A DNA stretch of 64,000 bases from the NCBI RefSeq assembly GCF_964204645.1, contig NC_134026.1, positions 12,485,950 through 12,549,949 of the forward strand, in the 5' to 3' direction. Below the pieces are notes generated by a model that was not told where the DNA came from, ran no database searches, and saw only the letters and a program-made list of their open reading frames with translations. The translations under genes were made by a program, and so were the position numbers. Numbering within the stretch: the stretch's first letter is position 1; every line of letters begins with the position of its first letter. This document shows positions 1-64,000 of the stretch, piece by piece. This DNA comes from Tubulanus polymorphus. Lineage: Eukaryota > Animalia > Nemertea.

Positions 1-1
1 T

Positions 2-3000
2 TTACATGTTTATAACACAAAATATAATAAGTTAACTAAATCAAAACCAATAGATGAAAATAATGTATCATATTATAAAGAACCAGATATTGAAGCATCG
101 AGTTATATCAAACTACCATTTAAAACTAATGCTGTTATAAATGTACAAAATGAAGATGATAAATGTTTTCTATGGACAATCATAAGTTGTTTACATCCAA
201 CAGAAGATATTACACATACTTATAGATTAACAAATTATAAACAATTTGAAAATAATTATAAGATAGATAAGTATCCTGTTATAATAAAAAACATCCCAAA
301 AATAGAAAGAGATAATAATTTAAGAATAAATGTATTTGATTTATTCAAATTACCAAATACAAAAGGTAACAATATAAAACATCATACATTAGAACCTTTA
401 TACCTATCAAAAGATTATGATTCAAATGATGTTATAGATATACTATATTATGAGAATCATTATATGTGGATTAAACAAATCGATTTATTTTTTAAATCAG
501 AAAATGATCACCATAAAATATATCTTTGTAGAAAATGTTTACATAAATTCAGTAATGAAAGTACATTATTAAATCATAAACAATTATGTGAAAATCATGA
601 TTATTGTAAATTAGTTTTACCAAATGAAAAGGATAAAATATTAGAATTCAAAAAATATGATTACAAAAATAAAGTACCATTTGTTATATATGGAGATTTT
701 GAATCATTAAATAAAGAACTAACTGATCAAGATAGAAAAGAAATATATTATAAGAGAAAGAAATTAAATTCTAATGAAAATGATTTTTCAGATGAACCAC
801 CAAAAACAAATACTATTAAAAAGATTCATCAATCAGCTGCAGCTTTCGGGTTATATATTAAATCTGATTATCCAGAACTAATTGAAAGTGAATATTATCA
901 TTATAGAAATGAAAATGTTATCAATCATTTTTGTGACTTATTAATTGAATATGAAATAAGATTTAGTAAATTATTGAATACAAATATAGTAATTATAATG
1001 ACAGAAGAAGATAAAGAAGCATTTGCGTTTGCAGGTAAATGTTATTATTGTGAAAAGACATTTAATTATAAAGATAAAAAAGTAAGAGACCATGATCATT
1101 TGAATGGAAAGTTTAGAGGCGCTGCACATGAGAATTGTAATTTACAAGCTAAGAAAATTAATTTTGTACCAGTTATATTTCATAATCTATCAGGATATGA
1201 TGCACATTTATTTATCAAACAGTTATGTCATAAAATAGAAGAAATTAATAATGAAATAGAAAGATTAAATTCAAATAGATCAAAAGATAAAATACGAACT
1301 TATAAATTTAGAATGTTAGCTAAAACATCTGAGAATTATATATCATTCCAATTTGGTTGCCTAAGATTTATAGATTCGTATAGATTTTTAAATAGTTCAT
1401 TAGATAACTTATCAAAATCATTAGTTGATGATGAATTAAAGATATTAAAACAACACTACCCAAATAATGATGATTTTCAATTAATGAGATATAAAGGAGC
1501 AATTCCATATTCATTTTATAAATCACATAATGATTTTAACATAACTGAATTATTAAATGAACAATTCTATGATGAATTAAAAAATGAATATGTTAAAGAT
1601 GAAGTATATAATAGAACATTGAATATTTGGAATCATTTCAAAATAGAAAATCATGGGCAATTCGTAGATTTATATCTAAAATCAGATGTATTATTATTAA
1701 CCGATATATTCGAAAGGTTTAGAGATGTAAACCTAAAATATTTTAACATTGATCCTTGTCATTGTTATTCATCACCAGGATTAACATGGGATTGTGGATT
1801 AAAATTTACAGATATAAAAATGGATTTGTTAACAAATATAGATCAATTACTATTATTTGAAAAATCTATAAGAGGAGGAGTTTCAGGTGTATTAGGTGAC
1901 AGATATTTCAATGTAAATGATAACCCTGGATATAAGTTATTATATATAGATGCAAATAATTTGTATGGTTGGACAATGATGGAACCACAACCATATGGAG
2001 TATTAGAAATAAGTGAAGTTTTACAGAATGAAAATAATGATAAATTTGATTGGAAGAAAAGAATCCTAGATATTGCAGATGATTCAGATACTGGTTACTT
2101 CTTTGTTGTAGATTTAGAATATCCTGAACATATTAAATTTAAATCTAGACATCTAGCTTACTGCCCAGAACATAAAACTGTAACTCATGAAGAATTATCA
2201 AATTACCAAAAAAGAATTAAACCCGAAAATCATATTCATACAGAAAAGTTAATGGTAACTCAAGAAGATAAATATAATTATGTAGTACATTATAGAATGT
2301 TGAAGTTTTATTTGAATCAAGGAATGGTTCTAAAAAAAGTACATAGATATATTTCATTTAGTCAATCTAAATGGTTAGAAAAATATATAGATTTTAACAC
2401 CAAACAGAGAACTGAAGCTAAAACTGATTTCGAAAAAGATTTCTTCAAGTTAATGAATAATGCATTCTATGGTAAGACTTGTGAAAATATTAGAAATAGA
2501 AATGATATTGAGTTAGTTAGTAATGGTAAAAGAATTAGACATTTACAATCATATCCTAAGTTCATTGGTAACAGAATATTTGATGAAAATTTAGCTGCAG
2601 TTAAAATGAGAAGAACATCAATGAAATTTAATAAACCGATCTATGTTGGCGCTTCAGTTTTAGAAATATCAAAATTACTAATGTATGAATTCTATTATAA
2701 TGTATTACAACCACTTTTTGGAGAAAAACATATAGAAATATTATATTTTGATACCGACAGTTACATATTAAAGATAAAAACTGATAACATAACAGATGAT
2801 TTAAAAACATTAAAACATCATTTTGATTTTAGTAACTATCCTAAAGATCATGAATTGTTTAGCAATGACAATAAAAAAGTTCCCGGTAAATTCAAAGATG
2901 AATTAGGTGGTGAAGAAATGATTGAATTCATTGGTATTAGATCTAAAATGTATTCATATAAAACTAAAGAACATGACGCTAAAAAGTTAAAAGGAATAAC

Positions 3001-3283
3001 AAAAAGTATAGTAGAAAAGAATATTCATTTCAAAGATTACATCAATTGTATATTCAATGAAGAAGTTAGAAAACATAAGATGAGATGTTTAAGATCTGAA
3101 GATCATGAAATGTTTATTGAAGAAATTGAAAAGATAAGTCTAAACCCATTTGATGATAAAAGATATATTTTAGATGATGGAATTCATACAGTTGATTATG
3201 GTTGCAATGTAGATGAATACTTAAAATTTAAAAGAGAAGAAACAAAAGAGAACGAGATAATGAAAAGAATTCTAACGTGTTAA
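2..3283 (+). CDS. Protein-primed family B DNA polymerase (pPolB), 5'-partial
   Basis: Frame is open from base 2. Motifs: YGDFES, FHNLSGYDAH, YIDANNLYG, KLMNNAFYGK, YFDTDS. Endonuclease VII-like insert CYYC..DHDHLNGKFRGAAHENCN. Upstream NVQNEDDKCFLW...NHYMWI resembles the vOTU-like domain of Polinton pPolBs. Confidence 0.96.
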   Translation, partial: LHVYNTKYNKLTKSKPIDENNVSYYKEPDIEASSYIKLPFKTNAVINVQNEDDKCFLWTIISCLHPTEDITHTYRLTNYKQFENNYKIDKYPVIIKNIPKIERDNNLRINVFDLFKLPNTKGNNIKHHTLEPLYLSKDYDSNDVIDILYYENHYMWIKQIDLFFKSENDHHKIYLCRKCLHKFSNESTLLNHKQLCENHDYCKLVLPNEKDKILEFKKYDYKNKVPFVIYGDFESLNKELTDQDRKEIYYKRKKLNSNENDFSDEPPKTNTIKKIHQSAAAFGLYIKSDYPELIESEYYHYRNENVINHFCDLLIEYEIRFSKLLNTNIVIIMTEEDKEAFAFAGKCYYCEKTFNYKDKKVRDHDHLNGKFRGAAHENCNLQAKKINFVPVIFHNLSGYDAHLFIKQLCHKIEEINNEIERLNSNRSKDKIRTYKFRMLAKTSENYISFQFGCLRFIDSYRFLNSSLDNLSKSLVDDELKILKQHYPNNDDFQLMRYKGAIPYSFYKSHNDFNITELLNEQFYDELKNEYVKDEVYNRTLNIWNHFKIENHGQFVDLYLKSDVLLLTDIFERFRDVNLKYFNIDPCHCYSSPGLTWDCGLKFTDIKMDLLTNIDQLLLFEKSIRGGVSGVLGDRYFNVNDNPGYKLLYIDANNLYGWTMMEPQPYGVLEISEVLQNENNDKFDWKKRILDIADDSDTGYFFVVDLEYPEHIKFKSRHLAYCPEHKTVTHEELSNYQKRIKPENHIHTEKLMVTQEDKYNYVVHYRMLKFYLNQGMVLKKVHRYISFSQSKWLEKYIDFNTKQRTEAKTDFEKDFFKLMNNAFYGKTCENIRNRNDIELVSNGKRIRHLQSYPKFIGNRIFDENLAAVKMRRTSMKFNKPIYVGASVLEISKLLMYEFYYNVLQPLFGEKHIEILYFDTDSYILKIKTDNITDDLKTLKHHFDFSNYPKDHELFSNDNKKVPGKFKDELGGEEMIEFIGIRSKMYSYKTKEHDAKKLKGITKSIVEKNIHFKDYINCIFNEEVRKHKMRCLRSEDHEMFIEEIEKISLNPFDDKRYILDDGIHTVDYGCNVDEYLKFKREETKENEIMKRILTC

Positions 3284-3312
3284 TCAAATTTTAATAAAAA
3301 TATGTTATTAAG

Positions 3313-3666
3313 ATGGAGAGTAAACAAGCGAACAGTGAGAAAAACAAATTATTTCTAGATAGAATAAAAGATACTACAAATATAAAATCTGTAGATTATA
3401 AGTTCAAAAAGTTAACAGAATTAACAATCCATAAGAAATATCTAATTACAAATATTGATACAGTTACTAATAACTATGGAGATAAATTAGTTATACACAT
3501 TGAATATGAAGGATTAAAAGGAAATACATAGTAATTCAGAACATATTTACCGGATAGATTTCATAGATTATCAAGTGAAGACTTAGAAGAATTATGTTCT
3601 GGAGATTTCTATTTCGTATACAAAGGTAAGAATGAAAAAGGGCACCATGAAATAGATTTCGAATAA
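3313..3666 (+). pseudogene. Small Polinton protein (117 aa in copy C) with premature TAG at 3529-3531
   Basis: Colinear with the intact ORF 59442..59795; function unknown. Confidence 0.8.
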
Positions 3667-3683
3667 GAAAATATGTAAAATAA

Positions 3684-4948
3684 ATGGCGGAATTAAAAGA
3701 ATACAGAAAATTTGTTGATTCTAGAAGACTTACAAATTATAAATCACATAATTTACTAGTACAATTAGATAGAGAATTCAAGAATTGTGTAGACTTAAAA
3801 TTAGTTAATATAAGTTTATGTAATTCCTTTTACAATATATCGAATAAAACTATTGAACATAGAGCCCTTTTTAATTTTTAATAAGAATAAAAATGAATGG
3901 GCCTATATATATTTGAAACAAGGGTTATATAATTTAGATACATTAGCACAAGAAATTAATAGAAAAGCCTGGCACAAATTAGGTAGTAGTTCTGGGTTTA
4001 GTGTAACCGGCTGGTTGTTGTATCGGCAGGCTGGCTGGGGAACTAGCATTTACACCAGCGGTACAGGATTCCATCCATCAGGAACAACAAGGCAGTTAAA
4101 CCTTATATGTACAATCTTTATTGCATCCCGGAATGAGAATGATTATCATAGCTTTACATAGTCTTTATATACAGAATCATGAGTATAATGTGAGAATTAG
4201 GTGTCAGACAAGTTGTAGACATCAGGACTCACAAACAAACACCTAGTGACATGTTTGAGAGACATTAATTAATTATCGATGAGCACTGACTATAGCTAAT
4301 TATTGTGAAAACATATTGAGTAATGTCACATGTTGATTACGACCTTAAAGCACATATTGACACTATAGTCATAAGTTATATTATATTATTATTATTATTA
4401 TTATTATGTAGTAGTAGAGCTATGAAATGTTATGAACTGTTCGATATGACATTGTAGATCTATATGATTACGAAATATGCAAATTATATCAGGGTGACAT
4501 TAGTATTAGATTTTTAAAAAGTGAGAGTTCTGATAGAATAAAGATAAGGTTGTCTAATAGTGAAAAACATAAATTTATGGTAAAAAAACCTATAGCTAAA
4601 CTGTTAGGAATTCTTCCAGATAGATCTTTTACAAATATTGACGCTACTACACCAAACTTAATACCTTACACACATTTTTATATTTATTGCAATTTAATCG
4701 ATCCTACAAAAACATTCGAAGCAACTAAAGATATAACTTGTAATTCTGGTTTATTAAACATTTTACCATTGAAGAATGTTAAAGAATTTGGAATGCAAAT
4801 AAATTATAATTTAACAGAATGTGATTTCAAACCATGCATTCCTCGTTTTAATAATTTTAGATTAGAAATTAGAAATCATAATGGATACTTAATTGATTTA
4901 AATAATTTCCCTGTAATTTATGAATTAGTTATAAGATGTAGAGAGTAA
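3684..4948 (+). pseudogene. Putative minor capsid (penton-like) gene, frameshifted and split by a solo LTR
   Basis: N-terminal FVDSRR..LVNISLCNSFYNI and C-terminal FYIYCNLI..LNILPL..FRLEIRNHNGYLIDLNN pattern typical of Polinton minor capsid proteins. Removing 4002-4499 restores colinearity with 59813..60571. Confidence 0.75.
4002..4499. mobile_element. Solo LTR (498 bp), probably Gypsy-type
   Basis: TGTAACC...GGTGACA termini, 4-bp TSD TTAG (3998-4001 and 4500-4503), absent from copy C, internal (TAT)n tract. Confidence 0.85.
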
Positions 4949-4965
4949 TTTTTTTCACTATATAA

Positions 4966-5307
4966 ATGAATATAACTGTTGGACCGAGTATATGTTTTGG
5001 GTTTGATTTTAAACATGGTAAAGAAATGAGAATTAAACTAAATGATGTAATTACTGATATAAAAAGTAAATCATTTAAAAATGCATCAATGATTGATAAA
5101 GAAAATTATAATATAGAAAAAGTAATTGATTTAATTAAAACGCCTTTAGAATATTATGAATTAAATGAAGATGGAATTATTGAAGATATCAAAAACATAT
5201 TATCCAAAATATATGATAATCATCAAAGTAGTAATGAAATAAATGTTGAATTAATCATAAATAAGATAACTAAATATTTTGAAGATAGTAATTTTTTTGA
5301 TAAATAA
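4966..5307 (+). CDS. Hypothetical Polinton protein, 113 aa
   Basis: Orthologue at 60589..60945 shares both termini; TAAATG start. Confidence 0.75.
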   Translation: MNITVGPSICFGFDFKHGKEMRIKLNDVITDIKSKSFKNASMIDKENYNIEKVIDLIKTPLEYYELNEDGIIEDIKNILSKIYDNHQSSNEINVELIINKITKYFEDSNFFDK

Positions 5308-5530
5308 ATGAGTGATAATAAGTGGATAATAACTGGATTATATAATGGAGCATTACTATCAGTTGGAACTGTTGGTTATTCAATGGTATTAAAAAAAAGT
5401 ATTCAAAATGGGAAGTGTTAATGTTGATAGATTAGACATCAATGATATTTTAAAATTAACATAAGCAGTTACTCTATCTAATTTAACTATTGATTATTTA
5501 GAAAAACAAAAATATATTCCTCCCATATAA
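5308..5530 (+). pseudogene. Small hydrophobic Polinton protein, frameshifted in an A-run
   Basis: Matches intact 73-aa ORF 60946..61167. Confidence 0.75.
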
Positions 5531-5555
5531 ATGCATAATTTTTTTTGCTAAATAA

Positions 5556-5978
5556 ATGGCTTCTGCAATTATAACTATTATAGGATCGGCAATTGTTAAC
5601 GCTTTGGCATTTACTGGTGGTGGATATTTATTTAAACATATTGATAAAAATAGTTCATTAGGAGAACAAAGAAGACATAACTTAGCGTTAGAGAAATACA
5701 ATAAAGCTGCAGAAGAATATAGAGAAAAAAGACAAAACTATATGGATTACATCAATAAAGAATTATATGATCAGAAGATTTCACATAGAGATTTTCAATC
5801 AGTTGATGATGCAATGAGTTTATATAACGCGGTAACAAATAAAGAAAAATTACATCTATACAAACCTAAATTATCAGATTATTATACCCCTAGTAAAGAA
5901 CAACAGAAATATGAAATAATTTGGATTTTAGGCGGAACAGTTATTGCTATATTTGTAGCATATAAATTTACTAATTAG
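5556..5978 (+). CDS. Polinton protein with N- and C-terminal hydrophobic segments, 140 aa
   Basis: Near-identical to 61192..61614; IIGSAIVNALAFTGGGYLF and IIWILGGTVIAIFVAY. Confidence 0.85.
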   Translation: MASAIITIIGSAIVNALAFTGGGYLFKHIDKNSSLGEQRRHNLALEKYNKAAEEYREKRQNYMDYINKELYDQKISHRDFQSVDDAMSLYNAVTNKEKLHLYKPKLSDYYTPSKEQQKYEIIWILGGTVIAIFVAYKFTN

Positions 5979-5998
5979 TAATTTTTATTTCTAATTAA

Positions 5999-6430
5999 AT
6001 GGAAGATAAAGTTGACAATATTGATATTATTCCTCATGATATAAATAAAACTAAATTAAAAACATATTTAGATAAACAAATATTAGAATTTGAAAGTGAC
6101 TTAAAGATAAAAAAGAAAAAATATTTAAAAAGTAAAATTATATATCTTATTATAAGTGGTTCGGTTACAATTAGTTCTGTAATAACATTTCTAGCAATAT
6201 TCAGTCCATTAACACCTTTAGCTATATCAATTGGTGTGTTAGGATTAAGTTCAAGTGTTTTAACTGGTATAAGTTCAAAATTGAATATAAAAAGTAATAA
6301 AGAAAAAATTAAAACTAATATAAAAGAAATTAATAAATTAAAGAATACACTAGATTATATAATAAGTTTAAATGGTCATATAACAGTTGAAGAACAAGAT
6401 AAATTATTAAAAGAATTAATAAATTATTAA
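5999..6430 (+). CDS. Two-TM / coiled-coil Polinton protein, 143 aa
   Basis: Near-identical to 61634..62068; two hydrophobic helices flanked by basic coiled segments. Confidence 0.85.
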   Translation: MEDKVDNIDIIPHDINKTKLKTYLDKQILEFESDLKIKKKKYLKSKIIYLIISGSVTISSVITFLAIFSPLTPLAISIGVLGLSSSVLTGISSKLNIKSNKEKIKTNIKEINKLKNTLDYIISLNGHITVEEQDKLLKELINY

Positions 6431-6446
6431 TTTTTTAATTATATAA

Positions 6447-7831
6447 ATGGCAGACAGTTTTCCAAAAGCTTTCCAATATAATAAATCAATTAAATATAAT
6501 ATTCCAGCAATAGATTTTAATAAAGATATTACATATAGAAATGAAGTTTTAGATTCATTAACTAATTTAGAAATTTATGTTACTGAAACTAATAATTTTA
6601 ATGCAAAGATGGAAAATATATTACATGTATATTTAATTAATTTTGAAAAATTGAAAGATGAAAAACAATGGTTATTAAAATCTAATATGAAGTATTGGCA
6701 GAACCAATTAAATCTTGCTGTTTATTGTGCAACAACAGGATGTGGAATTAGTTGGAATGATCATTTGAATAATTCTAAATATAAATTAATTCAAAGTTTA
6801 TTTAGATTTCATACATACTTTCAAATCAGAATAATATTAAATGAAGTAGAGTGCGCTTTACCAGGATCTAGATATTTTAAAGAATTAGATAATAATATTA
6901 ATTTATCAAAGTTTTATAAAATTTGTAATGAATTTAATATAGATATAAATAATTCTGATTTTAGAACAAAAATTGGAACAATAAGATCACTTCCTTGCCC
7001 TAAAAAGATTGCTGAATATTGTGCACTTCCCATACCATCTAATAGTTTGTATAATATCTATAGTAATAAATTAGGTTATGGTAAAATAGAAACTAAGGAT
7101 TTAGAAACATTAAATTTCAATAAATTACCGACATTTTATGATAATTTAAAACAAGAAAACAATAATGGTTGGGTTTATTTCATTTTAGAAAATAATGAAG
7201 GTTTTACAAAATCAGGTATACAAAGAATCAATCTATTAGAACTTATTTGATATGTATTCTAGGTGCACAAGTTGAAACAAGATCACCGATAATTGGAAAT
7301 TTAAATACATCATTCGATACACAAAAACAATTTAAAGTTTTATTTGAAGATTCCATACATAATGATAAAAATAGATCGATTCCAGAAAACATTGTAAGAT
7401 ATCAAAATTATTTAGATAAATCACATATTAGATTAAATTATTGTATAGGCCCTAATCTATTAATTATTTCTAATGATTTAGTACTAAAGATGGGAAACAT
7501 AATTGGTTATAATAATCTAATTAAAACTGCAACAATAAATAATCCATTTGGGTTAAATGATATAAATAAAAAGATTATTACTGCTCCAAAATTAATGGAA
7601 GGAGAAAAAAATAAAAAACACATTCAATCAACTGAAACTAAAACTAATAATATTACATTAAATAATGATTCTAAAATAAAAGATTACAATACATCAGAAA
7701 ATATAAGAACTGATATTATTCAACATGATATAATTAAAACTAATGATGATAATAAATCCCATGAAAATGCTAAATTAGCTATAACTTGTATAGGAATTGT
7801 AATCGGAGGAATATTATATTTTAAATTTTAA
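6447..7831 (+). pseudogene. Conserved Polinton protein (~460 aa, C-terminal TM), one frameshift near 7230
   Basis: ORFs 6447..7250 and 7247..7831 are one frame in copy C (QRINQSIRTYLICILGAQ); WQNQLNxAVYCATTGCGIS motif. Confidence 0.8.
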
Positions 7832-7847
7832 TTTTTTTATTATATAA

Positions 7848-9567
7848 ATGGATGTAGAAGGTGGAGAAGATATTCCATTGGATCCTTTAGATGAACCTGG
7901 TATAAGTGATGAACAACAACCTGATTTTAGTGAAACAAGTTTTAATGACGGTAATGAGCCAGAATATAATACTAATTTAGGTGAAGATGATGATTATGAT
8001 GATGATTATGATGGAATTAATTCCGAATTACGTGAAAAATTAAATAAATATTTAAAAGCTCCTGAAAGTGGTAGAATTTCAACTAGAAGAGAAAGAAAAG
8101 AATTTATGGAACTATTAGAAAAACAACAAGAAAAATATCCTGATAAACCTATGGAATTATATAGAATGAAATCTAGAGTAACAGATACAATTGTTAACGA
8201 ATTATTACCAAAAGTTGTAATAGATGAAATTGATACTGAAGATGTTGTAGAACAAATTTCAAGATGACCCATATTTCACGAATAATTCAGAATTTAAAAA
8301 TGATTCATGGTATTATAATCTTGAATTAAATAGGAATACTGTATCAATTCAATTATCTAGAATGGGTCAAGAAAATATTTTTGAACCTGGAATGCGAGCA
8401 TTATCTACAATTGAAGATTCAAAAGGTGGTAGAGAATTTCTCAGAATTATATGGAATGCAATCGATAGAATAAATGAAGAAGAACCAATTCCTAATATTG
8501 ATATAAACAAATATTCACCATTTAAAAATCCAAATCCAAATCCTACTGATCTTGATCCAGAAACTGATGAAGATTTTGCAAATCGATTAGATAAATTAAG
8601 ATCTTCAACGCCCGAAACATCGAGAAGAGACACTCAACAAATTGATAATGATTCAAGTCAATTACAATTAACATTTGAAAAACAAATTGATAGATTAAGA
8701 GATTCAGAAGAACTGATGAATAGTATATCAGATACATCTGGTTCTGAAACTGGAATAAATCGAATACAATCTTTACTAGAAAAAGGATTACTTGATTTAA
8801 CTGATGATGAATTAGAAGCATTTCCTGAACAAGCACGTAGAGAAATTAAAGGTATGCAAGAATCAGCTGGTGAAATTGCTAATACTAAGATGAGATTTTC
8901 TAAAATAACCATGTTAGAAAAAGAATTAACTAATGCAAATGAAGAATTAAAACAATTAGAATTAAATAGAGATCTTCAATTAATCGAGGAAGCTGATTAT
9001 GAAAGCAGAAAGTTAGCTTTAGAAAAAGAAATAGATGATTTAAAATATAACAAAGAATTACAGGAAAAAGAAAGAGATACATTATTAAAATCATATGATC
9101 TTAATCATATTAAAAAATTAAAAGTTATTTTTAAAGATTTGTTGATAAAACCAGATTCTAAAATATCATTGAAAGATAGAATAAAGTTATTATTTAAATT
9201 AGAAAGAATAACAATTCTTTCAATTCTAACAGCTGTAACTATGTTATTTACAACAATTGGTTTAGCAATATCAAATGCTTTAAAATCTACGCCTACTCCC
9301 AATAAACCGGATAAACCCCCAGATAATAGTTCTATACAAGATAAAGTTAAAGATAGTTTAAAGAAATTAGCAAAATATTTATGGGAACTATCTAAAAAAT
9401 CTGCTGCAGCTTTACCAGGAATTATTGCATCAATTGTTGGTTTTATATTGAAATCTGCAGGAAACATTATTAACTTTGCTGCTGAACATATTATTTTATT
9501 TTTAATTACAGTTGTAAGTGCTATTATTTTTGGGTTAGTGAATATGATATCAAAAAATATCAAGTAA
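7848..9567 (+). pseudogene. Large acidic / coiled-coil protein with C-terminal hydrophobic helices, disrupted near 8265-8360
   Basis: N-terminus matches 63423; C-terminus matches 43543-44332; lies directly upstream of the major capsid gene. Confidence 0.7.
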
Positions 9568-9607
9568 ACATGATAAAAAATAAATAATTAATTTTTTTGT
9601 TAAATAA

Positions 9608-10855
9608 ATGAGTGGGAGTTATATAAGTCCTTCTAAGATTTCTAGAATATCTAATGCTATTAAAGCAGAAAGATCACATCATATAATTACACATAATCCT
9701 TCTAACATTAATCCTGATGAAACTTTATATGTTAGAATTCCTCGATTAACATAAAATACTTTTTATGTTCCAAATAGTATTTATTTATCAGCCGATATAA
9801 AAGTAATCGGTAATAATAATAATTATGTTGTTGATAATGTTGGAAGGTATTTGATTAAAAAGTTAACAATAAAGATTGGTCCAGAAACAGTTTTCTCATT
9901 AGATGATTATAATTTATTTATGCATTATAAAGATTTATGGTTAACTAAAGAAAATAGAAATAATATGATATTTCAAGGCATCCAATCAGAAAACCAAAAT
10001 AAATTAAGATCAGAAGCTAATAGCGCAATATTAACTAATGCTGTAGATAAATTGATAAAAAGTATATATGGAAGCAAATATAAAATTCCATTAGACTTTG
10101 AATTGATAAATAACAATGCACCTTTATATAAATACGCAATTCAAGAAGACGTTATATTCGAAATAACATTTGCTCCTGTTAATGAAATTGTAATATCTAG
10201 CGTTAATAAAGATATGAGTTATAAATTATCGAATATATGTTTCGAATATGATACAGTAACTGATGAAAATATTTCAAGTATAATTCAAACTCAATACAAT
10301 CAAGGAGTTTCATTATTATATGATTATATTGATAAATTTAAAACCGTAACTATTAATGCAAATGATGAAATTATTAATGAGAATATTAACTTCCCAAGAA
10401 GATCTATTAAAGGTATATTAATATTTTTTACCATTGCAACATATACTAATTGTGCAATAAATGTTGATAATTATTATAATCCTGAAATAACAAAAGTAGA
10501 AATAACTATCGAAGGAATAGCAAATAAAACATTTTGTCAAGGAATGAGAATGATAGATCAATGGCCAGAAATTAGAAAACATTTTATGAATGAAAAAGTA
10601 AAATCATTTGAAAATTGTAATATTAATCAAATTGATTATTATACCGGTAATAAATATGCGTTATGGTTAGATTTTAGAACAACAGAGGATAATTCATTAC
10701 ATGGTTCTGGAAAAAAATTACAGAACACTAAAGATGGAATACAATTATTCATGACAAAGAAAAGAGGAGACAAAAATTTTAAAATGCACATTTATATTAT
10801 ATCTGACGCGCAATTAAATATTGTAAATTCACAATTACATAGTGTTATGTATTAA
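9608..10855 (+). pseudogene. Major capsid protein (double jelly-roll, inferred), premature TAA at 9753-9755
   Basis: ~415 codons; HNPSNINPDETLYVRIP, YKIPLDFEL, NFPRRSIKGILIFF, YALWLDFRTTEDNSLHGSG, DAQLNI pattern of Polinton MCPs; second copy at 44353. Confidence 0.85.
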
Positions 10856-10887
10856 AATTTTAACTTTAATAAAAATATATATAATAA

Positions 10888-11709
10888 ATGGAAGGAGGTA
10901 AAGTATATAAACATATTCCATACATCGATACACATGAAAATAATGATGGTTTATATTATGTAATACCTTGTAATATAGCTTTGATATTTGATCCTATTTT
11001 CAAAATTTATAAAACTAAACTAATAGAAATCGATAATAATAAAAGTGAAGTTGTTGATAATTTAAGTAATGTAATTGATAATAATGTAATACCTACTACA
11101 GTAATACCTACTACAGTAATACCTACTACATCTAATAATGTAATACCTACTACATATAATAATGCAATAATATTAAATGTTAGTGAAAATAGAAATTATT
11201 GTGATTATTGTAAAGGTGAATTTTCAAACGCTCCATCAAATTGGAATCAACATATGAATACAAATTCACATATTACTAATGTTATAGAACGTGTTGGTTT
11301 AAAAGAATTTATAGAACACCCATTTAGATATGTTACAAAGTTTGTTTCAAATCAAAAAGTAAATGGTAAAGAATTATATGAAGATTTTTTATTAGCAACA
11401 CCTAATAAAGATGAATTAGATTTAACTGATGCTAATAAAATATTAGGATCAAACATTGTAAATGAAATATTAGGAGCAAACACTAAAAAAGATGATAATG
11501 AAAATGGTGCCGTATGGCACCCACATGGTGATATAGTTACAGATATTGATATTAAAGATTATGTGGACACACTTTTGGTGAAAGATAAAGAAGAAACTTT
11601 TGATGATGCGGTAGGAAGGATGAATAAGTATAACAATAAAACAACTATTGATGATGATACGGTAGAGAGTTTGAATAAATTGTTAGGGTCTGATAGTGAA
11701 AGTGATTAA
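10888..11709 (+). CDS. Variable accessory protein with VIPTT repeats and one C2H2/matrin-like zinc finger
   Basis: Intact 273-aa ORF, TAAATG start, YCDYC...WNQHMNTNSH. Confidence 0.75.
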   Translation: MEGGKVYKHIPYIDTHENNDGLYYVIPCNIALIFDPIFKIYKTKLIEIDNNKSEVVDNLSNVIDNNVIPTTVIPTTVIPTTSNNVIPTTYNNAIILNVSENRNYCDYCKGEFSNAPSNWNQHMNTNSHITNVIERVGLKEFIEHPFRYVTKFVSNQKVNGKELYEDFLLATPNKDELDLTDANKILGSNIVNEILGANTKKDDNENGAVWHPHGDIVTDIDIKDYVDTLLVKDKEETFDDAVGRMNKYNNKTTIDDDTVESLNKLLGSDSESD

Positions 11710-11745
11710 GATATTAATTATATTTAATTCAAATAATAATATTAG

Positions 11746-12075
11746 TTGAAAATTGTATAAAATAATAGAAAATAAAAAGGGGGTTTTAAGTATTTAAGGT
11801 ATCTAATACATATCTAATACATATTATTTGAAAATACCTTAAATTATATTTCTTTTTTAAATTTATGTTGAAACCTCAGTAATAATAAATAACCTTTATT
11901 ATTTTCAAACTTATTCATACATTTGTTGAAAAAATAAAAATAAATTGGTTGAAAATTGTATAAATAATATTTATTTTAAAAAGGGGGTTTTAAGTATTTA
12001 AGGTATCTAATAGGGTAACAGGTATTAGGGTATCAGGTATTGGGGTATCTAATAGGGTATCTAATACATAGGTAT
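11746..12075. repeat. Direct repeats in the spacer between the convergent gene blocks
   Basis: TTGAAAATTGTATAAA..AAAAGGGGGTTTTAAGTATTTAAGGTATCTAATA occurs twice (~11746 and ~11949), plus several GGTATCTAATA/GGTAT units. Confidence 0.7.
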
Positions 12076-12083
12076 ATAAATAG

Positions 12084-12644
12084 TTATTTTATAAATCTAT
12101 ATTCATATGGAAATTGTAGTCTCAGTAATAATTTTGAACCTTTATTATTCTTTAATTTATTCATATATTCATCATATAATTCAGTAGGTATAATTTGATT
12201 TTCTTCCAATGATTGTTGCATAGATTTTCTATCTTTATTGTAGAATAAAACTAGAAATCTTATATTCTCCCTAAAGTCTTTAACAATTGAATTATATTTT
12301 TGATTTATTTTTGATTTCTCTAACTTTTGAATCATGTAAATTTGCGCAATCATCTACAATGAATAATGTATTTGATCCTTTATAAGTATCAATTGCTATT
12401 TTTATACAATTATCTAAATTTCTTTTACTGTTTTAGGATCTAATATAATAAACTTTTGTATCTTAACTATGCTTCTATTATATGTTTTATTCATTTCATA
12501 AGTGGGGCAGAATAATATTATATTATCAAAATGATTCTTATAAATAGTTTCTAACAAGTCTAATATGAAATGTGTTTTACCACAATTAGTTACACCAGTT
12601 ATTAACATATTATGCGGTTCAAATATAAATAAATCTTTATTCAT
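12084..12644 (-). pseudogene. A32/FtsK-like packaging ATPase, frameshifted and internally deleted
   Basis: Walker A GVTNCGKT; lacks the LAFSGRHFGITTWV segment present in copy B (47504..48064). Confidence 0.9.
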
Positions 12645-13755
12645 TTATTCTTTTAATTTTACTAGATAAAATCCATTCATTAAATTTATCATCGTATCCT
12701 TTATATTTCACCAAAGAATACTTTTTTCGTTTAAGAGTTTTTGTTTTCAATACTTTTTCTATTTTGTATTCTATTTCATCTGGATTTGGTACAAGTGATA
12801 ATTCTTGTTCATAGAAATAACCTAATATTTCTTCATCTTTTAGATCTTCTAATTTATAAACAAAAGGTTTAGTTAATATTATCTTTTTAATCTTGAATAT
12901 TTCTTCTGTAAAATTTGGGGTATAACCTTTATAAAATGTTTTTCTATATTTAGATATTCTTACGTGTTGTCCAATTTTAAATTTAGGTTCTCCGAAATCA
13001 TGTGTAACAAATGCTCCATATAAATTATTCCAAACTATTTCCGAATTATCTTCTTTTCTAGCTTGTATAGGTTTCATATTTATAGAACTATGTTTAGAAT
13101 TATTATAACCTTTCACTAAATCATCTAACACATCGATATATTTATATGTTTCATTAGCAGTAAAATATTTCCACATTCTAGTTTTCAATGTTTTATTAAA
13201 TCTTTCTATAATAGATGCTTTTTTATCTGAATGTGTTGAAAAATAATCTACATCGTTATCAGATAATAGTTTTTTAAAATGTTTGTTATAAAATTCCTTA
13301 CCTTTATCAAATTGTATCCTATCTGGAATAGCTTCTTTAAATATTGATTTAAAAGCATTTGTCACTTCTATAACAGTTTTATTTTTGATTGGAATTGACC
13401 ATGCGTATCTACTGAATATGTCTATAACATTCAGTATCCAGAAATATCCTTTGTTGTATTCTTCTAAGTTCTTCATGTCAATTAAATCAGCTTGCCATTG
13501 TTGATCGATATATGAAACCATAACTTTTCTTGTTAAATAAGTTTTATCCATTTTCTTGTGGATTTGATATGTTGGTTGATTTTGTAACCATGATTTTAAT
13601 TCACTATATTTTATATCACCGTGTGGGTGCCATACGGCACCACCACCATTTTCATTATCAGATTTAATTTTATCCCATAATTCTGAAACGTTAGAATATG
13701 ATACTTCACTTTCTGGGTTATAATATAAATCTCTTAAATATTGTTCTTTTTTCAT
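12637..13755 (-). CDS. Retroviral-like (rve) integrase with C-terminal chromodomain, intact
   Basis: WQADLIDM, IDIFSRYAW, IQFDKGKEF, IERFNKTLK (DDE); chromo-like YKIEKVLK..VKYKGYDDKFNEWI. Confidence 0.95.
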   Translation of the reverse strand: MKKEQYLRDLYYNPESEVSYSNVSELWDKIKSDNENGGGAVWHPHGDIKYSELKSWLQNQPTYQIHKKMDKTYLTRKVMVSYIDQQWQADLIDMKNLEEYNKGYFWILNVIDIFSRYAWSIPIKNKTVIEVTNAFKSIFKEAIPDRIQFDKGKEFYNKHFKKLLSDNDVDYFSTHSDKKASIIERFNKTLKTRMWKYFTANETYKYIDVLDDLVKGYNNSKHSSINMKPIQARKEDNSEIVWNNLYGAFVTHDFGEPKFKIGQHVRISKYRKTFYKGYTPNFTEEIFKIKKIILTKPFVYKLEDLKDEEILGYFYEQELSLVPNPDEIEYKIEKVLKTKTLKRKKYSLVKYKGYDDKFNEWILSSKIKRINE

Positions 13756-13761
13756 TCTATT

Positions 13762-14211
13762 TTAATCCATTAATATTAATCTTGGTTTATTTTCAATGAC
13801 TTTATCATTTGACTTATTTGGTATGATAGGTTTGTTGTCATTGGAATCATTATTGTTATCATCAGATTTGAATTTTGATTCATATATTACGCCGGAGAAT
13901 ATAATAATTGTGATTAACCCAATTGTAATATATAAGTAATTATGAGCTGTGCTGAATCTATTAGATGGATTATTATTTGAATCAATATCAGATAAAGTCT
14001 GTGATTCATTTATATCAGTTAATTTCTTTTTTTTAGCTTTTTTTAATTCTGAAGATCTTTTACCTAATTCTCTTGCCCATTTCATTTGTTTCTCTATATC
14101 AGTTAATTTCTTTTTCTTAGCTTTTTTTAATTCTGAAGATCTTTTACCTAATTCTCTTGCCCATTTAATTTGTTTTTCAGATCTAGCCTTTTTCTTAACG
14201 CTATCACTCAT
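13762..14211 (-). CDS. Basic protein with one TM segment; internal 21-aa tandem duplication
   Basis: Orthologue 48946..49314 has a single KQxxWARELGKRSxELKKAKKKKLTD unit. Confidence 0.8.
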   Translation of the reverse strand: MSDSVKKKARSEKQIKWARELGKRSSELKKAKKKKLTDIEKQMKWARELGKRSSELKKAKKKKLTDINESQTLSDIDSNNNPSNRFSTAHNYLYITIGLITIIIFSGVIYESKFKSDDNNNDSNDNKPIIPNKSNDKVIENKPRLILMD

Positions 14212-14806
14212 TTATTTTAGTTAATTTTTGTTCTGATTCATTTTCTGTTTCGACGTTTGGTTGTAGTACATCTGTTTCGTTCTTACCTGATTTATATTCC
14301 ATAGGCTTGATGTTCGAAAATGTAATGACACCAGTAGAAATTAATGTCATAACCGATCCTAATTGGAATGAAGCATAACCAACCCATTTTTGTAATAACT
14401 GTCATAACTAAGTAGTCATTTTTCAAATCACTATATAATTTATTTTCATCATCAATTGGTATTAACTGGTTACATAACTTAGAGTAACATTTGACAATAC
14501 CATCTGAAATAGAATCATTTATTCTAGCTAATCGAGCTTCTTCATAAATCTTAAAATATTTTATTACTTTATCGGGTTTCATAGAGTCTAGTTCTTGAAA
14601 AGTAATGATTCTATTTAAAACTCATTAGTTTTTCCACCGGCAATCAATAGTTCTATATGGTGCTTATAATATAAATAGTATTCATAATCTTTATTGTTAT
14701 TAACTTGAATAGAATTAGAAACAACTGTATCTTTATTATCACTAATACCCAAATCATCTAATGTCTTTTCAATATCAATACTATTCTTATTAGATTTCTT
14801 TGACAT
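14204..14806 (-). pseudogene. Conserved ~200-aa Polinton protein, frameshifted
   Basis: Fragments 14615..14806 and 14292..14582 match ORF 49307..49882. Confidence 0.8.
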
Positions 14807-15215
14807 TTATATTAGAGAAAAAAAGCAAAAAAAATATTATAAATATTCTTCAAATGATACTAGATAGTTAAAGTTAAAGAACTCTAGTATTGACTACTGA
14901 TACTAGCTATTTGAATTTAAAGAATATCTATTTGAATCTATTCAAAATATAAAGTATTCTCTTTTGAAAAGAAAGTATTAAAAATATAATAGAATTCACT
15001 AGCTAGTTGAAGTTATTGTTTTTTTATTATATTTTATTTGAATTAGGATTTAATATCTCACTACTATTGTCTATCTATAGGAGCGGTAACTATAACTGTC
15101 CAGATAAGTCATTTCGGATTCTCGATAATAAATCCTAAAACTGAAAATAAATTCAAAGAAACGACTGGTGGAAATATTATTTCATAAACACATATATTTA
15201 TTATGTAAATTTTAG

Positions 15216-15575
15216 CGATCGATAATAGAACAATGGAGAACAATAGAAATGCGGTCCAATCGGACCGGTTATTGCGCAATACACGGTTATATTTTTATCC
15301 TGTAAACTACAACATTCACACATAGAAATGTAACCAATCAATATTGAGCAGCTGTTTCAGTCAACAACGATCAATAATAGAACAATGGAGAACAATAGAA
15401 ATGCGGTCCAATAGGACCGGTTATTGCGCAATACACAGTTAACAGTAAACAATACAATACAGAACAACCGCCGCCATTAACAACGATCAATAATAGAACA
15501 ATGGAGAACAATAGAAATGCGGTTCAATCGGACCGGTTATTGCGCAATATTTAGTTAACAGTAAACAATACAATA
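15216..15575. repeat. Three ~74-bp direct repeats with hairpin core, separated by unequal spacers
   Basis: CGATCRATAATAGAACAATGGAGAACAATAGAAATGCGGTCCAATCGGACCGGTTATTGCGCAATA starts at 15216, 15368 and 15484. Confidence 0.9.
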
Positions 15576-15645
15576 TTAAAACAGATATATACAATCGGGA
15601 TTACATTTTTGATATCTATATTACAAAGACCTTCAGTGTTATAAT

Positions 15646-16112
15646 TTATAATTTTGTCCAGAATTCTTTAATTACTGGATTGTTTCCAATCATTTCTTCA
15701 ATTTCTGGTAAATATCTGACTACTTCACTAAATGCTAATCCTAATATTTTGAATTTTTCATATTTTATTAATCTACCTACTCTTCTCAGTTTTCTTTCAA
15801 AACCGGCACTGATATCTCCACTCATTTTCTTAGTTTTCGATTATTTGAGTCCCAACAGCAATTTAAGTCGCGTTGCTGGTAATTTTGGTAATTGTAGTTC
15901 GCGCGGTAATTGTTTATTATGTATTACATCACTCAGAGTTTTCACCATTTCTTGATGATAGTCCAAATGTTCTTATAATTTTGTGAAGTTTGTTCGTCAA
16001 TTACGAGAGTTTCATCCTCCATTTCTATTGATTCCTGAGTTTCACTATCCGTCGTTTCCGGTTCCTCATACGTTGGTTGGCTTAGAATTTCTGGTCGATC
16101 TCTGTATTCCAT
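15646..16112 (-). pseudogene. Acidic-N-terminus protein (~150 aa) with a putative 5' UTR intron
   Basis: My translation MEYRDRPEILSQ...HLDY...LAFSEVVRYLPEIEEM aligns to MSYASRSD...HLDY...LTFVDVVKYLPAIEKM in copy B. GTAAGT donor at 16196 and TTTTAG acceptor at 16119. Confidence 0.6.
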
Positions 16113-16514
16113 TTTAATCTAAAAGATGTCGTGAAAATGAATGACTGTACTTAAATATGTTTAAAGGTTTCCCTACTTCATAATATATGTACTTACATTT
16201 AGATTTAGAACTGTAAACTGTGTTTTGAGAGAGAATATCCAATACGTACTATGTATGTGAAAGTTGATTTCTAACTGCCGACGTGGCGCACGTTCAACCA
16301 AACTAATTACTTCTGCATGTTTGCCTGGATTGTAACAGATGTTCCTTTGTGATTAATCCTTTTCAACTGAAATAGCACATTCGATCAATATTCAAATGAG
16401 GTGCGCCCCATTCAACTGAATATGAAATACGGCACAGATGTTTTTGTAAACAACCTAATACAATTACATACAGGCGGTTTGACATAGATCGAGAGAAACC
16501 GGTTTTCTAAGCGT

Positions 16515-17166
16515 TTAACATTCAACGTATTTTTCATTATGTGTTGAGTTCCATAATTCAACAAATGTCTTTGCTTTATCCAGTTGATCTAAATATAACT
16601 GTATATCTAGTTTATTAGATTTAATTATATTTTCTTTCTTTTCAAGAGGCCTTAAATTCTTCCAGCACCAGATTAGCTTCTTATTATAATCATCACTCAT
16701 GTCAAATTTAGAAATCGGCAACATGATCAATATGAAAGTATTCACCGTAATTATCTATATTCATTTTATCATCGAATTGATATATTATCCATGATTTGAG
16801 AAATTCATCTGAACAACCCAATAGATTAGATAGTGTTTCTGAATGTGTTTCTTTGTTGAATAATTGTGTTAATCTAGATCTTAAGCATTGTTTCAATCTA
16901 AAATTAAGATCTGTTTGATATCTTTCTCTCATATATTCTGTCATATAATCATTATAAGCTTCTCTATTATCTTCTCGGTATTGTTTGGTATATAGTTTAA
17001 AACAAGTTTTACAGCAATATTGAAAACCATCTTTGCTAATCTTACGCTTACTAAATTCTGTTAAAGCTAATTTATCTAATTCACATTTAGAACACTTCTT
17101 GTAGTATATGTTTATAACGCCAGTGTTATTTGTAATATTTATAGTTTGTGGTTGTTCTGGTTCCAT
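16515..17166 (-). pseudogene. HNH endonuclease of the type common in large DNA viruses, with N-terminal Cys4 zinc ribbon; one frameshift
   Basis: KKCSKC..EFSK..KDGFQYCCKTC; LLGCSDEFLKSWI..F..M..DNYGEYFHIDHV / PISKFD...WKNLRPL..ENIIKSNK. Confidence 0.8.
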
Positions 17167-17243
17167 TTATTATATGTATTTTTTACTAAATTGGTTAATA
17201 TTTTAGAATCCTCTTCCATTTCTTCGACCAACGTCATCCTTTT

Positions 17244-17495
17244 TCATTCCTCGCTGCTTTTGATAAGTTGTTTCGATTCCTTGATATCAAATTCCTCAAC
17301 GTATTGTTCATTATTTGGATCATTATTCCATAATTCAATAAATTTCTTTGCTTTTGTTAACTGTTCTGAATATAACTGTAAATATTCTAGTTTCAATTTA
17401 TTATCTAAATGTGTTTTAGTTTTATTGTGTCTTGCTTTTTGGGATTTATCTATATTGATATTACATGTTGGGCAGTAGTACTTATTTGCTTCCAT
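17244..17495 (-). CDS. Short zinc-finger ORF starting inside the right TIR
   Basis: YYCPTC..KARHNKTKTH is the same as the pPolB N-terminus at 55349, here fused to an HNH-tail-like segment. Confidence 0.55.
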   Translation of the reverse strand: MEANKYYCPTCNINIDKSQKARHNKTKTHLDNKLKLEYLQLYSEQLTKAKKFIELWNNDPNNEQYVEEFDIKESKQLIKSSEE

Positions 17496-17970
17496 TTTAA
17501 TACTAATTTTTTTTTTTTAATTGATTTTAGAAGTTCAATGATTTATATTATGCATTATTTCAATCACACTTTACTAACACTTTTAATGTTTAAAAATCTA
17601 ACTCATACAAATATGAATATTGAAATAATGTTGTAAATATATACTTTTATATTGAATAATCTGTCAATTTAAATGTTATTCATTTATATGAATATTTTAA
17701 GAGTAATAGGGGTAATGGGCTTTCATATCAAAGGTTGAAAGGGCTAGTGAGTAAAAAATGAAAAATATGAAAATAATAATAATTTCTATTTGAATTAGGA
17801 GTGAAACTCATATAAAATGAAAAATAAATTCGAGTGTGCAAGAATCATTTTTCATTTTATATGAGTTTCGCTACTAATTCAAATAGAAATTATTATTATT
17901 TTCATATTTTTCATTATTTATGAGCTCGACCTTTCGACCTTTGGTATGAAAGCCCATTACCCCTATTACT
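17382..17970. repeat. Right terminal inverted repeat of Polinton A, ending in a 269-bp hairpin (17702-17970)
   Basis: Reverse complement of the copy C left end (hairpin interior differs); AGTAATAGGGGTAATGGGCTTTCATA...TATGAAAGCCCATTACCCCTATTACT. Confidence 0.9.
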
Positions 17971-19264
17971 GTGCTGGCCGCAGCATATCCATGATCAGCT
18001 GTGCTAGAAGCAGCATCCCCTAAAAAGTGAAGTGGGTATATTGATTTATGTGATGATTCATGTTACGATGACTCTCTGACTGTCGATGAAATTCAGGATT
18101 CAAAAGTATAGAGGTATTAATTAGACCTACAATACGCCTGCAGGCCTATAATGTTATATGTAATTCTAAATATTAATCCAGTCTAGGTCATAAAATGAGG
18201 CCGTCACAACCAAGCGCGGATTTCTAAATAGATCAGTCTCAGACTGACTCTGTCTCTCTGACTCGGCCTAACTGACGACCCGGGCCCGGCCTAGTCAGTA
18301 ACCTGTCTGTGGTTTAGTTTCACGATCGGATATTTTCACAAACCACAGTCAGGAATGGGAAGGTCATTTTTGTATGAAATCTTCGTCAGCCAATTTGACT
18401 GACGAGTAATTTGCCTGGCATTTCATTGTCTCTTAAGATATCCGTCTAATTTTTGCTGTAATCGACGCACAACAGATTCGTAGTTTGTCTGATACCTATA
18501 ACACCTCACCTGACGATCTTAATCCATGTGCAAATCGGCCGTAAAGTGAGAGTAAATTTCCGTCCAGTCAACAGCTGCCATTTTGAAAATTACTGGAGGT
18601 GCTGGCACCTGTGGACTGAGGCCAGGACAACAGCACAAACTCACGATTCTCTCATTCGTTTACATGCATGATTTGAGTGCTTTAATGATGATAAACAACG
18701 CAATGTTTCTCCTGATTACTCACCAATATTTGAAACGAGCGCCATTATAACACGGAAGTATTTTTCACCGTATGACGTCACGGCTAAATTATCGATCGGT
18801 GTCGCCATCTTTACGAGAGTCGTGTATAACTGCAGCGATAAGTTCCAGTTGTGGTACTGTCAAAGGTTTGACGGGCGCGACTTCGACATCAGGAAACTCG
18901 ACTGCCCCTGACGCTACAGCAACATACGACTTCTCGCTGGCGTCCGCGAAACATGTAGTTCGTAGCTAGATATTGAGTCTATTCCAGTGTCAAACAAGTA
19001 CCTAGGATAGGATCGGTTCAGCATCGACGTAATATTATGAACCGCGGTTATCCATCTACATCTAATTTCGTCTGGTACAGGTTCATCCTAATAATATCCC
19101 GATTTCAAAAGATCTTGCATCAATAACTTCGGTGTCACTAAGACCGGCGAGATAAATCCTAACGGATCATAAACTTTCGCTGAATCGCTGAGTATCATAC
19201 GTTTAGTTTCGACATCCTGATCCATAGACCGAAATGGATTTGACCGAATTCAGCTCAATTTCAC

Positions 19265-21920
19265 CGGTTCCTGAACTTCGCTGAAAAAGCTGAAACACTG
19301 AAAAGCTGAAACGCTGAAATAAAAACGCTGAAATTTCAGGGAATTTCCGAAAAACGCCGAAATTTCAGGGAATTCCCGAAAAACGCTGAAATCGTGCTAG
19401 GTACCGACAATACACGTTTTGAAATTCTTTCCGGGCCGGTGTCCGCTGCCGAGTCCTGAACCGTCTTTTAGACTCTACCTTCGGTTACGGAGACATGCCT
19501 TGAGGTCGTCGTCATGTTCGACTTGATCGATTGCGGATTGCGTGGATTGTTAGATGTGTTTTTTGTTTTATGCGCATATACCGGTACGATCTAACAATGA
19601 AATTATCACTTCATTTGAATAAATTCTTAATTACAGTAATATTAATTCTCAATATTTTTTCTTATATTTGGTGATTTCTTCCAACTTATCATTGCCAAGT
19701 CTCATACAAAAGTAGTAGCTGAATGAAAGTACAGCTAGTAAGGCTGAACCTGATAACCCAAATTAAGTGCTATCATTATGACTACTTTGATTCTATTTTG
19801 GTGTGAATAAAGGTTCAACCGTCATAGTATACTGTACTTAGCATTACTACGATTGGGTGCCATATTTCTACAATCTCTTCAAGGAAGGAGTCTTGGAGTG
19901 TCTTTCGTTCCCGGGAAGGCATCCTCGCTTGCCAGGAGACCAGTATCGCTCCCAAACTCGCTTCCACCTGCCCCCTGGCCTCACGACGCGCGATTTCATT
20001 ACCGGCGTTTTAGCGAATGACGTCATATATCAACACGCGACAATACTTCCATTTTCGCTACGTATTCGCTGATTGGTCCATTTACCGGGAAATTCCATAG
20101 ATGCCAAATGTCGTTTGTAACAAGCGCTGTGATTGGCCCGACCTGATTCTGGTCGGCTAGTAACGACTCGAGGTCAAGCGGTTCGGAGAACAGCTTTAGT
20201 GTAGTGGGTTCGAATCCCTTGACAGGTGAAGATGCCGGGTAGGGTACGGGGTAAAACCTGGTTTACTTTCTCTGTCTACTTGCTGGAGACTACTATCTGC
20301 AATGTATTGCAAGTTTTTACTTGTCTGGCTTATGAGAGTCGAACAACGTTTTCCCATACACAGGCTTGGCTTTAGTACTAGATGAAGGCTAGGCACTGCA
20401 CATTGTGGATTGACTGGAACTCTAAACTCACAAAATTAAACGAGTCAACAAGAAAGATCCAATAATTTGACGTTTGTCTAATTATATTATTTAACAGCTT
20501 AAAATAATACTTAACACATTATAAGAATACACAAAAGAAATCAGTTCTTACATTATATCAGAATCAATAGTTCGCTTAACTCGGGCTTCAATTCTGGTTC
20601 CATTGCTTTATATTCTAATGAAATTCACTAGCATACCTTAGAATATTGCTTAGCTTAAGATAAAAAATTTGGTACCAGGAAAACGGGGAAGTAAAGTGGG
20701 TGTACTGTACATCCCCAATTGACTTATTTCTCTCTGGTTGAATCAAGTTATTACTGAAATAGCATTCGAATAGCCATTTTGTTTTTAAAAATTGTGTCGT
20801 TCAGCTATCCTGCTGCAAATTTCGCAGTTCAAGTTAACTAGTGCCATCTGATTTCTCAGTATCTCAAATTTGCACATTCTTAGCCCGAGTCTAAAAATAG
20901 AAAAAAAGTGCATTTAAAGTAGGAAATAAAAGAATAGTGGCTAACACACTCTGGAGATATAGCCTATGGGGTGGGCCTAGTTTGAAAGCACTGAGGTCCG
21001 AGGGAACAGCACTTAGTAAATAAATACTGAAATCAAACTTACAAAACACCCAATACTTGAGATGATGTACTTGACAAGAAGTGTGTCCAGCTGAGCAAAT
21101 CAACTTTATCTATGACTCCTCCTTTTATAGATACCGTAGTAGTCTAAAAATAAGAATCGGTACATTTTTCTAACAGTTGGTATGTCATTTAAAAAAAAAA
21201 AACCTATTATTATCACAACACAGCAAATAAATTTCAGTTGTTGAATGGTTTGCCCGATTTAGATTAATTGGTTGACGCTAATTAGTATGACCTATAAGTA
21301 GGGGCCTACTGCATGTCATTGGCGTCAATCCATTCCATTCCACGGTGAATTAAAAAGAAATTTAGTTAGATCCCTTTTGTCCAAAAGCTGCATCATTTAT
21401 ATAACTAGCTGTCAAATTTAATTTACCTCCTTCAGAGAATACCATAGTCCGTCGCCCATCAACGTGTTGACAAAAGAAAAGTTGCTTATAATCCTGTTTT
21501 ATACATGAACGATAGAAGTAAACCATATTCTTGGAATATTGAGCATAGTGTTTAAGTTGGCTTGCACGGTTTGTGAATGGGTTTTCCTCATCATGCTGCC
21601 TGTATGCATTAAAAATCCGGATTTCAAGCGAATTAATTTGTTCAACAAGTGGCCCTCTAGAAGTATACTCCACACATACTGCCCATGCATGTCTCTGTAA
21701 CCGAAGGTGGAGACTAAAAGACGGTTCAGGACTCGGCAGCGGATACCGGCCCGGATATTATTTCAAAACGTGTATTGTCGGTACCTAGCACGATTTCAGC
21801 GTTTTTCGGGAATTCCCTGAAATTTCGGCGTTTTTCGGAAATTCCCTGAAATTTCAGCGTTTTTATTTCAGCGATTCAGCGTTTCAGTGTTTCAGCTTTT
21901 TCAGCGAAGTTCAGGAACCG
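19265..21920. mobile_element. Non-autonomous TIR DNA transposon (Mutator-like), ~234-bp TIRs
   Basis: CGGTTCCTGAACTTCG...CGAAGTTCAGGAACCG; TIRs 19265-19498 and 21687-21920 rich in GCTGAAA units; 9-bp TSD CAATTTCAC. Confidence 0.9.
20150..20280 (+). mobile_element. Possible tRNA-derived SINE head
   Basis: Box A-like AGGTCAAGCGG (~20171) and box B GGTTCGAATCC (~20207) at tRNA-like spacing; no full cloverleaf or TSD seen. Confidence 0.35.
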
Positions 21921-23415
21921 CAATTTCACCTACGCTTGCATCCCATTTTACACCTAAGACTTTTACTTTTGACGATTACTCATCGACGCAATCAATTTCC
22001 GCCAAATGCTGAACGTCACGACTATTACTCGTCCACGAACGCAAGTTAAATCCACCTTTGCCTAACAGTTCCCGAGAATTCCTGTAGAAATCAGTTAACT
22101 CCGCCTGACTGTTCATGCTACTGATTACATTGTCCACGTAAACGTTCCTCTTAATTACGTCACTCGTCACGCTCGGATTCATGTCCAGATGCTTCAGTAC
22201 GGTAGCGTTAAGTATAAACGGCGAACACGTAGCCCCAAATAAAACGACTCGAAACCTGTACGTCACCAACTCACTGTTAGGATCTCCCGCATCTTTCAAC
22301 CAGAGAAAGCGGTTAAATTCTTATCTTCATCAGCCAATTCAATTTGAAGAAAAGCCTTCTCGTTATCAGATACGGCAGCAAACTGTCCTAAACGAAAACG
22401 CAACAAAATACCCAAGACATCGTTATGAAGAGACGGTCCTGCTTCCAAGCAGACCATTAAGCCACGTGGAATTGGTATTTTAAGGGCTATTCGGTTTGCT
22501 CCAAAACAAGTCTCTGATAAACAAGCTTCATATCAAAGCTGCGAAAGCAGCAGAAACCCTAATAAACTTGTTTGATCCTTAGTAATACAACAGCACCGCA
22601 GGTTTAGTAACAATAAAGTGGACAGAACAGAATTAAATTTTCATTTTAAGAGATTGATATATGAAATAAAACGTGCATTAAAACATCATATGCAAAGCTT
22701 CCAGTGAGTTCCGTACAGATTGAGACTGCCTAAGACTGGCTTCACAAGAGATTACACAAGAGATCACAAGAGATTAGGTTATTGTCATAACCTAGTATGT
22801 CATCATATCAACTCAGATTTTTTCTTATGAATATATAGACTGACCGCACCTCGCCGACTAATTGAGTCGTAATAAATTTCTTTTTATATATATTTGGAAC
22901 CTCGAATGTTTCGAGGGCTTCTTCAAAGTGGTCTGAGAATTCCTCGACTGATATGTCGTCTTCGCTGTTGAACTTTGGTAGTTGCGTTATGATGGTTCGA
23001 AGTTGTGATTCACCGCCCTCCCCCAGAAAATTTTGATTTTTAAAGGCTCCAGCGATGCCATTTTCTGCATTTTAACCTTGAAATATGAACAATACTTCCA
23101 CTGCTATTTTCCTGTGACTTCGTTCCTCGGGTCTTTTTTTTAACGACCATGGGGATGATGGCATTTTCCCTGATATATCATCTGAACCTGAAATACGTAT
23201 GAACACTGTCATTCCACATTCTGGAATTTGGAGTGAATTACTCCAATTTATTTCACACCGATTTCGAGAATTATTATATCAAACCGAACAAAAATAGCAA
23301 CACTTTATATCCATATGGCTGTTTTTTGAAATTTTATTATGCACAAAAAACCCACATAATTTCTAATACTTTTACTAAAATTTCATACTCTAACACTTGA
23401 TGAAGCAAACTCCAG

Positions 23416-23570
23416 GATTTTGATAATTTTAACCTCTGGGCCCGGTTTTATAGACTGGTATTATCTTTAACTCAGGGGCTAACTTAATTAATTTTCAATT
23501 GAGTTAACCCCCGGGTTAAAGTTGATACCAGTCTATAAAACCGGACCCAGAGGTTAAAATTATCAAAATC
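23416..23570. repeat. 155-bp near-perfect palindrome (MITE-like)
   Basis: GATTTTGATAATTTTAACCTCTGGGCCCGGTTTTATAGACTGGTAT...ATACCAGTCTATAAAACCGGACCCAGAGGTTAAAATTATCAAAATC. Confidence 0.85.
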
Positions 23571-24997
23571 ATACACTAAATTAGTTTTTTTCAAAAAATA
23601 GAAGTAAAATTCTAGAAAGGAGTGTTGAACAGATACTTTCACTGCATACAGATCAGCTACATGATTTAAATGGTTCAGTTATTTTGATTGAAATTCAACA
23701 GGTAAATGATACATAGATAATTATTGCAGAGCGGAGAACTAGAGTATAGTGAATTGCAATGAGACTACACTCTAAAACACACATATACACAAAAATTGGA
23801 GGCCACAGAGCCAATACTGTTATCTATTTAAGTAACTATAATACTGAGAACATTTTGACTGATAATCCTGTAAACAGGAGGGGTACCTACGTCTATAGAA
23901 CACATTAAACAATTTCGAAATTAAACACTATAATTTCAACAAGGTATATTTCTAAAAGGAAATATACTGCGACAGGTGGTTTTGTTAAGTTATATGACAA
24001 TAAAATTAATAGGCTCAAGAAATATAAGTGTTGTAGTCCTGTAGGCATTAGTTATAAAGAATGAATGATCAATAATTAAAGAATGAACAATTGAAAGTAT
24101 GAAAATAAATGAAACAAGTTTATTTAAAAAGGAAGCACCACAATGTCAATATAACGTGTAATTAGAAAGGAAATATTACATTATTTACATAATCAAACAG
24201 AATAAAATGAAATATAAATTGTAGCAAGAGTCACCAAACATCAAGAATTAGCCTTACACTGAATGTAGGCTTATGTGTACACCTTTATGAAATTGCATCT
24301 AAATTTGAATTGTAAAAAATTAAATCTTAGCAAGAATTAGAAATATACTGTGAAGATTGGCTTGCAATATTTAAAAATGAATGTTAAGATAAGAAGTAGA
24401 AACCACATTGAACTGAACTTCAAACCTTTAAGCATGAGTAGATGTTTAAATAACATCAGAGATATATAGTTATATACAAAAATAAGCTGTAAGAATCAGA
24501 AATATCCGTAATAAGATAAGATAATTACAAACAGAACTAAATCTAGTGTCCGCACCGTCAGATAGAAGTCTATTAATTTACAAAAATACATATTAAATGT
24601 AAGAATTAAAAATCAGATTACATAATTTCATGTGAAGCTAACTCTTAAGCTTAACAGAAATTACAGTCAAGATGCAACAGTTTCATGCAAAATCAAAGAG
24701 AAATCTAGTAAGGTACAAAATATTACTCTACATGTATGAATCAGAAATCAGAGTAAAGATTGTCTTAAACTATGCAAAATTTACTCTGAAGCTTATCAAA
24801 AATTACAGTCATGATGCAACAGTTTCATGCAAATGTGATGTATGTAGCTTTCGGAAATTAGTTTGACTGAATGAAGACACTTCCGTTTAGAGTACAATGA
24901 ATGGCGTTAGAGTTCATTGATAATCGGCCAGCAGGAAACGTCACATTCTTGGCGACGAGGAAAATTTAATATCGTTCTCCAACCGAGTGTAGAAGGA

Positions 24998-25900
24998 ATG
25001 AGTATGGCTTCTGCTTATATCGGTTCGATAAATGAGTATTCTCCGCAAAAGGAAGAATGGAAAAACTATCAATGTAGACTCGAGGCGTGGATGAGGGTAA
25101 ATAAAATTTCAAATGAAAGCAAAACAGACGTCCTTCTATCAATGATTGGGCCTGAAACTTTCGAACTTTTAGTAAATCTAACCATGCCAAAGGCTCCTTC
25201 CGATGAAAAATACGAAGATCTCACAGCCTTGTTAGAAGCTCACCACAAACCTCCGTCCACAACAATGGGTGAACGGTACAAATTTAATATGAGGCGCCAG
25301 TCCTCGACAGAGACTTTGTCGGAATACAGTGTAGCTCTGAAGAAACTTGCTTTGTCGTGTGAGTTTGGAGTATCCCTGGAGGATCAACTCCGACGAAATC
25401 GGTTTGTCGCTGGAATTAGAAGTGAACCTATCCGCAAAAACTACTTGGTTCGTCAAAATTAGTTTGGAAAGAAGCATGCAAGGATGCCCTTGCTATGGAA
25501 ACGGCATCCCTGGTGTCAAAGCAGATGTCAGTCGGGTCGACTTCGAATCCCAGTGAAGGCGATGTTAATATGGTCAAATCGCGTACCGGTAATAATAATA
25601 GTAACTTTGGTAGAAAGCTGCAGATTAATCAACAGTGCTTTCGTTGTCACGGAACGGACATTTAGTGGACAGTTGCAGATTTCGTGGATCTGAATGTCAC
25701 AAATATAATAAAACTGGGCACATCGCGAAAGCATGTCGTACAAATTTGAAAAACACCGATAGGAGAAAAACCGCCGCTCGTGTTAACAATCGTACAAGCA
25801 GATCGTTTCATGGTGGTGCTACTTCGTATCTTCAAGAAAATTCTGTTGCCGATACAGATAATGATTACAACACTAGTTTTGACGACTTGTACACCGTGAA
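24998..25900 (+). pseudogene. Gypsy gag with two zinc knuckles, frameshifted
   Basis: ERYKFNMRRQ..ETLSEY..L..LA..CEFG; CFRC..H...C and ECH...GHIAKAC. Confidence 0.85.
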
Positions 25901-25959
25901 TGGTAAAACTGGCAATTGTAAAAATGTAATCAAGGGTTACACTGCAGAGATAGTTAAAC

Positions 25960-27290
25960 AGGAAACCGATGATATATTTTTCAGAGCTAGACCTACACCG
26001 TATGCATTATTAGACAAGGTATAAAACAATCTTAAAAGATCTGTTGAAATGAATGTTATGAGTACAGTTGAGACTAGCAAATACTCGAGTCCAATTGTAG
26101 TTGTCCCAAAAAGAAATGACGATGTGAGAATTTGTGGTGATTTTAAGGCGTCTATCAACAATTTCATCAATAGTGGCCTTTATCCCCTGCCCACACCAGA
26201 GGACATTTTCTCAAAACTAAGTGGATGCAAATACTTTTCAAAGATTGATCGTTCAAATGCGTATCTTCAACTGGAATTATCTGATAAGTCCAGAGAATTG
26301 TGCACTGTTAATACACCATTTGGTCTTTTTAGGTACAACCGTTTTCCATTTGGAGTCAAAACATCTCCAGTTATTTAGAGATTTATGGACAAACTACTCG
26401 TATTCCACAGGCAGCAGCAAGCCAAGACGATATATTGCTTGCTACTGTTACTGCAGAAGAACATGTGAGATTGTTGAGAGAAATTTTTAGTAGATTACGT
26501 AAACATAATGTTACTGCAAGTTCTAGTAAATCTCGGTTCTTTGTACCTGAAGTAGAGTATTTAGGTCACAATGCAGATAGTGAAGGTATTCATCCAACAT
26601 CCAAGAATGTTGAAGCTATACATGCAGTACCTACTCCTAGCAGTGTTTCTGAGTTGCGGACTTACCTTGGCATGTTAAATCATTATGGTAAATTCTTACC
26701 AAACCTGTCTACGTTATTGTATCCTTTACATCAATTTCTCAAAAAGGATGTTAAATATGTGTGGAGTTCAGAATGTGAAAAGGCATTTTTGGAGTCAAAA
26801 AGGTTGTTGACAAGTAACCAGTTATTAGTACATTTTGACCCTAAGGCAGAGCTAGTTCTAGGCTGTGATGCGAGTCCGTATGGTTTAGGTGCGATTCTTT
26901 CTAAAAAGTTTCCAGATGGCTCAGAGAAACCCATAGCATATGGTAATCGTAGTTTGACTCCTGCAGAATGCAATTACTCCCCAATTGAACGTGAGGCTCT
27001 TTCAATCATTTACGGAATCAAACACTTCCACAAATATCTATACGGTAAAAAGTTTCTGTTGGTCACTGACCACAAACCTCTTGTAACAATTTTTGGTTCG
27101 AAAACAGGGGTTCCGGCCCTGGCAGCTCTGCGTCTGCAAAGGTGGTCACTTATTTAATGGCATACGATTACGAAATTGTGCATAGAAGTGGTAAAGATCA
27201 TGAAAACTGTGATATGTTGTCTAGATTTCCTAATCATAATGCTGAGATGGAAGCAGTGGAACTGGATATTAATTATTTTACGTATTATTG
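25960..27290 (+). pseudogene. Gypsy pol remnant (RT + RNase H); protease and integrase missing
   Basis: SPIVVVPK..VRICGDFK, YPLPTPEDIF, NTPFGLFRYNRFPFG, YLGH, CDASPYGLGAIL, NYSPIEREAL, TDHKPL, RLQRW. Confidence 0.92.
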
Positions 27291-28003
27291 TCGTTATTGT
27301 CACATTGATCACATTTCCCTGTAGTGAAAATGTTCATGTAAATAGTAGTCGTGAAGATGATGTAGACAATCGACAAGATGATATGCCTAGTGTTACTGTA
27401 CCAGTGATACCTCCAGTCAATACTGATCTGGGTACTCAACAAGGTTTAAACCCAGATGTTGAGAGTGGAGTTAGAAGCTCAGGTGATTTGGTTGAAGTTT
27501 CTGATCAACCCCAAGCCCATAGTGTTCCTTTAACTGTCAGGAAATCCTGTCGTGTTTCTGTACACCTAAGAGGCTGATCGAAGAAACTTAAATGTGGATT
27601 TCCTGGGTTTTATTATGTCAGTTTTTCTTATAATTACATTTTAAGATGTTAATATGGAGCTTATGCATTTTAAGATAACTCCTAGTTCTTTTAACTAGTG
27701 TGGAGGAGTGTGATGTATGTAGCTTTCGGTTAGAAACCAAGAGTGAAGGTTACACAATATGATGCAAAACCAGATCTAGGCTAAAAAAGCCAAATCAGAG
27801 ACAATGCTAGTCAAGTATTAAAATGAACTCTAAGAAATATATGTAGAAAGCAGTCAAAATGTAAAAAGTTAAAACATAACCAGATGAAGATTACACAATA
27901 TCATACAAAACCAGATCTCGGCTTAAAAAGATTGAGTAGTGAAGATTTTCAATATTTCTAAATTAGACGAAAATTGTCGGAAGCATTCGGAATAGTTTAT
28001 GAT

Positions 28004-30983
28004 TTATGCTGTTATCTGCTTTTTGGTAAGTGGCTCATCTCGGTGAATGAAACAATTTTTGACAATACAAGAGTCGAAATTGCCACTGATCTGAATAGGA
28101 GTTTGGTTTGAGATGGCTTTGAGAAGTAATTCGCGGATGTTTTCGACGGACCATTCAATATTGTCTTGAAGATCGCTTATCAATTGATTTAATTGCTGGT
28201 GGAACATAGTCCACACTTTCAACTCATTGTTGATAATGAAACCAAGTTTTACTCGATAAATCATCAGTCCTGTGTTTGGTGAATATTGTAAGCATTTAGG
28301 GCACTTATTCGTATCGTCAAGTTTCTTGCGCAAGCAGTTTTTTCGCAGACAGGTATAATATGAATAAACTGAATCTAAAGCGACTGGAATAGCTCTGTGG
28401 TAATGAATGTTAGATTCAGATGCTGCAGGACAATCACCTTCGTCGGAGAGATCATCTGTATCAGAGATGTTAGCAATATCAGGATACACTTGTGGAGATA
28501 ATATCTGAAAGTGAAGAAACAAAAGTAAAAGGTGACTGTTATGTTCTATCATATAAGAAATGACATAGTTAAATATTTGTTGATACTAGTAGTGTAATAA
28601 TCATGATCCATGTAGGTCAATAAATGACTAATTAGAATATCTGTATCAAAGAGATTAGGTATGAAAGAACAAGATATTATCTCCAAGGAAGCGTTCATTG
28701 CTTTTGCAAGTATGGTTTTTTTGTTAAAAGACGTTTTATGGCAATTCTTTATATTCACAATATCTCCGGGTGAAACAGATGACGATGCTACAGGAGGCCA
28801 CAAAGATATTTTACACGAAGTAGATTGATCCTTTATGTGAAGATTTCTTAATTCTATTTCTTCCCGGGTTTTGCGGTTCGTAACTGTTTTGGTTGGAGTA
28901 ACCTGAAAAATAAGTATTGAAATTGGAAGATGTATCATACTGCAGTATGACAATGATAAAAATAAATGGGTAGTATTATACTACTAGTAGAACTCGGTTA
29001 AGTCAAATCACTAGGGACCAGCAAATTTTGCCACAATTATACAAAAACAAAAATGATGTGGTCTCATTTGAATAGAAATAACCTAGAGGGGACTGGAATT
29101 TTAGTCTTTAATCAGTGAACATCTGAATTAAAGTGATCTGAATTAAACAAGTTATATATACTGTATGAGAAATACATTGTCCTTATGTAATAATGGTAGA
29201 AGGAATATGAAACATTATCATTTTTGAAATACAGGTGTGTATAATCTATTTCAAGTAGACTTGAGAGAACATCGGGTGTCCTAGGCCACATGATGTCATC
29301 TCAAGTCAACTTGAAATAGACCTTTAGAGTAAAAGATTAAAGCAGTTAAAAGTTAATGATATGTTAATGATACACAAATATTGAGGACATACTTTATGTT
29401 AGTATGGAAAGATGGCAGCACCAATCAAGAAGTAGAAAAGTGAATACAATAGCATGTAATTTTCCAAAAACAGAGGGTTATACACGGGTGGATAATACCT
29501 GATTTTAATCTCAAATCATCAATGACAAAACCCAATTGTTCATCATAGCTTTTAATCAAATTAAACTTGTGTTCCCTTTTTATATAAGAAGTTAAGCCAA
29601 TGAGCTTATTTTGTATGGATTTTTAGGCAGAATAATTGATTAAAATGATAATCAATAGTGAAGGGTGGCTACATATTGGCAGAAAAGATGCTTATATTCA
29701 GAAACAAGAGGACTTCAAAGTCCTGGGGTTCGAAGAAGCAAAGTCTGATGTACAAATAATAAATTACATAGAAGAATGGCAAATTATGAAAAGAAATTGA
29801 TATTCCATTAGAAAAGTTTGCTTAAAAAAATTCAATTTGTTTTCCATTTGCATTGCGCACGTGGTAAATGATATGCTTTGTAATTATATTAAGGTGTAAT
29901 AAAGTTATTTTGAATTGAATTTTGAATTTGAATTGTTTATATCTGACGTAATCGATAAAATTTTGCGCGCAGCTGATCTTGCCTGCCAATCAACATAATT
30001 GGTCTACACTAAAAATACGCTTACTTGAAAAACTATGTAGTGTATCAATCTAGAATTTTCGGCACAATATCCGATGCTAAATACCTTACTTTAAAGGTTG
30101 ATTTGGTGAAAATCGGATCACAAATATCTCTAACATTTCGTTCTTAACTTTTGAAGTGGAAGCCGGTGTCGGCATCAACGTGTGTATGTCTGTACGTACG
30201 GGTACTGGCGCTTTAACAGGCTCAGCATTGATGGTGTATTTATGCGCTAGTCGTTGTAATGATTTGTTTTGACCAACCGCTAAATCGGCATTCATTACGC
30301 ATGATTTTAGAAAATGATATTATTCAGAGTATTTGAATATATCTATCAAGATAATTATAATATTCTTAAGACAAGTGAATTACGTATGTGGACGTATTTC
30401 ATTGAGGCGTATCACTCAATCTGAAAAAAAATCTTCCGATCCTGTCACGTGACTTCATGACTGCAACTTGACGATAGCTTAGGTTCTCGTTCTTCGAACC
30501 AATAAGCAATAGAAAGGCAAAATAGAATCATCGAAAAAATTAGTAGCAATTTACCTTCGTTTCTTTAACACAAATGCTGCTCTTTCTCGGAGATGACATG
30601 GCTTCAGCGATTGAAGTAAAAGAAGACGAAGAAAGCAGCATCAGTTCAGTGATGGAGGCAGGAACATCCAATGATGGTCTCTCCAGACAAGTGGACTTAG
30701 ATGTGAGAATTATAGTTTCGTCTTTGAACAGATAATTAGTCAGTAATACAGTTTTAAGCTCACGCAGTAGTGAAAATGCAGCTTGTTTGTAGTACACAAT
30801 GACAATGAGAGTTTGGTTATCAGTGGCAGTGCATTCTTTTATCGCTCGGAGGTTGCCTTGTCGATCAGTAAAGTGATTTGAGTTGTTTTCCTTGACAATA
30901 GTTAATTGGATTGGTTTAGAGATGAGATCATCAAGGTCATGGTTGTCCAGTTTAGATAAGTCTTCAATTTTGAATAAATCCAT
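28004..30983 (-). pseudogene. Spliced RPA70-like (three OB-fold) ssDNA-binding gene, probably Helitron cargo; exons 30983-30555, 28902-28681, 28504-28004
   Basis: Each exon is preceded by TTTCAG and joins are phase 0. GTAAAT donor after exon 1; second donor reads AT. LRNLHIKDQSTSCKISLW is OB-like; YYTC..NC..KKL....CPKC is a zinc ribbon like RPA1 OB-C. Confidence 0.65.
29245..29320. repeat. 76-bp hairpin / tiny MITE in intron
   Basis: TCTATTTCAAGTAGACTTGAGA...TCTCAAGTCAACTTGAAATAGA. Confidence 0.7.
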
Positions 30984-31358
30984 CTGAAAGATGTGAATAT
31001 AGAATAGAATCAAATCAAATAGTTTAATACTACAAAGAATATATAACCACATGTTAATAATATAGGTAAGTAGACCATGCATAAGTTGGACACGTGAATG
31101 TCGAAAAAATGCATAGGGATCATTCATTTATTATGTAACGCAGTCTCAAATGTTTTGTGACTTTCTCAAAATGTATCAAAAATTTAACTAATTTTTAGTT
31201 CATAAGTCCTCAAATATTCATAAATGAACAGTTAAAAATTGTTGAAACATGTCGACTCTGCCGTAAATCAACCTATTAACAGTCCGGAATTTGGGATAAT
31301 ATTGGGCTCTAGAGAACATAATGCCCCCGCTGTCTTCACATTTACAGAAAAGATTACA

Positions 31359-31585
31359 GGAATATTCCTCCCAATGTCAATCGATGGAAACTTGACCAAG
31401 GGGTCCGATATTTTAACAATTGACTTTGGGAGGAATATTCCTCCCAAGGTCAAATGAAGAGAATTTGACCTTCAGGTCTGATATTCAAAGTATCGACTTC
31501 GGGAGGAATGTTCCTCCAAATGTCAAACGAAGGAAACTGGACCTGGTCTGTTATTCGAAATATAGACTTTGGGATGAATGTTCTT
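31359..31585. repeat. Subterminal ~70-bp tandem units with palindromic core GGGAGGAATATTCCTCCC (mirrored at ~37488-37780)
   Basis: The 18-bp palindrome, extended by TGACTTT/AAGGTCA, recurs about four times in each TIR. Confidence 0.85.
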
Positions 31586-32349
31586 GAAAACCATTAAACG
31601 CTAAAAACCTGAGCTTTTAGAATTATAGGTATATATATATTAATTATATTGGTGTAATAATTGTTTTAATAAGTAGTATACTATAGCGACGACACCAGAC
31701 ATATTAAGGCAATTTGAGTGATAATGTACACGGTATTTGAGGGTCTGCGACGAATGATTTTTAGAAAGTTGAATAGCTGTAGTGCAGGTTCTAATAATGA
31801 TCCTAATATAGTCTAGTTATAGTCAATATGACTAGTTTTTCTTCATTGATTGACGTTGGGAGGTCTAGATCAAATTATATTGTTAATAAAATCAATTATT
31901 TTACAACTGCAAATTCACATTTGATATTGATAGTGTGCTTTGCATGAGTATAAAATTAACACAAGCTGAAAGAATCGAAATTTAAATACGTGGATGATAA
32001 AAATCAAGTTAAAAGGTGTAGGGGCGGAGAGATCTGGCGAAAAAAAAACAGTAATGGGCGCAAAATGGACCCGTGCCTAATTACCCGACCAAAAACGACG
32101 GACCAGACCTGAGTCAAATTAAGCGTGTTCATTCAAACTGGTTCTGGAAGTCAGTCACTTCGCTTCGTTTAAGTATGGACTCGTTTTAGATTCCATGGTT
32201 TAAGCATTGTTTAGTAACGAATGAATGGGTTTGAATTTGAATGTGAAATGAATTTGAACATGAAAATCGGCGCGCTCTTTGGTAAGCCATGCGTAAAATT
32301 TAAGTCGGACCTGATTCGAGCCAATTTAGCCCCTACAAATCGTCTCTAT

Positions 32350-32658
32350 AGCCGCGATCACACGTGTATTTTTGCCCCGGGCCAAATTTGGCCCGGAACA
32401 ACTGTTCACACGGGTGCCAAATGGGCCCGAGCCTTTTTGGCCCGGACCAAATTTGGCCCGACCAAAACGTCGGACCAGGCCCGAGCACCAGACAAATGAC
32501 TGCGTTTGAATTGCAACTAGCACCGTAAATGATCCACTTCGCTTTTAGTATCGAGTGAATGGTTTGCGTGTGAACGCGCTCTCTAATTACCAAATTTGGC
32601 CCGAGCCTGATCGGTGCTAATTTGGCCCGGGCCAAATCGTCTCCGTGTGATCGCGGCT
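32350..32658. mobile_element. Harbinger-like MITE
   Basis: AGCCGCGATCACACG...CGTGTGATCGCGGCT, 3-bp TAT flanks, internal AAATTTGGCCCG repeats; an older relative lies at ~32020-32345. Confidence 0.75.
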
Positions 32659-33639
32659 TATGTGGGTCATGATTGATGAGAGAAATCTTTCCCTTTGTTT
32701 GCAAATTAGCCATTGTCCTAGTTTTAACTTCTGATTTGTAACCTGTATAGGGGTTTATATTTCTGTTTGTACTCTTTCATAGAAATACGGCAGATATCAA
32801 ATGGAATCTTTGATTAAAGACACTGTAGACCGGTACACACCATCCATCCGACCTAGCATCCGCAATTATCTCATTAATGAGATGATTGCTCGTAGATCCG
32901 ACAGCTACGTTTTACAACTAGAAATATATTAGATCAGATTCCTAATAATAAAATCATTACTATTAAGAAAATGTTATTAATTATGAATAAATTCAAAAAA
33001 ATTGACAAAATATATTGCTTTGAATGGTCTTTAGATATTGGATAGGGCGATTTTGAATTATTTTTGGGGAATTTTATCGAGAAGCTCAAACTCTCTAAGG
33101 CGATAAAGTGTTTAAGGCAGATCTTTCCCGTTTATGATCCCACCATATGAATTGCTCATGAAACTATTATGTATAAACACCTCACAATTAACGTAATGGC
33201 TCAGTGACGTCCTGTTGCACAAGCTATATTACACCGTGATAAAAAGCCTATTATAGTCGAGTTGGATTTCTCGATGTATAAATGCAGGGAGGGTCGGGAG
33301 CTTTATGTTCAATAACATTAGGTTCCAATGTTTGCTCTATGGATTTCAAAATAAAAGAAAAATCTACGTTTAAACGTGATATCTGTTTCATTACTCGTGA
33401 TATATCGGGGAATCTCTGCAATAAAATTGGACGATTTCAAAAATATTACAAAATGAGCAAATTGCGATTCTTAGTGATTTTTGCTAACAGTATGGATTCT
33501 AGCGTATATGCGGATTTGTGTGATATGTAATAAGTATCGTAGCGAATAATCAATGAGAAAAGTATCTACCGTAGCTAGATATGACAATTAAAAATCCTAT
33601 ATCCAGAATATCTCCCTCAAAATACCTTCATCCGTTCAA

Positions 33640-34345
33640 AAAAAGAACCCCTGGTAAAGATTTCCTATGTAGAAATCTAAAAAATCTAAACCCTAGGGTA
33701 AACATACCCTGGGTAAAAATCCCCAAAATATTCATATTTGGTGATTGTCAAGAACATTTCAAAGCACGATGTTTCTCGAATTTGCAATGAGACTGAAATA
33801 TGTTTGAACTTTTAAATGAAATCTTTCGTTGCGATAAATTCTTACGGATAAAATAATTTGTAAGAATTAATAAGAGTAATAAACTTGTATTTGTAATATC
33901 TTAAGATTCGAACTGGAATATTTTTGAACTGCGGACTCTCGTTAACTTGCGGTATATTTCAGCTGTGCGATGCCATGAATTATTAGAAATAACGTACTTT
34001 TGATATTAAATATTTTAGATTCAAGCTAGTGTAATATATTGGAAATGTGCGATGAACCACTTTACTAAGATGTGCAATAACTACATGTATATGTACTAAT
34101 TTAGTATCAATGAAACGTTAATTTGTAGTATGTTTTAATTTAAATAGCATAGTTTCTATGGGCATATTGATATCCTTATATTGTTTGACAGTAAAATATG
34201 AATAAATTGGATATACGTATCAATAATACGAATTAATTGACCTTAAGATAGTATCTACTTATAATCCCTTCAAAGGGAGGGGATTACCTACTTTGAACAA
34301 TTGGGGATTTTTACCGAGGCGATTTTTACCTAGGGGATTTTTACT
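33640..34345. repeat. Degenerate inverted subterminal repeats of a DNA transposon remnant
   Basis: CCCTAGGGTAAA/GGTAAAAATCCCC units at ~33645-33725 and GGGGATTTTTACC units at ~34300-34345. Confidence 0.45.
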
Positions 34346-34596
34346 CGCTTACTTAGATGTTTTGAATTATTGACTTAGTTATTTTATTAAGTTTAATTTC
34401 ATCACTAGTAAGTTTATTCATTGACCACTTGCATGATAGTTCTTGATATATTCTTTATATGCAATGACATGAAATGTAAGTTCATCACATTTCTGAACTC
34501 ATTAATACCTATTTTTATGGTCTTAAGCCCCATGAAAAATATATGATATCATTAAATTGAAAGCTTAATGTTTTATTAACATTGGCAGTAGTTCTC

Positions 34597-34744
34597 ATAA
34601 ATTTTCCTTGGCCTTTTTTCCGCGGCCATCTTTTCCTTGGCCATTTTTTCCTCGGCAAATTTCCTTGGCCATTTTTTCCTTGGCCATTCTTTCCTGGCCA
34701 TTTTTCCTTGGCCATTTTTCCAACATTCTGGGTTTTTTTTACCG
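34597..34744. repeat. Tandem ~15-bp TTTTCCTTGGCCA units, likely one end of a TIR element
   Basis: About eight units ending ...TTTTTTACCG at 34744; no partner end found. Confidence 0.7.
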
Positions 34745-37700
34745 CTAACCCTTAGCAATGCACTGTAATGAACAATTTACTTTGTTTTGCTAAATTAACT
34801 ACTTGTAATCAATTCAATATAGAACTGTGGTCGACCCTAACAAAGAGTCCGGCGTGCTATTCTAAACTTCAGTGGACAAAAATCTCTTTCTAAAAATTAT
34901 AGTGCTAAGATATTCCTAGTCTTCATCCTTCAGCATGGACTCTAGGCCTGGATATATTTCGGATTTATTAAATGGTAGCATGCGTGTGTAGAACGTTTGG
35001 GCGAAGGTATTATCCCCCGGTATCACGCATAAAACAAACAGAAAACATATTTTCATACATAGGTCATCGCATTATAGAAATTGAACTGTTGACAAGTTGT
35101 ATTAAATCTCCTCTATAGATGAAACACTTTTAAGGAAAATGCATTATGTTTGTTGTTTCTTTATAACTACTATTGACTGTGCGCCTCGGGCTCAGTCAAC
35201 TCGCCATCTCCATGATTGAAATATTTGATTAGGCAGTCCTATCAAAAGTGGCGTAAATTCATACAAGCGAATAATTTGTTGTTTCCAAAGGTTTTTGTTA
35301 CCGGCTCGTCTACACGGTAATGGTCGAAATTCCCCAGTAAAAATCACCTAAGAATACCCATTAAAGAGCTTATGATTTGCTGCGGCTGGCATGTTTTCGT
35401 TTGTATTGCAAAATTAAGTCCAAAATAACTGGAATCGTTTTAAAAGGATTTCTGTGAAAATTTTCAATTTTTCCCCACACGTCAACAAGTGCCTTTCGAA
35501 TCAAGATAGATTCCTCATGCGTAAAAACGATTGTAGCAATTTTTTTCAGTTTTATTTATCTATGGTTTGATACGTCAAGATTTCAGTAAAAAGGGCAACA
35601 TCATCGTTTATATTAGCGAAGCTTGGTATACAAGCAAGCTGACAATAACAAGCCACTGAATTTTATCGGGTTAGGCTTTGTATAGCTCATTATCTATAGA
35701 AAGTCAGTGATTAAGTCCTAAGTAAATATTGCTCAATAAAGGAGAGTTCATTAGTCGATGAACAATGTATAAGCGATGACAGGCCTATGAGGCACCCGTA
35801 AATCAAAAATGTATTTCACGGATTTCGCGATGCGATAAATTATTGAAACTTTTAATTTGAAATATCTTTAAAAGACTATTTGAAATTTGAAATATTATTT
35901 TACCAGGGCGATGACTTTTAGTATTAGTTTAGTACTAATGAAGTATTTCAATCTTTGGATAAACGTCGGAAAAATGGCAAGGGGAAAATTGCCGCTAGAT
36001 AAATATTAGAATTTGCAAGTTTTGTAATAACTTTGAATTGTTTAATTTCACTGGACATTGGTGTATGCTGAATATCATGAATCACGAAACATATATCTCA
36101 TACAAACGTTGATTGTCTTTTTCATCTTCCTTCATTTCAATAACAATCAATCGATTTTTAAGTCAATTTAATTACCAGGATAGCGACTAAATGTGTTTGT
36201 GCTTTTAATCAATTAGTTTCCGAATCCGTGGTATGTCAATCAAAAAATAATTTTTTAAGTCGAGAAAAAGTAAGATGCATTCTATCAACTAATTTCATTG
36301 TAAAGACTATAATGCTTCGTATATGAATCAATACTAAAGCATTCATACCGCAGGCCACTTAATATTAAGGTCGATTGTGAGAGGTGTTTAAACATAATGG
36401 TCACATGAGTAATTAAATGGTTGTGTCATAAAGGGAGAATTCTGCCTAACACATATCATCCCGATATCCCGGAGTTCTGGGCTTAGAAACGCGTGTTTAG
36501 AATGAATTTTATCCGATATTTTTGTAATATAATGTTTTCTCTCTGAAAATTCCTGACGTTTTCTGGGTGCTAACGTTCAGTGGCTAGTACGCTGGATTGT
36601 ATTTTCCCTTATTTCATAGATCTACATGCGTATAAACTTGAACTGAACTGAATGGGAACTGAGTTCGGTTAGGAGTAAAAACCTCCTTATTTCTGAATTG
36701 TATATAAAGGAGTGAAGAAAGAAACAAACCCTCATACCGAATACACTTTTACGTATAAATGAGAATAATGCACACTTGGACAATGGCTAATTCGCGACGT
36801 TAAAGAAGAAATACGACTCGAATATTTTTATCATACGTGACGCGCGAATCTCCTATTAACGCTAGTAATGAGAGAAGAATCCACACGAATGAAATGTATC
36901 AGCTTCATAATGATCTTTAATCCTTGAATGACCATTCTTAGTTAACACAAAACACTTAATATAAATGAATTGTATCGATTACTATAGAATTTCCATTTTA
37001 AGAATGCATTTATCAAATTACGTCCATTGACTCTGAAAATGAACCTTAAAACCCGTAAATTAGCTAAACTCGTGCCAAATTAAGCTATTTGGATTTATCG
37101 CAACTGTCTCGTGAAAATTTGTAAGCAGTCCTTATATATTCCCTGTATAATCAAAACTTAATTTCTATGTTATGCACGCGTTTTAATTACGATTTCCCCT
37201 CAACATGTTTATCGTGAAGCGCCTGATTACAATCTGATTACAATTGATTGTCAACAAAGTTACAGCAATTCACTGTTAGATAAAGAAAATACTAAATCTA
37301 TTTTGTTTTCTAAAATGGTATGTATGTCTCATACCGTCTCATTACCTCGAACACTGTGTATCGTATCACTCGAAATTCATAGATCTACCTGGCTTTATTG
37401 GGTACTGTTTAAAAAATGAAACACAAATTAAACCCAAAACAATAAATACCTATCTTTCTAAAAATTCAGGTTATAGCGTTTAGTAGTGGGAGGAATATTC
37501 CTCCCTAAATCAATATACTTTGAATCTAAGACTAGGGTTCATTTTCCTTCAGTTGACATATGACAATATTTCGAATATCAGACCAGGTCCATTTTCCATC
37601 GTTTGACATAGGGAGGAACATTCCTCCCGAAGTCAATACTTTGAATATCAGACCTGAAGGTCAAATTCTCTTCGTTTGACCTTGGGAGGAATATTCCTCC

Positions 37701-38761
37701 CAAAGTCAATTGTTTGAATATCGGGCCCCTTGGTCAAGTTTCCATCGATTGACTTTGGGTGGAATATTCCTCCCAAGGTCAATTTTCACAATAGCGGTCC
37801 TCTTAATTGGTGACACTCAAAGAACGCGCGGCTCAGATTTCTATTGTGCGCCTATCGCGCGCTGCGCGTGAATCACTTACGTAATCTTTTCTGTAAATGT
37901 GAAGACCTCGGGGCATTATGTTCTCTAAAGCCCGACATTATCCCACATTCCTGACTTTAATTGGTTGATTTTTCGGCACAGTCGACAAGTTTCAACAATT
38001 TTCAACTGTTCATTTATGAATAGTTGAGGACTTATGAACTAAAAATTAGTTAAATTTTCGATACATTTTGAGAAAGTCACAAAACATTTGAGACTGCGTT
38101 ATGTATGCAAAAAATTTGACATTTCAACTCCCTTCCCCCTGTATGCAAAAGCGGCCATTTTTTCATGTACGTTGAGCATTACAGTACGCAATTGAACTTA
38201 CCCCTCCCCTAATGCGTACGTAATAAATGAATGATCCCACAAGACAGCCAGAATTGTTGTACAGTTATTTTTCTATTAATTCTCTGACTGATTACTATGT
38301 AAAAGTCTAATTTTTTAAGCTGAAAACTTGTGTAAGATGGTAGAAATATTTATTCTCAAGCGCTTAAAAAAAGACAATGATGTTTCTAAGTTGGCTTTGT
38401 TTTTTGTTCATTTAAAAGGAAACAATCATTAAAGACTTCTTTAAATCTGGACTATAGATTATTACAACATCCACGGGGATAGATACACATTTAATTTGTA
38501 TGTTCAATAGAAACTGGATTATTGTTGCAAAAGAAACTATTATCAAGGCAATGTAATTTTAAAGATTATGGAGGGAAAAATCCAAAAAAGGTTGGACTTT
38601 TGGTGGGAAATATTCCAAAAATGCTTGACTCTAACCATGGACGTATAAACAACTCTAGCTTATACGTCCATGCTATAACTCAAGTTGGCAAAATTGCACT
38701 GATCCGACCCAAAGTGTTCGACATAGGCATGATCTAATGTAATAGCACACAATCAGCGGTG

Positions 38762-38945
38762 TGAGATGAAAAATCATTGTAATGGTTGGATATTTACAGT
38801 GAGTAGAATAAGTTCAATTAAATTAATGGAAGAAAGCCTTTATGGGTTATTTGAGATGAAAAATCATTGTAATGGTTGGATATTTACAGTGAGTAGAATA
38901 AGTTCAATTAAATCAATGGAAGAAAAGTCTTTATGGGTTATTTGA
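38762..38945. repeat. ~90-bp tandem duplication
   Basis: TGAGATGAAAAATCATTGTAATGG...TTTATGGGTTATT occurs twice. Confidence 0.9.
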
Positions 38946-38998
38946 GGAAGGGTGTACATTTTTATTCAAGAATCAATAGAGGAAGAATACATTCTACA

Positions 38999-41900
38999 TT
39001 AACGATCATATTCTGCAAGAACCATTTGATTAGCAGTAAACCTTGCAGGGGCTAAAGATTCCAGAGCCAGTCCATTGAAGGTGGTCAATCGACTAAGAGC
39101 GAGATATGCTTGACCTGGTTGGAAAATTTCTTTACCTAAAGACAGAACAGCATTACTGAGAGATAACCCCTGTACTTTATGTATTGTACTAGCCCAACAA
39201 GGGGTCAATGGAAATTGAGTGCGAATAATAGATCTACCACAGGAAATGAATTCTTGGTGATAAAATTCAATAGGTATAGCATTGTGTAAGTCTTTTCTTT
39301 GCAAAATTAGACCCACAGAGGGATCATCAAATTTAACGTGGATCTGTGCAATCGTAGATTGATGAGAAGTTTCTGAAGGAGAATCATATTGAAATCCCAC
39401 AACAGTTCCAATGGCATAATTAACTTATCCATAAGGAGTATTTATATTTCGCAGTAGCATGACACAAGTATCTATAGAAATTTGAAGTTGTTTTGGTAGC
39501 CCCCCAGCAAGTCTGTCATCCTTAGGTATGAGACTATGTGGTACCATCATGTGAGGTTGAGAGTCATATTCAGAAAATTCATGTTTGGCTTTAATAACAT
39601 GAGTTTGAGCTGTAAGTTGCATCTGTTGGTGCATATTAAAAGCAGCAACTTGTGAATTCAGGGGATATAAGTGTAAGCTTGAATAATAAGGTGCATGAAT
39701 GTATCGATGAGACGAGTTTTTAAGTAAAGCAAAATCTTCTTCAGTTGTGCGACCAACACGTACTCGATTGAGTAAAGAAGCATAAGTTAGATCCTGTAGC
39801 TGGCGAACATTTTGGGTAAGAAACGGTTGAAATAGAGGCCATAGTATTAAGTCGGTAAAGGCAAATTTTCCACGCACAGGGCGAAGTTGGAAGAAGTCTC
39901 CTATGAGTATAACATTAATACCTCCAAATAAGTCATTATCATTTTTAACAGCACATAAACGACGATGAACATAGGAAAGTGTTTTAGCGCTTACCATACT
40001 AACTTCATCTATTATTAATGTGTGGACATATCGATATCGAGAGTGGAGCATGCTTTGAATTCGAGGTGTAAGTTCTTCGAGTTGTAAGTGTATTGAGGTT
40101 CAAAACCATGCTGAACTGGTAAATGAAAAGCAGAATGTAAAGTTACCCCATTGATATTTCTAGCAGCTAAGCCAGTAGGAGCAGTAATTAATATGGGATC
40201 TTCTCCAGGATGCATAGGCTTTTCTAATCGTAGCCATTCTGCAATGCATTTAGTGAGATAAGTTTTTCCCACACCAGCTCCACCAGTTATGAATATCCGT
40301 AGAGGAGAGCTACTCATAGTAGAATTTGTTTGTGTGCGGTAATGCTGGAAAACTGCTTGCACCACATACATTTGATCAGGAGTTAAAGAATTGAGACATG
40401 TTTCAAGGTTAAAATCAGTAGCCATAGGCATTTTCAAGGTATGCCACTGTATATCATCATTGTTAGGAAGGGATAAACTTGAATTGTGATTGCTAATGTT
40501 AGTATGAGTGTAGTTTGAGGGTAATAGATTAGTTTTATTATGTAGAATATCAAGAGTTGGGGCGGAAAGTATTGCAATTTCGTATGCATTGAGATTGATA
40601 TGTCTAATTGCATGCTGAATATCTTCAGCAAAATGTTCATAACTTAGTAATGTTGTGTCCAATTGATTGCTATAATGAATAAATGCATCTTGAGCATTTT
40701 CAAAACCTTTGAAAAGAGATATTTCATCTCGGTGAGGCATGTGTAGCATAGTGAGGCTGTAGTAGTAGTCATTTTGAAATCTTAAACAGTGAGGTGTTCT
40801 AATGACAGCTTGGAAACTTCTTTTTCGGATAACTTTCTTACAGTAGACTTTTAAGAGATGATATCTTGGTAGCCGCCTTTTAAAAAGTTCAGATATTTTG
40901 AGAGGACAAAGCACAAACCAGCTAGAAAATGATAAGAGAATAGGATTCTAGTTCAGTGGGACGAGCGTGGTAATACTCAACCATACCGGGGATGAAAGGG
41001 CAGGTTTCAATAATTGATGTTCGAGAAGATGTAGGTTTTCCAACGTTTATGCGGAGGTAAAGTATTGATGTATACAGTTGCACGTGATGAATCAATGAGT
41101 TGTAATTGACCTATGCGATAAGCAGCCTCTTGTGCACTAAGGCGTCTGGATTTGAGTACACAGAAACCAATTTTCAATTGACGCTGTCGGGTTGTTATGT
41201 CAGGGGTGTTAGCTAGCTCTTGAATAACATTGGAGAGTGCTGTTTTCAATGCCTGGGGTTCTGATTTGCACAAGTAAGCACAAACATAGTACGCAGCTGT
41301 AAGGGCATTATTGCCTTTTATCTGGATGTCCAAGTTAGCTTGCCATAAACGCAAAATGGCAAAAGTATATGCATTTACGAATTCATCCCCTTCATTTCTA
41401 GCAGGTTCATAAAACTGACATTTATTACAAGAATTGAGGTCAACATGTGAAATGAGTTTTGTTTGAAGACACAATCGTTTTGGGAATCCATACCTGCATT
41501 GTTTACCTCGTTTATTGCACTTATGTGAATGAGAATGTTTTTTGCACTTATGTGAATGAGAATGTTTTTGTAATGATGTTACTAAATTCTGAAGTTTAGG
41601 ATCAGAGTCAGCAGGTATTTGAGTTGATATGATAGAATTGACGAAAGAGACGATGTCGTCATAAGAATAAGTTTGAAAATTAGGTGGATTCTTTAACCAG
41701 AAGAATATATGTAGATGACTAGATCCCCGCATTTGAAATTCAGTGCGAGCAAAATAATCAGCTATGTCTCCCAGAGGTTTCAATGGTTCTTTCAAAATGT
41801 GGTTGAGTAAAGCTTTCCAACGGCGTTCAAAGTGTAAAGCTGTTATGAGAGTGTTTTGCCGAACCAGATTTGGCTGAGAGAGATCTTTTATGTGGGAAAT

Positions 41901-43155
41901 ATTATTTTCCATGTTATTAAGGTTAGCTATAAGGAAATCATATAGCTCAGGCCAATGGTGATCATTAGCAGACAAGGTTACAAACAATGTTGGTGGGCCT
42001 AGGCATTTCATCATTGCTAGTAGATTGTATAGCGAACTTCTGAAATAGGCTGCAGTTCCTCGAATAGTTTTTGTGAACATGTATGTATTACTTATCTCAG
42101 CGCTTGAAAGAATGATTAGCATTATTATGATCAGTAGGTTGTTTAGGCTTCATCCGCGCATAAACACTAACTGTGTTAAAAAGAAGAGATTTTTCATAAG
42201 TATTGACCGCATTGAAAATGTAGGAAATGTCCTGACGCCAACGAGGGTCAATATTGTATAGTCGCTGGTGGTAGTACTTCAATATACTAAGAGGTTGACT
42301 ACGTACTGTGGATATACCATTTTTACATCTGGGAATAGCCATGGGAAAGCCATTTCTTCTCCAAAGGGGATAGTTTCAATATCCGTGGGTTTTGATAGAC
42401 GTGGCAGTTGTATGGCAGTTAAATTTGTGGGATAGTGCAATTGGTAGATATAGAACTATAATGGAGAAATTCATCAATGTTTACAGCCGTAGGGGGCCGT
42501 TGTTGTAGTAGGAAAACATGGAGTCAAATCATACGCAGCTGTTCGGTAGACATCAAGGAGGTAACGTTTTAGTTCAGCAAGAGATTTGAAAGTTAAAATG
42601 ACAGCATTTCCAGTTGGATCAAAATGCCCTGATTGATTGCGGCAGTGGGAGTCTAGAGTGCAGTATGGGCCATCATTATTGTAAATGAGTAGAATTGTCA
42701 CACCTGATGCAGTGAATAAATTGAAATGGGATAATGAAAAAGCTGCAGGTAGTGAAGATGACAAAGAAGAAGACAATGCTTCATTATCATCCTGCTGTCC
42801 AACAGTACCATAAAACGAATCAAAAGAATAAGATATCTGAATGTCACAATCATTGTTTGATAGTTGAGCAGAAGATCCATTGATGGATAATGTTACCATA
42901 GTTGGTTAGTCAATATGAGCCAGGTAGTCAAATCTGGGACTTTCAAGGCCCACATATTGCAGAATATCGCCATAAAAATATGTTCCATTTCTTGTAATAG
43001 TGTTCAAATGATCAGATGTCCAACTATTCAAATCATGAGGGTACTGTGCGTTAAATAATGTAAACAATATTCCGAGTAGGCAGATGGCAGTACATTGACG
43101 TCCACGTAAACTTATTGGAAAGCTACTGTCACCTTGGTTAATACTTCCATGTTCC
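38999..43155 (-). pseudogene. Helentron/Helitron2-type RepHel: tegument-like deubiquitinase + HUH Rep + PIF1 helicase, frameshifted
   Basis: GSINQGD..GRQC and LDSHCRN..G (DUB); GPPTLFVTLSANDHHW, EFQMRGSSHLH, YVCAYLCK (Rep); TGGAGVGKT, IIDEVSM, GDFFQLRPV, TIHKVQGLSL, GQAYLALSR (PIF1). Confidence 0.92.
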
Positions 43156-43542
43156 AGTCACCGATTTAAAACCAAAGGCTTGATTTCGCTTACGGTTTAA
43201 CATTTTGTTATAAGATCGAAATTGAATAGTGAGGCCTAATCGTGTAAAAATACCTTTCTTTCTCAGATCGTGTCGATAGAGTACGAGTTCTAATCTTCGC
43301 GAACGATCTCCCACGCGCGCACGAGGTCTTCAGAACGAAACTAACTTCCGCTTCCGGGTGGATCCAGAGTTGATTAGGCCAACGGACCTGGTGTTTTGTT
43401 GCCTGGACCGCATTCCGCTCAAGCGAATACGACGACGAAAAGTTCTATCAAAATGATATATTATTTCTTTTCTTTTCTACTTTGAAATTAGAATTACTTC
43501 TTCGAAATTAGAATTACTTCTAGTATTTAGAAGTCAGAATTG

Positions 43543-44332
43543 CTAGAAAAAGGATTATTTGATTTAACTGATGATGAATTAGAAACATTTCCTGAACAAG
43601 CACGTTGAGAAATTAAAGGTATGCAAGAATCAGCTGGTGAAATTGCTAATATTAAGATGAGATTTTCTAAAATAACCATGTTAGAAAAAGAATTAACTAA
43701 TGCATATGAAGGATTAAAACAATAAGAATTAGATAAAAATCTTCAAGTAATAGAGGAAGCTGATTATGAAAGCAGAAAGTTAGCTTTAGAACAAAAAAAT
43801 AGATGATTTAAAACATAACAAAGAATTTCAGGAAAAAGAAAGAGATATATTATTAAAATCATTTGACCTTAATCATATTAAAAAATTAAAAGTTATTTTT
43901 AAAGATTTGTTGATTAAACCAAATTCTGAAATATCACTAACAGATAGAATAAAATTATTATTTAAATTAGAAGGAATAACAATTCTTTCAATTCTAACAG
44001 CTGTAACTATGGTATTTACAACAATAGGTTTAGCAATATCAAATTCATTAAAATCTACTCCTACTCCCAATAAACCGGATAAACCACCGACTGATAATAA
44101 TTCTATACAGGATAAAGTTAAGGATGGTTTAAGAAAATTAGCAAAATATTTATGAGAACTATCTAAAAAATCTGCTGCAGCATTACCCGGAGTTATTGCA
44201 TCAATTGTTGGTTTTATATTGAAATCTGCAGGAAGTATTATTAACTTTGCTGCTGAACATATAATTTTATTTTTAAATACAGTTGTAAGTGCTATAATTT
44301 TTGGGTTAGTGAATATGATAAAAAATAAATGA
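43543..44332 (+). pseudogene. 3' part of coiled-coil/TM gene
   Basis: Matches ~8776-9567, with stops and frameshifts. Confidence 0.85.
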
Positions 44333-44352
44333 TTAGTTTTTTTGTTAAATAA

Positions 44353-45595
44353 ATGAATGGGAGTTATATAAATCCTTATAAGAATCATATAATATTTAAT
44401 GCTATTAAAGTAGAAAGATCACATCATATAATTACTCATAATCCTTCTAATATTAATCCTGATGAAACTTTATATGTTAGAATCCCTAGATCAACACAAA
44501 ATACTTTTTATGTTCCAAATAGTATTTATTTATCAGCTGATATAAAAGTAACCGGTAGTAATAATAATTATGTTGTCGATAATAATGGAAGATATTTGAT
44601 TAAAACATTAACTATAAAGATTGATCTAGAAACAGTTTTCTCATTAGATGATTATAATTTATTTATGCATTATAAAGATTTATGGTTAACAAAAGAAAAT
44701 AGAAATAATATAATATTTCAAGGCATCCAATCAGAAAACTAAAATAAATTAAGATCAGAAGCTAATAATGCAGTAGTAACTAATGCTACAGATAATATGA
44801 TCAAAAAGATTTATGGAAGCAAATATAAAATTCCATTAGATTTTGAATTGATAAATAATAATGCACCTTTGTATAAATACGCAATTCAAGAAGATGTTAT
44901 ATTCGAAATAACATTTGCTCCTGTTAATGAAATTTTATTATCTAGCGATGTTAAAGATATGGGTTATAAATTATCGAATATATGTTTAGAATATGATACA
45001 GTAACTGATGAAAATATTGCTAACACAATTCAAACTCAATACAAGGATTTTCATTATCATATGATTATATTGATAAATTTAAAACTGTAATTATTAATGC
45101 AAATGATGAAATAATTAATGAGAATATTAACTTCCCAAGAAGATCTATTAAAGGTATATTAATATTTTTTACTATTGCAACATATACTAATGGCTCAATA
45201 CAGGTTGATAAGTATTGTAATCCTGAAATAACAAAAGTAGAAATAACTATCGAAGGAATAGCAAATAAGATATCTTGCCAAGGAATGAGAATGATAGATC
45301 AGTGGCCAGAAATTAGAAAACATTTTATGAATGAAAAAGTAAAATCATCTGAAAATTGTAATATTAATCAAATTGATTATTATACCGGTAATAAATATGC
45401 ATTATGGTTAGATTTTAGAACAACAGAGGATAATTTATTACATGGTTCTGGAAAAAAAACTACAGAACACTAAAGATGGGATACAATTATTCATGACAAA
45501 AAAAAGGAAGCTTAAATTTCAAAATGCACATTTATATTATATCTGACGCACAATTAAATATTGTAAATAATCAATTAAATAGTGTTATGTATTAG
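44353..45595 (+). pseudogene. Major capsid protein, disrupted
   Basis: Fragments 44353..44742, 44797..45090 and 45285..45473 match 9608..10855. Confidence 0.85.
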
Positions 45596-45627
45596 AATTT
45601 TACTTTTAATCAAAAAATTTATAATAA

Positions 45628-46806
45628 ATGGAAGGAGGAATATATGAAATACAAAGTCCAAGTGAAATGATACCAGATATATATTATATAATACCTTATG
45701 ATGAATACAGTAAGTATTTTGGAGAATACTTCTATTAATTCAAATATAGAATAAGTAAAATTGATAATAATATTGAAACAAAAATAGAAGATAATATTGA
45801 ATCTAAAACAGATAATAATATTGAAACAAAAATAAAAGATAATAATATTGAATCTAAAATAGAAGATAATGTTATACCTTCTACATCGAATGATGATACG
45901 ATTGAACCTGATATCAAAACCAAAAAGACAAATGAAAAATATTGTGACGTATGTAAACAGTATAAAAGTTATAAGAATTGGGCAACTCATCTTAATTCAC
46001 TCAAGCATAAGAAAAATAAGAATAAGACTATCAATGAATTGAATAATAATAGTGAAATTGATAATGATAATGTTAAAGAAGATAAATATTGTGAAGAATG
46101 TGATAAATATATCAGTCGTAGTAATTTTTCAAAGCATAAATTAACTCAAATACATTTGCATAATGTAGAAAGAAATATATGTGAAAAGTGTAATGTTGTT
46201 GTATTACCTAAAGATAAAATTAAACATGATATTTCTATTGAACATACAATAAAATCTATTGATTCAAAACGCCTTCCAACATAGAGTTCCAACTGTATTT
46301 TTTGATATCGAAAATAATAATCATAGGAAATTATATAGATCAATTTTTATCGATTATGTAAGAAATAATCCAAAACAAGTATTATCAGATCTAAAAACTC
46401 GTCGGACATATATAAAAACATTTCCAGGTGATTATTCAGGTATACATTATTTCATAAAATTTAAAAATACAGATTTTTTAACAGACTTGAAAAAAGTTGC
46501 TGCTAATGATAATTATGATAATAAAAGTGATAACTTTGATGAAATAATTCAATATTACAGTTATGAAGATTTTTTACAGGATGTTATAAATGAAATAAGA
46601 AATGATGTAAAAAATAAATATAAAAATATAAGTGAAGACAAATTGAACCAATATATTTATTAACTTATGAATTGGATGCTAAGAATTTGAGTGCTGTTGA
46701 TGGTTATCATACTAAACTATTAGGTGAAGTTGAAGGTAATAGAAAATCACAAGAATTAAAAGATGCGCGGCTCAAATTGTTTTTAGAATTAGAATCAGAA
46801 AAGTAA
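45628..46806 (+). pseudogene. Variable accessory gene with DNNIE repeats and three zinc fingers, disrupted
   Basis: TAAATG MEGG start as at 10888; YCDVC..WATHLNSLKH, YCEEC..FSKHKLTQIH, ICEKC..KHDISIEH. Confidence 0.65.
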
Positions 46807-46822
46807 TTTAAAATATGAATAT

Positions 46823-47421
46823 AATACCCTTGTGTCTTTATTGTCTTTAGTACTTTTAGTACTTTTAGTACATAAAGAATAAATCTTTATATTATAAGTA
46901 GTGAATAAAATCATTTTTAAAACTACTAAACTACTAAAGATAATAAAGACATAAATATATATAATTACTGTTTCAATAATAATATTTATTTATCACACAT
47001 ATTTATTATATATTACTGTTTCAATAATGATAAATATCATAGATTTATCATATATAAAAATTATTTATATATTTATTTTTCTAAGTACTAATAAAATAAA
47101 GATTTATTCTTTATGTACTAAAAGTACTATTAAGATAATAAAGACATAACAAATACACATAGATGTATTATATATATTTGATTCAGTAATAAATATCGTA
47201 GATTTATTTATTATTTATCTCACAGATTTATTATATATATTTGATTCAATAATGATAAATCTATGTGTGTTTGTTATGTCTCTATTGTCTTTATTGTCTT
47301 TAGTAGTTTAGTAGTTTTTAAAAATAATTTTATTTTTAAAGTATTGATAAAATAAAGATTTATTCTTTATGTACTAAAAGTACTAAAAGTACTAAAGATA
47401 ATAAAGACATAAGGAGGTATT
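46823..47421. repeat. ~600-bp imperfect palindrome between the convergent gene blocks
   Basis: TGTCTTTATTGTCTTTAGTACTTTTAGTACTTTTAGTACATAAAGAATAAATCTTTA and its reverse complement at ~47353-47410, with nested inner inverted copies. Confidence 0.85.
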
Positions 47422-47450
47422 AATTTGAAATAGTTTAAATTATTCTAATT

Positions 47451-48064
47451 TTATTTTATAAATTTATATTCATAGGGAAATTGAAGCCTCAGAAGTAATT
47501 TTGCTAACCTTTACTAATCTTTAATTTATTCATATATTCATCATGTAATTCAGTAGGTATAATTTGATTTTCTTCCAATGATTGTTGCATAGATTTTCTA
47601 TCTTTGTTATAAAATAAAACTAGAAATCTTATATTCTCCCTAAAGTCTTTAACAATTGAATTATATTTTTGATTTAAAACCCATGTTGTTATCCCAAAAT
47701 GTCTCCCAGAGAAAGCTAGATAACATAACTCACTTTCTCTTACTTTTGAATCATGTAAATTTGCACAATCATCTATAATGAATAATGTATTTGATCCTTT
47801 ATAAATATCAATTGCTATTTTAATACAATTATCTAAATTTTCTTTTACTGTTTTAGGATCTAATATAATAAACTTTTTTATCTTAACTATATCTCTATTA
47901 TATGTTTTATTCATTTCATAAGTAGGACAAAATAATATTATATTAACAAAATGATTCTTATAATTAGTTTCTAACAAGTCTAATATGAAATATGTTTTAC
48001 CACAGTTGGTTACCCCAGTAACTAACATATTATGCGGTTCAAATATAAATAAATCTTTATTCAT
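47451..48064 (-). pseudogene. Packaging ATPase, frameshift near the C-terminus
   Basis: GVTNCGKT, LFIIDDC, SGRHFGITTWVLNQ. Confidence 0.92.
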
Positions 48065-48939
48065 TTATTCTTTTAATTTTACTAGATAAAATCCATTCAT
48101 TAAATTATTATCTTTTTAATCTTGAATATTTCTTCAGTAAAGTTAGGGGTATAACCTTTATAAAAGGTTTTTCTATATTTAGATATTCTTACATGTTGTC
48201 CTATCTTAAATTTAGGTTCTCCGAAATCATATGTAACAAACGCACCATATAAATTATTCCAAACTATTTCTGAATTATCTTCTTTTCTAGCTTGTATAGG
48301 TTTCATATTTATAGAACTATGTTTAGAATTATTATAAACTTTCACCAAATCATCTAATATATCGATATATTTATATGTTTCATTAGCAGTAAAATATTTC
48401 CACATTCTAGTTTTCAATGTTTTATTAAATCTTTCTATAATAGATGCTTTTTTATCTGAGTGTGTTGAAAAATAATCTACATCGTTATCAGATAATAATT
48501 GTTTAAAATGTTTATTATAAAATTCTTTACCTTCATCAAATTGTATCTTATCTGGAATAGCTTCTTTAAATATTGATTTAAAAGCATTTGTTATTTTTAA
48601 TTGGAATTGACCACGCGTATCTACTGAATATGTCTATAACATTTAATATCCAGAAATATCCTTTGTTGTATTCTTCTAAGTTCTTCATGTCAATGAAATC
48701 TGCTCGCCATTGTTGATCAATATATGAATCATAACTTTTCTTGTTAAATAAGTTTTATCCATTTTCTTCTGGATTTGATATGTTGGTTGATTTTGTAACC
48801 ATAATCTTAATTCACTATATTTTATATCACCATTTTCTTTATCAGATTTAATTTTATCCCATAATTCTGTAACGCAAGAATATGATACTTCACTTTTTGG
48901 GTTGTAATATAACTCTCTTAAATATTGTTCTTTTTTCAT
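48057..48939 (-). pseudogene. Integrase, frameshifted, most of the chromodomain deleted
   Basis: Matches 12637..13755; deletion junction near 48103. Confidence 0.9.
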
Positions 48940-48945
48940 CTTATT

Positions 48946-49314
48946 TTAATCCATTAATAATAATTTAGATTTAGTTTCAATGACTTTATGATTTGACTTA
49001 TTTTCTGGTATAATAGGTTTATTATCATTGGAATCATCTTTATCATCAGATTTATACTTATATTTATATATTACACCAGAGAATATAATAACTGTTACTA
49101 ATCCAATTGTAATATATAAGTAATTATTTCTTCCACTATTAGAAGAATTAGATGGATTATTATTTGAATCAATATCAGATAAAGTCTGTGATTCATTTAA
49201 ATCAGTTAATTTCTTTTTCTTAGCTTTTTTTAATTCTGCAGATCTTTTACCTAATTCTCTTGCCCATATAATTTGTTTCTCGGATCTCGGCTTCTTCTTA
49301 ACGCCATCACTCAT
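48946..49314 (-). CDS. Basic one-TM protein, 122 aa
   Basis: Orthologue of 13762..14211. Confidence 0.8.
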   Translation of the reverse strand: MSDGVKKKPRSEKQIIWARELGKRSAELKKAKKKKLTDLNESQTLSDIDSNNNPSNSSNSGRNNYLYITIGLVTVIIFSGVIYKYKYKSDDKDDSNDNKPIIPENKSNHKVIETKSKLLLMD

Positions 49315-49916
49315 TTATTTTAGTTAATTTTTGTTTTGATTCATTTTCTGTTTCACCGTTTGGGTGTCGTACGGCGCCATCTGTTTCGTTCTTACCTGAT
49401 TTATATTCCATAGGCTTGATATTCGAAAATGTTATGACACCAGTAGAAATTAATGTCATAACCGATCCTAATTGGAATGATGCGTATCCAACCCATTTTT
49501 GTAATTCAGTCATAACTAAGTAGTCATTTTTCAAATCAGTATATAATTTATTTTCATCATCAATTGACATTAACAGGTTACATAATTTTGAATAACATTT
49601 GACAATACCATCAGAAATAGAATCATTTATTCGGGCCAATGTTGCCTCCTCGTAAATCTTAAAATATTTTATTACTTTATCTGGTTTCATAGCATCTAAT
49701 TCTTGAAAAGTAATGATCTTAGTTAAAAATTGATTACACTTTCCGCTAGCAATTAGTAATTCAAGATGGTGCTTACAATATAAGTAGTATTCATAATCAA
49801 TATTACAATTAATATTATTTTCAATTTTGGTCGGAATATCCTTATTATCACTAATGCCCAAATCATCTAATGTTTTTTTCAATGTTGGTATTATTCTTAC
49901 TCGATTTCTTTGACAT
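49307..49916 (-). pseudogene. Conserved ~200-aa Polinton protein, frameshift just after the start
   Basis: TAAATG start at 49916 equals 14806 in copy A; main frame 49307..49882. Confidence 0.75.
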
Positions 49917-50148
49917 TTATATTAGAGAAAAAAGCAAGAAAAATATTATAAGTATTATAAAATGATACTAGATAGTTACAGTTAAAGAATTCTAGTATTA
50001 GTTATTGTTTTTTTAGTATTTTTTATTTGTGACAAAAAGTATTCTCTTTTTGAAAAAAATAACAGATTTTGAAAAAAATTAAAATAGAAATAATGGCTAG
50101 TTGAAGTATGTAATTTTTATTATATTTTATTTGAATTCTATTATTCTT

Positions 50149-50840
50149 TAACCATTTATTAAAGACTCAACGTATTGTTCATTATTTGGATCATTATTCC
50201 ATAATTCAATAAATTTCTTTGCTTTATCCAGTTGATCCAAATATAACTGTAAATCTAGTTAATTAAATTTTATTTTATTATCTTTCTTTTTAAGAGGTCT
50301 TAAATTCTTCCAATTCCAAATTAGTTTTTTATTGTGTTCAGCATTCATGTTAAATTTAGATATTGGTAATCGATATCAAAATAATCTCCCTATAATTCAT
50401 TTGACCATCGAATTGAAATATAATCCATGATTTAAGAAATTTATCTGAACAGCCTAATAATTAGATTAGTGTGGCTGAATGCGTTTCTTTACTGAATAAT
50501 TTTGATAATCTATTTCGCAAATATTGTTTCATTTTTAAATTAAGATCTGTTTGACGCCTTTCTTTATGATAATTTTTATTATACACTTTAATATGTTCTA
50601 AATGATTTTCTTTCCATTGCTTATTTTATCTTTGCGTGTTTCAGTATTATTTCTATAATTTTGTTTGCCACTTAGTTTACTACACGTTTTACAATAACTT
50701 TGCTTACCATCTTTCTGAGTTTTATAATTATAATATTCCGAGAGTTGTTTATATATTTTGCATTTACAACATTTCTTCTGATAAATATTTATAACATCAT
50801 TATTGTTTATATTTATAGCTTGTTGTTGTTCTGACTCCAT
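50149..50840 (-). pseudogene. HNH endonuclease homologue, disrupted
   Basis: KKCCKC..KDGKQSYCKTC, LLGCSDKFLKSWI, WNWKNLRPL; homologous to 16515..17166. Confidence 0.75.
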
Positions 50841-51159
50841 TTATAATACATATTTTTATTAAAATTGATTAACATTTTAGAATCCTCTTCCATTTCTCGA
50901 CTAACGTCATCCTTTTTCATTCCTCGCTGCTTTTGATAAATCATTTCGGTTCCTTGATATCAAAATCATACCATTTGCAATATCCGTGTTGCATGCGGAC
51001 ATCAATGTCCGCTTTTGATCAATGCGCATGCGCTAATCATAATTGTATATTTATTCTGTAAAATTGAAACGACCGAACATAGAAAATTCACCAAGCAGAT
51101 TTACACAATACATTTACAAGTATGTTCGGTCGTTTCATCCAATACATCATTTGATTTCT

Positions 51160-51413
51160 ATAAATACAATTTATAATTACAAACATTTTTTCAATTGCCG
51201 GTAAATATTTAACTACATCAACAAATGTTAAACTTAATCATTGGAATTTTCGGAGTAGTCTAAATGTTTTTGAAATTCTTATATAGTTTCTTCGTCGATC
51301 TCTTGTATTTCTTGTGGTTCTACGCCAATTTCTATTTGTTCGATATCCATTGCTGTCGATTCCTCGGAAAGAGTATCTTGAGTTTCTCTATCGCTTCTTG
51401 ATGCGTATGACAT
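51160..51413 (-). pseudogene. Acidic-N-terminus gene remnant
   Basis: Homologous to 15646..16112; donor GTAAGT at 51550, acceptors at 51453 and 51423. Confidence 0.5.
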
Positions 51414-51996
51414 TTTATTAATCTAAAAGATATTAGTGGTAACTCTAGCTATCTAAAAGATATACTAAATACACTTAAATATATTTAAAGGTTTCATATT
51501 TAGTAGCCCCCTTTCCCTACTTCATAATAACTACAAAAAACGGTACTTACATTTAGATTTAGAACTGTAAACCTTAACTCCGAATTGTGTTTCGATAGAT
51601 AAATCCTAAGCGTTCTGTATACACCATCTATTCAGTTCGGGCGCGCCTTCCAGAATGATCTGATACGTCTGCGGTTTATTATGACTCATTATGTCTGGCG
51701 GGCGTCATGGAAACGCTTGACAGCTGTGAATTTATAGGCTTAATTAAATAGTTCTTTACATGAAATATAACAGATGTTTTAGTAACCAAAAGCTATGTAT
51801 TATATACATACAAGGCTCAAATAGAGTTGCCGGTTTTCTAACCACTGATTAAAACCTCAGAATGCGGTTGATTCTGCGAGCTACTATTCCATAATTCAAC
51901 AAATGTCTTTGCTTGAACCAGTTGATCTAAATATAACTGTAAATCAAGTTTATTAGATTTGATTATATTTTCCTTCTTTTCTAAAGGTCTTAAATT

Positions 51997-52260
51997 TCAA
52001 TTATTCATATTTCTAATATGACTTTTAGATTTTAAATGTTCTTTATGATATCTTTTATCACTGAATGATTGATTACATGTATCACATTTGTATGTTTCTT
52101 TTTCATTCTTTAATTCATCTAATTTAGTTTCTAATATATCATCTTTATATTCTAATTTCAATTTATTCCCTAAATGTGTTTTAGTTTTATTGTGTCTTGC
52201 TTTTTGAGATTTATCTATATTGATTTTACATGTCGGACAGTAGTACCTATTTGCTTCCAT
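51997..52260 (-). CDS. Two-zinc-finger ORF within the right TIR
   Basis: Corresponds to the first ~87 codons of pPolB in copy C. Confidence 0.55.
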   Translation of the reverse strand: MEANRYYCPTCKINIDKSQKARHNKTKTHLGNKLKLEYKDDILETKLDELKNEKETYKCDTCNQSFSDKRYHKEHLKSKSHIRNMNN

Positions 52261-52491
52261 TTTAATACTAAATTTTTTATTAAAATTGATTTTAGAAGTT
52301 ATTCATTTATATGTTATTCATATATATGAATATTTTAAGAGTAATAGGGATAATTGGCGTTCAGGTTAAAGGTTGAAGGGGCGGGCGAGTAAAAAATGAA
52401 AAATAAATTCGAGCGTGCGAGAATTTATTTTTCATTTTTTATGAGCTCGACCCTTCGACCTTTGGCCTGAACGCTCATTATCCCTATTACT
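51997..52491. repeat. Right TIR of Polinton B, ending in a 152-bp hairpin (52340-52491)
   Basis: AGTAATAGGGATAATTGGCGTTCAGG...CCTGAACGCTCATTATCCCTATTACT. Confidence 0.9.
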
Positions 52492-54810
52492 GACGTTGAA
52501 ATCCCTGTTGACTATAATTAGAAATAACATTTTCGAGTAGGTTAAAGAGTTCAGGGGAGTCATTAGAAGTGTGGAAATTAGAGTCACTCGGTGGGATATA
52601 GGTGATGCATAGAAACATATCTTTGTCAAGGTTGAAAAAAGATTTACAAAGCTTGATCAAGAGAAGTTCGCTTGATTTAATGGGCAAGGCTTTTAATACC
52701 TTGTTTTATAGAGTTTTTTATGAGAAGGGCAATGCCACCATAGTGCTTTTTAGCGTTTTTGGATTTAGCGCGAGTATTATGAATGGTGGAAAAACCAGGT
52801 ATTTCAAGGATATCGGTGTTAGAACAATGAGTCTCAGCCAGGCGAATAATGTCATCCTTAGAGAGATCGGTATTCGAGAAACGCCTAATGAAAAACACCA
52901 AATCGGAAAACGCATAACGCCTAATTCAAGTAACATCCAAGAAATTGACCTAAATCCCTACGTGAACTATGTACGCAACGCTACATAGTTCACGTCGGAG
53001 TGCGTGGAGCGCCGCCTGTTCCATCTTCGTTTCTACGTGAAGCGTAAAACACATGTATTTTCAAACTGTTCCGTTGATGGGTTGGATTGTGAGTCTCAGT
53101 AGATGGTGCAATTACGAAATTAGGTCATTTTCTAGGAATTAGGCGTTATGCGTTTTCCGATTCGGTGTATTTCGTTTTTCGAGTACCGTAGAGAGATTGC
53201 GGTGTACATCAGGGTCTGAGAGTTTACAGTATTTTTGGCCGTTAACTCTCCGGAAAGCACCATCGATATTCCAGAAGCAGGTTGAAATCATAGCAGGGCA
53301 GGTCATAGTATCATAAACAAAAAAAGAATAACCTATAGATGAGGGATCGAGGGCTGTTACATACAATGAGAGTACAATATAGAATATATAGAGACCAGGC
53401 TATTGAAGTTTAGGTGCCCATTCGGATATATATGAAGGTTTGAGGGGACGCAGAAACATCAGTGCACTAGTAGGTTCACAGATATAGAATATACAAGATA
53501 CATACAGATTGTAGATGCAGATGATATCTTTGATGCTCATGAAGCAGGTGTGTTTTAAGTAGGTACAAAAGTATCGATTCCTAGTGAGTTTAACAAATAT
53601 AAAAAATACAAGGTACATAAGATTGTAAATACAAGGTAACTAAGGTTATAAAGTATTTTTTCCATTTTCTTTAGCAGTTTTAACATAGAGATCAATAAAC
53701 TAGAGCAATAGACTCAATTATAATTAGCTGTAACATAACATTTATGAATGATTTAAGAGATAATCCCGGTTAACGGTAGAAAGCGGGTGGATTTATACAC
53801 CCAGCAAGATAATCCAGGATCTGTTGTACGTGGTTGTAGTTGATCGGGCCGGTGTGGAAGTTGTTTCTCTGTCCTTTGTTATTGTACGAGCTCGAGAAAC
53901 GATTGGATGGAGATGGATATCCGTGCGGAACGCGATGAGTAGGAGCTGGAGTTGCGGTTCCAGAGAGTCCTTGATAGGCTCTCACAAGAAGGCCGGTGCC
54001 TTTCTTATTGAGATGTACGCAGTCTGTTTTGAAATAGACGGACGACACAGATTTTAAGGCGGACGGGAGGGCGAAAATATCACAATGCAGGGTCTTCAGC
54101 CTTTCGGAGTAGCTGGAAGCTCTCGTTGAGTATCCTTCATCAGCTCGCGGTAGAGCTTCGGTGATGTAAATCGACGCATTCGTGAACTTTCGCTTGCATA
54201 ATTCAATGCAAGTGTCAACGCTTTCATGAGCCAGGTCATTGTCGCTGACCTGTAGGTAGACCTTGACAATGTTGTCATTGCACTGGAGTCGTAGGCGCCC
54301 TGAATATTTTTCGCGTCCTTTTCTAATGTTTTGATCGATGTGTATTGCCCTGGAAATAGTGCGGCGGGCCGTAAAAAACGCGTATGGGAGTTCCCGACTA
54401 CGATGATCTCCGCGGATTTCGCAATATTGTTACTCAAATTTGCGTTCACCGGGTTAGGAGCGGCATTGATAGAGGTTGGTGAAGGTTTCGTTTTGGCGAC
54501 GGTGGTGAACGGTCTCGGATCGGAGAGTGCGTGGTTAGAAGATTTCAGGGATATTATCTCTTCGTTCAGCAAGTCATTAGTCGAATTTGCAATCAACAAG
54601 TTGTCTTCGAGGGTCATAACGGTTGACTTAAGTGACTCTAATGATCGGTTGGAGGAAGAAATATCATTTTTGCATTTCTTCAGAGCGGACGTAACATGTG
54701 ATATTCTGTCCTGACTGGAGCGGAGTTTGCAGGACAGGTCATCTATCGCTGAGCTTAGTTCGATGACTTTTCTTTTCGTTGATCGGGCAAACACCGCAGG
54801 AGGTGGTGTA
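52492..54810 (-). mobile_element. Non-LTR retrotransposon fragment (CR1/L2-group-like): ORF1 and start of ORF2
   Basis: ORF1 coiled coil + SGNH-like IVVGNSHTR...DCVHLNKKG (53770-54810). APE endonuclease CFWNIDG, DIIRLAETH, YGGIALLIK, ITYIPP (52492-53291). Cut at both ends by Polinton termini. Confidence 0.85.
52868..53188. mobile_element. 321-bp Mutator-like MITE
   Basis: CGGTATTCGAGAAACG...CGTTTTTCGAGTACCG; 9-bp TSD TAGAGAGAT; removal restores the APE frame (VHRNLSKDDIIRL). Confidence 0.9.
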
Positions 54811-55610
54811 AGTAATAGGGATAATAGGCTTTCAGATCAAAGGTCGAACGGTCGAGCTCATTAAAAAACAAAACATTAAAAGTAATTTAAAACTATAATA
54901 TATTTTCATAACCATGTGCATTTTATATTATAACTAAATATTTATTCTAAGATATCAATAATTTAATACAATACACAAATTCATATAATCAAATATATTT
55001 TAATAATAATAATTATTCTATTATTCAACTGAAATACACACGGTTATGAAAATATATTATAGTTTTAAATTACTTTTAATATTTGTTATTAATGAACTCG
55101 ACCATTCAACCTTTAACCTGAAAGCCTATTATCCCTATTACTCTTAAAATAATCATATACATGAATAACATTTAAATTGACAGATTATTCAATATAAAAG
55201 TATATATTTACAACATTATTTCAATATTCTTATTTGTGTGAGTTAGATTTTTAAACATTAAAAGTGTTAGTAAAGTGTGATTGAAATAATACATGATATA
55301 AATCATTGAACTTCTAAAATCAATTTTAATAAAAGATTTAGTATTAAAATGGAAGCAAATAAGTACTACTGCGCAACATGTAATATCAATATAGATAAAT
55401 CCCAAAAAGCAAGACACAATAAAACTAAAACACATTTAGAGAATAAATTGAAACTAGAATATAACTATGATATATTAGAAACTAAATTAGATGAATTAAA
55501 GAATGAAAAAAAACATACAAATGTGATACATGTAATCAATCATATAGTGATAAAAGATATTATAATGAACATTTAAAATCTAAAAGTCATATTAGAAATA
55601 AGAATAATGA
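54811..55610. repeat. Left TIR of Polinton C, starting with a 332-bp hairpin (54811-55142)
   Basis: AGTAATAGGGATAATAGGCTTTCAG...CTGAAAGCCTATTATCCCTATTACT; downstream part is the reverse complement of the A and B right ends. Confidence 0.88.
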
Positions 55611-58600
55611 TATTTTAGGTGAAGATTATTTTGATAAAGATAATGATAAGAAACAGAAAACAATTAAAAGCATAAAAAATAAATTAAACAATAAAAGACC
55701 ATACATGGAAGATGTAAGAAATTATATTAATTCATTAGATAATAAAAAAGATATAGAGATAACGGAAGCATTTAAAAGTGATATTGGTCCAGCAGGAATC
55801 GAGTTTAAATTTCATAAAGGAAAAACATTAGAAGAAAATAAAAAACATTTAGAAAATATGAAAGAAATAATAAAAATAATTACTGATGTTGAATATCCTA
55901 AAATAAGTATATCTTCTAAAGTTAAATTCATAAAATCCGAAGATAAACCAATATATAATATAAATTCTCATTCACAACATATTATTTCAAAACAACATAT
56001 AGATGATAAATTAGATAAATAAAACAACATATAGATGATAAATTAGATAAATGTTATAATGAAGTAAAAACTAAAATAGAAGAGAAATATTTTGAAGGAT
56101 CTGGTTTTAATATTTGATGAAATAATATTTATGACTTTACATGTTTATAACACAAAATATAATAAGTTAACTAAATCAAAACCAATAGATGAAAATAATG
56201 TATCATATTATAAAGAACCAGATATTGAAGCATCGAGTTATATTAAACTACCATTTAAAACTAATGCTGTAATAAATGTACAAAATGAAGATGATAAATG
56301 TTTTCTATGGGCCATAATATGTTGTTTACATCCTGCTACTTATAATATTTGTAGATTAACTCATTATAAACCATTTGAAAATAATTATAAGATAGATAAG
56401 TATCCTGTTAGAATTAAAAACATCCCAAAAATAGAAAGAGATAATAATATAAAGATAAATGTATTTGATTTAATCAAATTACCAAATACAAAAGGTAACA
56501 ATATAAAACATTATACATTAGAACCTTTATATATATCAAAAGATTATGATTCAAATGATGTTATAGATATACTATATTATGAGAATCATTATATGTGGAT
56601 TAAACAAATAGATTTATTCTTTAGAACAGAAAGTGATCACCATAATAAAATATATCTTTGTAGAAAATGTTTACATAGATTCAGTAATGAAAGTACATTA
56701 TTAAATCATAAACAATTATGTGAAAATCATGATTATTGTAAATTAGTTTTACCAAATGAAAAGGATAGAATATTAGAATTCAAAAAATATGATTACAAAA
56801 ATAAAGTTCCACTTGTTATATATGGAGATTTTGAATCATTAAATAAAGAACTAACTGATCAAGATAGAAAAGAAATATATTATAAGAGAAAGAAATTAAA
56901 TTCTAATGAAAATGATTATTCTGAAGAACCACCAAAAACAAATACTATTAAAAAGATTCATCAATCAGCTGCTGCTTTCGGGTTATATATTAAATCTGAT
57001 TATCCAGAACTAATTGAAAGTGAATATTATGATTATAGAAATGAAAATGTTATCAATCATTTTTGTGACTTATTAATTGAATATGAAATAAGATTTAGTA
57101 AATTATTGAATACAAATATAGAAATTATAATGACAGAAGAAGATAAAGAAGCATTTGCGTTTGCAGGTAAATGTTATTATTGTGAAAAGATAATTAATTA
57201 TAAAGATAAAAAAGTAAGAGACCATGATCATTTGAATGGAAAGTTTAGAGGCGCTGCACATGAGAATTGTAATTTACAAGCTAAGAAAATTAATTTTGTA
57301 CCAGTTATATTTCATAATCTATCAGGATATGATGCACATTTATTTATCAAACAGTTATGTCATAAAATAGAAGAAATTAATAATGAAATAGAAAGATTAA
57401 ATTCAAATAGATCAAAAGATAAAATACCAACTTATAAATTTAGAATGTTAGCTAAAACATCTGAGAATTATATATCATTCCAATTTGGATGTCTAAGATT
57501 TATAGATTCATATAATATTTTTAAGTAGTTCATTAGATAACTAATCAAAATCATTAGTTGATGATGAATTAAAAATATTAAAGCAACACTACCCAAATAA
57601 TGATGATTTTCAATTAATGAGATATAAAGGAGCAATTCCATATTCTTTCTATAAAAATCATAATGATTTCAATATAACTGAATTATTGAAAGAACAATTC
57701 TATGATGAATTAAAAAATGAATATGTTAAAGATGAAGTCTATAATAGAACATTGAATATTTGGAATCATTTCAAAATAGAAAATCATGGGCAATTAGTAG
57801 ATATATATTTAAAATCAGATGTATTATTATTATATATTCGAAAGGTTTAGAGATGTAAACCTAAAATATTTTAATATTTAATCCTTGTCATTGTTATTCT
57901 AGCCCAGGTTTAACATGGGATTGTGGTTTAAAATTTACAGATATAAAAATGGATTTGTTAACAAATATAGATTAATTATTATTATTTGAAAAATCTATAA
58001 GAGGAGGAGTTTCAGGTGTATTAGGCGATAGATATTTCAATGTAAATGATAACCCTGGATAAAAGTTATTATATATAGATGCAAATAATTTGTATGGTTG
58101 GGCAATGATGGAACCACAACCTTATGGAGTATTTGAAATAAGTGAAGTTTTACAGAATGAAAATAATGATAAATTTGATTGGAAGAAAAGAATTCTAGAT
58201 ATTGCAGATGATTCAGATACTGGTTACTTCTTTGTTGTAGATTTAGAATATCCTGAACATATTAAATTTAAATCTAGAAATCTAGCATACTGTCCAGAAC
58301 ATAAAACTGTAACTCATGAAGAATTATCAAATTACCAAAAAAGAATTAAACCCGAAAATCATATTCATACAGAAAAGTTAATGGTAACTCAAGAAGATAA
58401 ATATAATTATGTAGTACATTATAGAATGTTGAAGTTTTATTTGAATCAAGGAATGATTCTAAAAAAAGTACATAGATATATTTCATTTAGTCAATCTAAG
58501 TGGTTAGAAAAATATATAGATTTTAACACCAAACAGAGAACTGAAGCTAAAACTGATTTCGAAAAAGATTTCTTCAAGTTAATGAACAATGCATTCTATG

Positions 58601-59412
58601 GTAAGACTTATGAAAATATTAGAAATAGAAATGATATTGAGTTAGTTAGTAATGGCAAAAGGATAAGGCATTTACAGTCATATCCTAAGTTCATTGGTAA
58701 CAGAATATTTGATGAAAATTTAGCTGCAGTTAAAATGAGAAGAACTTCTATGAAATTTAATAAACCAATCTATGTTGGCGCTTCAGTTTTAGAATTATCA
58801 AAATTACTAATGTATGAATTCTATTATAATGTATTACAACCACTTTTTGGAGAAAAACATATAGAAATCTTATATTTTGATACAGATTCTTACATATTAA
58901 AGATAAAAACTGATAACATAACTGATGATTTAAAAACATTAAAACATCATTTTGATTTCAGTAACTATCGTAAAGATCATGAATTGTTTAGCAATGATAA
59001 TAAAAAAGTTCCCGGTAAATTCAAAGATGAATTAGGTGGTGAAGAAATGATTGAATTCATTGGTATTAGATCCAAAATGTATTCATATAAAACTAAAGAA
59101 CATGAAGCTAAATAGTTAAAAGGAATAACCAAAAGTGTAGTAGAAAAGAATATTCATTTCAAAGATTACATCAATTGTATATTCAATGAAGAAGTTAGAA
59201 AACATAAGATGAGATGTTTAAGATCTGAAGATCATGAAATGTTTATTGAAGAAATTGAAAAGATAAGTCTAAACCCATTTGATGATAAAAGATATATTCT
59301 GGATGATGGAATTCATACAGTTGCTTATGGTTGTAATTTAGATGAATACTTAAAATTTAAAAGAGAAGAAACAAAAGAGAACGAGATAATGAAAAGAATT
59401 CTAACGTGTTAA
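55349..59412 (+). pseudogene. Full-length pPolB gene (~1340 codons) broken by stops, frameshifts and a 32-bp tandem duplication (55989-56052)
   Basis: ORFs 55349, 55705, 56092, 57617, 58090 and 59209 join into one frame: ZnF-ZnF, linker, DKCFLW domain, then pPolB near-identical to copy A. Confidence 0.92.
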
Positions 59413-59441
59413 TCAAATTTTAATAAAAATATGTATTATAA

Positions 59442-59795
59442 ATGGAGAGTAAACAAGCGCACAGTGAGAAAAACAAATCATTTCTAGATAGAATAAAAGA
59501 TACTACAAATGTAAAATCTGTAGATTATAAATTCAAAAAGTTAACAGAATTAACAATTCATAAGAAATATCTAATTACAAATATTGATACAGTTACTAAT
59601 AACTATGGAGATAAATTAGTTATACACTTAGAATATGAAGGATTAAAAGGAAATACATATAAATTCAGAACATATTTACCGGATAGATTTCATAGATTAT
59701 CAAGTGAAGATTTAGAAGAATTATGTTCTGGAGATTTCTATTTCGTATACAAAGGTAAGAATGAAAAAGGGCATCATGAAATAGATTTCGAATAA
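59442..59795 (+). CDS. Hypothetical Polinton protein, 117 aa
   Basis: Intact, TAAATG start, conserved with copy A. Confidence 0.85.
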   Translation: MESKQAHSEKNKSFLDRIKDTTNVKSVDYKFKKLTELTIHKKYLITNIDTVTNNYGDKLVIHLEYEGLKGNTYKFRTYLPDRFHRLSSEDLEELCSGDFYFVYKGKNEKGHHEIDFE

Positions 59796-59812
59796 GAAAA
59801 TATGTAAAATAA

Positions 59813-60571
59813 ATGGTAGAATTAAAAGAATACAGAATATTTGTTGATTCTAGAAGACTTACAAATTATAAATCTCATAATTTACCAGTACAATTAGATA
59901 GGGAATATAAAAATTGTGTAGATTTAAAATTAGTAAATATAAGTTTATGTAATTCTTTTTATAATATAACGGATAAAACTATTGAAGATAATGCTTTTAT
60001 GATTCATATTAGAAATGTAAATAAATGGTTTCATCTAATTTTAAAACCAGGATTATATAATTGAGAAACATTAGCTCAAGAAATTAATCGAAGAGCACGG
60101 TTGAAAATTAGAAAAGATGATAAATTTTTAATTAGATTTATAAAAAGTGATAGCACAAATAAAATTAAAATAAAGGTATATGATGAAAGTCAACATGCAT
60201 TTATGGTAAAAAAACCATTAGCTAAACTGTTAGAAATTGCACCAGATACTGTTACAGGAAACGTAGATGGTAATTCAAATATAATACCTTTTACACACTT
60301 TTATATTTATTGCAATTTAATCGAGCCTACAAAAACATTCGAAGCAACTAAAGATACAATTTGTAATTCTAGTATATTGAATATTTTACCATTAAAAAAT
60401 GTTAAACAATTTGGAACGCAAATAGATTATAATTTAACAGAATGTGATTTCAAACCATGCATTTCTCAATTTAATAATTTTAGATTAGAAATAAGAAATC
60501 ACAATGGATATTTAATTGATTTGAATAATCTTCCTGTGATATATGAATTAGTTATAAGATGTAGAGAGTAA
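59813..60571 (+). pseudogene. Putative minor capsid protein, premature TGA at 60062-60064
   Basis: ORFs 59813..60064 and 60101..60571 are in the same frame. Confidence 0.75.
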
Positions 60572-60588
60572 TGTTTTTCACTATATAA

Positions 60589-60945
60589 ATGAATATAACT
60601 GTTGGACCGAGTATATGTTTTGGGTTTGATTTTAAACGTGAGAAAGAAATGAAATTTAACATTACTGATGTAATTACACATATCAAAAATATAACATTTT
60701 CTAATGAAACAACATTTGAGTATGAAACAACAATAAATAAAGAAACTTTAAATGTAGAAAAGATTACTAATTTGATTAGAGAATCTTTAAGATTTTATGA
60801 ATTAGATGAAGATTTTATCATCGATGATATTAAAAAAATAATAATTGAAATATATACAAATGAAACTAGTAATGAAATAAATGTTGAATTAATCATAAAT
60901 AAGATAACTAAATATTTTGATGATAGTAATTTTTTTGATAAATAA
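60589..60945 (+). CDS. Hypothetical Polinton protein, 118 aa
   Basis: Orthologue of 4966..5307. Confidence 0.75.
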   Translation: MNITVGPSICFGFDFKREKEMKFNITDVITHIKNITFSNETTFEYETTINKETLNVEKITNLIRESLRFYELDEDFIIDDIKKIIIEIYTNETSNEINVELIINKITKYFDDSNFFDK

Positions 60946-61167
60946 ATGAGTGATAATAAGTGGATAATAACTGGATTATATAACGGAGCATTACTATCAG
61001 TTGGAACTGTTGGTTATTCAATGGTATTAAAAAAAGTATCTAAAATGGGAAGTGTTAATGTTGATAGATTTGATATCAATGATATTTTAAAATTAACATT
61101 AGCAGTCACTTTATCTAATTTAACTATTGATTATTTGGAAAAACAAAAATATATTCCTCCCATATAG
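60946..61167 (+). CDS. Small hydrophobic protein, 73 aa
   Basis: Intact; conserved with 5308..5530. Confidence 0.8.
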   Translation: MSDNKWIITGLYNGALLSVGTVGYSMVLKKVSKMGSVNVDRFDINDILKLTLAVTLSNLTIDYLEKQKYIPPI

Positions 61168-61191
61168 ATACATAATTATTTTACTAAATAA

Positions 61192-61614
61192 ATGGCTTCT
61201 GCAGTTATAACTATTATAGGATCGGCAATTGTTAACGCTTTAGCATTTACTGGTGGTGGTTATTTATTCAAGCATATTGATAAAAATGGATCATTAACAG
61301 AACAAAAAAGACATAACTTAGCATTAGAGAAATACAATAAAGCAGCAGAAGAATATAGAGAAAAACGACAAAACTATATGGATTATATTAACAAAGAATT
61401 ATATGATCAGAAGATTTCACATAGAGATTTTCAATCAGTTGATGATGCAATCAGTTTATATAACGCAGTAACCAATAAAGAAAAATTACATCTACATAAA
61501 CCTACAATATCAGATTATTATACCCCAAGTAATGAACAGAAGAAATATGAAATAATATGGATTTTAGGTGGAACAGTTATTGTTATATTTGTTGCTTATA
61601 AGTTTACTAATTAG
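61192..61614 (+). CDS. Hydrophobic-termini protein, 140 aa
   Basis: Orthologue of 5556..5978. Confidence 0.85.
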   Translation: MASAVITIIGSAIVNALAFTGGGYLFKHIDKNGSLTEQKRHNLALEKYNKAAEEYREKRQNYMDYINKELYDQKISHRDFQSVDDAISLYNAVTNKEKLHLHKPTISDYYTPSNEQKKYEIIWILGGTVIVIFVAYKFTN

Positions 61615-61633
61615 TAATTTTTTTGCTAAATAA

Positions 61634-62068
61634 ATGGAAGATAAAGTTGATAATATTGATATTATTCCTCATGATATAAATAAAACTAAATTAAAAACAT
61701 ATTTAGAAAAACAAATATTAGAATTTGAAAGTGATTTAAAAGTTAAAAAGAAAAAATATTTAAAAAGTAAAATTATATATTATCTTATTATCAGTGGTTC
61801 GGTTACAATTTGTTCTGTAATAACATTTCTAGCAATATTCAGTCCATTAACACCTTTAGCTATATCAATTGGTGTATTAGGATTAAGTTCAAGTGTTTTA
61901 ACTGGTATAAGTTCAAAATTGAATATAAAAAGTAATAAAGAAAAAATTAAAACTAATATAAAAGAAATTAATAAATTAAAGAATACACTAGATTATATGA
62001 TAAGTTTAAATGGCCATATAACAGTTGAAGAACAACATAAATTATTAAAAGAATTAATAAATTATTAA
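61634..62068 (+). CDS. Two-TM protein, 144 aa
   Basis: Orthologue of 5999..6430. Confidence 0.85.
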   Translation: MEDKVDNIDIIPHDINKTKLKTYLEKQILEFESDLKVKKKKYLKSKIIYYLIISGSVTICSVITFLAIFSPLTPLAISIGVLGLSSSVLTGISSKLNIKSNKEKIKTNIKEINKLKNTLDYMISLNGHITVEEQHKLLKELINY

Positions 62069-62084
62069 TTTTTGAGTTATATAA

Positions 62085-63412
62085 ATGGCTAGATAGTTTT
62101 CCAAAAGCTTTCCAATATAATAAATCAATTAAATATAATATTCCAGCAATAGATTTTAATAAAGATATTACATATAGAAATGAAGTTTTAAATTCATTAA
62201 TTGATTTATATATTTATGTTACTGAAAGTAATAATTTTCATGTAAAGATGGAAAATATATTTCATGTGTATACAATTAATTTTCAAAAATTTAAATGAGG
62301 CAAAACAATGGTTATTAAAATCTAATATGAAGTATTGGCAGAACCAATTAAATTTTGCTGTTTATTGCGCAACAACAGGTTGTGGAATTAGTTGGAATGA
62401 TCATTTAAACAAACCAAGTTTACCATTGATGTTATCACTTTTTAGATTTCATACATATTTTCAAATAAAATTAATATTAGATGAATTAGAATGTCCTTTA
62501 CCAGGTTCAAAATTATTTAAAAATTTGAATAATAATATTAATTTTTCTAAGTTTTATAAAATATGTAATGAATTTAATATTAATTCAAATAAAGATTTTA
62601 GAGCAAAAATTGGAACAATGGGTGGATTAGGAATATTATATACTAAAGAATTTGGAAAAATAATGACAAATTCAGATATAGGAACACTAAATTGGAATGA
62701 ATTACCAAAATATTATAATAATATACAACAACAAAACAATAATGGTTGGGTTAATTTCATTTTAGAAAATAGTGAAGGTTTTACTAAAGCTGGTATACAA
62801 AGAATAAATCAATCAATTAGAACTTATTTGATATGTATTTTAGGTGCGCAAGTTGAAACAAGATCCCCAATAATTGGAAATGATAACACTTCATTCGATG
62901 CGCAGAAACAACTCAAAGTATTATTTGAAGATTCAATTCATTATGATAAAAATAGATCGATTCCAGAAAACATTGTAAGATATCAAAATTATTTAGATAA
63001 ATCACATATTAGATTAAATTATTGTATAGGCCCTAATCTATTAATTATTTCTAATGATTTAGTATTAAAGATGGGAAATATAATTGGTTATAATAATCTA
63101 ATTAAAACTGCAACAATAAATAATTCATTTGGATTGAATGATACAACTAAAAAGATTATCACTGCTCCAAAATAAATGGAGGGTGAAAAAAATAAAAAAC
63201 ACATTCAATCAACAGAAACTAAAACTAATAATATTAAATTAAATAATGATTCTAAAATAAAAGATTACAATACATCAGAAAATATTAGAACTGATATTAT
63301 TCAACATGATATAATTAAAACTAATGATGATAATAAATCCCATGAAAATGCTAAATTAGCTTTAACTTGTGTAGGAATTGTAATCGGAGGAATATTATAT
63401 TTTAGATTTTAA
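62085..63412 (+). pseudogene. Conserved Polinton protein (orthologue of 6447..7831), frameshift near 62265 and stop at 63173-63175
   Basis: MARSFPKAF-like start equivalent to MADSFPKAF at TAAATG ~62085; colinear with copy A. Confidence 0.8.
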
Positions 63413-63428
63413 TTTTTTCATTATGTTA

Positions 63429-64000
63429 ATGGCAGAAGGTGGAGAAGATATTCCAATAGATACTTTTGGTGACGCTCCCGGCATAAGTGATGAACAACCA
63501 CCTGATTTTAGTGAAACAAGTTTTAGTAATGATGGTAATGAGCCAGAATATAATTCTAATTTAAATACACCTGAAGTTGTTCCTGGTTCTAAACCCCAAT
63601 CAACAAATGAATATATTAAAGGAGCTAGATCGAAAATACGTGCTGAAAATTTAGTGCCAGGTTTAATAAATAAAGAATTAAATTATGATGAAATCTGGTT
63701 TCAATATAACAGATAAAGGTATGGATATATTAGCAAAAGATTTGAAATATTTAAAGGGTGTTTATTATTGGAAATTGAAAGGCGACTATCATTTTATTAT
63801 TTTAAATATTAAAAGTAACGATAAAATAATAGCACAATCAACTTTTAAATTATTAGAACAATCTAGAATTAAGAAAATCAATAATGATGTTATAACTGAT
63901 GTTACAAAAAAGAAAGATCTGTTAATTTAAAAGAATTTAAACAAAGATATGCTAAATTTTTTAAGATCATTAATGAAAAATTAGAACCAGAAACAATTAC
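63429..64000 (+). pseudogene. 5' part of the large acidic/coiled-coil gene, frameshifted
   Basis: EGGEDIP..PGISDEQ.PDFSETSF..DGNEPEYN.NL is shared with 7848, then the sequence is unrelated. Confidence 0.65.

Follow-up and report, generated by a model that had tools for sequence, protein, structure and literature searches.

Nearly all genes of the integrated Polinton described here start in a signal of the poxvirus late type, and transcription by a co-infecting pox-like virus is therefore likely. It consists of a T peak, 9-11 nt before TAAAT, and, after a free spacer of roughly 6 nt, TAAATG itself; this two-part signal is lineage-specific, bimodal among relatives and not an artefact of AT content. 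Polintons have no RNA polymerase, and it is a long-standing question how their virion genes are expressed and whether those of animals live as autonomous viruses or as virophages; we found no earlier report in the literature of a poxvirus-type late promoter motif in Polintons.

The element and its genes

The window (the whole 64,000-nucleotide stretch analysed) contains three partial copies of a multi-copy integrated Polinton, with the following features.

1..17970, no strand: Polinton copy A, truncated on the left by the window edge; GC 25% versus 36% in the flank
43540..52491, no strand: Polinton copy B; left part missing, many broken genes
54811..64000, no strand: Polinton copy C; continues beyond the window end
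2..3283, plus: protein-primed DNA polymerase B (pPolB) with endonuclease VII domain, copy A (PF03175, E 4.6e-14; PF02945, E 9.7e-06); start outside the window
3297..3315, plus: start of the small ORF 3313, A-rich class; reads TTAAGATG in A and TAAATG in C (59442)
3668..3686, plus: TAAATG start, A-rich class; the ORF, 254 aa long in relative L003, is broken in A
4950..4968, plus: TAAATG start with T run; 113-aa ORF
5292..5310, plus: TAAATG start with T run; TAA doubles as the upstream stop; ORF broken in A
5540..5558, plus: TAAATG start with T run; conserved 140-aa protein with hydrophobic N terminus
5983..6001, plus: TAAATG start with T run; 143 aa, SLATT-like matches weak and below the cut-off
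6431..6449, plus: TAAATG start with T run; conserved protein, 375-442 aa in relatives, split in A near 7250
7832..7850, plus: TAAATG start with T run; N terminus acidic, C terminus hydrophobic; split in A near 8267
9592..9610, plus: TAAATG start with 7-T run, major capsid gene
9608..10855, plus: double-jelly-roll major capsid protein; a single in-frame stop at 9752 in A
10872..10890, plus: TAAATG start, A-rich class; 273-aa ORF
12084-12644, minus: A32-type packaging ATPase (PF04665, E 1.3e-05 in A, where it is frameshifted, and 1.1e-10 in B)
12642..12660, minus: TAAATG start, A-rich class, of the A32-type packaging ATPase; within the 3' end of the integrase
12637..13755, minus: rve integrase with chromodomain (PF00665, E 1e-09; PF00385, E 3e-04); start TAAAATAGAATG
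14209..14227, minus: TAAATG start, A-rich class; basic 149-aa ORF
14804..14822, minus: TAAATG start with T run; the ORF, of about 205-218 aa in close relatives, is broken in A
15045..16510, minus: cassette of higher GC (33%); acidic ORF at 16112, leader intron of 78 nt predicted at 16196-16119
17164..17182, minus: TAAATG start, A-rich class, of an endonuclease VII/HNH-like ORF (phrog_1035, E 6e-11)
17382..17970, minus: terminal repeat, ending in a 269-nt imperfect palindrome whose first letters are AGTAATAGGG
55325..55351, plus: pPolB start in the terminal repeat; TTTTAATAAAA block, spacer and TAAAATG (intermediate-like initiator)

With pPolB, rve integrase, A32 ATPase and a double-jelly-roll capsid protein all present, the element is a Polinton/Maverick. 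The model of a capsid relative with 76% identity (pLDDT 85.6) matches the capsids of iridovirus, PBCV-1 and mavirus, the best E value being 6.5e-16. An adenovirus-type cysteine protease is usual, though not universal, in Polintons/Mavericks; Pfam, NCBIfam and PHROGs scans gave no match to it, and several ORFs are unassigned or broken. The predicted fold of the conserved 442-aa protein, whose gene starts at 6447 in A, had no structural match.

The element has 23-25% GC. All three copies in the window are broken, and host copies diverge from one another by up to 10% and more. No copy in the window has both ends, and the terminal inverted repeats were compared across A, B and C: the left end of C matches the right ends of A and B in reverse complement (92%; for the repeat of A, at 55069-55462), and all begin AGTAATAGGG. 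The terminal palindrome folds at -98.9 kcal/mol (z -24.6). In 1421 reads, the ends behind 17970 are loose and mutually unlike.

The start motif in the window

The original prediction located TAAATG on the plus strand at 3684, 4966, 5308, 5556, 5999, 6447, 7848, 9608 and 10888, on the minus strand at 12644, 14211, 14806 and 17166, and at +59442 in copy C, and every one of these is present in the sequence. Twelve of the 13 TAAATG starts of copy A are also TAAATG in B or C. TAAATG accounts for 13 of 18 curated starts, or 13 of 17 distinct ones, the terminal-repeat start being counted at both 17495 and 55349. This exceeds what composition would give: none of 100,000 shuffles reached 13 (mean 1.5, maximum 8), and binomial p values are about 1e-12 if the expectation is taken from 412 non-start coding-strand ATGs (6.1% TAAATG) and about 1e-10 if it is taken from TAA within the same upstream windows (8.7%). 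The exceptions named earlier read as described (TAAAATG at 55349, integrase ...TAGAATG in A and ...TAAGATG in B, and the acidic gene), but two more had been missed, +3313 in A (TTAAGATG) and +63429 in C (GTTAATG). Likewise, intergenic gaps of about 0-40 nt were found on the plus strand in 8/8 cases measured, while on the minus strand one pair of genes overlaps by 8 nt and two gaps measure 6 and 77 nt.

The upstream T tract, also part of the original prediction, was measured across 97 starts. T occupies 72, 74 and 85% of positions -14, -13 and -12 from the ATG; G+C falls to 2-8% at -16..-12, but reaches 33-36% at -9/-8. The position 10 nt before TAAAT (-13) is T in 72/97 starts versus a background of 38%, the peak lying one base nearer (85%), and TTT fills -14..-12 in 44/84 starts versus 8/126 TAAATG decoys that are not starts. 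TAAAT overlaps the start codon in 97 of 107 starts, and eight of the ten exceptions retain TAAAT or TAAAAT at most 12 nt away. The motif is also used back to back: head-to-head starts, mostly less than 31 nt apart, are TAAATG in 29/30 cases, and six such pairs spaced 28-30 nt have a central block of A followed by T. The split into T-run and A-rich starts was defined on copy A; in the four closest relatives at least 6 T occur in 12/12 of the former versus 0/8 of the latter, but the split blurs in remoter relatives (in L006-L009 and L012, 2-5 T precede the capsid gene).

While the motif held up, as a two-part, lineage-specific element at the vaccinia late spacing and not an AT artefact, the proposed host-compatible starts of the replication and integration genes are not supported. 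The integrase start is exactly TAAATG in 3/7 members, and the remaining four have TAAAT or TAAAAT at most 12 nt away. The TAAAATG of pPolB shares the TTTTAATAAAA block, at equal spacing, with the TAAATG starts 59442 and 50840; the identical pPolB start occurs at 17495 and 52260 on the minus strand, the pPolB gene of copy C is frameshifted, and the pPolB start of relative L031 is without the motif. TAAAAT is the initiator of vaccinia G8R, an intermediate gene, according to the available text of PMC12722222. Judging from its sequence, the only good candidate for a host-type start would be the acidic gene, which is likely a nuclear Pol II gene: its start reads ...TTAAAATG, and its predicted leader intron (GTAAGT...TCTTTTAG) keeps donor-like and acceptor-like words in A and B.

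The motif among related Polintons

By an unfiltered rule applied to 30 loci with at least 5 ORFs, TAAATG makes up 83-100% of starts in five loci and 0-17% in 25. Curated starts of the motif lineages are TAAATG in 53/58 and 31/32 cases, i.e. 84/90, in two to three capsid lineages, versus 2/200 at the other 50 loci. The motif is retained between capsid lineages of only 33-38% identity and also occurs at genes confined to one locus, such as the kinase of L003, a retention that needs long-term selection. Sister Polintons with an equal gene set have ordinary starts with A at -3 and no motif. The start motif is thus a sequence marker dividing close Polinton relatives into two classes.

Alternative explanations

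That AT-rich, tightly packed DNA produced the motif by chance has a negligible probability. Low GC is what would favour it; the shuffle and binomial tests speak against it, and so do AT-rich control loci, whose upstream DNA has 15% GC versus 23% for motif loci: TAAATG is found at 44/46 starts of motif loci with 32-44% GC versus 0/37 of the control starts (p 1e-21), 32/37 of which have A at -3. We therefore rejected this explanation. Overlap of the next start with the upstream gene's poly(A) signal in a compact genome is very improbable, even though AATAAA occurs at 37 and ATTAAA at 9 of 97 starts (46 together) and AATAAA follows 19/49 tandem stops in motif lineages. Head-to-head starts, which have no co-directional upstream gene, are nevertheless TAAATG in 29/30 cases, which argues against a poly(A) signal and a stop-start arrangement alike; only 7/29 of them have AATAAA, which moreover follows 0/13 convergent stops and is not avoided within coding sequence (O/E 0.96). 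An in-frame stop directly before the ATG, or a special host initiation context, would make the motif a translation signal, which we regard as improbable. TAA is in frame with ATG by construction; at 5308 and in 2/42 tandem TAAATG starts of relatives, it is in fact the stop of the upstream gene. However, TAG or TGA takes its place in 0/18 curated starts, the T peak persists at its fixed distance inside the coding sequence of a neighbour (T at -12 in 84% of 13), 8/10 exceptions have TAAAT out of step with the ATG, and only 1/16 non-Polinton ORFs of the window has TAAATG, though this control is weak because many of those ORFs lack a true start.

Slightly less probable still is that the motif is out of use, the promoters having been left over as relics from an ancestor that depended on a helper and the present copies spreading otherwise. 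The broken state of all three window copies and the divergence of host copies fit such a relic, but single integrated copies are expected to decay under any model, and the motif persists at low capsid identity and at single-locus genes. The strongest competitor, though itself unlikely, is a compact nuclear promoter served by host Pol II/TBP and an activator from the element or a nuclear DNA virus, which would make a cytoplasmic helper unnecessary. The usual distance from a TATA box to the transcription start is about 25-30 nt, which here would place that start inside the gene. The motif is locked to the ATG with no space for a leader, head-to-head starts overlap or are separated by 14-30 nt, and the sister Polintons manage with ordinary starts. 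Such a promoter would account for TATAAA at 25/97 starts; several conserved ORFs without known function might supply the activator, the element integrates and has a gene with predicted spliceosomal signals, and the available part of a preprint (10.1101/2025.04.19.649669) reports a herpesvirus-like region in a ribbon worm genome.

Probable transcription by a helper virus

We consider it probable, from the promoters as read in the DNA, that the genes rely for their transcription on a helper virus that acts in the cytoplasm and uses poxvirus-type post-replicative promoters; helper transcription is what we infer, as no helper and no RNA were found. The element had no RNA polymerase of its own among the ORFs scanned with profiles or folded: Pfam, NCBIfam and PHROGs scans yielded neither RNA polymerase nor late-factor families, and, pPolB aside, no ORF exceeds about 570 codons. 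In the nuclear provirus these genes would be silent. Upon helper infection, free Polinton copies would be transcribed in the helper's factory by the helper's RNA polymerase, starting in the AAA of TAAAT, where slippage would add a 5' poly(A) leader in place of a 5' UTR. T-run starts (those of the capsid block) would resemble late promoters and A-rich starts (ATPase, pPolB, endonuclease) intermediate ones, and the intron-bearing acidic gene would be the one gene expressed by host Pol II.

Searches for the helper were negative within their scope. A scan of IMG/VR for the promoter pattern gave 90 stretches, of which 0/71 with at least 5 ORFs had at least 70% TAAATG starts; the deoxynucleoside kinase of L003 had no homolog named as poxviral; and a limited literature search found no described poxvirus of marine invertebrates. 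There are precedents in virophages with helper-type promoters (available text of 10.1101/2022.07.28.501842) and in PLVs inside entomopoxvirus occlusion bodies (PMC11296320). More tentatively, several integrated animal Polinton lineages might be virophages of undiscovered marine-invertebrate poxviruses or their close kin, having copied the helper's intermediate-like and late-like promoters and kept one intron gene for nuclear latency, with sister lineages transcribed by the host. If helper-dependent lineages do exist beside host-transcribed sisters, Polinton lifestyle and helper class would be readable from six bases around start codons. Helper transcription, if true, would also extend the mavirus-type integrated virophage to animals, tied to poxvirus-type transcription, and would predict pox-like viruses in invertebrate groups where we found none described.

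Comparison with known systems

Gene set, terminal repeats and multi-copy animal integration are shared with Polintons/Mavericks (Polintoviricetes; 'adintoviruses', 10.1101/697771; nematode Polintons, 10.1101/2023.08.22.554363). The near-universal poxvirus-type start element and the lack of a detected protease set the present element apart, sister lineages being without the motif; the word 'promoter' is absent from both preprints. As far as the available texts describe them, vaccinia late promoters place TAAAT(G) across the start codon and conserve a T that lies 10 nt upstream (PMC11980589), and their core precedes the initiator by about 6 nt (PMC12722222). Bidirectional promoters of this kind exist in poxviruses (PMC3185747). 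The Polinton motif resembles these late/intermediate promoters and those of salmon gill poxvirus (available text of PMC4542343) in TAAAT over the ATG, T peak, spacer, TAAAAT and A-rich variants and back-to-back use, a likeness to the published description and not to a matrix computed from poxvirus DNA. Unlike them, it is found at about 90% of genes, and the element that carries it is 17 kb long, integrates and has no detected RNA polymerase.

The entomopoxvirus-associated PLVs AHEV_PLV1/2 and CBEV_PLV1 (Barth et al. 2024, PMC11296320) are Polinton-related, proposed poxvirus parasites that were found with virus particles in moths, have a protease and are without rve integrase; promoter, motif and transcription have 0 matches in that paper. 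Here, in contrast, the link to poxviruses comes from promoters; the element has an integrase, the animal is probably marine, and no helper was seen. In another cytoplasmic viral polymerase system, as partly described, start-site slippage is alike, but the TATA initiator and median 9-nt late leader do not match. The yeast cytoplasmic linear elements pGKL1/2 are pPolB replicons and are not known to have an integrase. In the available texts their initiator is TAAAAT and their transcripts have poly(A) leaders at the 5' end (PMC12722222), but, unlike the Polinton, they encode an RNA polymerase of their own (PMC6211774) and have lost the capsid (PMC10328495). Mavirus, Sputnik and the PLV Gezel-14T are small capsid-coding elements that the Polinton would resemble in borrowing helper promoters, and mavirus likewise integrates by rve integrase; in the available text of 10.1101/2022.07.28.501842, however, hosts are protists, helpers are of mimivirus type, dependence was shown by culture and the motifs are others, that of Gezel-14T being the early AAAATTGA. 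Among the fold matches to the capsid model, the mavirus capsid ranks 39, at 11% identity.

A multi-copy Polinton in three partial copies

Self-comparison of the window revealed three partial copies of one element, here called A, B and C. The features to which we refer below are as follows.

1–17970: Polinton copy A
about 43540–52491: Polinton copy B
54811 to the window edge: Polinton copy C
17702–17970: imperfect palindromic end of copy A, about 270 nt, folding at z −24.6
52340–52491: imperfect palindromic end, about 150 nt
54811–55142: imperfect palindromic end, about 330 nt
15045–16510 and about 50970–51850: diverged, higher-GC cassette with a predicted leader intron, after the end of the endonuclease gene in A and B
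24998–27577, 39425–42122 and 19265–21920: Gypsy remnants, a broken Helitron and a 2.6-kb element with 234-nt inverted repeats, between the Polinton copies

Identity among the copies is mostly 83–95%, falling to 74% in one variable stretch, and the GC content of the element is 23–25%, against 36–42% in its flanks. Four hallmark genes were tested, and they identify the element as a Polinton. Pfam matches identified a protein-primed DNA polymerase with an endonuclease VII domain, an rve integrase with a chromodomain and an A32 ATPase, and the structure model of a relative 76% identical to the window's capsid protein matches double-jelly-roll capsids. All three visible ends open with AGTAATAGGG; the folded end of copy A forms a 269-nt palindrome, and the palindromic ends have a common outer stem with an inner part that varies in length and sequence. 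Raw DNA reads from another study with the same species label (1.9 Gb read) cover the element several hundred-fold and at the 17970 end are loose, with flanks mutually unlike; the element is therefore multi-copy.

Over window positions 1–20000, the ratio of summed contig depth in sequencing run X1 to that in X2 is 3–5 on host flank bins and on 15342–16675 and mostly 10–60 on element-core bins, X5 resembling X2 and X3. Such summed depth is no copy number, and the element-core excess in X1 may stem from a bias of the library or from additional, non-integrated copies in that sample. Copy A carries an insertion (3969–4504) that C lacks, and reads and contigs skip 3997–4500. An identical 25-nt GC-rich hairpin lies within two unrelated copy A genes (11506–11530, plus strand; 13617–13641, minus strand), and with up to 3 mismatches allowed it occurs twice in the window. 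Between the copies, a 195-aa ORF without a Pfam match and with a TAAATG start (30540–31127, minus strand) lies just outside an inverted repeat (31136–38101) and is mirrored at the other repeat arm (38227, plus strand). The neighbouring Helitron has named relatives in oyster, clam, clam-symbiont bins and a springtail, an indication of an animal and probably of a marine invertebrate. Neither a tRNA nor an Rfam family was found in the window.

TAAATG at the starts of Polinton genes

The embedding of start codons in TAAATG, which resembles the poxvirus late promoter, is a real and strong feature of this element. All 13 starts, together with that at 59442, for which the original prediction gave this hexamer do read TAAATG, although its list lacked two exceptions, at 3313 (copy A) and 63429 (copy C). 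The expected enrichment was borne out as well: TAAATG is found at 13 of the 18 curated copy A starts (17 distinct), compared with 6.1% of 412 non-start ATGs (TAA occurs at 8.7% in the same upstream windows), and none of 100,000 shuffles reached 13. TAG or TGA directly precedes none of the curated copy A starts, and 12 of the 13 TAAATG starts likewise read TAAATG in B or C.

Upstream of the hexamer, the copy A starts differ. Those of the capsid block follow a run of 6–7 Ts, whereas those of the ATPase, of pPolB and at 3684, 10888, 14211 and 17166 follow a block that is rich in A and has a single T or a few. Among the four closest relatives, at least six Ts at −16 to −10 were present at 12/12 starts of the first group and 0/8 of the second; the split blurs in more distant relatives. 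Defined after the fact, the two classes resemble the late and intermediate promoter classes.

Distribution of the motif among relatives

The capsid protein has 918 homologs, and we fetched 83 loci (3 in genome bins and 80 retained from 180 confirmed metagenome loci). Under a mechanical, unfiltered ORF rule, the 30 loci with at least five ORFs comprised 5 with 83–100% TAAATG starts and 25 with 0–17%. Curated counts, for which the loci were grouped after motif and tree had been seen, gave 53/58 TAAATG starts in the window's clade, 31/32 in a second lineage plus locus L070, and 2/200 in 50 other loci; these counts are non-independent, since kin share motif states. They omit 12 ORFs (internal fragments of broken genes, or opposite-strand frames without support) and five loci: the near-duplicates L002, L013 and L062, the fragment L075, and L014, which belongs to the window's clade but is broken, scores 0/2 by the mechanical rule and has an immediate stop after the TAAATG of its capsid gene.

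Motif loci of 32–44% GC have TAAATG at 44/46 starts, whereas in fifteen control loci at or below 39% GC it is found at 0/37, with A at −3 in 32, and the upstream DNA of the control loci is more AT-rich than that of the motif loci. On a 29-row quick tree the motif state requires three changes, of which well-supported branches force only one, and a single origin with subsequent losses may be compatible with this tree; the 70-row tree is likewise a quick tree. The same signal is kept by two groups at 33–38% capsid identity, with sisters between them that do not have it. Locus L003, a close relative, carries a deoxynucleoside kinase gene (10340–10981; PF01712, E 1.7e-31) that has a TAAATG start of its own, preceded by a T run; three further homologs are 60–67% identical. 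For a conserved 442-aa protein, no match was found in PDB sequences, Atlas, PDB folds or BFVD folds.

Shape of the signal and comparison with poxviruses

Across 97 TAAATG starts, T reaches 72, 74 and 85% at −14, −13 and −12 from the ATG, and G+C amounts to 2–8% at −16 to −12 and 33–36% at −9 and −8. TTT at −14 to −12 precedes 44/84 of the relatives' starts versus 8/126 non-start TAAATG in the same loci, and the T peak persists in the second lineage, at head-to-head pairs and where it falls within the upstream gene. Vaccinia late promoters, as reviewed in PMC11980589, have TAAAT(G) over the start codon, and 10 nt upstream a conserved T stands among others; in intermediate promoters, TAAA is accompanied by a richer A/T stretch 15–19 nt upstream. 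In PMC12722222, the core of late promoters lies about 6 nt upstream of the initiator, and TAAAAT is named as the intermediate initiator of G8R. The Polinton element fits the vaccinia late promoter, taken as a published description rather than a computed matrix, except that its strongest T is one base nearer. In contrast, the ASFV late initiator, TATA plus a short leader in the accessible text of PMC7163114, does not match.

Head-to-head genes are the best test of the signal. Their starts read TAAATG in 29/30 cases, 10 of the 15 pairs are spaced 14–30 nt and 3 overlap, and six pairs 28–30 nt apart surround one A-then-T block able to serve both directions. Bidirectional promoters rank among the most conserved poxvirus sequences, as stated in the accessible portion of PMC3185747.

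Interpretation and alternative explanations

Judged from these sequence features, the element probably works in the manner of an integrated virophage whose genes are geared to a polymerase of poxvirus type. Sputnik and mavirus use the late promoters of their helper, per the accessible text of the Gezel-14T preprint (10.1101/2022.07.28.501842). That TAAATG is a chance product of AT-rich DNA is refuted by both the shuffles and the AT-rich control loci. The reading of the hexamer as a poly(A) signal overlapping the next start fails: only 7/29 head-to-head TAAATG starts are AATAAA, and none of 13 convergent ends has it. Stop–start coupling covers few starts, accounting for one in copy A and 2/42 in relatives. 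A nuclear promoter served by an element-encoded activator may also be considered, since several element ORFs have no assigned function; against it, the motif is fixed to the ATG, leaving no room for a leader. Among the ORFs of the element and its relatives that were scanned or folded, neither a family nor a fold of RNA polymerase was found.

Two further markers were rejected. The poxvirus early terminator TTTTTNT has an observed/expected ratio of 0.34 in coding sequence of the window's clade, but homopolymers are depleted alike, about threefold against codon shuffles (T6 0.27, A7 0.35), and the terminator follows 0/13 convergent stops; its depletion thus reflects general homopolymer avoidance. 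Depletion of long runs is weaker in AT-rich control Polintons (A7 0.66, T6 0.72). Avoidance of AATAAA, as a nuclear marker, did not discriminate (observed/expected 0.85–1.06 in all four groups).

Searches of IMG/VR found no helper, that is, no co-infecting large DNA virus with poxvirus-type promoters, and no relatives turned up there when the capsid and the 442-aa protein served as queries. The L003 kinase retrieved one locus, with 1/13 TAAATG starts. The bidirectional-promoter pattern retrieved 90 stretches, in which 113/755 ORF starts are TAAATG, 13 of the 113 with the TTT core; gene families were checked in four of these loci, one of them a giant-virus bin. The helper may also lie outside the true poxviruses: in some IMG/VR loci that resemble large eukaryotic viruses, up to 4/6 starts are TAAATG.

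TAAATG starts in Polintons are apparently unreported so far: we found no report of poxvirus-type promoters in Polintons in the open-access literature, most subscription journals being outside the search. In its accessible text, Barth et al. 2024 (PMC11296320) links PLVs to entomopoxviruses without a promoter analysis, and its supplement contains TAAATG only twice, both in repeat tables. The word 'promoter' is absent from the accessible text of the adintovirus, nematode-Polinton, egovirus and polisuvirus-mosaicism preprints.

Replication, integration and acidic genes

The original prediction assigned host-compatible starts to the replication and integration genes, a division that did not hold. 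The integrase starts at TAAATG in 3/7 members and has TAAAT or TAAAAT within 12 nt in the other four, and the supposedly host-type pPolB start has an upstream block and spacing common to two TAAATG starts. In the second motif lineage, pPolB is of a different kind (L031, 8186–12253; 1355 aa), without an endonuclease VII match and without the motif. In L052, a relative without the motif, a helicase gene of similar size occupies the pPolB place (9970–13596).

The acidic gene lies in the cassette (33% GC), where GTAAGT and TCTTTTAG flank a stretch of 78 nt in A as well as in B; with its predicted splicing, it is the one good candidate for host Pol II. Coverage of the capsid, ATPase and pPolB genes is almost nil in four small contig sets under the same species label (type unrecorded), and none of these sets bridges the predicted acidic-gene intron, blanks that are no evidence either way on expression. 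Run X8, also of unrecorded type, has contigs over 15640–15982 of the copy A cassette.
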